Of a stretch of DNA of 64,000 nucleotides, positions 1 to 64,000 are shown piece after piece; position 1 is the stretch's first letter; each line of letters opens with the position of its first letter. The stretch is from contig NC_092345.1 of NCBI RefSeq assembly GCF_963676685.1, forward strand, positions 85,188,001 through 85,252,000, given 5' to 3'. This stretch comes from Mytilus edulis. Taxonomy: Eukaryota. The notes under the pieces are model-generated. The model did not search any database, was not told where the DNA came from, and saw nothing but the letters and a program-made list of their open reading frames with translations. Both the position numbers and the translations under genes were made by a program.

Positions 1-1832
1 AAAAGTTTACAGCCAGCAGTCACTATGCCTGGTATTAAAGCTTCACCCTTTTTATACTTATTAAACTGATGTGCTGGGTTTGCTACCGCTGCCTCAAGTG
101 ATTTTAAAAACGTAGGAGCCTTCTGTCTCCATTCATCTATAACTCTGGCAAATGTAAGAGACTTTATCTTGTCATGGTTACGTAAAATTGAGTTATTCTC
201 TCTTAGTGCCAAAGTCTTAATTTCTCCTTTGATGGTATCAAACACTGTTTCTTGGAAAACATCTTGTAAATCTAGAATTTGAAATTAACGAACCAACTGT
301 AGGCATATCACCAGAGGTTAAGGCATCAAGAATTGGAAAGTGCTTCGCAGGCATGCACCGTATTTCATTTTTTAATCCACGGCATATTATAACCTAAAAA
401 AAGAAAGAAGGTCTTTATTAAAAACAAAAAAAGAAGATGTGTTAGGATTGCAGATGAGACAACTTTCCACAAGAGACCAAAATGACACAGAAATTAACAA
501 CTTCAGGTTACCATACTGCCTTCAACAATAAGTAAAGATTATCATGTCTAAAAATTTAAAATACAAGTAATATAATTTTCACATTTTGAAAATAAATCTA
601 ATGTTTTATTTAATTTAACATTAATATTGGTATTTCACACAAAGATAGCTTTCCATTGACTTAGTTAACACTTTTGGCATCAACTGTTCTTTTTGTGTGT
701 GTGTTTCTTTTTTTTCTGGGGAGGGGGGGTTAAAATTTGCCAGATTCTAGTTTTCCGGAGAGAAAATCATCTTTAATCGATAGGGGTCGTAAAATAAAAC
801 CAGTTTGTTTCCACTAAGAATTGGGACAAACACAAATTTGACACTTTGTTTTCCAAAAAAAAAATATTGTTACTGTATGCTAAAATTAAATAATTGTTCC
901 CAAAAGTTTTTCAAAAATAAATTACTTGTTCTTCAAAAAATAACCATACTCACTATTTCCCTTCTCTAAAAATGATTGTTTCCTTATTAAACTAATGTTT
1001 TTTATTAGTTACTGTTTCATGTTTAATTTCATTATTTTATGTATGAATAAGTGTATAAAAAAGTAAATTAAACATATACATAAAGATATAATTAACAGTT
1101 TTTATAAATATGCTATTCAAGAAATATGCTCTTTAAAAATTTTGTATTCAAAACTGAAATTAACTATGCTTGAATCATAATTCGAATCTAGAAACACATG
1201 AAATATTTGCCACTGGAGGAAAAAAAATATAAAAAAATCAATAAATCAAAAGGGGATTGTACACTTTCTTTGCTCGTTTCTGTTGGTTATAGGATGATGA
1301 TACATGTTTCCTATGAAAGAAAATTCCTTTCTTATTTTCTCTGTTTTTACAATAATGTACTTTACAAACATACCTTCAGTTCTGAATCAGTTTCAGTGTC
1401 AATATTGAATTCAGAGTCTTCTTCTTTTTCCTCATCTCTAGGAAACAACGATTTCCTACTATTAACAGTTGCACTACCATCCTCGGAAAATTGTCTTTTG
1501 AATGAAACCGAGTTATGTCCATGTGTTTCACGTAGTTTTGCCAAAGTATTCTGATATGACGATTTAAATGTTGTGAAAAGACTGTCAATTTTTTGCAATT
1601 CTCTAACACATTTTCTACATGCAGTATCTGCATGTGTCTCTTCTGTAATATTTATTTCCAGATATTTTTCAATAAGAATACAGTATTCAGATTTGATGCT
1701 GCCATGAAATAATTTTCTCCTGTAATCACATTTTTCAATTCTGTTTCCACAAATTACACAAAGAGTTTTTTTAGTTGTTGGAGTAAATTTTATAAATCTA
1801 AAAAACTTTTTTGGAGTAGAACTTTCGGCCAT
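1..1832 (-). pseudogene. Spliced, frameshifted gene nested in the integrin intron: N-terminal C2C2 zinc-binding region, then a region resembling DUF6589-type (AcademH-like) transposase; runs off the window
   Basis: Exon 1 is 1832-1374 (MAESSTPKK...CVIC...CRKC...ELK|GTATGT, phase 0). Exon 2 starts at 393 after ttttag (VIICRGLKNEIRC...GDMPTVGSL). A frame change near 275-285 is needed to continue into LDLQDVFQETVFDTIKGEIKTLALRENNSILRNHDKIKSLTFARVIDEWRQKAPTFLKSLEAAVANP...IPGIVTAGCKL. Family call is from motif memory only. Confidence 0.5.
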
Positions 1833-4209
1833 TAGACACAACAGAAACTCTGACAATGATGTGATGTTTGATCATATGTATAAGTTCAGTGACCTTATCT
1901 TTCTAGTAAGTTATAAAATGAAAATAAATAAACAGTATTTGCACAACACTGGAATATCAAGTTTCACTTCCCAACTGTTATCTGAAATTCTTATCAATAA
2001 ATGTCAATCTTAATTACTCTAAGATTAACAGTTTGGTCAAGCCTCAGACAAACTTTACAAGTCCCTTCCTCCTGCAGATGTCAGTATAATTGTAATCTCC
2101 TAGTTATAGCAGTAAAATTATTAAAGGGGCAAAATTGAAAAAATAATAATAATTAGGAAGGGACATGTAGCAAGTCTAGGCAAGATACAAAAACATCAGA
2201 GACCTGATCATTGGTAACTTACTTATTGACCATATATCATCTTTTGGTGACCATAAACCACACAACCATACAACAAGGATTGTTAAAGTATTGTACTGTG
2301 GTTACTTATATTATCGAATTATATCTGGTAATTAAGATTGGCATCCACCATATTCTAGTATGACATGTAAACACGACCCGGAGATCCATCCATCAAATTT
2401 GACGTAATTGCGTTTACCAGTTCATCAATACACGTAATGTTTATCTTATTACTGTGTTCTCAGACTGAACTTTATTTAAAATTTCAACTTTTTCCAGGAA
2501 AAGATCTTAACTCATTTCAAATTACCTGCTTTCTGACGGTACAAGCCATGTGAAACATCTTTAATGCACTTGAGTGTTAAACCTTGTGTACTTTAAACAC
2601 GACATATATGTATATGAAAAAAATTGTCAGATCTTTTTTTGAAATAATGGTTCAAAGGATTTTTTTAGTTTCGTTCTGATGTTGACTTCATTTTAAATGT
2701 GGTAACCATGTGTAAGATTATGCGTAAATGTGTATCTGAAGCGATGTCAGAATGGAAGAAATTTTTAAAATATGATAATTTTAGTGCATGTTTATTCCCT
2801 AGGTGACTGTCAAATCCCCAAGATAACGCTTGGGCGTTTACTAATATAGTTCTGTTTCCGGACAAATTATCCCATGGAGGTCAAAATGTCCTGTCGAGCG
2901 CCTGCAGTCAACGTCGTCATAAATTAGTTTGGATTAGATAATAAATAATCATGGGAGGGATCACATAATCACTTAACTTCCTCGAGCCTGTCAAGTTCAT
3001 TTCACAAACGTGATCAACTTTACTTAATAGTTTTAAACAATTATAATGCAAAATCATAGCCACCACACTACCATGCAAAAAAAGAAAAAATACACTAATT
3101 TTTAACCTAAAAGTGTTCTTTTAAGAGAGTCATAAAATAACAACACTGACATTTATGCCTTATGGTCAACGATGGTAGTGTAGAACTCAACTGATCTTAT
3201 TTTTCAACTACATCACCGCAATAAAGAGTATTTTGGGGAATGCAAAAGCCTATGATCCATATTTTACATCATGTTGATGTATGTACAAAAAATGTATCCA
3301 GACGGTCATTCGGTTAAAAGTTTAGATTGAAGCATTACTTTAATTATTCATCCATCAATAACTGATAGGTTACAATCATTACTTATCTATGCATGGACAA
3401 TATCTGGAGGCTATCGTGTATCACGTCGTAGAAAAGAAACTGTTAAACATAACAAAATCAAAACAGACATATATCGACCTTTATAAAGAGTTTGATGTTT
3501 ATTTTGTTTAAATAAGCGTGGCTAAATTAATGTAAATATCTAGCTAACACGTTTTTGACGATTATTTTTCATTGATATAAAATCGTGTACATTTGTTTGT
3601 ATATGTAAGATTTATAAAACAAGATTAGACGATACATGACAACGAAGTGAATAGAGATGCTGTGTCATTTGAAGTTGAATTTTTCAATTAAGTAAATGGT
3701 TGAAAGAAATTGAAGAATGGGGTCCTAAGTACACCAAAAGCATGTAGATGTCATCCGTGAATATATATTATCCAGAGTCAATTAATGATCTATTAATCCG
3801 ATCACCTGCTGATCGCTTAGGGATTCACCATAGGATTTTTTAAGCCAAGTTTACATCACATAGATAACACATGTTTGATGAGATAAAAGATAATTGTAAA
3901 ATAATAAACACAAAACATGTGTAGCGTTTAACCTCGTCTTCCCGTCAGATTATAGTTATGTACTGATTGAACAAAAATGTTCATACTACATGTATAGTAC
4001 ATAAAACTAGATAAGAACATGATTGCAGCAACCTCTTACGATCCATATTAGTTTACCTTGCAAGTTTTATTTGTAATTACAATATTTTCAATGTATATTT
4101 CATTAGAAATACCATCTACAAATATCATCTCTTCAGTTAGTAATTGATTATTCTCGTAACTGTGGCAACACTTTTCTTTGTGAACTTTAAAGAATTTGTG
4201 AAAACTTAC

Positions 4210-4421
4210 CATCCTGTGTTTTGGTCGAGATGTTGAGCTACTGAGAATCCGAACATACTCCCAGTTTCACCTCTTTGAATTATAGCGTTCTTTATATCCA
4301 AATTAAAGGCACTAGTTATAGGAATTGCATATCCAAAAATACACACAAACAAAACTATCACAGAAACATCGAAAAAACTATTTTTTCCGCAACTACACTT
4401 TGAGAAAAATACCTTATCCAT
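4210..4421 (-). CDS. Integrin alpha subunit, first coding exon (signal peptide and start of the FG-GAP beta-propeller); remainder outside the window
   Basis: MDKVFF...VIVLFVCIFGYAIPITSA|FNLDIKNAIIQRGETGSMFGFSVAQHLDQNTGW. Hydrophobic signal peptide, the canonical mature N-terminus FNLD and GSxFGFSVA motif, ending at a TG|GTAAGT donor. Confidence 0.92.
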
Positions 4422-6705
4422 TTTAAAACGAAATAAATAACTAGTTAATCTCATATTTATAAAACCAAGTGATCACTTTATCCAAAGTTGTTTTGTAAGA
4501 AGAAGTATTTAATTTCACACATATAATAATTTCATCGTTTTCTACACACTAAACAACAACTTCCTACGGTATCGTATGTGTATGTAAGATATTGGCATTT
4601 GTAAGAGTGATCCATTACTGCCTTCAGGGGGTGATCAGGTTAAAGTGATGCACGTCGGACGAGTTTATTGCCCCGTGTGTGTAAAGATCCTAATATAGAA
4701 ATTGGCCTGACTCATTCATAAAATCATTAAAAAAAAAAGCTCCCGCTGTTGTTTGAATTAGTTTGTGAGAGGAAGTTTTATATTTGATGTGAGATTCCGT
4801 CTCCTTGTAAATGACCAGCAGTAAATTGCACGTTTGACCTAGATTTAAAAAGATTTATGAAGATGGTTGACCAATATAATTAATTGAATGTTACCCAACC
4901 TAATAACAGACATAAGACATATATTATGGACATTTTGGAAAGGCACAACAAGGATTGACACAACACATTTAACTGATTGATTTAATGTTTTTTTGTTCAC
5001 TTTTGTTTTTCTCTGGTCAAATTTACAGAGCTATCATTTTTCTTTTGTCACTGTTTGACAAAGAAAAGTATTTATATTACGATTCTTAAACATTTACTTA
5101 AACAATATTAAACTCAGTGTAAAATAAAAAAAAAAACATACTTTTGAAATTTGTATGTTTTATTTGATTCTCCTTTAAAGTACACTGAACAGAGATTAAA
5201 ACAGAAAGAGTGTTTTATGTAGTTAAAAGGAAGTTTGTAAAATAGTAATTCGTGTAAATTTAACGCCGTCGGGAAGATATTAAAGGATTGTTGAAAACTT
5301 CGTAAGATGATTACGTATTTTTATAACAATTAACTATTTTTATTTTGACAGATCTGCTAATATCAATCACTTTGGAGATGCAGTCGATTGAAAAAAATGT
5401 GAACACCAAATACCTTTACATTAATATAAACAAGTGTCAGCTAGATAAATATCTATATATATAAGATTTTTATTGGGTTTTTTTTTAACACGGAGGATTA
5501 AAAAACAAAATTTTATGTATTATTGAAGTTTGAACATTATATTACGTAAGTTATTGCAAAAATAATCATGAGTGAATAGTGAATTGTGGAATTCTACCAT
5601 CTACGGAGTTTTGAAATTTGTAAACTGGAATTAAATCAGTCAAGTTTGATGTAATATGTAATTTGATGGCTTCAAAAAAATATTTTATACTAAAATAGCG
5701 CTGCAGTTACCAAAGATCAGACAGTTGGTTTTCGCCTTTTGGTTGTTTTTTTTCACGATATTGTCATGTCGGGGACATTTATAACATAGTTTACAGCATT
5801 TGTTTTTGCTCATTGTTGAAGCTCGTATGTTGGTCGACCCATAATTATTTACATGCTTGTCCTTTGTTCGCTATTAATTTTGATAGTTGGCTCATTTGCA
5901 ATCCCACCCTCATCTCCTTGTTTTTATGATTATACAACAGAAATGAACAAACTGATGAGAGACTTAGCACCCCTATAGAATCTTTTTACAGTCGTCTTTA
6001 AAGAAAGTAGTCAGTGAAACATACAAGCTAGTTTCAATTTCGATGCCTGCTTGTTATTAGTTTGTACTGTTCTGATTGACCATATTTACTTTTAATCTAG
6101 AAACGACACTAATTTATAGACTGGGTAGGATCATGGTAGTATTACATGAGCTTAATATTATTTCATTCGTTTGAATGCGATACATGTTTTTTAATTGACC
6201 CATGTTGCTCATTTTTCTATCAATTGTATATACTCAAACTTAATCTACCGTGAATAAAATGAATAAATTCAGTTAAACACAAAGTCTTTAAAACCAACAA
6301 GTATACATTCATTTAATTGATGATTCCATACGGGTGTACATTTAACATGAATCATTTCTCCATAAATTCATCTTTTTGTCTACTTTCTTTTCTCCATTTT
6401 AGTCATAACGGAAATAACATGCATAATAGAAATATCGCCTTTATTTCCACAACGCCTAAAAGTTATCTCCATAAACAAATAACTATAATACAAACGTACT
6501 ATAAGAGGACATAAAACTATCCATGTGTGGCTCTTATATATGCATTGAATTTTTTTTCGATCAACGAAGGACAACTCCGAATAAAGCAGAACATCTTCAC
6601 CAATTACACAAATGTATATTATTATCATACGAACAAACAACTGTTATACAAAAATAAAAATGAGTATTCTATAATGACTGTATAGATTTAAACTGCGAGA
6701 TAAAA

Positions 6706-9700
6706 TTAAATTGCATCGTATGTTCGTACTTTTCCTCTCCCAATAACAAAACGAGTACCATCCTACAAAAAAGTATAAATTCAGTAAATTCATGAACTAT
6801 AATTACAATAGGGTGTACATTTTTATATATATGAAATACTTATACTTTTGTATAAGGTCAATACTTTTGTATAAGGTCAAATATTCCCTATCATACCTTT
6901 TTAATTACTTACATGTTTGAAGCAATTAGCTACTACATTATGTCTGTCGTATGTAAGTGACAGGAGTAAAACGATTGTCTAAGCCTACGCAAGGTTTTCA
7001 ATCAATGAGTTATACAGGATATACAACTCAAAATGAAGAGTTATCAAGTGACCAGAACTCTTACTGGTATGAATTTCTTTATTGGTCAAAATGACCCTCT
7101 TACCAACATACAGTGAAAATATTTAAACTTTGCCCTGAGTGTGTCAAGTTTAAAAAAGCGAAACAGTTTGAATTGACTTTTTTTATATACAGAAGCTTTG
7201 TATATATTCAGCAAGTAAACCGTCTCGAAGCCTAATTTCCGTAAAACAATAACGGGCCCCAATGAGCCTGGAAATTTCACATAGAAGGGTACCTATATAA
7301 CATCAATTTTTATAGCAACAGTAGTATAGGGGCAATGGCGATGTCATATACCACATTGGATTGCAACCAGTTTGATCCAGATCAATAAGATTTTATTTTG
7401 TATGGTCAACTCTTTTTAGGACAGCACATCCAACGGAAAGTATATTGACTACTTTCATAACTTGTAGATACTCAAGTTATCTTTCAAATGAACTTTACTT
7501 TTCTCTTTCAAAATAATAGTTCCAAAGATAATTGCAAAACACAGTTAAATTGGTTAATAACCGTCATTTAGGCGTACATGAAATAATTCCCATACGTTAT
7601 TTTCACCAATATGGTATGGCATTAGTTTTCTGTTTTGCTTTTTTCAATCATATTGTCATAATATTGTTGTAAAATGATGCCCTTTATGGGTTCTTGATTA
7701 GATTAATAAAATTCTTATCTTATCTTATCTTATCTTATCTTATCTTATCTTATCTTATCTTATCTTATCTTATCTTATACTAGTAGCTTTAATTTGAAAA
7801 AAAACCCTCAAAAATGCTCTTTCGAATGATTAAAATATCCAATGTTGACAAAGTCACAAAAATATACACAACATATTATTTTTACCTTTATATATACTGG
7901 TACAGCAACCCAAAAGTCATGATTTGGTATAACTCGTTTACCAGATTCTTTACGTATAAATATTTGAACGAGTATTCCGATAAGTATGTACAGAAACAAT
8001 AAAGATACAAACCTACAAAAAAAAACCACATAAAAATAGGACAAAATAGATCAATCTAATTCAAATATAGATAGCTGCTCGCGTTATACTATATATTGGG
8101 AGATCTATATTTTAATTAGATTGAAAAATAGAGCACACGAGTTTTACAGCGTTAACGTTTTGAAAATTGCACATAAGCAGTACTGTATTTATGCAGCACT
8201 TAACAAATATAACTTTTTATGTTACTCAGTATAAATATACAGGTATGTCTTTTCTCGTGCTATTTATACTTTGGACATGCATGTCCGTAAAAGAGGGGCG
8301 AAAGATACCAGAGGGTAAAGTGACACGACATTTCAAAATCAGAATTTATATAATCGTGCCTTAACTTGATTTAACATCTCTCAACCATCAAAGTATCATA
8401 ATATAAGAACTAGACATTCGTTTTTTTCCTCCAATTATCCCAGTCATTGGGCCGAAGACGACTTTGATAAATTCACAATAAAAAGGTGCGTTTCAAAACA
8501 TTTATTAATACCCTCTGAACCTGACAATAATGTAGAAGTGTATACATATATATATTCTAAAACACATGTTATCTATCCGTACCCCGAAATGAAGAATTAT
8601 TAATAACTTACCCTATACATAGTATAGAGCCTACAGATAATCCAGATGAATCACAGACGTATTTGGACTTCAACTGGAACAACTGAAAAGGGAAAGTTTG
8701 CATTATTCTGCCAGAGACTCTATATCATGGTCCCGTAAGGGTTGTAGAATTACAGAGGTTGTCGAAAACATCTGAAAATACAATACTAAAGAAATATTAA
8801 GCCTCCACTGACAAACTTTATACTAACACTAACAGAAAATAAGTGTAAATATAATATATAGTGAAGCTTATAATGCTTTAAACCCATTGAACTTGAATTA
8901 AAGGGTACAAGATACAGTTTAGTATGCCTCATAACTTGACTTACATTTGGAAATTAACAACTAGGGTCGGTAGAGAACAAAACTGTACGACTAAATTGGG
9001 GATTTTATCTTTACAATTGTAAATTTTCCATTTATATGTAGCAACAATTAAGCAGCGCGTTCATATGGAGTATACTAGCATATTTTCCGAGTTGAAACGA
9101 ATTCCAGAGCGTTTCAAATCATGATTTCCATAACAGAGGGTTGTTGCTTACAATGAAACTATTAAACCAAGGGTTCTGAGAAGTAAAATTACCAGTTCGA
9201 AAGTGTTATGGACGCCATTACGAATTGTTAGACGTCACCGTTATGGAATATCTGTGTCTACAGATTACTACAGATATGTTCCAACTTCCAAATGTCAAAA
9301 CAACAATGCCGTTCGATTTACTAGTACTATCACCGAATGAGAATCTTCGGCGAATGTGTACTTACCATTTGTACTTACAACAAGTAACACAACGATTGCC
9401 ACTTAAAGATCAGGATCTGCTAACCCTTTCGGGGTACCTCAGATAACTCGGATGTAATTTTTAAGGGGTAAGTGGCATCAGTTTTTCATGCAGTGTTTTA
9501 TGAACTTGCTTATATTGCGTCGTCTTTCGTTTTTTTCGAAGGCGTTGTTAGTTTCTTATGACTTCTGAGTTTTTATTGACCCCATTGGTATCTTCCAGCA
9601 CACCAAAACCTCATAAACTGTAAGGCACACCAAGCATCAAAAATTGTATGGAACACCATCTAAAGCCTCATAACCTCATCGTAAGGCACTCCAAGCTACA

Positions 9701-12700
9701 TACTGTAAGGAACACCAGATTAAGCCTTCACAAAATGTAAGGCACACCCCCTTTAAGGACGCCAAGCTCATTAACTGTAAGGCATAACAAATCTGATAAA
9801 CTGTAAGGCACACCAAGCCTCACATACTGTAAGGAACACCAGATTAAGCACGCCTAGCTCATTAACTGTAAGGCATACCAAGCCTCATAAACTGTAAGGC
9901 ACACCAAGCCTCATTCACTGTAAGGTACACCACGCCTCATACACTGTGAGGCACACCAAGCCTCATACACTGTAAGGCACACCAAGCCTCATACACTAAA
10001 GCCACGGAGGCATCGTAAACTGAAAGGTACATAAGGGCTTAAACACTATAAGACAGGCGCACATCATAACTTAAAAGATATATTAACTGTTACACACACC
10101 AAGCCTCATAAACTGTAAATAGTTAGCAAAGGTACCAGAATTATAATTTGATACGCCAGACGCGCGTTTCGTCTACATAAGACTCACCAGTGACGCTCAG
10201 ATCAAAATAGTTATAAAGCCAAACAATTTTAAAAAAAGTTGAAGATCATTGAGGACCTAAAATTCCAAAAAGTTGTGCCAAATACGGCTAAGGTAATCTG
10301 TGAGACTTTAAGCATGTCACTTGCCTTACGAACTGTAAGGAATACCAGGCATTCTGAACTGTAAGGCACTCAAGGTCACGTTATTTGTAAAGCACATCAA
10401 TGCTCATCACCCGAAAGACACTAAAGGCTTCATAAACTGTAAGACACTTGAGGCCCCATAAACTATAAGACAATAGGGCTCCATAAACTGTAAGACACAA
10501 AATGCCTCACAAACTGTCAGACACTAAAGGTCTTATAAACTGCAAGGCACTCATAAATTGTAAGTCACCTAAGGTTTCGTAAACTTTTTTTATTTATAAG
10601 ACACTTAATACTTAGTAACCATTAACAGTACAGCAAATATATCTTCGAATTAAATTTGTCCCATAAACAGCAAAACAGTAAAACAGTAAAACCTGTTGAC
10701 CCACTATAGTATGTCAACGGAGTGCTGCAATGATCGAAACAACTAGACTTGACTGTATACAAGTAAGCCGCACGACCCCTTGTGTCAAGTTGCGACATAC
10801 AAGTCCATACAAGTGGTTACTATAAGAAGCCCTTTCACGTTGCGCAGTTAAATCTAACTAGTCGGTCGGTTGATAAATTAGAAAATGTAACCTCGGGTGG
10901 TTTACAACCGCAAATATGTTGTCGTGTGAAATTGAGGGCACCGTGATATACAAACAAAATTCTCTGGTTGGCATATCTTGTTTTAAATAAATCAATGTGG
11001 AAAGATAAATATACTTACAAAAGTTCCTGTTGGAGGAATGTCCTGTCCAAGGGAAGTCAAGTCTCCGTGTACTGATTTGTCACATACCAAATTGATTACA
11101 GCCTTTCTGAAATAAATAATACCCACAAATTGATACATGTGTAAAACTTCTCATTCTGTTATCTTTTGGTTAATTTCGTTGGGTTTCTCTCGCGATCACT
11201 GACGTATAATCCACACCTTCCTTTTATTCATATGTTCCGGGCATACTTTAAGATTGTTTCAAAGGCTGTATGAAAAAGGAACGAAAAGGAGTTGATTGTT
11301 TATCAAGAGTTTGTTAAAATCAGGTTAACGATCGTTTATTTGATTAAATGCACCGTTACATGAACACGCTTGATTCAACCAAAAATGTGCTGCACTAAAA
11401 TATCGTAGAAAAATAAAATGGACAGTGTTTCCACAACAGTGATCCATTGAATATTTTTAACTTTGGTCTATGATAAGAACTCTAATATGACTAAGCTTCT
11501 TAAGGGCACGATTCTTTTAATGGCATATCTTTTGGGGTGCTCTCTGGAACTCGGTCATCCGACCATCTCTATAGTACACGAAGGATTGCGTTGAATAAAA
11601 ACCGCAATATGTGAACTTCATTTATTTATTTAGGGAACTTACTGTTCGGCGTTTTGCGTATCACTGTAAGCTATTTGTAGTTGATCTCCGTCGTATGAGA
11701 ATTCTGCGCTGTCCTGTGTGCCTATAGGTACGTATTGGAATATTGGCCCAGATATTATTTCGTGACATACCTGAAAAGTACATATAATATACAGCATGTT
11801 AGGGGATAACCAGTGTACTGTAGGTCAAGGGGTTTAATTGACGACTGTTCATGCAAGCTTTAACATGTTCTGTTTTGTCAATTCTTTTTTTGAGATTCAC
11901 TTGTTGTCGAGTATCGAGTTGCGAGTTAAGAAAATCGAGTTGCAAGTTAAGAAAGTCGAGTTGCGAGTTACGAAAGTCGAGTTGCGAGTTACAAAAGTCG
12001 AGTTGCGAGTTACAAAAGTCGAGTTGCGAGTTACAAAAGTCGAGTTGCGAGTTACGAAAGTCGAGTTTCGAGTTACAAAAGTCGAGTTGCGAGTTACGAA
12101 AGTCGAGTTGCGAGTTACGAAAGTCGAGTTGCGAGTTACGAAAGTCGAGCTGCGAGTTACGAAAGTCGAGTTGCGAGTTACGAAAGTCGAGTTGCGAGTT
12201 ACGAAAGTCGAGTTGCGAGTTACAAAAGTTGAGTTGCGAGTTGAGAAAGTCGAGTTGCGAGTTACGAAAGTCGAGTTGCGAGTTACAAAATTCGAGTTGC
12301 GAGTTACAAAAGTCGAGTTGCGAGTTACAAAAGTCGAGTTGCGAGTTACGAACGTCGAGTTGCGAGTTACAAAAGTTGAGTTGCGAGTAAAGAAAATCGA
12401 GTTGCGAGTTAAGAAAGTCGAGTTGCGAGTTACAAAAGTCGAATTGCGTAAAAATGTGGAAACTAAAATATTTCAATTTTTTGGTGTAACTGATAACATT
12501 TCTGAATGATGATTTCTTATAGAATTGTATATAGTGTTGTTGATTATTTTTGTGGTTTGGACTCTATTTGAGTCTCTTGTAAAAATAAAATGGACTAGAT
12601 AATCACTACGTTTAGTATTTTCTGAAGAAGCAGATAGCCTTTTGAAATACAGCAGATGGCTTGCATTTTAATTATTTTAAAATTTCATACATAGCACCGT

Positions 12701-15700
12701 CGTATTAAACGTAAAGGGACATAGCAACTAAACTATATTTCATATATGTAAAACACCCCTTCTGCAGATTTCGTTTAAAGTGGGCTTTTTGGGGCAGCTG
12801 CGGAGCCGGGCAATATTCGTTAGTGACCGCAAAATTTATTGTTTGTCAGTGACACTAAAAATTGAGGATGTTAAAATTATATATGTCTTATGCATTGGCT
12901 AGAAATGAAGGGGATATGATGGGCGTGAATAAAACCAGTTTAAACACGCCGCTTTTTTGTGTCTGACCAATTTCAGGAACCTTTAGCCTTTGTTGCTCTT
13001 GTATACATTTTAATTTTGGTTCATCTTTATATTTAGCAGCATAGAATGGCGTCTACATTCTTTATCTATCTATATTGTGTTTCGGGCCTGCTCAGGGCTT
13101 CCTCTAGGTGTGTGATTTTTCGCTGTGTTAATTTGTAGACCTAATGACCTTTGGTTGAATTGTATATTTTGATTTGGTTGCTGTCTTTTTGACTCATTCC
13201 CCATTTTTATTCTTTATTTTATAAATGTAGCTGTCAAAGATACTATTGTAAAAACTATATTTGCGCCATTTACAGGTAAGATTTAATTGGAAAGTATAAA
13301 ATGATTATTGCTACATCGTGATTTCATACGTATTTTTTTAAAGTCAGTGGCAGATCCAGAAATTTTCATAAGTGGGGGCCCACTGACTGACCTAAGAGGG
13401 GGCCCGCTCCAGTCACGCTTCAGTGATTCCCTATATAAGCAAACACTTTTTTTTCCCAAAAAGGGGGCCCCTGGCCCCGCCCCCTCCTAAATCCGCCTCT
13501 GAAATTATTGGGTAACTTATTAAACTGAGTCACTTAGGTTTAAACTTGAGTTATATAGAAGTGTTCACATGTTTGATATTGTCAATTATAAGTTATTTTA
13601 AACTTAATTAAATTAAACATCAACCCAACAATGTTAGATCTGTAAATTTGCTTTCGCAAATTTTTGGTTCTTCCCTCGCCAGGATTCGAACCCATGCTAC
13701 TGTGATATCGTGACACCAAATCGCCTGCACTATATATATATATATATGTTATAGAGTAAAATTACTTGGATTGTAAGATGATGAAGTTCGCAATTTGAAT
13801 ATTGCTTATAGTGATTTTTTGTATAGCTCTCCCTTTCCATTCTTAAAAAGTCAATATACATTTTAAACCTAGATTCTTATAATTGTAAACTCATTCTATT
13901 ATATCTTTTTCGCAATACAAATATTCTTTTAAAATTTTTCCAGGTTTGTTAAACATATTAACTTTGGGTTTAGATAGTGTGACCTCTAAACACTCGTGTT
14001 TGAAAGACTTGCCTTGGAACTAGACAAAAAATAACAAGATCCTCTGCATACATGAGGCACTCAATTTTGCGGTCATTTATATCAACAGCATCTAGGGTTT
14101 CATTTAATGCATCCGGTTAAATTCTTTTATAAAAATCTTAAAAAGGTTGGGATTCAAAATATCCCCTTCGTTTACTTCAATTTGGGAATACAAATTAGAA
14201 GTAAGCACATTATCTATTTTCGCACATAATTCACTTTTATTATACATATCTGTCACGATTGCATGGAAATTACTACCTATGTTTGGCGGCAAAAACACAC
14301 GTTTTTCAAAACGATGGATGTAATAATGAAAACGGAAAATATCGATCTTCAATCGGATTTAAAAAGTCTATATATATATATCGATGTAGTTTTAAAAAGA
14401 TTAATCTTATTTGAATCGATCTTTTTTCAAGGTTTAAATGTTTAGATCGATCGCTTTTGTCAGGTGAATGTTAATATATATTCAGATATGAAAATAAATC
14501 TGCGCATGTTCGGCGTGTTTAAAAATGATGGATGGAATACGAAAAGTAAACATAGATTCGGCTATTTTTTTATTATCTTCTAAATCAATAAGTTCTATTT
14601 GTTTGCTGCAAATCCTCATCTTCAAACGCATTGGCCGTTCGTTATTTAGCGATAGATATATAGTTTACACACATATCTTTGTTTAATGACTTGTGATGTA
14701 CGATCCAAAATAATGATTAATAAGTCCATACGAAATTCCAATGAGCAAACTATTTTCTCAATGATTTTGCAATGTGTTATAGTTTGCGTGAGATGCAGAA
14801 TTTCCTTTACTATTCTATTTTTAGGATTATTTGTTTACGAAAGGTAATTTATGGTCAGATCGGTTCTTTTTTTGTTGTAGTGTAAACGCATTGAATTAAA
14901 TAAGATCGATCTCGTCCATTAAGGATACATTATTTTTTTTAAATGCTTCCAGAACTTAACTTATATTAGACTCTAATAAATAAGTATCACATAAACTGTT
15001 TCAAATCCCACAATAACGGGAATAACTAAGTTCAGGTGCATGCATGATTTGTTTATCAAATGTGAATCAAACCTGAAAATTCGGTGTAAACAATATTTTT
15101 TTAACTCGCAACTCGACTTTCTTAACTCGCAACTCGACTTTTGTAACTCGCATCTCGACTTTTGTAACTCGCAACTCGACTTTTGAAACTCGCAACTCGA
15201 CTTTTGTAACTCGCAACTCGACTTTCGTAACTCGCAACTCGACTTACTCGACTTTCCTAACTCGCAACTCGACTTTCGTAACTCGCAACTCGACTTACTC
15301 GACTTTCCTAACTCGCAACTCGACTTCGTAACTCGCAACTCGACTTCGTAACTCGCAACTCGACTTTCGTAACTCGCAACTCGACTTTTGTAACTCGCAA
15401 CTCGACTTTTGTAACTCGCAACTCGACTTTCGTAACTCGCAACTAGATTTCCGTAACTCGCAACTCGACTTTCGTAACTCGCAACTCGACTTTCGTAACT
15501 CGCAACTCGACTTCCGTAACTCGCAACTCGACTTTCGTAACTCGCAACTCGACTTTCGTAACTCGCAACTCGACTTTTGTAACTCGAAACTCGACTTGCT
15601 TAACTCGCAACTCGACTTTCTTAACTCGCAACTTGCAACTCGACGATAAGAAACCCTCTCTTTTTTTTTAGCATATTCGTTTCTTTCTGTGAATGATATG

Positions 15701-18700
15701 ACACTATTTTTTCATTCATTATTTGTCACTGGAAGTTATGCAGCCATGCGTAAACCAGTACACATGACATATGTTTTTGCGCTAGCTAAACAATAAAGAA
15801 ATATTTTTAAATATATTTGATATGAATATTAAATATAAGGTCATCTATATATCTGTTACCTATCAAAATAGCAAAATACCAAGATATATTGATGTATAAC
15901 ATATACAAAAATTCGTCTAAAGTTTTGAACCGACTAGTAGAGGGGAATAACATACTTAACCCTCGCCAACACGGCTTCACGAGTAAAAGATCATGAGAAA
16001 AACAGCTCTTTGAATGCGATATAACAAAAAATTATGAAAACTGAACTAAAGATATCTACTAGACTATATATTCAAATGTTTGACAAAATATACCACGGTC
16101 TTCCCTAAACTGGAATCCGCTTGTATTATCGCCACACTCAAATACTTAAACCTCCAAATCATCTACAAATTCATCCAAGAGCATGCTTATATTTGTAATC
16201 AGCTGACATAAAAAATAAATCCAGTGTCTGCAACATGAAATATGAACTAGCACTGAAAAGCCTAAAAACGAGGCTCAAAGAATCAAGACTCGCCTATCAA
16301 AATTGCAAGTGACCGTGTAGCCATAGGAAGAGACATATATTACAATTGTATTATATGTCTCTGCCATAGGCAAACAAAAAATACTTACAAAAAAACAGCG
16401 AAAAACTGTAGTCGTACAACCAATCTTTCAAACCTATTACAACCAGCAGGCGCGGATCCAGGGGGGGGGGGGGGGGGGGGGTCCGGGTTTTTTTTTGGAC
16501 GATCAATGCATTTGAATGGGGACATGTAGTTGGAACCCCCCTTTTTGTCCTGGGTTAGGACCCCCCCCCCCCCCTTTTAAAATGGCTGGATCCGCCCCTG
16601 ACCAGCTACAAACAACTGTAGGACATGGTCGAGAACTGAAACAAATTGCCTCTGGTAATCGCCACAGCCATGTCACTTGAAATATTCAACACCATTCAAT
16701 AACCATGTATATGAAAGAAAAAAACAATGTGTATTGATTTTTGTTCTTTTAAAGAAATATGATGTAGGATACTCACTGCCACATTATTACAGTCGTTGAG
16801 AGTAAAAGCATTACATGGATTCCAAGCATAAGCATCTGCTTGTCCATTAGGGTCAATTATATCTGCATATCTGTAAAAGAATGCGCAAAAATTCTGTTTA
16901 ATTCTGTGTTATAAGACATGAGGCTCTAAAGAGCATGTGTAACTCATCTATAGGTGCATGTGCAACTTCAACAATGAATACTCTTCAACTGTGTGGACTA
17001 GGATGGAATTCATGAATTCGTGACAAAAATATGTTTTAGTGATCTTGTATTGCTGATTTTTTTTTCTGATCATAATTTCTGTTCATCTTTAGTTTTCGTC
17101 ACAATTACGCAGAAAAAAAGAAAAGTTGTCTTTTTAGGGCAGTCACTCCTATCAAGAGTCTAATAAAGATTTCAGCAAAATTTGACTCATTTGTCGATCT
17201 GATCTTGTTGATCATTTTTGCTATTAAAAGTATCTATCTATCTTTCATAGTTTGAAAGATAAACATCAAAAACACAAAAAGTCGGTAAATATAGTCATTA
17301 ATGAACAAGACCTCTTTCAGCAAGGAGTCAAAGAAAATTTCATCCAGATCAATTTGGTATTTGAAATGGCTATCTATCTGTAATAGTTTTCAAGATAAGG
17401 GGCAAAACACTAGAAATGGGTAATAAATTGTCACTAAAAGGCAGTAAATGAAATCAGGAGTCTACTAAAGAATTCGGCCATTAGACTTTTTTGTAGATCT
17501 TATCTGACTGATCATTTTTGCTATTTCAAGCTTCTATCTATCTATTGTAACTTATAAGATATATGACGAAAATGGGGGAAAAAGTGGTAACAATTGCCAC
17601 TAAAGGTCAGTAACTCTAATAAGGTATCTTAACAAGAAATCTTACAAAATTAAGAATTAGTTCCCACCCTTTTTTGATTGAAAAGGGCAGATATTTCAGA
17701 CCAAAATTTAAGAGAGAAAACAGAATATGCTTGAACTGTAATCAAATAGAGGATGAAAAACATAACCTTATTTATTGCAAAAAAATTTAAAATTATAGAA
17801 AACAACTATTTAATCAAGATCTGCGCCCTGAAAAAGTTATGAAAACCATTATTAGTTTAATTAACCCACAAAATATTGATGATACAAAAAATATATGCCA
17901 TTACATAAAATTAATTATGCTTTGAATCTTTGTAATTTTATTCATTTAACCTTGATTTGATATTTTGTCAAACATGATATATATGTATTTATGTGATGTA
18001 ATATCATGTTAATGTGGGGGAAGACATCATTAAGTCTTTCCACTTTTCTGTGGAAAGACTTATTGTTTTTCTTCTGATTATTATTTTTTTTTTCCGCCAA
18101 ATTTTGTTCTTGCGATAAATGTTTGTTTCGCAATATGTCGCTTAGATATTTCTCATATGGTATCGTATAGTTTACGCGCTTTTAAATTTTACCCTGCTAA
18201 GCCGAACCATTTTCTTTGTAAGAGTTATCTCCCTATTCACTGTTTATCATCTGTGTGCATCTCCTTCGTAACAAAAAAAGATAGCGACAAAATTCTTTTT
18301 ACAAATTGTTCGTTACATCCTCAGTAATTTTTGGCGCATTTGGAGCGAAGCGATTCGATGAAATTTTATAGGAGTTATCTACCTTTACAAAATAAATTTG
18401 TCGGTATGTTTATTTAACTCATAAACCGTTAACTGTATAACCCTGGAATGTTTTTATTTGAGTCCAATGGGTCCCAACTTAGAAAATGAGGTCAAGGTCA
18501 AAGGTCAAGGTCAAGTTCTAAATTGTGACTTTTGCTTGTTTTTGCATTTTCTCCGACACTTTGAGAGATACACATAAAAGAACAAGTGCAAATGTCAGCT
18601 TTATTGTAATGAAGATATGTTACATTTAGTCTTATACAATTAAATGGCATCTTATAGGAGTTGGTGCCCCTGAAATGTCTTGATATGAAGTTATTTGATT

Positions 18701-21179
18701 ATAACTTCAATTAAGTTCATTATAAAGACATTTGACCTCATACAAAAGGTTAAGTGACTAATGACCTTGAAAAATGGCTACCGGAAGTGACCTTTAGAAA
18801 ACCGGAAGTAGCTATTTTTGCAATTTCTTTCACCTAAAAGTACCCAGAATCCATATATTTTGTCATATAGATACATGAACAGATTACTGAAGACTAAAAA
18901 TGACTTCCAACAAACCGGAAGTGGCCAATTATCTCCCATTCTACATACAAAAGTATATAGAAACTATATATTTTTGGAATCAGTGTGAAAGAAGCTATCA
19001 TATGAGACCGGATGTGACATTAATTTCACCGGTAGTAGCATATTATCTCCCTTATATCACTCAAAAAGATAATTAAACCATCATTTATCGCATCAGTATA
19101 AAGAAACTACCTTCTTATCCAAATTACTTTAGTTTGGAAAGACTTTCAATTGTTCTCTGAACAATTGGTTTTTAATTATACTTGTATTGATTTTCCTGAT
19201 TTAATAAAAACTTGTATCATCGGACGATTTCAACTACTAAACTTATGGATCTTGTGTTGCTGATAGTTTTCAGTTTTCTGATTTATGTTTCAATCTACCT
19301 ATTTTAATTTTTCTGACATTAGACAATTTTTTTTTAAATCGTCATTAAAGGGCTATTACTCCAATCAGGAGTCGTCTGACGATTTTGACATTTTTTGTAG
19401 ATCTTATCTTGCTGATCATTTGTGCTTCTTACCGTTTCTCTATATCTATTATAATTTCAAGATAAAAGATCATAATAGGCAAAAATGGAGAAAATAAATG
19501 ATAAAATTCTTCGCTTTTAAAAGGGCAAAATCTATAGACATTAGGTAGATCAGCATTGTAAACTCGCACCTGCAAAGTGGAAAGGGATTAACATAAGTTG
19601 CAAAACTTATTTCACAATCCACTATAAATAAATATGTTTAAACTAACCATGTTCAAGAATATTGGACATTTCCAAGCGAGATAACCCTACATTTTTTTTT
19701 AATAAAAACTCTGATAGTTTTAAATTGCTCACCGAGATATATAATTTATTATGACAAATGATATCTCGTATGTGTATTAAAATTAAGTCTTTATAATTTT
19801 GGTAAATTGACATAACCTCGGTTTTGAATGTATCTGTGTTATTCAATTGTTCATTTTCCCCCCGAAATATATCATGGTCACAGTATATCAAATTCATAAA
19901 CTGTCATTTTGATTGCATTTCAAAATGCAGTTGACAACAGAAAACATTGAGTTAAAAAAAAATCTTGATAATTAGATTGTTTCATCATTTTTCAATCTTA
20001 TCTGCTATGGAAAAATTAACTGCGACGAATATCGGAATTTTTAAGAATTTTTTTAAGTCAAAGGTACAATAACCACAATAGTAACATAGGGAAAAAAGAA
20101 AAAAAGTATGAAGGCTATTTTCAAATGTCCATTGACAACAGTAAACGCTGACTTTATTTTTTTTTTTTTTTTTTTAAGTATCATATTTGGAAATCCTTCT
20201 TAAAGTTCACTTGCTATGGACATTTTTTATCACGTTTTTTGTAAAAAAAAGATATTTTAAAAATCATAACAGGGTATAAGTGTTTTCCGTTTACATCAAT
20301 GATAACTATAAAATTTATAAGATTTATCTAAGACATAGCACGTGTACTGATTAATTTAAAAATTTAAATGTCCTTCATTCTTGTGTATGGGATGACGGAC
20401 ACCAAATGTGTGAGAAGTGAACTTCGTTTGCTATTTTCTATAAAGTTTGTCATGGTTTAAATCAATCACTAAATTCCAGAATCTATAAGAATAAAACACA
20501 GTGCATTTTTGAACAGATAACTAAAAATTCATTACACAAAAGTTTAACAAAAAAAAAACCCCGAACTTGCAAAACATTTCGGGCTTTTCTCGTGTTAATT
20601 GTCGAAAAAAATAATAGAACCCTACCTTACATTCAGGAGAAGAGGGTAGTTAAAAGTAAGATATGAGAAAATCGGAAGCTAACTGATAAAAGTGAAAAGT
20701 CAACAGAATTAAACTGTGACTTGATTGATGAAGATAACCTGAGTCGTGTGTGTAAGAATGCAGTCACGGATTGATTGGAGAAAAAGAAGACATGACTGAA
20801 TGAGCCATGTAGATGAAAGGATTTGTGTCTTTTGATTTGATTAGGGACTTTCCGTTTAGAATTTTCCTCAGAGTTCAGTATTTATGTGATTTCACTTTTT
20901 TTTCGCAAACAGTGACGGTTCCTTTCCTGACATGAAATCAAATCTTATTGAGTCAGCAAAATAATTGTTAGACTCTGAACCATGTTGCTATAAATAAAAA
21001 GAACAAACTTACGCAGGGGTTCCATCCTTTTTCGCCAATGGAGTTAAATCAATTAAATGTCCAGAATCTGTTAGACAAGAACATGCTGATTTTTTAGTGC
21101 AACTCTTTGCTAGAACGTTCGAACTACATAGAATCAAAATGATACAAACACATGAACATCCAAAGGTAAATTGTAACAT
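6706..21179 (-). CDS. Cation-dependent mannose-6-phosphate receptor / ATG27-like type I membrane protein (single MRH domain), 7 exons, 243 aa
   Basis: Exons 21179-21013, 16870-16777, 11770-11643, 11106-11019, 8682-8612, 8012-7886 and 6762-6706. All introns are GT-AG with matching phases; total 732 nt. Signal peptide MLQFTFGCSCVCIILILCSSNVLA, MRH motifs IDLTPL, WNPC, VINLVCD and LKSKYVC, TM segment GLSVGSILCIGFVSLLFLYILIGILV, family tail IPNHDFWVAVPVYIKDG, C-terminal YDAI-stop. Confidence 0.88.
7712..7778 (+). repeat. (TCTTA)n microsatellite, preceded by AATAAA
   Basis: About 13 perfect pentamer units directly after aataaa; resembles a retroposon 3-prime tail. Confidence 0.9.
8900..9600 (+). 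mobile_element. Degenerate Penelope-like retroelement RT (C-terminal part) remnant
   Basis: Broken frames read HLEINN*GR*RTKLYD...DFIFTIVNFPFICSN...SYGVY...RGLLLTMKLLNQGF...RKCYGRHYELL, matching the KLYDKRDDFNFPIVNFPF / LLTRKLLNQG / RKFYGRHH motifs of mollusc Penelope-like RTs. Confidence 0.75.
9600..10585. repeat. Degenerate ~30-bp tandem array (cctcataaactgtaaggcacaccaag core), interrupted by a dispersed repeat at about 10118-10300
   Basis: The core actgtaaggcacaccaagcctcat recurs more than 20 times with decay. Confidence 0.85.
10153..10198 (-). ncRNA. Type I hammerhead ribozyme motif (A6G core variant) within a dispersed repeat
   Basis: Minus strand reads GAGCGUCA-CUGGUGA-GUC(UUAUGUA)GAC-GAAA-CGCGCG-UC-UGGCGU: stem I (GCGUCA/UGGCGU), catalytic box, stem II, GAAA, palindromic minimal stem III and a GUC cleavage triplet. 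The core has G where CUGAUGA has A. Confidence 0.75.
11906..12449 (+). repeat. 21-bp tandem array (aaagtcgagttgcgagttacg), about 26 copies
   Basis: Directly visible. Explains ORFs 11799-12476, 11838-12509 and 11851-12390. Confidence 0.97.
13345..13501. mobile_element. GC-rich MITE, CAGTGGC(A/G)GATCC-type termini
   Basis: cagtggcagatcc...atccgcctctg with flanks aaagt/aaatt; internal sequence is similar to the copy at 62495-62674. Confidence 0.8.
13610..13730 (-). mobile_element. tRNA-derived SINE fragment (5-prime truncated)
   Basis: Minus-strand Pol III B box GGTTCGAATCC at 13682-13692, with no complete cloverleaf. Confidence 0.65.
13780..14300 (-). mobile_element. Degenerate non-LTR retrotransposon (LINE) reverse transcriptase fragment
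   Basis: NIGSNFHAIVTDMYNKSELCAKID...IEVNEGDILNPNLFKIFIKEF corresponds to GVRQGDxLSPxLFxIFI. After a stop, CLMYAEDLVIF corresponds to YADD, and YKNLG further on to YKYLG. Confidence 0.8.
15101..15645 (-). repeat. Second array of the same 21-bp unit, in inverted orientation
   Basis: (taactcgcaactcgactttcg)n is the reverse complement of the 11906-12449 unit. Confidence 0.97.
16328..16363. mobile_element. 36-bp hairpin mini-element with 7-bp TSD
   Basis: ccatagg|aagagacatatattacaattgtattatatgtctctg|ccatagg. Related copies at 57341-57375 and 56387-56431. Confidence 0.7.
16447..16600. mobile_element. GC-rich MITE with 5-bp TSD (ACCAG)
   Basis: accag|caggcgcggatccag...ctggatccgcccctg|accag, with internal poly-G and poly-C runs. 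Confidence 0.88.
18029..19172 (+). mobile_element. Non-autonomous Helentron-like (HINE) element
   Basis: 5-prime hairpin aagtctttccac...gtggaaagactt, 3-prime subterminal inverted copy tggaaagactt, then hairpin caattgttc-tct-gaacaattg and a T-rich end. Confidence 0.65.
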
Positions 21180-21498
21180 TTTGAATTAAGTCAACTTACA
21201 CCTAAATCGTCATGTGATTATATTGATAATAGATACGAGAACTGAGTTTCATAGGGCTTTGTTACGTGATAACACTTTAATGTAGATAAAGATCTGAAAT
21301 GAGAGCATAGGACGTTGGACTAATCAATTACTCGACACGTTTCGTTGACTTGGGTCTATATCAATAGAAAAATTCGTTATTTTGTTACTATTTTTATTTG
21401 TATACATAGTAAGCAAGTCCGGATCTTTTTCTGGTTTTTCTCGGTAATGGGCGGAAGTTTAAAATTGTGATTTCCGGTTAAATAAAAAGAAAAACACG
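21180..21498. promoter_or_regulatory. Putative bidirectional promoter shared by the M6PR-like gene and SARNP
   Basis: Divergent ATGs at 21179 (minus) and 21499 (plus). ETS-like sites gggcggaagt (about 21449-21458) and ttccggt (about 21472-21478) lie in opposite orientations. Confidence 0.7.
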
Positions 21499-24400
21499 AT
21501 GGAAGACTTGAGCACTTTGAAGGTTTTTAAAATAAGTTTCTCCACAATCATAAACATAATGCGTTAAAAAAAATAATGTCAAAAGTAATCATGATAAAAA
21601 CTATTCTCATATGGCGAGAATCGGGGGTCAATTTGTCATTTTGGGAGCATGGTTGAATGTTCATGGAATGGCAAAAATGAATTTGTATGACAATACACCT
21701 TATCGCTAATCCCGGCTGACCCGGCCGCTTGAACTTTTGACGTCAACAACAATCACTTTTCCATTGTGGCGTCAGATATTTTGTTTTATGACGTCAAAAT
21801 TTTAGGGGAACCTGTGTGATTTCCAGCAATGGCGGACAAATAGCGATAAGGTGTATGAGAGTAGGTGCCCTGTACTGCCAGGTGTCAAACGGCCATTTTC
21901 GGTTATCGTTTACGTTAGCGTCAAATTGGTTGACATTTTATCGTGATTCATCAAAATAACCTTATTGTGATTCGTCAAATAACCTTATTGTGATTCGTCA
22001 GAGGTCTCATATTTTTTTATCGAGGGTGAAGCCCTGTGGAGGGTCCAGGGGGGGCTTTGCCCCCTGTAAGCTCCTGGGTTTAAGGAAAAGGAGATACTAT
22101 GGTCAAATTAATAAAAAATAACTTGTAATTTTGGCATTTTTTTTTCAATGGTGTAGCTTTGATGTGTTACCAGAAAGCCTAAAAAAAATAGTTTTGAAAA
22201 TGTGATGTACAAGCATAAATTTCAATCCTCTTGGTTCAGTGTCTTTTCCTGCAAGACACCGACTGTGACTGTCACATGTACAAGAAACATATTATTATAT
22301 TTCATGAATAAATATTATAATTTATCATAGGCTGCACCCATACATCATACCATATTTGCATTTTGACTAAGATGTTTTTATGTGTAACAGTATAAATATT
22401 TACATTCTAATTATATTTTTTATGACAATCAATGAAAAACATTCATGGCTTATCTCCACTGACAATAAAACATTTACCCTTGTATTTTGAGGGACGAAAG
22501 TTATCATGCTTAACAGTAACACTTTGGTATTTTTGATAAGTAAAGTTCTATGTACCGTAGTTTAAGTTACTTGGTAAGAGAAATAAGCCACTAATTTTTC
22601 TCATTGGACCCTGTAATTGAGTACTTAAATACAAATATTATTATATCAATCTGATTTATTTGATTCTATTAAAACATGTTGTTATTTTCATTTTGTTCAT
22701 CATCATCATCCTCATTATCATCATCATCTATATACATTTTTTTGATTGCAGCCTGCACTTCAAGCCTTACCTCCTCTCTGTCACTTAAACTTGTAAGAGA
22801 AACAGGCTCTGTCTGTACTGACATGTCTTGTACTTCAGTAATATTTGGAATAGGATTTTGTTCGTTTTTCATTCTACAATTTTGTTTTACTGCAAGTTTC
22901 CTCCTGTTTTAAGTTCCTATCCATGTTTCCACTGCTTTTGGTACAGTGAAACCTGTCCAAACCGAACACCCATGGGACTTTGTGTTTTGTTCGGTTTTCA
23001 CAGGTGTTCGGATTGTGGAGGTAAACGGAAGTGGACAGCAAAATGATTTAGACACTGACGACGGACACCAAATAATACACCAGACGACGGACACCAAGTA
23101 ATACAACAGATGACAAGTATTGTCGTGTTGGTTTCAATATAAAATAAAATAAAATATATCAAAAAGTTATTTTATAGATGCAGAAAAAACAATTACAATT
23201 TTTAATGAACAATAAAGTGCAAGTTCAAACTGTTAATCGATCTCATTGTACAGAGAAATAATTATCCAATGTTGTCTGACGTGTAGCTAGTTTGCTTTTT
23301 ACAATCAAGTCCTCGGTCATTGAAATCATTTGTTCCGTTTGATCTAGGTAACGGCTATCCTTAGAAATAGAAAAATTGCGCAACTTTGTCAATAAATCCA
23401 AAATGTCAGTATGGTTCATATCGGAACCGGGTTGAACCTCTGTTGGAATGTCTGTGTCAATATCTTCGTCGGATTCGATTAAAGTATCTCCAGTAAATTC
23501 CCTGATTAAGTCCGTTTCCCACTCACTATCAAATGCTGATTCGGTGGCCAAATTGTCATCAACATCGTCAGCTTCTGTAATTTGTACACTCGGATCCCTT
23601 GACCTTAATTGTTCCACTAAATCGGCTAACGGTATGTCGTCATCCGGGTCTTCAGGCTCATCTACAATTGTTGGGGCCTCTAAGGGGAATCCCGCATCAC
23701 GAAAACATGATTCAATTGTTGTGGATTTAGTTTCGTTCCACGACTTCTTAATCCAGTGAATGGCTTTTAAAACGTTTATTTCTTTGCAAAGTTCAGTAAC
23801 TGTATTGCAGTTGTCAATTTGTGGCAGTAAATGTTTGATCATGTGCTTTCTATATCTCGCTTTAAAGGCACGAATAATACCCAAATCAAGTGGCTGTAGT
23901 TTAGAAGTCGTATTTGCTGGGAAAAACTTCAATTCAACATTACTAAGCTTTAGATTGTGCGAGTGAGAAGTTGCATTGTCAAGGAAAATTACGATTTTCC
24001 TAGATTTTTTCCGCATGTCCCGATTAATGTCCTTTACCCATTCAGTGAAAAATGTGCTATTCATCCAGGACTTTTTGTTAGCCTTCCAAGTCACAGGAAG
24101 CGATTTAACATCCAAATTGCGAAAACATCTAGGTTTATTAGCGTTACCAATGACTAAAGGTTTTAGTTTCTCGCCTCTGACACTACAACACAGCATAACA
24201 GTAAGCCTTTGTTTTGACATTTTACCCCCTTTACATTCTTTCCCACGCTCCGCTAATGTCTTGTCAGGAAGGGCACGAAAGAAAAGGCCTGTTTCATCAG
24301 CATTGAACGTATCCCTTGGGTCATAATCTTTAACAATTTCGGGTAATTTACTTTTAAATTCTGCAACAACGTTTAGATTCACATCAGCACTTTCCCCGCA

Positions 24401-27400
24401 AACTTTGAAAAATCCAATACCGTATCTTAAACGCCAGCTTTCTAGCCATCCATTTGAGGCTTTAAACTCAGGCAAATTTAGCTCCTTTGCGAACTCCAAA
24501 GCTTTTTCCTGTAAGATAGGTCCACTCAAAGGAATGTTCTTTTCACGAGCACCTTTAAACCAACGAAATAGAAGTTCATTCAAATCGAAAAATTTACTTG
24601 AACTGGCATGACGTTTCCTCTTACTTCCTATGTTTTCTTCGTATTGAGTACGATATGTATCTTTACGTTTAAGAATGTCACAAACAGTAGCTTTCCCGAT
24701 CCCATACTTTAAACTTAGATCCTTTTGTGAAATTTTTGGAACTGCCTCCGAATCTTTAATTAAATCCATTTTGTTTTCAATAGAAAGTTCCTTTCTTGCC
24801 CTTTTAGGCGATGGAGAAGGTTTATCATTTTGGTCGAATTTACGTTTCTTCTTAGGAGTTTCCATTTTAACACTGCATTCGTGAACATGTACAAGCTAAT
24901 TAGTTTATAAAAACAACTCACCATTAAATTAAAATTTAAATACCCTCAAGGGATCCTCTGCTAGCCTATGATTGTTAAATCACGCATGCATATTGTTGTA
25001 AATACTTACATTGTTTTGATTGCTATCGATCGATTTTGACAGGTAAATTTTTTATACACATTGACTAACGGGGCTTTAAATGTCGTTCGGAATTCGGTGT
25101 TAGCAGGATTCGGTTTTATCAGGTTAAATTAACGGTAATTAATAGAGAAATGTTACGGGACTTTAGAAATTGTTCGGTTTGATATGAAATTCGGTTTTAT
25201 CAGGGTTCGGTTTTACCAGGTTTCACTGTATAACATTGGATTTTTTGAGACTGTCCATATCAGGACCATTTATACAAACATGCATATAGGCTACAATTTT
25301 TTCTTTTATTTCAAAAGAAGGGCCATGGGACAGGTATACATATGATTTATGGTAAAAATGAAGAGTCTGCTTTTAATTAGTTGCTCTATCACTTGAAAAC
25401 AAGAAAATGAAAATCACTTAATGAAAATAATGTGTTGTCTGCTTGTACTAGACAAGACATTGCTCTCATTTTTTCATTTCATTGTAGGACGACGATCATG
25501 CACTTTATGAACATTACCAAGGCGGGTGTCTCAATTATTTGAATGCAAATGTCATAGAACAAATTTTTTTTCTCGCTTTGTTGTTGATTGAAAAAAATCT
25601 GAAATTCTTTTCATTTCTCTGACTCTGCTTCACTTTTTCTTTATTGACTGGTTACAAAATCTCGTTATTACTATAAATGCATACTTATCCTGGTTTCAGT
25701 ACAAAATCTTATAGTACTTTGCAGCGAACTCAACAACCAGCATCTATTTTGACGGAAATTCAATTTTATTAACCAATCAGAAATGCCGTAATATATATCT
25801 CTAGATTGTCTAGATAGTGATTGACGATCTAAAACTAAAAGTTCCATTTATATTTTTTTGACATCAGAAAAACAACGGATGGGGATTTGGTTACAAACGA
25901 CCATTTCAATCGACAATCGGTTCTTAATGAAAAGCTGTATCATAAAATAAGTCACAGGTCTTAAAGAAAGTACATGTATACATTTCATCATCATCATGCA
26001 CGGAAAATTACCTTTAACATCATTTGGCAAGAATTTTTACCTTTATTTGTCATGAAAGTACCCTCATTAAGACCATAGGCAGAGTCTATGACTGAAAAAA
26101 ATATGCAGGTAACAATTGTTGAAAATGTAAATGTTTTTACTAGGCCAGTCCACCTAATTTAAAGCAGCACCTGTGAAAGATGGTGAATTCTGTAAAAAGC
26201 TATTAATTAAAGCATTATTTTTTTGCAAGACTTAAAATTCACTTAAATGAGTTTTATTAGTTAGATGTAAGGGATTATGTCTCTCTTTGAGACTGATTGG
26301 TAAAAAATTATTGCTTACTTGACCCAACCTTTTTAATTTGTACATTGCATTAAAATAGGATGCATTTCTCTTATACATTAGTGTGTCTTTATAGTTATTT
26401 GATAACTATTTTTCTGTTACAGGTAGCTGATTTGAAAGAAAAATTAAAGGAGAAAGGTTTGACTGTATCTGGGACTAAACCAGAGTTATTGAAGAGATTA
26501 AAAGATGCCATGGAATTAGAAGGTATGTGTATGAGAGATGAAGAACATTGAACATTTTCAGGTAAAATGATAAAAACTGCATTTTGACACACAGTTTTTT
26601 GGTATATCTCAATATAAGTAAAGCAACTCTTACCAAACAACTTACATTAAAAAAAAAAAAGAATATCAAGCATGTTATCTTCCTGTTCAAGGGCACTACC
26701 TTATTTTGACAATTTTTTCCATACTGGCTGCTAAAAATTGTCATTTGACATTTCAATTTTATTGCCGTTTTAGCAAGAAAAAACATATTTTAATTTGTTT
26801 ATAGTTCTTGTAGCTAGTCTCCCTTTAAACAATGAGTTTGTGAATTTTATACAATAACTTAAACAGTTGTTTTACTAGCTAGTATATAGATATTATATGA
26901 ATTGAGCTGTTTAATTTTCAGTTCTTTAATAATTTAATTAGAAATTGTTTTGATATGTTTTACAGAAACAGAAGAGCTAGAAGAAACTGAAGAAGTGGTA
27001 AGAATTAAGACTACATAATACATGTATAGGATAGAATTAAGGCTGCAACATAATACATGTATAGGATAGAATTAAGGCTGCAACATAATACATGTATAGG
27101 ATAGAATTAAGGCTGCAACATAATACATGTATAGGATAGAATTAAGGCTGCAATATAATACATGTATAGGATAAAATTAAGGCTGCAACATAATACATGT
27201 ATAGGATAGAATTAAGGCTGCAACATTATACATTTTGTACATGTATAGGATAGAATTAAGGCTTACAATATGCAGTGGTCTCGCTTGCCCAAAATAGAAG
27301 GGCGCCACGCCCTGGGTGCCCTCAGCCGCGCCCTGGGTGCCTTCATCCGCGCCCTTCTGCCCTGACGTCTTTTTCCCAAATTATCTTGTGCCGTTTTGGT

Positions 27401-30400
27401 ATAAAAAAAAAATCATCGATTTCTGATCTCCAAGTTAATTACATATATGACACCTGTGTGATTGCCCCCAGGTTAATCATGTCATTACAATCAATTACAA
27501 TGATAAAGACTTCAAAGGTGTTAATAACTAGGTAATTTAATTAGGACAATGTATCTTTTTGTCATACTTTTGATGAATGTGTCAGCGAGTGTGTTTAGCT
27601 TGGGTCGCATTTTCGATCTCCAAGTCACAATGGAAGAGCGTATATAAATGAAGACTTTCATGACTTAAGAATTGAATTTAAGTCATCAAAATAGAACTAT
27701 GCCTTTACTAAAATGCCTTCTATCTCAACTTGTTAGCGACAAGCACAGTTTTTAATTAACCCAAACGTGGTGGAAATTGATTTTGGAGTTACTTCCCCTG
27801 TTTTAGCTTATTACAAATTTGTGCTCTAAAAATATTATCTAGTATCAAAAAAAGGAATAAATTACCAATTGAATATATAATAACATAAAAATGTTACCTT
27901 AAAGATATTAACTGTCTTTGAACATATTAAAAAATATATATTGCAATTTCTACTTGATAATTGAGGGCCCTCATGGGGTTTTTGATTATGTGATTACTTG
28001 GCCGTTTTTTTAATGATTATTTGATTATTAAGCCAAATATTTCATGATTATTTGATTACCTAGGACTGTATTTTTAGTTTATGATTATTTGATTACTAAA
28101 GATAAGCAAATATTTAATGATTATGTGATTATATTGGCAAAAAAATGGTGATTATGTGATTACTGGGACCCCCCCATGAGGGGCCTCATAATTATACTTT
28201 TAGCAATCCATGTTCTAAACATTTATTATTAAATTAGTAATGCTGTCAATTTCAGTTCATATGATGTATTAAAAGCTACAATTCCTATATAGATAAAAAA
28301 AAACAAAAAAACTCACATATTCTTTGATAATGGGTAGAGTGAAGTTAAACTGTAAAAACATAATATGTTGATGAAGATGTACTATATCATTCATAACTAC
28401 ACAAACAATAAAATAAAGACTATAGTTGAAAAGCATCTTTATTTTAACAAAAAACCATATGCAGTAAAAAAAAAAAAGAGATTTGTTAACTCGTGATACA
28501 CACAGAAACGTAGACAAAAAAATGAGCAGTGCCTTTTCTTATCATAAAAAGTGCCCTGCCCTCCACTGGCACCCTGCCCCTTTTGATTTCTAGCTAGAGC
28601 ACTGATATGATACATGTTAAGGATAGAATTAAGGCTTACAATATAATACATGTATAGGATAGAATCAAGGCTGCAATATAAGTCATATATAGGATAGAAT
28701 TAAGGCTACATTATAACACATGTTGGGGATAGAATTAAGACTAAAATATAATATATGTATAGGATAGAATTAAGGCTTACAATAAAACACACCTTTCTGA
28801 TAAAATCAAGGCTACAATATAATATATATGTATAGGATAGAATCAAGGCTACAACATAACACATGTACATTTATTTGACCATTTTAGAACATTTGATCAG
28901 ATCATGAGTGTGATTACCTTGTTTTGTTGTTACTTTTCATTAATATAAATATGTGGTATGAGTGCCAATGAGACAACTCTCCATCCAAATAACAATTTAT
29001 AAAAGTAAACCATTATAGGTCAAGGTACATTAATATGTAGGAATAATGGTCATACATATACTAGTACTCTGGTGACCTTTGAATTTGTTTGATCTGTGTA
29101 ATAACAAGGATAGACTTTGATGACTTGTAGGTCAAAGCACCAAAGTCCTTTTCTAAATCTAAAGAGCCTAAGCTTCTTGTATCAATCATTAACAAAAATA
29201 CTAATGAAATAACGATTTCTCTACATTACTGTTTACCTAGAAAATCAATTAAACTTTTTGCATTAATGATATTTAATTTCAGGTAGAACAGGTAGTTCTC
29301 CAAGAAGAAGAGGAAGAAGAGGAGGTAGATGATGATATGACCTTGACAGAGGACAAATTAGAGATAACTGAATCTAAAACAGTTCCAGAGAGGTAAGTTT
29401 CATGGTCCCTGACATCTTTTAACACATGATGTTGCTTTCAGTTGATGGAAAGACATTTTTTTAATGTGTAAAAATGCATCTTTTTTTGGCCTTTTATAGT
29501 TTTCTCTAGTGCATTTGTTTTTCTCATTGCTGAAGGCTATACACTACAGTCTCTGGTGGAGAGTCTCATTGGTAATCATACTGCATCTTTTTATGTGGAT
29601 ATGAATATACACCAGCTTGTGAAGCTTAGTTAAACTACCATTTATTTATGCTTAATAGATCAAAACAACAACACACTACAATATATCCAATTTTATGAAA
29701 TTTATATTATAGGTTTATATCAGTAATGTCGCTGATATTTTAAAAAATAGTGCCAACCTAAAAAAGAGTAATGCCCCTTGGATTTTTTTTTTTTAAATTG
29801 TATTGTAGTGTTACATTGTTGTTCTTTATTTGTCAATGAAATATTTATGCTTTATAATTCATAGCTCAAGTAAAGAATCCATAGAAAATGGTAAACCAAA
29901 GAAGATATCTTTATCAGGATTTTCAGATGCAGAGGTGATTATTATTATATATATATATAGAACTAAAGTATGAAAGTTAATTTTATTGGTCATGTAATTG
30001 AAAATGACAATTTTTATGTAAATTGTTTGGTGAAAACAAATATATGTAAATACATGATTGAGGAGTAATAAGAATTTAGAAAAAAAAATCCAATATTATG
30101 AAGAAATTATGTTTATATGTATGCTAGTGACTATTAGTTATTATGATCTGGCTATTTTAGAACAAAAACAGTAGTGATTGAAAACCATACAAAAAGACCT
30201 AATAAAATATAACTTAATGATATAGTGAACTTTTCATAATTGGTAAAATTTATATGATAAAAATAATTCCTATCATGCAAACATAGAGAAGTAACAGTTA
30301 AGTATGTAATCATTCTTCTATTATCCTTTATCAGTCTCATCAGAATCTCCATGTAAAACATTTTTTTGATAAGCAGGCAGTGTATATATATTGACGGGGA

Positions 30401-33400
30401 ACCTGTCCAATAGTTACTTTATAATTTTAGGCTACTTAACTTTGCCTAAACTGCTTGAAAACTTGTGAACCTTTCACAGAACCTTACATATATGTCAAAC
30501 TTTTACACCTCATATTTCATGTCTTCATCTGAATGATTTTAGGGTTTTAATTGGCATGACATAGACATGGACTTAGCTATAACTGCTCACTATGGCACAC
30601 ATTTGTTCTGCTGCTCCTTCTTAACCCCTGATCATGCTTCAATTAAACTTTCTCAGAATCTTTTTAATGGGATGACATTGTGCAACTACTTGTTTTCATT
30701 TATTGGTATAATAATTGTTAGGGTTTATGTTGTCCTTAGCAAATCATGGACTTTAGTTTTTTTTTAGAGAACTTATGTTCACTATATGAATAAAAAACTT
30801 AAGTGAGGAATTTAAGACATCATTTGATAGGGAAGACATCATTTGATAGGGAAGACATCAGTATTTGATAGGGAAGACATCATTTGATAGGGAAGACATC
30901 AGTATTTGATAATGAATATTGTTGATTAGCCAGACAGGTCAACTTGGAAATGTTATTACAAAATCATCAAAACATGTATTGGTGTAATTCTATATCTGTT
31001 GTGAATCCAGAGTTTAACAACAACAAACAAATTACCTAAAGGGAAGGGTATTCAATAAAAAAAATCAGAAAAAGTATATGAAAAAAACAATGTTCATGAA
31101 AAAATATGTACATTTTAGCTTATTTGAAAATAATTGATACTATTCCTAAGATAAGGGAATAACTTCTTTAAAAGTACAATGTAACACTTTCATCCATTTA
31201 AGGTGACTGGTACTCATACAAATATTTTATCTTTTAGAGGTTAAAAAGCAGAGCAGAAAAATTTGGTGCTGTAAGTGCTGAAGCAAAGAAACAACTTAGA
31301 GCAGAAAGGTAATGTTTTCTTGTAGGCTTCTTTCAAAGGGTAAATAATTGATTAAAAGGTTTTTTTCAGACTTCTATGTCTAATAGCATGTGTTTCAAAT
31401 ATTTTTCATAAGTTATATTTCCTTGCACACATGCAAACTTTCCCATGCATTACATGTTTTATTCAGTCACATTCTGAATGTTCTTGTCCCAAGACAGGAG
31501 CCTGTATTTTATCCTTATTATGTTGCTCTTTATCATATTTTTTCTAGTTTATTGTTTTGTACATATATATTAGGCATAAGTTTAATTGTTCATTTGAGGG
31601 ATTTGAATAGCTTGCTATGAAGTTTGAGTTTTGCATGTTGAAGGCCGTTCCATGTTCTGTAGTTGCTAGCTTCCAAGTTACAAAAAAAAAATGTATTATG
31701 TTTCTGGGAGAGAGTTGTCTAATTGGCAATAATACCATTTTATATTTAAAGTATACTTATTTACTTCTTAGTGGATGGACAAATTTTCATATAATGTTTT
31801 TAATTATTTTTATAGATTTGGGTTGTCAGAAAAAACTTCAAACATATCATCAGCGAAAATCACTGGAGATGTTTCAGTAAGTATATTGTTTAAGGAATAT
31901 AACCTGGAAGAAATGTGTTACATTGGTTGACATTATCTTAAAACAGGGGAGGGAAAAGATTAGCAGAGCCCAGTAGCCCAGGCTTCTAAATTTTCAGCTG
32001 AAAATATCATTAGTGCTTATCTTAATTTTTCATGTTCTCTTTGGTAAGATTAAAAATGGTAGTCTTGTTCCCTATTGTAGCAATGTGTCCCAAGTTTAGA
32101 CATTTCCAGCAATCACGGAATCACTTTCTTTGTCATATGTTACTTTAAACTGAGTGTCTTAATTAAAAGCTTTATTAAAGTTGAAAAACAATAAGTTTTG
32201 AGTTTTGGTCAACCTAAAAACACACCTTATATTCACAGTACATTATTCTGATAAAAATTATTTGCATAAATATTAATAATTATTGACAAAAAATATTAAA
32301 ATTGCTTCAGGAAAGGGTAGTCTATTCAACTTATTTAATTTAACCAAAAATGAAAAGAATATTTTATGAAATAAAAGTTTTTTTATCATTTAAATTCATT
32401 TCCAATTTGAGATATCTTTATACAGAAATTAGGAAAGAAAAGAATAAATTTCTATTATGTTTTACTTTCCAGGTGGATTCAGATAAATTAAAACAAAGAG
32501 CTGAAAGATTTGGCGTAGTTTCTCCTGTTTTATCAAAGGTAAAGTAGATTAAGATCTATAATTTATGATATGTTCACACTGATTTATATTACACAATGCA
32601 TGCCTACTTGTAAAATTGTAAAAGGCCTAGTTATATTATTTTTTCATACAGGATTTGAAAAAAAAGTGTCACTTTTAAAATCACATGACTTGTGTCACTA
32701 TAGCATTAATTGATATTTTCATGTTTAGTGATTATTGATATAATGGTGAATTACATTCAGTAGCTGGCCTCAATTTAAAATTTTAAACTAAAAGGGCTTT
32801 GTTAATAGTTGATATCTTATTTGCAGGTAGCTGATGTAGAGAAATTAAAACAGAGAGCTGAACGATTTGGTGGATCTGTAGCACCAGCCTTAAGTAAAGT
32901 AAATAACTAACAATTGTTTTTGACAATTTGTTTTTATGCATTTGTTGAAAGTTGCTTTCATGTGATATATTACTGTAGAATCATTTAATTTATTGGGTTT
33001 TCATTCTCTTGGATTTAAGTTTAAATAATTCTTATATGATTTGCATATCTATAAATACTTGAATTGGATTGGTCAATTAGAATTTTTCTCTAAGTTTACA
33101 CTTCGATAAACCATGTTTCCGAAACTACTTTTGTAATCTATTCATGCGCGATACACAAGCTTGCAGTGATCCCAGGATTTTCAGCAAATTGAGATTAAAA
33201 AAGAATTGCATAACAGTTGTGACTATTCTAGTGCATATATAACAAAAAAAAGAAATAAATTTATTTCACTAAAGCTTCGAAAATGTACAAAAATTAAATT
33301 TAATAAAATTCCGCGAAATTTCATGAAGGATTTGGCGAATTTACGTCATGGTAAAAGATGACGTCATACGAATGGAAATTTTCAAGGGAAAGATTATTTC

Positions 33401-36400
33401 GTTACGTGTAAGCTTCAAATTCGGATAAAATTTAATTGAAATGAAGTTTTTGAGGTAGGTGCTATTTCATTTAAGATTCCGTTGTATTTATCGGACATTT
33501 ATGGTTTTTAGAAAGTCAAGATGGCAGCGTACTCCTTAGTTACGACTTGCCATTGTGCTTTTGATGGTAAATATATATATTGGCCATCAACAAAAAAATG
33601 TTTGGCTGAAGAATTATAAGGATTAAACACATTTTTTCTAGAGGTTATTGATGTGTAAACCGGGGCTCTTACTCACAAACTAAACATAAAAGTCCTTCGG
33701 ACTTTTATTCAGTTTGTGAGTTAATCGCCCCGGTTTACATATCAATAACCTCTAGAAAACATGTGTTTAATCCTATAATATTTCATGAAAATTTGACTTT
33801 GTGGTTTCCATAAATTCTGTATGAGGATCGTTTTTATTTGAGCTTTAAGATTTGTGCTTCATCCATATGGATATCCTTATTAATTGGTTCATCAAGACTA
33901 ATTAATCCACATTACAATTGTACATTACTCTCTTATGCATAGTGAAATGATCATTTTTATGAAGTAAAGCAAATAAGAAATTTGTTGAAACTGTTACCAA
34001 TATTAATGATAAAGTCTGTCAAATATGTGTTGATCTTAACTTAAAATCTCAGATATATTAAACTTTACTGGTGAATTACACACATAAATCGAAGACTTAA
34101 AAAGATTTGATAAGAAACCCCATGCTCATGTTAAAAAAATAAAAGGGAAAATTTGAAAACAAGATTTAGTGGGATTGCTCTAAAGTACTGTAAATTTAGA
34201 AATTATTGTGAGGTTTTTATTAGTGCAATAAATGTGACAGAGTTGTAAGAGCAATAATTAAAACTCACATTCTAAAATATTTTATATGAATTAAACAGGA
34301 TTTTTCTCAAAATCATAAAAATTAAAATCGCATTTAAGTCTAAAATTACAAAATCGCAATAATAAATGCAAGAAATAATTTCTGAATTTACAATAGTATG
34401 ACTATGAAGATTTGTAAGTTTTAGAAAATATTGCCTTTTAAAGGGTTAAAAAAACATGTTTAATAAAAGCAATTAGAAATTGTCCTTAAAAGATAGCATG
34501 TTTTACATCACAAGGGAGACAACCAGACCAGTAATAAATACAGAAAAAAACATGTTAGAAATGTTGTTTATAAGTTTTTTAATAGCTATAGAATTTTTTT
34601 ATCCAGAGTGAAGATCAAGAGAAGATTTTAAAAAGAAAAGAAAGATTTGGTGCTATAAGTACTGCAGCTGTCAGTTCTGAAGTTGAGGTATTAAATCTAA
34701 TGAAAAACATTGTGGTTACCTGTTGTTTTAACTGTTGGGACATAAAACTCACCTTTTTTTCAAATTCTCTCTTCCTTTTAAACAATACTTATTATCAATT
34801 CTAATCAATATATCAATAGCATTATGTCGTAAATCAAGGCTAAGTATTTTTAGTTTAGAAATATAATTGTGTTCCTTACTTTGATGTCCATTTATAGGAA
34901 TATTGACCCAGTTTATAGTTTTATGAATTTAGACATGTATTAAAGGGAAAATTCGCGATTTTTTACTTATGGTTTAAATATGTTCATTATGACATAATAT
35001 ATATATTCACAAAGTTTTGTCGCTATATGTGCAGTAATAAAGGAGAAATTCAATAATTAATGAAAAAATATTAACAACTTCCTGTAGGTCGTGACGTTTT
35101 CTCCTGGTTTTTGCATGCCGGTATTTAAAATACAATCATTAAAAGTCTTGGTTTTTAATCATATTTTAACGTAATCGTAAGCGCGCCGATGACTTATGAT
35201 TTATCTAATAACCAGCCGATAATAAGAAGATAAAACGCACAGACGTGCAATTGTACACATTCATGAGATAAAATTTCTATGTTAAACATATATATATTCG
35301 AATTATTTTTTTAGACAACACAAAAAGTTATAAATTTATTTTTAATTAATGCATTTTCGGACTGATAAGGTGAACAAATTAAAGTACAATAATCTGTTAA
35401 GACAATATGTTGGTGTACTTTTGACCTTTTACTGTCTCTGCTATGACTAGGTTTATACGATAATTCACGGTTCTGTGGCAATACTCGTAGATGGCTTGTT
35501 GAAAGGTAAATTGCTATTTGCACGGTATTTAACCACGCCTCTAGGGCACACCTTGCCAGGTGTGACTGTCTATTCGGATCAGTGGATTATAAAACAAGGG
35601 AGCATTTAATACACACACTTAAAATACATATTCAAGTTGGTGACAAATGAAAATAGATCGCCGTGGAATTATTTAATTATATTTGGTGCTATTATTTATT
35701 TGAATTCAAATAAATTAATTTACTAAGAAATAAACAATTTTCGGTTAAAGACGGGAAACTTAATTCATGTGTCAGAATGAAATGATATACACCTCTTGTC
35801 CTTGATTTATGTCTCATAAAAAAGGGGAACTTAGAAATTAGAAAACTAGCTTTACCAAAGCATTTTGATTGTCTTTATTAGGCAAAAAAATGTACGAGAA
35901 CACTTACATTTAGACTTTTGAAACCCATGTATTAATTAATATATCTGAAACTACCGAAGCGGAATATAATATGTACGAATAAAGAACAAATACTTTTGTT
36001 TTTAAATCTTTGCACATTTATGATTTATTATTGTTATCTATTCTTCATTTAATTACTTAATTAGTACTAAAATATTTCTACCGCTTGGCATTAAATCTCT
36101 GTGTGGTAGGAAACGATTATTACATATAGATTATATTATTTGGATGAGGATTTGAGCTAGCCTATAAAAACACATTAATTAGTTAACATACATTCGAGAC
36201 CAAAGGATATTAACTTTGATAATTCAATTAACTTTTACTCACATATTTTTCTCTTATGATTTGTTACCTATTTGTTTTTCGTTCATTTTCTCTTAAATAA
36301 ATTAGGCTGTTTTTTTTTATTTTTTCGTTTGAATTGTTTTACATTATCAATTAGCTGACTTAGCGGTAGGGGCTTTGCTTGTATTGGATGGTCATACGGT

Positions 36401-39400
36401 GCAATTATATAATTTAGTCCATCCAAAGCGATCTTTATTTAACTATTTTGGAATTAATGTTCTCATCAAAATATTTTAAATCTCACAATGCATGAATACT
36501 TCAGCTATTTGAAAAAAAAAGATTTTTTAAAAATTGACAGGAAATTTAAGGATCTTCTTGGAATGGAATCGAAAAATTACGAATTGATATTCTTTTCAAA
36601 TGTGAAAAACGTCAACCAAATTTATTCATTATCGGGAACGTCCTTATTAAATATAGTCTTCGTCTCACAACGTATAATACTTTAGCTATTTGACCAACGA
36701 TGTTTAAAAACAAAAGACAACGAATGTAATGTCATCTTTCCCTATTTTTGAATGTAATGATAAGTCTGTTCAACTTGCAAGAATATCCCTAAAGCGGACA
36801 AGCAGTTTATTCTTTAAATTGCTGTCATTGAATATCAAGAAAGAAAATAAATCCCGACATTGATTTGAAACTTTAATACTCGATAGTTTTCCTAGAAAAT
36901 ATTCACATCCCTTGGGGATTATTAGTGTACCTCCATGCAGTTGCATATATATTACATGAATGTCGGAACAATTGTGATGATGACGAATTTCTTCCTTTAT
37001 TGGAGAACAATCTAATTGATATATAAATCTGTGATTTAACTATGTTCATAACTTCGATGAACCAAAGCAAGTTATATATCGACCTGTATTTAAATCAAAT
37101 TGGTTCTCTTCTTCTTCTTCTTTTGGTATACAATAGTCTATCGAATTCGTTGATTACATACTGTTGGTATACGTGGACTAGTCTATTTACAAAACTTTTA
37201 CCCCAATTTACACAAAATGCATGTTTCTTTCTTATGTTCAATGTATACATGTATATATTTTAAATTGCGCTATAGTTCCGTAACTTTCTATCCAGGCGTA
37301 TAAACGAATCGTCGACAAGTGCGTACATTTTTAAAATCAATATTTCTGGTATGTTCCAATCTGTCCTTTACTATTGACAACGAGTATATACATTTTCCCA
37401 AATTAACCCTTGGAAAAAATATGTAAATTGATTTTTATTTCTTCAGATCTTTTTTTTGGTATTATTTATATTTTTATAAATAATATTCTTTACACCAGAA
37501 ATGTTATTTATAAACAAGCGTATGAGTTAAGTAATGATTAGTATATTATATCACTTTTGGACACGCAAGACAGAGATGTATATTATACACCTGATAGTTC
37601 AAAATGGAGAGTTATACGTTATCGGCCATGTACACTGATCAATACCTACAGAAGTGAAAAACGATGCATGAACTTGCAAGCCCGACAGGAAATCGCTTGA
37701 ATACCTGGACGTGTCACCTCACACCCCTCACAATACCTTTGGGAGTAATACCTTTAGCCATGCTGGTGATCAGATGAGGGAAGATCCGAATTTATTTGAA
37801 TAAAGTTTATTATTTTAAAGATTTATGAACGAATTAGATTTTCGAAAACAATTTTCATGGAACACTTATTTAAGATTTGAACTTTGACTTTTTAACTAAT
37901 TCCAATGTTAACAGTTTAAAAATAACAGACTATGGTTATTTAAAAAAAATAAGAACATTTTCCGTATCAAGTTAGCTAGTTAGATAAAAAAAAAACGTAC
38001 GATTGACAAGATATCGACACGCAATTACGACTACATCGGTTACTGTAATTTTGATCCTTTGTGGTTTATAGACATATCGTGATTTTAATCGTAGAAGATG
38101 ACAAAATGGCGGAACGCAGAGAATTGATACTCAAAATTTAAAATCGATGGTGATCTCTTATCTAGCGGAATAAAATTTTAATATCTATAAATTTGAGAAT
38201 TTTTATACAGAATGGACATAATATCAATTTTTGATTTTTTTGCGAAGTTTCCCTTTAAAGAATCAATTTACTGCATAAATTCATTTCATATGGTTTAATT
38301 AGGGAATCACTTATATGTCAGCACATGGTATATTAGAGATTTAACCATGAGGTAATATTTTGGATAATAAAATATGTTTCATGGTAAAATCCATATAAAC
38401 TATTAGATGCCATTAATTATTTTTGTTCTGGTAACAAAATTTGCCAAAAAAAAAGGTACTATAATTTATGTTGCATTAGATGCTGTTGTTAACGCATTAT
38501 TTGTGCACATAAAGTGTACTTTGATGTCATCCTTTTATATCTGTCATGCTTTATTGTGCATTTTAAAATGACATATTCCACAGAGTGAAAACAGAATGTC
38601 ATATTATATAATGTAATAATATAATATTTGTAAGTGTAAACATCATACTATGTAAATTCTGAAATTTTCCAAGTGTTTTTATTATTGCATAAATTGCAAC
38701 AAGATAAGTGTTTCAAAGATAAAAAGTTTCATTTAGATATTGATAGCCTTATTTGTATGCAGTTTTTCTTGCAATAATTAAACTTGCATGTATTGTGTCT
38801 TGATATTTTTGTTCTCAAAATAAATTGATAATAATTCAAATTTTGAATCCTAATTGGTCACTGCCATGTCTAGATTTAAGATAGGTTTGCTGCAGAACCA
38901 ATGTTGTTTTTATCCCCCCACCCCCCAATCCTTGTCCGCCTGTACATAAGAACAACCCAAAATTAGCTTCTGTTCTCTAATTCAAGTTTGCCTCAACCAT
39001 TGTTATTAAACTTATACATAATTCATATTACATGTATTACAAAACACAGATCAAGTATGATTTTTGTGGATTCATTTTTACCGTTTTAGAGTTATGTCCC
39101 TTTACAAATGGAAATATTGCTGAATTTTTTTGTTTAAGTTCTCTATCTTTAGTTTGCCTCAACCAAATGTTATGAAACTTATACACAATAATTATTACCA
39201 TTAAACACAAATTTGGGTAACGTCACTTTTACAGTTCTTGATTATGTTGTATTCAAGTGGGGGCATCATCTGTGTCCCATGGACACATTCCCCATTTATT
39301 TGTTTTAATTTTTTTTATGTGACTGTTACTTTAAAAAGTTGATTAACTGATTTCAAAATTATTCCCATTGTCAAAGTGCTCATGAAAGAATAAGTTCTTG

Positions 39401-39534
39401 ATACCATTGTCAGACAATATTGTGAAAATGACATTTTTTTGTTACAAGTTTTTGTAAAGAACTTAGCAGTATATATTTCTTGTATTTTTCAGGCAAAGAA
39501 ATCGAAAAGAGCAGAACGATTTGGACTAACATAG
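21499..39534 (+). CDS. SARNP: SAP domain-containing ribonucleoprotein (CIP29/HCC-1/Tho1), 11 exons, 242 aa
   Basis: Exons 21499-21522, 26423-26522, 26966-26997, 29283-29392, 29865-29934, 31238-31308, 31816-31876, 32473-32538, 32827-32898, 34607-34687 and 39493-39534. All introns are GT-AG with consistent phases; total 729 nt. SAP domain LSTLKVADLKEKLKEKGLTVSGTKPELLKRL, acidic linker, six RxxR/KFG motifs, ending AKKSKRAERFGLT-stop. Confidence 0.95.
21693..21856. mobile_element. 164-bp MITE with 16-bp perfect TIR
   Basis: atacaccttatcgcta ... tagcgataaggtgtat. Confidence 0.8.
22944..25228 (-). mobile_element. Full-length pogo/Tigger DNA transposon (2285 bp)
   Basis: TA|cagtgaaacctgtccaaaccgaac ... 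gttcggttttaccaggtttcactg|TA: 24-bp TIR with 3 mismatches, TA TSD, and repeated ttcggttt subterminal motifs. Confidence 0.95.
23243..24865 (-). CDS. pogo/Tigger (CENP-B-like) transposase, 540 aa, uninterrupted
   Basis: NLS-like PKKKRK, two HTH domains (LSIENKMDLI...YGIGKATVCDIL; GPILQEKA...FKASNGWL), catalytic FNADETG / FLDNATSH / QPLD with 30 residues between the last two Asp, and a C-terminal PIP box QTTLDNYF. Confidence 0.96.
   Translation of the reverse strand: METPKKKRKFDQNDKPSPSPKRARKELSIENKMDLIKDSEAVPKISQKDLSLKYGIGKATVCDILKRKDTYRTQYEENIGSKRKRHASSSKFFDLNELLFRWFKGAREKNIPLSGPILQEKALEFAKELNLPEFKASNGWLESWRLRYGIGFFKVCGESADVNLNVVAEFKSKLPEIVKDYDPRDTFNADETGLFFRALPDKTLAERGKECKGGKMSKQRLTVMLCCSVRGEKLKPLVIGNANKPRCFRNLDVKSLPVTWKANKKSWMNSTFFTEWVKDINRDMRKKSRKIVIFLDNATSHSHNLKLSNVELKFFPANTTSKLQPLDLGIIRAFKARYRKHMIKHLLPQIDNCNTVTELCKEINVLKAIHWIKKSWNETKSTTIESCFRDAGFPLEAPTIVDEPEDPDDDIPLADLVEQLRSRDPSVQITEADDVDDNLATESAFDSEWETDLIREFTGDTLIESDEDIDTDIPTEVQPGSDMNHTDILDLLTKLRNFSISKDSRYLDQTEQMISMTEDLIVKSKLATRQTTLDNYFSVQ
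27273..28604. mobile_element. 1.3-kb non-autonomous DNA transposon, CAGTG termini, 5-bp TSD (hAT5-like)
   Basis: atatg|cagtggtctcgct ... agctagagcactg|atatg. Confidence 0.8.
27963..28187. mobile_element. 225-bp MITE nested in the previous element, flanked by an ATAATT duplication
   Basis: ataatt|gagggccctcatgggg ... ccccatgaggggcctc|ataatt, with internal tgatta repeats. Confidence 0.82.
30826..30910. repeat. Short tandem repeat (gacatcatttgatagggaa, alternating 19/22 bp)
   Basis: Four to five units are visible. Confidence 0.85.
33619..33774. repeat. 156-bp near-perfect palindrome (hairpin MITE) with a cUUCGg apex
   Basis: aggattaaacaca...aaaagtcc-ttcg-gactttt...tgtgtttaatcct. Confidence 0.88.
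34944..38254. mobile_element. 3.3-kb Kolobok-like non-autonomous DNA transposon in SARNP intron 10
   Basis: TTAA|agggaaaattcgc ... gcgaagtttccct|TTAA: TTAA TSD, purine-purine termini, 13-bp TIR with 1 mismatch, no intact ORF. Confidence 0.75.
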
Positions 39535-40843
39535 AGGCCAAGAAACATTACAACATTGACACTGCCATTTATATCATTTCATAATACAAACATCCCTTAC
39601 AAAATATGTCATATTTGTACATAGATTAGTCATGAATTGAAACATTGTTCATCTGTTCTTCAGAGTAATTTTCACACAATCTGGGTATATTGCTTAACTA
39701 ATAGCATTATTTTATTGCACCTTCTATTTTTTTTAAATAGTTTTACCAACTGTCTGTTCTGTCTCTTTGAAATATAACAGATGTTTAATTTATTTTCTAC
39801 TGGCTGCTAAAAATGATTACATAGTAATTTGTTTTGATTATGATCGGTTTGACTGAATATTCATTTCCTGTTGGTTTACATGATACGACAGATATTACAA
39901 CCAATCTATTCAGAAAAGCTGTTGGAAAGTACAATGGTAAACATGTTTTTCTACTACTTTTTTATATGTGTCTCCAGATATTAAACTAATTGTTCTTATG
40001 AGAAGTTTACCAATGTTTAATTTAAGTAAGAAAACAAGATAGGAATTTGTTTTATTGACGAAAAAATGGTATCTGTTCATATCTTATTTTTAAAAGTGAG
40101 GGCATTTGTATTGTACTGATACTCATTTAGTATTTATAACCTTGAAGTTGAAATTCACATTCACATAAAATGTAGGTTATGATTGAATTTCTCTTTCTGG
40201 ATTTGAAGAAGTTTGCAATTGCTTGGATTGAAAGTATATCAGCCAAACTTCTATCACTTGTATTCAATGTAGTGTTGGCCTAGTACAAAGCAGGGTTAAT
40301 ATTCATATTACATTAACATGTTTTTGTCCTGAATGTGCATATTAATTTGCCGCTGGACGTTAAGCAGCCATCCATCATCATCATAATCAATGATGTACAT
40401 ATTTGTGTCTGCATTAAGGACTCATTAATTGTTTTAATTTGTCATAGTATTAAAGCAAGAACTTTGGGTCACTATCTCATTTAGTTTCTCTTCTTTCTTC
40501 ATGTACATTCACTACATTGATAGTGGGCTAAAATATCTGAAGCAGACTTTGTGCCTTTCTGAAATGAAGATTATAAAAGGCTTGATTTATCTTGTTATGG
40601 CCCACAACTAAGAGGCCAGATGAAGTATATTACCAGTGTCCAGCCTTCCATAATTCTGTTCGTCTGAAATTACACAAATTTGAATACTTTTTTTAGGACT
40701 TTCCTGCAATTATAGAGCTTATCTTTGGTAGATAAGTGTATAATGACTCCAGAACAAATTATTGTTGTGGTGTCCTTGGCTGACTTTTGACAAAGATATT
40801 GCCTTGACCTTGAAAAACTTCTTAAACATGAACTTTGCCAGAA

Positions 40844-41116
40844 TTTTTATGCCCCACCTACGATAGTAGAGGGGCATTATGTTTTCTGGTCTGTGCCTCC
40901 GTTCGTCCGTCCGCTTCAGGTTAAAGTTTTTGGTCAAGGTAGTTTTTGAATAGGTTGAAGTCTAATCAACTTGAAACTTAGTACACATGTTCCCTATGAT
41001 ATGATCTTTCTAATTTTAATTCCAAATTAAAGTTTTGACCCTAATTTCATGGTCCACTGAACATAGAAAATGATAGTGCGAGTGGGGCATCCGTGTACTT
41101 AGGACACATTCTTGTT
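40844..41116 (+). mobile_element. HINE/pearl-like non-autonomous element
   Basis: tttttatgcccc...ggggcat start, short (gtcc) microsatellite, 3-prime ggggcat plus a small hairpin and a cttgtt end. Confidence 0.7.
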
Positions 41117-42586
41117 AAAGTATACATTCAATGTGGAACCAGAAAATTAATTCCATTATATTTATGTCTTATGATTCAGTAAGCAACCAAAGAAAACTAA
41201 TTAAAAATACACAATAAACCTTTAAAGGTAAAGAGAATTAAAATGTCGAGGGGATGCTTTCTGATTAGTGCAGTAGTAAGTGGAGAGGTTATAGCCTTGA
41301 TCCAGTAACTTTCAAGCCCAGTGACTTTTAAATTAAATGTTAAGGATCCCTATGGTAAGATTAATACTTCATAAACTCAACCGTGTTCTGTTTTTGAGAC
41401 AGTACTAGGGAAAGTTGATATAATCTAACTAAAGGTTTTTTGTTCACTTGTATTATTTTAGCTATGTTAGAGGCAACTATAATAACAAATTCACAAATTT
41501 GCACCTTCATATTACATATTTATTACATTTTAAACATTTCCTACATGATATGGTAGGTGATGCATATACATGTAGATGATTAAGTATGTGAACAAATTTC
41601 ATCCTCAAGGTGAAATAAAATATTATCAGAATTTTTGTGTTCATAATCAGATCACAGTAATATGCATATTACATTTTCATAAGTCACTTGTCTGTTCATT
41701 GTAAGTAAGTATCAGTCATTCTGAATTTTGTTTTACAGATTTTATTTGTGGCTTCAAATATCTTGTATTGAATTCAAAAATACAAAATTTGCCATAACTA
41801 GCACAGACACTTGTCTCTGCAATAAATGTTAACCTATATATACTATAATATAACATATTAAAATATAAAGGTAAAACAAAATTAGAGACAAATGCCTGTG
41901 CAAAATAGCCTATTTTTAAACCTCGTCATTAATATTTAGATATAAGTTAGTCAAAAATCTGTTTGGCTACAAGATGTCTTATTCAAAGATACAAATGTTG
42001 GTACAATATATGTTTAGGTAAGGCCTTTGACCATATCTTAGTTTCCCCGAAACGTTTAGTAGAATTTTCACTTTATTTTATTAAGTGACATTCATGTACT
42101 TATTAAGTTTGCAGATTCTGTATATCATCCTATTAATAGAAATACATTTTAAAAGACCTTGAAGAATTTTCGAATTGTTGCTATTTTAGAGGCCAGATAA
42201 TAGCTCTTAACTTTTTTTTTTTATATCAAGAAAGAAGTCATTTAAAAACATTAGGAATAAATTTGACATAAAAGTCATTGCTTTCTCATTAAAACAAAAT
42301 GAACAGAAAATTCATTAGAAAAATCAAGCAAACAAATCCTAAATAAATTGCAAAATAAATTGCCCTTTTGAAGAAAATCCTTTTTATCAGACTTCAGCAC
42401 AAGGATTTCTGCATCATTGATTTATTATATCTCCATTGTAAAATTCCTCTATACAATTAGCCATGTCAACTCTGTAATGGGATTGATTTCAAGAAGTTTT
42501 AATGCAATTGTTTTCATTGAAATGATGTGTCTTCATGATTGATTAGTCATATTATTCTAGAAAATAATTTCCAGATTGATGCTTAA

Positions 42587-42859
42587 GGTGGTACCTAACA
42601 CTTTTACTAAAATTAATTTGGCTCGTTTAATTTGCATCAAATTTTGACAAAGTATTTACTTTGACCCTTTGACAAAAATATAAAAATTTAAAAAATTTTG
42701 AACCAACCGTTTTGTCAGAAAAATTACACTGGTTATATAGCAATTTGACAAACACCAATTTTGATCATTGAGAAGCTTAATATTCCTTTTACAACACAAC
42801 GTAATTAAAACGTTTAGCTGACTTTACAGAGTTATCTCCCTGTAGTGTTAGGTACCACC
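42587..42859. mobile_element. 273-bp Kolobok-like MITE
   Basis: TTAA|ggtggtacctaacact ... agtgttaggtaccacc|TTAA: 16-bp perfect TIR. Confidence 0.9.
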
Positions 42860-44319
42860 TTAACACTATTATATGTATTGTATTTTTATGATATTTTAGT
42901 AATGATTTTGTAGTAAAGTACTTCAAAGGGAAAACTGTACACTTATATTTCATTTTTACAATTTGAGTCTATTATGAATAAAATTAATTGTACTACAGAC
43001 AACTGTGTTGTTTAGAAATGACAATTTATGTACATGGGTTTCTTGGAGATTCCCTTAGTCACCATGCTTCATTGGTTTCAGAATATTTACTTTATTTAAA
43101 GTGCATTGTCTGATCAAGTGTATTTGATTTGTGAAGATTTAATTTATACTAGATACTTGACACTTATTTTCAAGTGCCTGTGATTGACATCCCTGCATTT
43201 CAGTTTTGAGGAGAATATTAGACGGACCACCTTTAGTCAAACTTCATTGACTATGGTATGGCACAATGTTAATTATTCTTATTAACATGTTTGTAATCAA
43301 GTTTAATACATTCTACATGCATCCTTTTGTAACAGCTGCAACACGAAAAAATTTTAAGTCTCAGATATGTTTTGATTTCAAGTTTTTTAATAAAAGTACA
43401 TTTAATAGACTATTGCTATTTTTGGAAAGATTAGAACTTGTTCTAAATCTTAACTAAGGCACCAGCCTCCCTAACAACACGGCAGGTTTGCTACTGTTAC
43501 TAAATGTATTCACACTGAAATATAGTTCCCTATGGTTCTTATGTATGTGCACATAATACACATATAAATTGAAAAAATGGGTATATTATTTGAGCAGTTC
43601 ATTTAAGAATGCATGTATATTTATGCATATTATTCTGATAAACTGTATTGTTTAAAGTAAATAAAGAATAGAATGTCATTAAGGTGTGTTGATGTGCAGG
43701 CTTTTTTTTTAAAAACATTTTGATTAGGTAATTGGGTATTGATACAATTCTAGTAGGATTGACAACTGTCATTATCACTAAACAATCAGAGACTAAGTAG
43801 ACCATTAATTACAATGCCCCACCTCCTAAAGTGCATAAAGTGATTCTGTAAATTATATCTGAAAGATAAATGATTGATGGATTAACAAGATCTTTAAAAA
43901 AAAATAAAAAAAATATGAATATAAATATAAATATGAATGTATAAAAAGTATTCAAGTAAGTAAGGCCTATGATTTACTTGATAAATTTGCAATAATCATC
44001 TGTATTTAATCAACGATTTAGATTAGTTCCCTATTTTTTTTATCAGGAATTGGTTTGAAATAGTTTTAAAACTTTAAAACTTTTAATTATAACAAACCAT
44101 TGTTTATTAGTTTATCAATCATTATGTCTATTTTAGTCAATTGAATTTTTATTAGAAGTGAAAAGTATATATTTTTGCAATCAAGAAAGAATCCACATTT
44201 CAATAAAATAAGTCTTTTAATTTGTTTACGTTGTAAAAGAACATTTTCAATGCCCTGTGTTGATAAATACTTTAAAAATTTATCAAAAGGCACACTACAA
44301 CTTTTAATCTTCAATGTCA

Positions 44320-44821
44320 TATAACCTCTGTTTCAACTTACAAAATGCCCAAAAACAACATTCTCGAGAAGAATGAAACGAAGCTAGCATTATCCTTTAA
44401 ATTCAAGTTCCACTTGGTATATGATGTCCTCCTGCTGAACAGTGAAAATTTTGGTGACTTCATTGACCCCATTTTAGCTGATTAAATTTGAATACTGCAT
44501 GTATACAAGCAATGTTGCTTCTGGCATCCTTCTGGAATTTAGATTAAAGATAGATTGGGAGCTACTTAATAAACAACAAAAGAGATGATGTTAATGTTTT
44601 TATAGTATACTATTAAAATGTTTAAGCACCAAAATTCAGACAATATGAAGTTTGTTTTTTCCAATTGATACATTATTGCAGGATTTGTCTTTCCTATTAA
44701 ATTTTTTGATTAGAGGATATTTGCTTATAAGGAAGCATTTGAAAAGACTCCTTCTGGGTGGTAAATTTCGAGTCATCTTTACGAAAGTTTTACAGAAGCC
44801 ATCATCATTTGTATGACAGAG
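44320..44821 (+). mobile_element. Degenerate Penelope-like RT remnant
   Basis: FKFHLVYDVLLLNSENFGDFID corresponds to FRYIDDVLSLNN.xFGDF. Also KQQRDDVNVFIV and FESSLRKFYRSHHHL. Confidence 0.65.
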
Positions 44822-46652
44822 AACGATCCTCATCAACAACCCTCACAATCCTTATCAACAACCCTCACGAACCTTATCAACAACTCTCACGATCCTCATC
44901 AACAATTCACACAATCTTCGTCAACAACCCTCACAATCCTCATCAACGACCCTCACAACCTTCTTCAACGACCCTCACGATCCTCATCAACAACCCTCAT
45001 GATCCTCATCAACAATCCTCACAATCTTCGTCAACAACCCTCAAAATCCTCATCAACGACCCTCACAATCTTCGTCAACAACCCTCATAATCTTCATCAA
45101 CAACCCTCACAATCTTCGTCAACAACCCTCACGATCCTCATCAACAATCCCCACAATCCTCATCAACAATCTTCGTCAACAACTCTCACAATCCTTATCA
45201 ACGACCCTCACAATCTTCGTCAACAACCCTCACAATCCTCATCAACAACCCTGACGATCCTCATCAACAACCCTCACGATCATTATCAACGACCCTCACA
45301 ATTTTCGTCAACAACCCTCGCAATCTTCGTCAACGACCCTCATAACCTTCGTCAACAACCCTCACGATCCTCATCAACAATCCTCACGATCCTAATCAAC
45401 AATCCTCACAATCTTCGTCAACAACCCTCACAATCCTCATCAACGACCCTCACAATATTCGTCAACAACCCTCACAATCCTCAACAACGACCCTCACAAT
45501 CTTCAACAACCCTCACAATCCTCATCAACAACCCTGACGATCCTCACCATTAACCCTCACGATCATAATCAACGATACTCACAATCATTATCAACAACCC
45601 TAATGATCCTTATCAACATCCCTGACGATCCTCATCAACAACCCTCACGATCCTCATCAACGACCCTCGCAATCCCCATCAACGACCCTCCCGATCCTCA
45701 TCAACGATCCTCATAAACAACCCTCACGATCCTTATCAACAACCCTCATTATCCTCATGATCCTTATCAGCGACACTCACAATCCTTATCAAGAACCCTC
45801 ATGATCCTTATCAACAACCCTGACGCTCCTCATCAACAATCCTGATGATCCTCATCAACGAACCTCGCGATCCCCATCAACGACCCTCGCGATCCTCATA
45901 AATAACCCTCACGATCCGTATCAACAACCCTAACAATCCTCATCAACAACCCTGACGATCCTCATCAACAACCCTGATGATCCTCATCAACAACCCTAAC
46001 GATCCTCATCAACAAACCTAATAATCCTAATCAACAACCCTGACGATCCTCATCAACAACCCTAAGGATCCTCATCAACAACCCTAACGATCCTCATCAA
46101 CAACCCTGACGATCCTCATCAACAACCCTAACGATCCTCATCAACAACCCTAACGATCCTCATCAACAACCCTAACGATCCTCACCAACAACCCTAACAA
46201 TCCTCATCAACAACCCTAACAATCCTCATTAACAACCCTAACAATCCTCATCAACAACCCTAACAATCCTCATCAACAACCCTGACGATCCTCATCAACA
46301 ACCCTCATGATCCTCATCAACAATCCTCACAATCTTCGTCAACAACCCTCACAATCTTCATCAACGACCCTCACAATCTTCGTCAACAACCCTCATAATC
46401 TTCATCAACGACCCTCACAATCTTCGTCAACAACCCTTACGATCCTCATCAACAATCCTCACAATCCTCACAATCCTCACAATCTTCGTCAACAACCCTC
46501 ACAATCCTCATCAACAACCCTAACGATCCTCATCAACAACCCTGACGATCCTCATCAACAACCCTAACGATCCTCATCAACAACCCTAACGATCCTCATC
46601 AACAACCCTAACAATCCTCATCAACAATCCTGACGATCCTCATCAACAATCC
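44822..46652. repeat. About 1.8-kb tandem array of a 21-bp unit (cctcacgatcctcatcaacaa) with sub-variants
   Basis: Directly visible. Explains ORFs 44758-45090, 44813-45553 and 46307-46567. Confidence 0.96.
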
Positions 46653-47120
46653 TCTGATGCCGTTATGGCTATTACTTATATTATGATACTTGGTTCTTTC
46701 CCCCCGTTTTTATATACTCAACAGTTTTTCTTCACCATTTTCACTTGTATAGTTTTGGTATGACATAATTTCTGTTCATTAGTTGTAATTGGATTTAAAC
46801 TAGCTGTCATTGATTGAAAGTATTCTTAGATTAGTACTTGATGTATTTTGCCTTTATGTTAGTTTGTTTGTACTTCGTGCTTATCTGATGAGCTAATCTA
46901 TTTTCAACTTATTTTTATATTGTGTTCTTTTATAGCACTTCATACAAATGAGACAGTATTTGATGTACTTTGCCTTTATGTCAGAGTGTTTGTGTCTCGT
47001 GCTTATCTGATGAGCTAATCTATTTTCAACTTATTCTTATATTGTGTTCTTTTATACCACTTCATACAAGGTATTGGGTGAGCTCTTACAATCATGTTTA
47101 ACCCAGTCACTGTATTTCTT

Positions 47121-47840
47121 TGTCCCAAGTCAGGAGCTGGTAGTTTAGATGTTGTTGTTGGTTGTCTTTGTCCCAAGTCAGGAGCTGGTAGTTCAGATGT
47201 TGTTGTTGGTTGTCTTTGTCCCAAGTCAGGAGCTGGTAGTTCAGATGTTGTTGTTGGTTGTCTTTGTCCCAAGTCAGGAGCTGGTAGTTCAGATGTTGTT
47301 GTTGGTTGTCTTTGTCCCAAGTCAGGAGCTGGTAGTTCAGATGTTGTTGTTGGTTGTCTTTGTCCCAAGTCAGGAGCTGGTAGTTCAGATGTTGTTGTTG
47401 GTTGTCTTTGTCCCAAGTCAGGAGCTGGTAGTTCAGATGTTGTTGTTAGTTGTCTTTGTCCCAAGTCAGGAGCTGGTAGTTCAGATGTTGTTGTTGGTTG
47501 TCTTTGTCCCAAGTCAGGAGCTGGTAGTTCAGAGGTTGTTGTTGGTTGTCTTTGTCCCAAGTCAGGAGCTGGTAGTTCAAATGTTGTTGTTGGTTGTCTT
47601 TGTCCCAAGTCAGGAGCTGGTAGTTCAGATGTTGTTATTGGTTGTCTTTGTCCCAATTCAGGAACTGGTAGTTCAGATGTTGTTGTTGGTTGTCTTTGTC
47701 CCAATTCATGAGCTGGTAGTTCAGATGTTGTTATTGGTTGTCTTTGTCCCAATTCAGGAACTGGTAGTTCAGATGTTGTTGTTGGTTGTCTTTGTCCCAA
47801 TTCATGAGCTGGTAGTTCAGATGTTGTTGTTGGTTGTTGT
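47121..47840. repeat. 48-bp tandem array, about 15 highly similar copies
   Basis: Unit tgtcccaagtcaggagctggtagttcagatgttgttgttggttgtctt. Explains the three repetitive ORFs at 47015-47877. Confidence 0.97.
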
Positions 47841-48785
47841 CTGTCATATTAGTTTTTCAATTATTGTTGTGTCATAAATCAGATCACAAATTTGTATTCA
47901 AATCTTCTTATCTTTATAATAAAATATTAGTATTCTTCACATATTCGTACATTTTTAAAACATCTTTTAACATCATATAATTCAAAAACGAACTTATCTC
48001 AGCATTTTCTCAAATTGTACTCATGGGTTCATACTACTGTCAAGCTAATTCCTCATGATTTCAGCAGGGGATAAAGAAAGAATATAAAACTTGTTAGAAA
48101 TCAATATCCAATGTCAACTTGTTCATTGCCTTTATGTTCTTTCATATTTGTCTTATTGAAATATTATTGAGAAATGTCTAGTAACTCCGTCAGCTTACTA
48201 ACAAAATATCCATCTGACTAATGGTTGTTGCGTGTTATTGGCACTAAAGTAAAGAATAAAGATATTAAGACAATGGTTTCAACAATAAATGTAAAGCAGT
48301 CAAGTGCGGCATTTAACAAGGTCATTACTAGTATCTTGACTTACTTAATTATCAGTTATAAGTATAGTGAAATCACAGATCATACTTTCGTTCGATTGGG
48401 TCATCAACCTCATTCTTTTCTTGGCCGTGTTTACGCTTTTCCCTTGAACGCATGATTGTTAGTTAGCTTTGAGTAGCTATACGACCCAGTTAGGATTGGT
48501 AATCAGGATGGTTTTAAACGACCTTGACTTCTCATGAAGATCTTGCGGTGGGAATTAGGGTTTGTACCTCTTGTCACTTTTTATATGGTTTCAAACATTT
48601 GTCTCGGAACAGACCTGATGATATGTTAGAAGTGAATTGTACGTAAAAATTTACAATGGCTATTTTACCGGCTCTGATTATAATTCTGAATTCCAACAAG
48701 GATTGTATAGTAAGAAGGTCTTACTATATATACAAATCCTTTGTCAAAGTGTAAATAAGAATTTATTACAAGAAATTAAAAAAAA

Positions 48786-49709
48786 ATAAGAGGCTCCCAA
48801 GAGCCAGAATCGATCACCTGTAATTTTTTGGCTTAAATCTTTCATCAATGATTATTTCTTTCTTTTCGATATATATTGATGATTGACTTTTAAAAATTAA
48901 ACATGCCATTTAAGCGCTCTTTGTATTTGTCATATTTTCTGCAAAAGCAGAAAACTGCATTATTATTCCTCAGTTCCATTTTAGCCATAGAGGCTGTTTT
49001 TCTTGACGTACAAGGAAATAAACTAAAAGAATTATACTAGATACTCTGAAACTCATACAGCCCATGAAGTTTGGCTGAAATTGATTCCGCAGTTTTAAAA
49101 AGAGACGATTTTTTAAAGTAAGCAAACTACAAATGTAAATGAACAAATTGTAATAAATTGTCTTTAAAGGGCAATAACTCATAAAGGGGTAAATTGACAA
49201 TTTTTGTCATAAAAACTTATTTGTAGATCTTACTTTGCTGAACATTTTTACTGTTTACAGTTTATCTGCATCTATATAATAATATTCACGATCAAACTGA
49301 AAACTGCAAAATTTCATTAAATTACCAATTCAGTGGCAGCAACCCAACAATGGGTTGTTAGATTCATCTGAAAATTTCAGTGCTGATAAAACTTGGCCTA
49401 ATGAACACTTATACCGCATGTTAGTTTGATATAAATGTTTTTGTTTTTGAGATGTAAGCCAAAAACTGTATTTTACCCCTATGTTCTATTTTAATCCATG
49501 ACGGCCATGTTTTTGACGAAACAGAAAATAAAACACAAACTTTATTCTAGATACCCTACGGACCATTCAGCTTAAGTTTGATTGGAACTTGTTTAGTGGT
49601 TTTAGAGGAGAATATGTTTGAAATATTTTACACTGGACGGCGGACCCCGACGACGACGGACGCCAAGTGATTTCAAAAGCTCACATTTCCTTTGGAAAGG
49701 TGAACTAAC
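48786..49709 (-). mobile_element. HINE-like non-autonomous element
   Basis: Left hairpin ggctc-ccaa-gagcc plus tcacctg; right (gac)n microsatellite and agctcac...ggtgaact hairpin. A decayed relative begins near 16917. Confidence 0.65.
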
Positions 49710-52700
49710 AATAATGCGCATCTACTTGTAGTAATGAAATCATATCCAATCTTATAAAAATATTGAACTCGGATTTCGTTATATTACACACGTATGTAAT
49801 ATAACGAAATCTAAGTTCCATGTTTTAATTAGATTGAAATCATATCAAACACGTAGTTGCAATTATTTCTAAAATAAGACACTGTCTAATGCTATATGTG
49901 TGCATAAGAATAAAATAATATATTTGTTAACTGTATGGTTTAAAAAAAAAATAAAAGTTGAAAATATCATTGCATCATAAATTTGAGTAAAGATTATACA
50001 ATATTACTAACTCAATCACATAACAGTTATTAGCTTCTTAACTTCAAATGTAAAGACATATACGTATTTATTTTTAAAAGACACGTGCTTGTGGAAACAA
50101 ATGTCAGCAGAATTATGCTGCAAAAAGTAAAATCATAAAAATACTTAACTCCGAGGAAAACTAAAAACTGAATGTCCCTAATTAAATAGAAAAATCAAAA
50201 GCTAAAACACATCAATCGAACGAATAACAACTGTCAGTCATATCCCTGACTTGCTACAGGCATTTTATAGTGAAGAAAATTGGGACTAAACCTGGTTTCA
50301 TAGCTAGCTAAACCTCCAACTTATGACAGTCGCATTAAATTGTACAACTTTGCGTTCTGCTATATGAAGCTGCAGTCTAGTCGAATGTGCAACTGTTACA
50401 TTGAATTGGCAGGATTCACTGTCGGCATCTTTTCGTGAGGTCACAGACGAACCGATTGACGTACAGTGGTCACGAAAGAACCGATTGACGTACAGTGGTC
50501 ACAGAAGAACCGATTGACGTATTGGCTGGCCCATTATGATGATCCAGTCATCATTGAACAGAACTGGGATGTATTTATAGTCGCAGAACAGAACTAGTTC
50601 ATGTCTGACGTCAAGCTCAAAGCCTATTGACAACACCTTTGATTTTTACGCTAACTGAATGCAACCAAAAATGTTCACACAATTCAAATCACTTTGGCTT
50701 GAAATTCTTGGATGACGTACTGCAAAATGCAGCTGTTGCTTCTGATAATACAACCCTTTTCACAAGTATTCCCCATTCAAATAATATAATATATGTTTTG
50801 CTGATTGTTGAATGTAGAACGTTGGCTTTTAGATGTTACTTTCTATCTGGGACTATTATACTTTATAGTATAATAGTGCCAGCTTCTATGTAATTTTTTA
50901 TCTAGTGGAGAATTGTATCTTGAACAATCGTACCACATCTTATTATTATATTTGATTGTTTTGTATAATTTCACTGAGCTGTGCCTAAATTGTTAAAAAC
51001 AATAGAAATAGAGATGAGGACGATAACTGAAATGTTAAATAAAGATCGTATATCCTAGTGGTAATATATCACATATCATATATTATATGAAATTATATAA
51101 TGGTCAGGTGCGGATCCATGATTTCTAAGCAAAATGGGGGTAGGGGCGCCTGGCCGTGATCCTTCTAAGTCCGCCTCCAGTTGTTATTTGTCTCTGGTAT
51201 ATCAAAAAGTAAAATCACAAAAATACTGAAACTAGAGGAAAATCAATTCGGAACGTCCATAATCACATGGCAAAATCAAATAACAAAACACATAAAAACG
51301 AATAGACAATAACTGTTATATTCCTGACTTGGTACAGGCATTTTCAAATGTAGAAAATGGTGGATTAAACCTGGTTTTATAGCGCTAAACCTCTCACTTT
51401 AATGACAGTCAAGTTGTAGGAAAAAAGTGGAATGTTTTCTGTACTTTACTCTGTTTTCTAGTTATGTGTGTTTTAAGTTTCTTAGTCGTAAATAATGAAA
51501 AGAGGAAATGAAATGTGCGCATAAAGGACAGCAAACCAGCGACACAAAATTCATGCATCTAGGGTTCAAAATATGGTCTCCAACAACAGACAGGTGTCAA
51601 GCCTTTAGTCGTCTCCAAAATCTAGTTTGCTTGACGTGTTGTAAGCTTTGTCCGTCACTAATTAATTTTGGTCAATTCTTTTAATAAATTCATGTTTATT
51701 GTTTCTTTAACAGTTTGGTCAACCAATACTATAAGTATGGTAATTAACTGTATATAAATGGAAAATGTATTAAAATAATGTCATGTCGTGAAGGTGTGAA
51801 AAAGAGAAGAAAAAAACCTGACACTATTCGGTCATACGGAGTAGCAGTATTACATATATCTTAATCGTGTTCGAGGTTGGTGACATTATAATTTTGTTTG
51901 GATTAAGAGTGAACAACAACATCTCGTATACGTCAATGTGTCGCATCTTCAAGTATCGGTATATTTGTAGAGTTAATGCGTCCCCATAAAGGTAAATACA
52001 GAAAAGTGCTTACAAACGGAACCAAATTTATAAATCATCATTTTCATTCACAAATTTACTGCATTTTAGTACATATATTTTACCAAATGAAATATTACCA
52101 AAACCATAAAAACTTTTAAAAACATTTTATTGAAATATCATTCCACATGAAAATATGTATAGAGGGGCAGAATATACAAGCAACGGTTATTGTAGTTGCT
52201 ATTAAAGATAAAAGCAAAACACATTTAATAAGTGAAAATAAATTATCATATCAATGGTATTATCATGACATCAACTTTTATTTTTTTAACATCAAATAAA
52301 GAAGAAGAAAAAAAGGAAGAGAAAAGGTGTGTTTCCTGCACAAAACTTCTGTGTTTTGAATATTATATATATTCCAGGGTAAGACCATTAATTTGATTTA
52401 ATGTTTTCGATATAATTTGATTTTCTTTTTTTATAAACTTTGTAAATGTATATATAAAGCTTCTGGTGATGACAGGGTCTTTCTGCTTTTTCTTGTTCTT
52501 CTTCTGGTAGTATGGGATTTAAAAATATTCAAATTGTGGGTCAAAGAAGATCAGAAGTTATTAATGTAGAATATAAGGTTAAACTGATATATATGATCTT
52601 AATTCTCAACTTTTTCCTTTTTTTTATTCTACGTACCCTTCTGATCACTGTAAATATCAAGAATATCAAGGAATTGTATACTTAGACTTACCATACAAAT

Positions 52701-53017
52701 TCTTGAGAAGATTGCGAAGATCCTCGATATATACATGTAAGCATGAAACGGACATACAGAAAACGGCAAAAATACGGTGTAACTTGCATAAATTATAATT
52801 TTTGACCTAAAACTTATACAAATTTAACATATTTTCCTGCATTTTCGTATAATAGAATTGTTTGGATTCGGACTCGGACATCACACGAATTCCATAGCAA
52901 AAAAAAATCAAAATCGATCACGGTAGATAAGTTTGGAATGACCTTTGTTATGTGTAAGAAGTAGTAATTTGGAAGGACTAATAATCGAAATGGAAGAATC
53001 GGCAAGAAAAAATACGT

Positions 53018-56000
53018 AATTCAGTCATTTCAAAAAAATGTACATTTTCCGGTTATTGTCTATTGTCTGTTTTATTTGTAAGTTTGACATATTTTTTTAA
53101 TTTAACATAAGAGTTTACATATTGTGCAAGATAGTACATGCAAATATTAGTGTGCAAAAAGTTTCATATTTTTTTTATTTTCGTTGAAGTATGAAAATTC
53201 GCCAATTTCCATGCGTTCATTTTTGATAAATAACCTTTGCATTCAAATTATCTGTACATAAAACTGCAGTTAAAGGTAAACAGAATGATTTTTCTTCATA
53301 TAGTAACATCATAATTGAAAATAAATAACTTTCCATGTTTCAAATCATGACAACTTTTATTCCACAGTTACTGGAATGTCTGTTCATCAATATTTGTCCT
53401 TCCTGTTACTATTTATTTGTTTACGGAATAAAACTAGTTTCTCCCTAAAATAACGGCGGTTTTTTATGGTGACGTCGTAGGCATGGATACAGGACGTAAC
53501 GACATGGTGAAATTTTTTATGTGGAAAGATTTTGGTGATCAGAATCAAAAGATCGGTAGGTATTGATGTATGCGTACCTTTTTGTAATGTCTTTAATGTT
53601 ACCAGTTGATATATAATTTTTTATTGCATAAGACTAATAAAACACTTGTTACCGTAACTTAGGCATGGGCCGGAAGTATAAAAACACTACATCAATTATT
53701 AGGGAGCAACTATTTTAAAATCAATTTAAGTTATGTACTAATTTTTCCATCCTGTTACTGTCCTTCCTGTTACAAATACAGTGGTAACAGGAGGGACAAA
53801 AATGGTAACAGGATAGACATACTTTGTAAGATAACTCAAAATGCCTCTTACATTATCGCAAATAAATTGTTATACACATTTATGACCGTACGGTATATTA
53901 ATTCATAAAATGTACATTTGTATTGAGGTATTTCTAGAACAAGTCAAGTGCTACCTTGACTGGTAACAGGATGGACAAAATTATTAATTGTGCAACTTTT
54001 ATTTAAAATTCAGTTGCCGATATTACTGTACAGCTATAATTCAAGCGTGTCATATAGAATACGCATTGTTTCTTTTCAATACTCTTTGACTGCTTTACCC
54101 TTGCGATTTGTACTTAAATGTTTTCTTTAGTACCTGAACCTAATTTGGTTCATTTTGTTCCTTGATGTGTTATTTTGTTCTGCTTGGGTTGTAAAACTAT
54201 TATCATATTTTGCCAACATTTGTACTGGTTTCTTAGAGACATGATACTTTCTCATTACAGGCAAATAGAGATACAGACCCTGCGAGACGACAGCAACACT
54301 TATTACAAACAAAAGAATGTTTTTTTATTCCAAAAAAGGGGGGTTGCACAACATATAAATGTGGGTATATAATACCTCCGGTTGTGGTTTGAACTCCCCT
54401 GCCCTATTCATAAAATAACAATGTGAAAATCCCTTCTCCGTCACATATATATTTCACAGCTACCACTTTCATACTTAAATGAGATGATATTAGGAGATAC
54501 AAATATTAAAACACCAATTTAAGTCTACAGTAGGTGCATATTATGTACGTATGGGTCGACCCATTAATTGATATAAGAATTTCTACCCATTGATTTATTG
54601 TCTTCTTAAAGTTGCAGGTCATTGATATATTTGCCATTCCAAATATAAATACGCACATCAGCGGCAAATCTGTGTGTATTATTCATTTTTATCATTTTTA
54701 TAATGACATACGCCCCCCCCCCCTTTTTTTTACGCCTCCGTGCTTTTCTTTGCCAAAATAATTGAAAGACGCTGCTACAACTTCAAAAGTATTGGCTATC
54801 ATTCCGATTCAAAATAAAATCAGAACCTCTTCGTGAACTTATGGAGATGATCCAAAAATCCAAGAATGACAAGCCTTCATTCAGTGTTAAAATGTGTCAG
54901 ACACTAGATACATGTATACTAGTATCAGAATCCTTGACAATAAGAAAAAAATATTTTTAATTTCCGTTCAGTTGTATTGTTGTGTTCTTTAACATGTCCT
55001 CCTGTTTATAACATATGAAATTAGTTCTGCTTTTTACGTCTACATCTTAAACCTTCTCTAAGACGGTACGATGGGTAGTTGTTCTTGTGATTGGTTAGCC
55101 TCCAGTGGACACTTAAAGGCATATTCAGGAAGAGAATATGATAAATGAATAAGAACCAACATGCTGAACTTGGTCTTAAAAGCGGTAGATCACAGAAAGG
55201 CATGTCATCTTGTGTACTGATTTTTACGACTTGCGGCAATCAAATCTTACTTCATATTTCAATTTCAATATCAATTTTTTTATTTGTTTTTGTTTTGTTT
55301 TGTTTGTTTGACCCGGACAGGGTTGATATACGTATAAATGGTTCGTGTATGATGTTTAGATACTTATATCACCCGTTCGTATCCCTATGAAAATCAAAAT
55401 CCAGTTTTTTGTTATTGATTTTCGTGACCCAAATTATGTTTTGTCTCTACTGTTACCACTTTGTCCTCCCTGTTACCGCCTTTGTTCGTTCCTGTTACCC
55501 CAAAAAATGTGTAAAATAATTTTTACAATCAACATAAATGATCTATTGACTAAGTTTCCAGTCAGTATCATTAAAAAGGGACATAATAGTAAATTTTCAA
55601 TGCCACTGTCTCCACAATATTTTTTTAAGAGTGTTTGAAAAATAAGAAATGTGACGATTTTCCTGAACGTACCGACTATCTGCAGATTTTTTTTTGGTAA
55701 TCTACATAAATGATAAATGTAAATGTGATTTCAAATGAACACTTCTAGATGCAAATGTGAGCCACACTTTTCATTGGATATTTTCTTTTCTATTATCACT
55801 TTTGCTATCAGTTAAAAAAAGTAACAGGATGGACAAAATCTGACACAAGCTAGCACACAATTTTAAAATAAAATTTTCTCAGGTGTTGGTAAGATTGCAT
55901 ATTTTGAAAAAATATTAACAAATCAATATGCTATTGGTTTTTTAAGTTAATTTGCATTTATTTTAACTTTTTTTTTCAAAAAGTTCAGATTCCGAATTTG

Positions 56001-56025
56001 TACTTTATTTTGAAATGACTGAATT
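53018..56025. mobile_element. 3-kb DNA transposon relic with TIRs and repeated subterminal motifs
   Basis: aattcagtcatttcaaaa ... ttttgaaatgactgaatt, with imperfect extension inward. The motif tgtccwtcctgttac(c) or its complement recurs about ten times near both ends. Confidence 0.7.
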
Positions 56026-57340
56026 GCAATCTTTTTATTTTCAAAATAACTTGGTATTCCAAATGTGGATAACCAGAAGTTTAAAATAATCTTTAAAATA
56101 TGAATGATTCGATAGTATACAGACTGAACACCCGATTTTTTTAAAATGTCCAGCTACTATAAGTTATGTTACAATCTAAAGAAATTGTTCAAGTAATTTG
56201 AAGACGTTACGTTTGTGGACTCAGCTTTGTGCACGCCGTCTTTAAAGTATTTCACTATACAAATCCTTGCTGTAAGACTTTAAATCACAGGCAGTTGTAT
56301 TAGAATATTTTTCTGAGTACCCTTAATAGATCTTAATAATGGTTCTGGTAGGGAAAACAATTCCGCAAGTGCCTGTGCTTAAACTTCAGAGACAATCACA
56401 TATAACATATAATTTGTATTATACGTCTCTGTTAAATCAAGTTGTGATACAACAATAATTTTACTATAAAATTCCATTGGAATGCTATTGCTAGATGTCT
56501 TTGTGTCTCTGGTCTCTCCTATATCGTTTGGAGATAAATTTAAAGAATATTTGTAGGTATTTTTTTGTAAACTGGTTTATCAGCAATTGAAAAAAGTACA
56601 CGTTTTAAATGCGTGCAATCACATCAAATTTTAATATCAAGAATAAAATATCATAGAATGTTGTCTTAAGTTGACACAATAAAAGGGTTGTCATGACAAC
56701 AAATCAATAAATAATATATCAGCACCACGCACCTGTTGAATAAAACAACTCCGTCCAATTGGAGTCAAGATTACATATATCTGTAGACGTGAAGTTTTGC
56801 AGGAAGTGCCAAGGTAAATTATCAACAAAGGAGATTTGACAGACCATGCCTTACAGAAATTTTACACCGTAGTTTATATCTAACGTATATTGACAAGGAA
56901 ATATTTAAATGTAACACTACAGCTTCACTCTTTGACACTTGTAGCCTAATTCATGGACGAAAAAAAGGGGGAGGTAAAGAATTGGTCAACATTACTTTCA
57001 ACGCAAATGCATGGTAAACATGGTAAAAGTCGAAGTACTAGTTTATTTTTACAATGTACCTAACTTTTTTTAAATTTTGCATACCATAAAATGTTACATT
57101 ATACATTTAAATAAACACATGGAAATGAATTAAATTATTCAAGCTGAACATGAATTTAAGAGTTCTGTAAATCCCCAGTTTGATATATATATTTTAAAAA
57201 ATTATCTCCCTTTGATACTTCTGCTTGTAATAATATACTTTACAAGAACTGAATATTTCTGTGTACAAAATTTAACTAAGGATTTCTAGTAAATACCAAG
57301 GATTTGTACTATACAAATCCTTGTAAATACTATACAAAAC

Positions 57341-57375
57341 CAGAGACATATATATTAATACATTATATGTCTCTG
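57341..57375. mobile_element. 35-bp hairpin mini-element with 7-bp TSD
   Basis: acaaaac|cagagacatatatattaatacattatatgtctctg|acaaaac. Confidence 0.75.
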
Positions 57376-60300
57376 ACAAAACATAGGTGGATCCAGGGAG
57401 GGGCCTGGGGCCTGCCCCCCTTTGGTAGAGAAAATTTGGTTGATCATATAGGGAATCACAGAAGCACGATGGGATCATGTAATGAGTGACAAGGATGAGT
57501 GACTTGAATAGGTAGCTACCTAAAGCTTGATAGTATGAGGGCGAAAAATTTAGATGAAATATATAAGGTTGTTGATTATATCCTGATAAATTGTCTTTTG
57601 TTTATTAGGGTAGATGGGTTGCTGTATGTTTGACTTATCAACATCTCCTTTTATTCAGACTCCTGTAAACCAAACATAAAACTGTTAATTTAATATGTCC
57701 TGATGTAATGGGAGACCATTTAAGCAACAAAAAAATATGCTCTGAAAAACCTTTTTTTCAAATTAAACAGAATATCATATCAATAATTTACTGTTACTTG
57801 TGTAAAAGCATTTATTAACCTCTTTCCCTGAACAAGTTTTGTTAGCCTGATACATTTGAAGCTCATCAAATTGAAAAAGGCAATAAAAATGATCTTTATT
57901 GTGAAACTTTGCATTCTTCAAGTGCCCTTCGTTTCACCTTTTTTTTTTTAATCTGGGAGAAAATCTAGCCTCAGTAAAATTGCTTGATGTCAGATGAGAG
58001 ATACTACCGTTTTAGGCCCCCTCCATTTTTTGGACTATCAATGCATTTGAATGGGGATATATAGTTGTGACCTATTTGTCTTAATGAATTTACTGAAAAG
58101 ATTCTTATAGTAACACAACTAATCAAAGCATTAGTTACACTAAACATTGAAAAAGTAACCTTTTGCAATAAATTTACCCTAGTGTAACTTCTCCTTTTAA
58201 AAAATCAGTTCAAGACCAGGAATGGGTCTTCAATACAGCGAGAAAATCCCATGCATATATTCTTAATTTTGTTGTTTATTAATCAATCATGTTGGTAGAC
58301 ATTGCTGCATGTCCACTTTTACTAAGATTTGTGATTTAAAATCAAAGTAACAAGAGGTGAAATATCGCAATGGTTGTAATGTGTATTGATATTCTGTACA
58401 GCAAACAATCATGTTCAGAATTTAGTCTATTTACAACAGATTAAGTTAATCTGATAAGCAATTCATACCAGGAAGTTGTTAGCATAATTTCTGTCAGATA
58501 TGCATGTTAATTCAAAACATTATGGGGAGATAATCTTTACAAAGTCTTCTTGTTAATTACATTGATTGTTTGATGTGAATGACAAAGTCACTGACAATTT
58601 GATATGTAGATTCTTCAATGTATGCAGATGTTTTCACACATGAATTGAAACTCTCCAGATATTATTTTGAGCCTACAAATATTTTTGTTTAGAATATTTA
58701 GAACTCTTATGTTTAAAGGTAGTCTCCAGACAATGAAGTCAAGCTTCTAACCTTGGACGTCCTTGATAAATATCTAACACTTTCTCTGTGACATAAAAGA
58801 AAAGTTTTATGGTATATCATTGTTTTCTAAAGTGGGAGATCAGATCAGACTTGAACTTTTTTTTTGCTAAGTTGAAACCCATGTTAAATATGTAAACTTT
58901 ATTGAAAGTAAAATATAAAATTAAGTAAGCAACTTAAATGTACCATCAGTGCTGCAGGCACTTCTACGGTTCAGATGATACATGTATGCCAATAAACTTT
59001 CTGAAAATCTGTTTATACATATAATTTTGAATGACTGCAAATGCACGACACCTATGTTTAGCATTGTCACAAGCTGCTAAAAAATATTGTTAATTTCACA
59101 CATGTGACCTACATTTCACACTTCATTGACTTTGGTTCAGTTTTAAATATAAATCTAAGGTATTTGTCGATTTTACGCTCTAGTAAAGAAAATTCATCAT
59201 GTTATGCAACACTCAATAAAGTAAGTGCAAAAAGCATGACCAGGAAAAAAATGACTGTACTATAAATCTTGAGTCAATTTTGCAAAAATACTTATAATTA
59301 TGGCTAGGATTTATCTTAAATATAAACTGAATAGTTCATGACAATCAATCTTACTCATTTTTTTTTTGTGAAAGCTTCTCCTGAACTTTATTTGGCTGGA
59401 TAATACATAAAAGGTTAATTTTGAAGTCATTCCTGTGCTGGAATAATCTAAATTAACCTTGCCTGGAATAGTAGACAAGACATGTATGTAGAATAATTTG
59501 TAAAAAAAAGAAAAAAACATTCTTGCATGACTGGCAAAGCAATTCTAAATTTCAATTGCTCAATATCTAGTTTTCCCTAGTATTTCTACCTTCAGAATTA
59601 TTAAAAAAAGACTATATTTGTTCATATTTTATGCAACAAACTAGATTGTATCAGATCTCTGAAATTTAGTATCTACAATCATAAACATATTCCACAAAAA
59701 AAAATGAATAAGCAACTGTGTTTGATTTGACAAGTTTGGTCTTTGTTCATCATATTCCCTTGGAGACTTTGACAAGAAATGTTGTGTTGTAATTATATTG
59801 TGTGATCATTTGTGGTTATAGATATTGATTATAACAGACAGCAATAGAGCAGGTGTGCAGGTAAAATATTACCTGTATTCATCATATTTACAAATTGACC
59901 AATTGACCTTTTAATTTGGATAGAAATTGATTTTAGAAATATTTATATCAATTTGACAAGACAGGTGTTTTTTTTACCTGTCTAACAGAGGTGTATGCAT
60001 AGGATTACTTGATGTTCATTTAATTAGGTATTTATTGCAGTTCTCAGTTTGTTCAATTGATTAACTTTATAAAAGCAGATAAATTGAAAATTGGATAATT
60101 AAAATTGTGTGTAAATGTTGAACGTTCGTTAATGTACATTTGATGTTTTGAGTGAATTGTTTCCAAAATATCTATTTTACATATTGGATTTGTGATATTA
60201 TTATTATTTATGGTACATATCTGTTGATTTATTAAATCATCTATATTTGATGTGAAGACAAATAATAAAAGCCATTGATATTGGGAGTTATTTTGGTAAC

Positions 60301-60658
60301 TACGGTAAGCGCATTATAGGGAATTCATGTTTATAAGGTAAGGACAAATTATGCTATGACAGTGATGTTTGTACTGAATGCTAAATGAAATTTATTCCTT
60401 TTGTAAAGACAAAAACAATATCTTATTGCCTATATCAGAACTAGATCGAATGAAAGTTGAAAAATCTGCTCAAAATGAGATACCATGCTCAGAAAGCACA
60501 AGCTAGGTTGCTTTCATGAACACTGATTTCTAAAAAGTAGAATTATATTATTTTTACATACAATCAAGTGATAGATTAAAATCAAAAATTTATGTGCTCT
60601 TAAAGAAAAGTCATGTGAACTTCCAAAATGATGTTTTTTTTCCTGATCATACAGTATA

Positions 60659-61285
60659 TAACGTCAGAGTACCCAAATTGCACCTATTTTGACAGTTTTT
60701 TAACCTACGTTTATTTATACTTCAAACAAAAGTTTTCATTAAATGTTTATTTTGTAGATGTATCATTATTTATTATATTGTTTCACCAATTACATTTTGA
60801 ATCCATATGGAATCATAGAAAAATTGGTCTAAACTGACCACTGACCTCCAAACCATCAATGATTCTTAAATGAGGAGTACCCAAATTGCATCCGTGCTTA
60901 AATTCCCATCGTCAAAAGTCTAATAACAGAGCTTTTGTTTAATTATTTCAAATATTTTGAACAATTGGATTAGTCCATGCTTACTCTTCATTTTTTAAGA
61001 AATAGATGCTTGTAACATATTGTATTTGACCATTTTTAAAAAGATGACGTTTTGATGACGTCGCATGGTGACGTTTCAGTACATTTTGCTTTCTTTTTCA
61101 GTAAACACTTCATCTGTTGATAAATACTATGAACGTTTTGTGCATATCTAAATAGTTTTACCTATGTTGAAAGATGTGCATAGTATCAAATCATAAAAAT
61201 ACAAATTGTTTAGTCTCTAGGAAATCTTGTAAGATTTCCGCTGCTATTTTTTCTAAATAGGTGCAATTTGGGTACCGTTACGTTA
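60659..61285. mobile_element. About 625-bp MITE with ~31-bp TIR
   Basis: taacgtcagagtacccaaattgcacctattt ... aaataggtgcaatttgggtaccgttacgtta, with an internal repeat of gagtacccaaattgca near 60876. Confidence 0.85.
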
Positions 61286-61602
61286 GATCTTTGCACTCCT
61301 GACCAAAAGTATTAAATCTCTATATGATAACAGAATAGATCATCTTCAACTGGAAATTTCTAAAATTATCATTATCAATGTAAATATCAGATGAAAAATA
61401 TTGTATTATCAAACTGCAATTGTTTGCATTTACAAAGAAAATTACTTTTGTTTCTGTATGGTTTTATCAGTATTAGGTTTCAGAATTTCAAATGTTGATT
61501 TTTTTTAAAATTTTTGTTGAAATGTGTAGTTGGTACAGTTAAATTTGCTATTGATGGTTTTTCTGAAAGAGCTTTAGTTAGATTGAATGTGATAATCATA
61601 TT

Positions 61603-61747
61603 CAGTGGAGGGTCCAGGGGTAGGGTTCCAGGGGTTGGAACACCCCTTTTTGGGGGGCGATCAAGGCATTTGAATGTGAATGTTGGACCCCCCCCTTTTA
61701 TCCTGGGTTCGGAACCCCTCCTTTAAAAATGTCTGGATCCACCCCTG
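61603..61747. mobile_element. GC-rich MITE with 5-bp TSD (ATATT)
   Basis: atatt|cagtggagggtccag...ctggatccacccctg|atatt; internally similar to 16447-16600. Confidence 0.85.
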
Positions 61748-62494
61748 ATATTCAAGAAGTTGCTTTTCTATGGTGTATTATATTTTTCTTCAAGTATAGG
61801 TATATAATAGGATGTATATAAACTCATCTTATGAATTTTTATGTTTGTTGATTTTATAATATTTCACTGAAGGCTCTTTCCAGAAAAAAAGATGTCAAAC
61901 TAAAATTTCAAATTGTATCCTTTTATAATGATTCTGCAGTTAACAAAATGATTTAGTTTCAAATTGTATCCTTTTATAATGATTCTGCAGTTAACAAAAT
62001 GATTTAGTTTATGACTGTATTTTGTTTTTAGAAATCTCAACAACTTTCAAAATAATCAATTACTTTTTCAAAGAAAATAAAATATTTTTAGGCTTTTCTA
62101 CATTGTCTATAGGGGGTTAACTTTAAACCAAACCAACTAACATGGCCACTGTTACTATAGATACAAATAACAACATTACTATAGATACAAATAACAACAT
62201 AACAGGTAAAATAGTAAAAATCGGCTGCTTGTAAATGTTTTCATGCATTTCAGTATGTAGTAAGTGATGACCAAGGCTTATAAGTTTTTCCAGTAGACCT
62301 TCTTGTATAGGATAGTTTTCTGCTCTGTTCATCCCTCCTATATACATTTCTTGTTTTTTATACAGATTAGACCGTTGGTTTTCCCATTTGAATGGTTTTA
62401 CACTAGTAATTTTGGGGCCCTTTATAGCTTGTTGTTCGGTGTGAGCCAAAGATCCGTGTTGAAGGCCGTACATTGACCTATAATGGTTTACTTT

Positions 62495-62674
62495 CAGTGG
62501 CGGATCCAGAACTTTTCATAAGGGGGGGGGGGGGGGGGGGCCTGCTGACTGACCTAAAGGGGGGGACCCACTCCAATCATGCTTCAGTGATTCCCTATAT
62601 AATCAACCAAATTTTTGGAACAAAAGGGGGGCCCTGGCCCCCCAGGCACCCCCCCCCCCCTGGATCCACCTATG
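62495..62674. mobile_element. GC-rich MITE with 5-bp TSD (ACTTT), inserted in an abundant SINE-like repeat (about 62340-62750)
   Basis: acttt|cagtggcggatccag...ctggatccacctatg|acttt. The host repeat resumes with ggagagttgtctcattggc, a motif seen at many other sites in the window. Confidence 0.88.
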
Positions 62675-63703
62675 ACTTTTATAAATTGTTATTTTGATGG
62701 AGAGTTGTCTCATTGGCACTCACACTACATCTTTCTATATCTATTGAATAGATATTTTTTTGTGAGTCACAAGTTCAAAGTTACAGATCAAATTATATAC
62801 AAACAAGGTATTATTTGAATCTGGAATAATTTTGAAATCTTGAAAATTGATATAAAGAAATGTATGATGAAAATTAACCAAACTACGGGTAAAGATAATT
62901 TTATTTTCACTGATATTTCAGATTGTCCCATAAATACTTGGCTAACCCCCTGAATTTGTTTAGTTTTCATCATATATTATTTTTCATTTTTATTCTAGTA
63001 TTGAAATTATTCTTTATTTTTTTAATAATACAAAAATGTACCTTGTTTACAGTATAAGTAGTTTACAAGTCTAAAACTTGGAACAGTGAGCCTTTGACAA
63101 CTTTTTCTTAATAGAGTTTAAAAGGTTTTGTTTGCTCATTTAGGTCTTAAATTATGTTTGACAAAACTTTATATGTCTGTTTTATCAGTATTTTCATACC
63201 AACTTTATTTTGCTGAAGCCTTGAACATTGGTTTGTAATTGAATCTTGTTCATTCTTTAGTTCACCTTTATACCTGGATCGAGCATTTAGTTTCTGCTCA
63301 TGGGAAAATTATATTATCCATATAATTTTGTATCTAGTGGATACATGTATATTAAAATATTGATTGATTGATTGTTGGTTGCTTTACGTCGCCTTAGCAC
63401 AACAAGGCTATATCGTGGCGATATATATTAAAATAAGGAGATGTGTCCATTTCATTTCATTTGAACTTTGGTGGATAGTTGTCTCAATGGCAATCATATC
63501 ACATCTCCCTATATTAAAATAAGGAGATGTGGTATGATTGCCATTGAGACAACTATCCACCAAAGTTCAAATGAATTCGATGTAAGCAATTATAGTCAAC
63601 CATATGACCTTCAACAATGAGAAAACCCATACAGTATGGTCAGTCAACATGTTGTTATCTCTTTGGTTCCATTTAGTTGTATGAACTTCACAACACTTGT
63701 AAA

Positions 63704-64000
63704 GGGGCTTCATTGGCTGAAGGTGGAACTTCTGTATCACTAGCCTGTCAACACTGAGGGGGGCTCCATTGGCTGAAGGTGGAACTTCTGTATCACTAGC
63801 CTGTCAACACTGAGGGGGGCTTCATTGGCTGAAGGTGGAACTTCTGTATCACTAGCCTGTCAACACTGAGGGGGGCTTCATTGGCTGAAGGTGGAACTTC
63901 TGTATCACTAGCCTGTCAACACTGAGGGGGGCTTCATTGGCTGAAGGTGGAACTTCTGTATCACTAGCCTGTCAACACTGAGGGGGGCTTCATTGGCTGA
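63704..64000 (+). repeat. 56-bp tandem array, 5 or more near-identical copies, running off the window
   Basis: Unit gggggcttcattggctgaaggtggaacttctgtatcactagcctgtcaacactgag. Confidence 0.96.

What the first reader, a model, noticed from the sequence alone, without database searches (positions are those of the whole stretch)
6706..21179. Intact M6PR-like receptor with all four mannose-binding signature residues replaced (Q-R-E-Y to H-Q-Q-F)
Established: MRH domains bind mannose through a Gln-Arg-Glu-Tyr signature (CD-MPR Q66, R111, E133, Y143). Seen, aligning by eye on cysteines: VAVCH where VCQ is usual. AEQKAVINLVC versus EQRRAVVMISC puts Gln at R111. LGQD replaces GE. FLFQLKSKYVC versus YLFEMDSSLAC puts Phe at Y143. 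The signal peptide, cysteines, TM segment, IPNxxFW tail and C-terminal YDAI sorting signal are intact. Inference: a trafficking receptor that has lost mannose/M6P binding or switched to a different ligand; near-conservative changes at all four sites suggest repurposing rather than decay.
Basis: partly seen in the sequence, partly recalled or inferred. Interest (0 to 1): 0.7.

Follow-up and report, generated by a model that had tools for sequence, protein, structure and literature searches.

The report
Mussel sorting receptor missing mannose-binding residues
This intact, spliced mussel gene encodes a mannose-6-phosphate-receptor-like membrane protein in which all four standard sugar-binding residues are replaced, so it likely no longer binds mannose and likely carries some other cargo; it is one of several sibling genes, and similar losses recur in other invertebrates, so it is a real but fairly ordinary case of divergence after gene duplication.

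Summary
Observation confirmed. The minus-strand gene (21179-6706) has 7 exons and 243 codons, is identical to a named Mytilus edulis protein, and all six introns are spliced in RNA contigs. It folds as one MRH domain (pLDDT 89; Z 12-16 to CI-/CD-MPR). The Q-R-E-Y sites read H90-Q130-Q151-F159. Intron positions fix three of the sites without alignment: six of six sibling genes have Arg across intron 3 and Tyr ending exon 4; this gene has Gln and Phe. The ectodomain has no arginine at all. The gene is not decaying: HQQF is kept in five Mytilus species and a 69%-identical relative, at the same rate of change as its siblings. But it is not the CD-MPR orthologue: the genome holds a separate QREY CD-MPR, a CI-MPR-like gene and QREY siblings. 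Total loss occurs in 13 of 131 homologues (at least 7 changes on the tree), its nearest relatives read LDKY and KVLY, and the pocket segments are no more conserved than the rest. Best reading: a cycling receptor that works without mannose, like Drosophila LERP. A new ligand in the old pocket is possible but not shown. No earlier scan finding matched.

The parts
21013..21179 (-). Exon 1: start codon, hydrophobic signal peptide (about residues 1-24), start of MRH domain
   Evidence: joint 16870/21013 in RNA contigs of X9 and X13
16777..16870 (-). Exon 2: residues 56-87, Cys75 and Cys83
11643..11770 (-). Exon 3: residues 88-130
11762..11764 (-). His90 (CAC) at the Gln site; third codon of exon 3, Gln in 4 of 6 siblings, Asn and Glu in the others
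11106..11644 (-). Gln130 at the Arg site: codon CA|A split by intron 3; AG|A or AG|G (Arg) in 6 of 6 siblings
11019..11106 (-). Exon 4: residues 130-159, Cys138
11043..11045 (-). Gln151 (CAG) at the Glu site
11019..11021 (-). Phe159 (TTT) at the Tyr site; last codon of exon 4, TAT in 6 of 6 siblings
8612..8682 (-). Exon 5: last MRH strand, Cys169, start of transmembrane helix
7886..8012 (-). Exon 6: rest of transmembrane helix (residues about 176-202) and the IPNxxFW tail motif (7930-7910)
6706..6762 (-). Exon 7: tail ending in YDAI (6720-6709, YxxPhi pattern) and stop codon
   Evidence: 106 of 137 homologues end in YxxPhi

Best explanation
This is an intact, spliced gene for a single-MRH type I membrane protein whose four canonical mannose-binding residues are replaced, and it likely works as a mannose-independent cargo receptor that would cycle between Golgi, endosome and cell surface by its tyrosine tail signal. 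Shown: gene structure, splicing, the four replacements and their register, no arginine in the ectodomain, conservation across mussels, QREY siblings and a separate CD-MPR orthologue in the same genome. Predicted: the MRH fold. Inferred: loss of Man/M6P binding (about 0.9, from CD-MPR mutagenesis); cycling through AP-adaptor binding to YDAI (no acidic dileucine signal); cargo capture by protein contact on the MRH surface, as proposed for Drosophila LERP and seen for IGF2 on CI-MPR domain 11. After duplication the siblings kept the lectin job, which freed this copy's pocket.
For: Open 243-aa frame and six GT-AG introns, all six joints in contigs of X9 and X13, five in X6, two in X1. MRH fold: pLDDT 89.3, Z 16.4 to CI-MPR (rmsd 2.1, 130 aligned) and 12.0-12.5 to CD-MPR chains. 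Register by alignment and by intron position. Zero Arg in residues 25-170. Identity of M. edulis to M. californianus orthologues 91.2% versus 88.5-93.4% for three siblings. Genome holds a QREY CD-MPR with loop-C His-Cys and a DDHLLPM tail, a multi-repeat CI-MPR-like gene, Stealth_CR2 and NAGPA matches. Q66, R111, E133, Y143 are reported as crucial by mutagenesis (PMC11422237, one passage). LERP lacks these residues, fails to bind phosphomannan and partly rescues hydrolase sorting (PMC4610224, abstract and passages).
Against: No binding, localisation or cargo data. No conserved alternative surface was identified; I could not inspect model coordinates. The replacements are unusually conservative, which fits a retuned pocket better than an abandoned one. 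Yeast Atg27's MRH domain is dispensable for autophagy (10.1101/2025.11.06.685569, passages), so the lumenal domain might carry no cargo. RNA evidence is from contigs only and gives no level or strand; three of the four runs are RNA by guess.
Confidence: 0.55

Rival explanations
1. The pocket is retuned: H-Q-Q-F, polar and uncharged, binds a different neutral sugar or small ligand, and the protein is an endocytic lectin of new specificity.
For: HQQF ties for the top BLOSUM62 score (6) among 12 zero-of-four tetrads; P(sum>=6) 0.019 under a single-step codon model and 0.054 under an empirical column model, both post hoc. All four residues are kept in five Mytilus species and P0003. Siblings show fixed partial changes (NREY in 5 of 5, EREY in 5 of 5 orthologues).
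Against: Pocket segments 24 of 36 identical to P0003 versus 78 of 111 elsewhere; four matches at 69% background are expected about one time in four (0.69^4). P0162 has Arg for His. Nearest relatives read LDKY (97/82 support) and KVLY (94/44, weak). Three of four changes are one base from the canonical codon.
Confidence: 0.25
2. The MRH domain is only a folded lumenal spacer or oligomer surface; function lies in the transmembrane segment and tail, as for yeast Atg27.
For: Pfam ATG27 scores as well as Man-6-P_recep (55 and 58 bits). Atg27 lacking its MRH domain supports autophagy (10.1101/2025.11.06.685569, passages). Tail motifs are kept in 19 of 25 degenerate homologues.
Against: The ectodomain is as conserved as the membrane part against P0003 (102 of 147, 22 of 32, tail 27 of 41). 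At least eight sibling genes with different ectodomains are hard to explain by tail function alone.
Confidence: 0.13
3. It still binds mannose or M6P through other residues or weaker contacts.
For: Fold and the rest of the family consensus are intact; Lys131, Glu91 and Asp152 lie next to the signature sites.
Against: No Arg in the ectodomain. Register fixed by introns. Residues adjacent in a beta strand face the other way (general knowledge). That single E-to-Q or Y-to-F changes abolish CD-MPR binding is recalled; my search for the primary data found none.
Confidence: 0.05
4. A decaying duplicate on its way to a pseudogene.
For: Redundant with QREY siblings.
Against: Open frame in named proteins of four Mytilus species plus a partial fifth, spliced RNA, rate equal to siblings, a 267-aa intact relative at 69%.
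Confidence: 0.02

Closest known systems
Drosophila LERP (PMC4610224; seen: abstract and passages)
   Same: MRH-type sorting receptor without the M6P-binding residues, with trafficking role retained.
   Different: LERP has five MRH repeats and is the CI-MPR orthologue in an animal lacking parts of the M6P pathway; this protein has one MRH domain and coexists with CD-MPR, a CI-MPR-like gene, Stealth_CR2 and NAGPA matches.
Vertebrate CD-MPR (M6PR)
   Same: Signal peptide, one MRH domain, one TM helix, PNxxFW-like tail motif; Pfam PF02157 above cut-off; Z 12.
   Different: Lacks Q/R/E/Y, the loop-C His-Cys and its disulfide partner, and the acidic dileucine signal; the true orthologue is another gene (G000:C13:71.34 Mb).
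CI-MPR non-lectin domains (e.g. domain 11, IGF2-binding)
   Same: Same fold (Z 13-16) with the tetrad replaced (domain 11 in the alignment).
   Different: Those are repeats in one long chain; IGF2 binding is vertebrate-specific (recalled); no ligand is known here.
Yeast Atg27 (10.1101/2025.11.06.685569; seen: passages)
   Same: Single MRH, TM, short tail; Pfam PF09451 above cut-off.
   Different: No test of orthology or of Atg9 binding here.
Invertebrate single-MRH 'M6PR-like/ATG27-like' paralogue family (database-annotated)
   Same: Same seven-exon layout, cysteine pattern and tail as six siblings on the same contig; 1108 representatives at E<=0.001.
   Different: Half of the 137 nearest members keep QREY; this clade is the only one of 137 with neither the tetrad nor any ectodomain Arg, though 12 of 132 others have no Arg outside the pocket.

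Membership tests
MRH domain superfamily | Nine-strand flattened beta-barrel MRH fold | tested here: met
   Predicted model pLDDT 89.3; Foldseek E 4e-7 and VIA Z 16.4 to CI-MPR domains; unrelated rows start at Z 3.1
MRH domain superfamily | Profile match and conserved cysteines | tested here: met
   PF02157 58 bits, PF09451 55 bits, both over cut-off; C75, C138, C169 invariant in 136 rows
Mannose-binding MRH lectins (P-type lectins) | Gln-Arg-Glu-Tyr tetrad | tested here: not met
   H90, Q130, Q151, F159
Mannose-binding MRH lectins (P-type lectins) | Measured binding to mannose or M6P glycans | not testable with these tools
   needs glycan array or SPR
CD-MPR orthologues | Loop-C His-Cys and partner Cys before the Tyr site | tested here: not met
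   0 of 137 family members have either Cys; present in the C13 gene
CD-MPR orthologues | C-terminal acidic dileucine signal | tested here: not met
   Tail ends in YDAI; the C13 gene ends in DDHLLPM
MPR-type receptor by the criteria of 10.64898/2026.10.22.760878 | At least one MRH domain plus a cytosolic tyrosine or dileucine motif | tested here: met
   criteria read in section 5; MRH, TM and YDAI
Invertebrate single-MRH paralogue family | Shared intron positions and phases | tested here: met
   Exon 3 and 4 boundaries match in 6 of 6 siblings on C2; other exons match by profile
Atg27 orthologues | Orthology and Atg9 binding by the tail | not tested
   only a Pfam match
M6P-independent sorting receptors (LERP-like function) | Cargo binding and cycling without M6P | not testable with these tools
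   inferred from anatomy only

The most novel reading that the evidence does not exclude
The expanded invertebrate single-MRH genes are an unrecognised repertoire of endocytic receptors whose pockets have been retuned many times (QREY, NREY, EREY, HQQF, LDKY, KVLY, MASY) to bind different food, microbial or self ligands; the mussel HQQF protein is an MRH lectin with a non-mannose sugar specificity, which no paper found in my searches describes.
Probability: 0.18. Interest if true: 0.62.

Novelty: new member of a known kind. Interest (0 to 1): 0.3.

Why it matters
MRH domains without the tetrad are known (LERP, several CI-MPR repeats), so the loss alone would not surprise a specialist. What is useful is the natural series in one genome: QREY, one-site and four-site variants on the same scaffold and exon plan, next to a true CD-MPR. 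It allows a cheap side-by-side glycan-array test of whether MRH pockets can change sugar specificity, and it warns that database labels such as 'M6PR' or 'ATG27' on these genes do not imply M6P binding.

Tried and rejected
Single exons gave no Pfam match over cut-off and P0007 alone found no solved structure by sequence; the alignment profile did, for CI-MPR and glucosidase II beta but not CD-MPR chains. Word-indexed homologue searches returned few hits (5 and 8). A metagenome scan for DNA of P0003 found 70 pattern matches and no relative, so no cross-species dN/dS could be computed. Four further runs laid on exons 3-4 showed 3 exonic differences (two synonymous, one Val-to-Ile, my reading) and none at the four codons; one run did not cover the exons; too few for a test. 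The Atlas search only returned MRH-type clusters. Lack of Arg as a special trait: 12 of 132 other homologues also have no Arg outside the pocket, so it only serves to exclude another register. Excess conservation of the pocket: not found. My automatic donor choice was wrong for two siblings and was corrected by reading the DNA. Rows dropped before the count of 131: three extra Mytilus orthologues of the query, one duplicate sibling, two gapped rows; proteins under 200 or over 310 aa were never aligned. Deep branches of both trees are mostly unresolved; the quick tree warned of long-branch joins. Literature: ten searches found no paper on this gene or on tetrad loss in bivalve paralogues; the library lacks most subscription journals, three wanted papers were not held, and no supplements were read (Table S11 of the 2026 preprint scores QREY and could bear on how common loss is). 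Earlier scan notes: none relevant. No complex was predicted.

Full report
Gene. The finding is a seven-exon gene on the minus strand, 21179 to 6706, with six GT-AG introns and one open frame of 243 codons. The product is identical to P0007, which its source names as an uncharacterised Mytilus edulis protein. Orthologues are on record for M. galloprovincialis, M. trossulus, M. californianus and, partially, M. coruscus. Contigs of four public runs from four studies were laid on the gene: X9 and X13 join all six introns at the predicted places, X6 five, X1 two. These are contigs, so they show splicing but not level or tissue; X13 is recorded as an invertebrate gut RNA library.

Anatomy. Hydrophobic signal peptide, one MRH domain, one transmembrane helix at about 176-202, and a 41-residue tail with IPNxxFW and terminal YDAI. 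Pfam Man-6-P_recep and ATG27 both pass cut-off. The AlphaFold2 model from a 136-row alignment has pLDDT 89.3 and matches CI-MPR and CD-MPR structures (Foldseek E 4e-7 to 1e-5; VIA Z 16.4 and about 12). There is no N-glycosylation sequon.

The four sites. In 137 aligned homologues of 200-310 aa, the columns of residues 90, 130, 151 and 159 hold Q, R, E, Y in 94, 98, 92 and 105 rows; the query has H, Q, Q, F. A second alignment agrees in 132 of 136 rows. The family profile places these columns on the Q, R, E and Y of human CI-MPR domain 9. Intron positions give a check that needs no alignment: in six of six sibling genes on the same contig the codon split by intron 3 is Arg and the last codon of exon 4 is Tyr; here they are Gln and Phe; the third codon of exon 3 is Gln in four siblings, Asn and Glu in two, His here. 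Residues 25-170 contain no Arg, so no shift of register can restore it. A review passage lists Q66, R111, E133 and Y143 as crucial by mutagenesis (PMC11422237); that single E-to-Q or Y-to-F changes abolish binding is recalled and was not found in the library. Loss of Man/M6P binding is therefore likely, not shown.

Context in the genome. This is not the CD-MPR orthologue. A gene at G000:C13:71.34 Mb has Q, R, E, Y, the loop-C His-Cys with its partner Cys, and a DDHLLPM tail; a second partial copy lies just upstream. A multi-repeat CI-MPR-like gene lies on C10, and Stealth_CR2 and NAGPA families match over cut-off. The query belongs to a separate single-MRH family that lacks the loop-C cysteine pair (0 of 137). 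Siblings found: C2 88.8 Mb QREY, 90.27 NREY, 90.9 QREY (with a frameshift in the TM exon), 97.88 EREY, 97.90 QREY, 104.6 Q-R-?-Y without a clear Glu, an intron-poor degenerate copy on C10 and a partly resolved one on C4. The count is a lower bound. An Aplysia survey lists 13 P-type lectin genes (PMC9334734, passages), so expansion in molluscs is on record as a count.

How common is the loss. Among 131 rows (after dropping six, see Tried and rejected), 68 keep all four residues, 25 three, 11 two, 14 one and 13 none (same counts in the second alignment). Named zero-of-four proteins come from Nematostella, Porites, Actinia, Lineus and Sinanodonta. With the four columns left out of the tree, the zero-of-four state needs at least 7 changes and the at-most-one state 16 (quick tree, weak deep branches; the set is the top of a search with this query, not a random sample). 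In a careful 43-row tree the HQQF clade is sister to P0011 (LDKY, 97/82) and then, weakly, to scallop P0012 (KVLY, 94/44). Q, R and E may thus have been lost before the mussel lineage, with different residues settling in each line.

Decay or function. M. edulis versus M. californianus identity is 91.2% for this gene and 88.5, 89.7 and 93.4% for three siblings. HQQF is kept in five Mytilus species and in unnamed P0003, 69% identical in the ectodomain. The gene is under constraint. Against: pocket segments are 24 of 36 identical to P0003 versus 78 of 111 elsewhere, one of four full-length members of the P0003 cluster has Arg for His, and three of four changes are one base from the canonical codon. 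Codon-level dN/dS could not be computed.

Mechanism. Most likely (0.55) a cycling receptor that binds cargo without mannose, as reported for Drosophila LERP, which lacks the residues, fails to bind phosphomannan and partly rescues hydrolase sorting (PMC4610224, abstract and passages). Rivals: a pocket retuned to another glycan (0.25); a lumenal spacer with function in the tail, as for Atg27 whose MRH domain is dispensable for autophagy (10.1101/2025.11.06.685569, passages) (0.13); retained mannose binding (0.05); decay (0.02). A 2026 preprint calls single MRH, TM and tyrosine motif the ancestral MPR layout and reports partial tetrad loss in Trichomonas paralogues (10.64898/2026.10.22.760878; abstract, first part of section 5, passages). 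Other papers seen only as passages and not decisive: PMC7481795, PMC6272264, PMC3103398, PMC12654237, PMC7148315, PMC3039611.

Verdict. Real and accurately observed; a new member of a known kind (MRH receptor without the lectin tetrad) inside an expanded invertebrate family where such loss recurs. No paper on this gene was found in ten searches. Interest 0.3; 0.62 if a non-mannose sugar specificity were shown (probability about 0.18).

Noticed in passing
window 8771-8683 (minus), intron 4: A second acceptor 89 bases upstream of exon 5 opens a short frame with a stop; M. californianus isoform X2 (P0009) ends with a similar-looking tail, and one X1 contig reaches 8724. It would give a truncated form without the last strand and TM helix.
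   Followed up: partly
window 11643-11647: Contigs of X9 and X13 show a second form of the exon 3 end that changes Glu129 to Asn by my reading but keeps Gln130.
   Followed up: partly
window 4295-4209 (minus): An exon matching the integrin-alpha part of P0001 lies downstream; P0001 ('ITGA8') looks like a gene-model fusion of this gene with its neighbour.
   Followed up: partly
window 23243-24895 (minus): 550-aa open frame with CENP-B_N, HTH_Tnp_Tc5 and DDE_1 domains, a pogo/Tigger-like transposase, upstream of exon 1.
   Followed up: partly
window 11911-12450 and 15100-15645: Two arrays of the same short (about 21-base) unit in opposite orientation inside intron 2, about 2.6 kb apart.
   Followed up: no
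window 1365-1871 (minus): 169-aa open frame with a zf-AD match below cut-off.
   Followed up: no
L009, G000:C2:90902859-90902932: The QREY sibling at 90.9 Mb has a frameshift in an A-run in its TM exon: broken allele or assembly error.
   Followed up: no
L013-L014, G000:C10:34095000-34102300: An intron-poor family member with a degenerate tetrad and a tail ending in a tyrosine motif, possibly retroposed in part.
   Followed up: no
L021-L022, G000:C4:35580700-35582200: The exon end before the TM exon of a family member is repeated about ten times in tandem.
   Followed up: no
L016, G000:C13:71330596-71331836: A second, partial CD-MPR copy upstream of the full gene, diverging after the Tyr site.
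   Followed up: no
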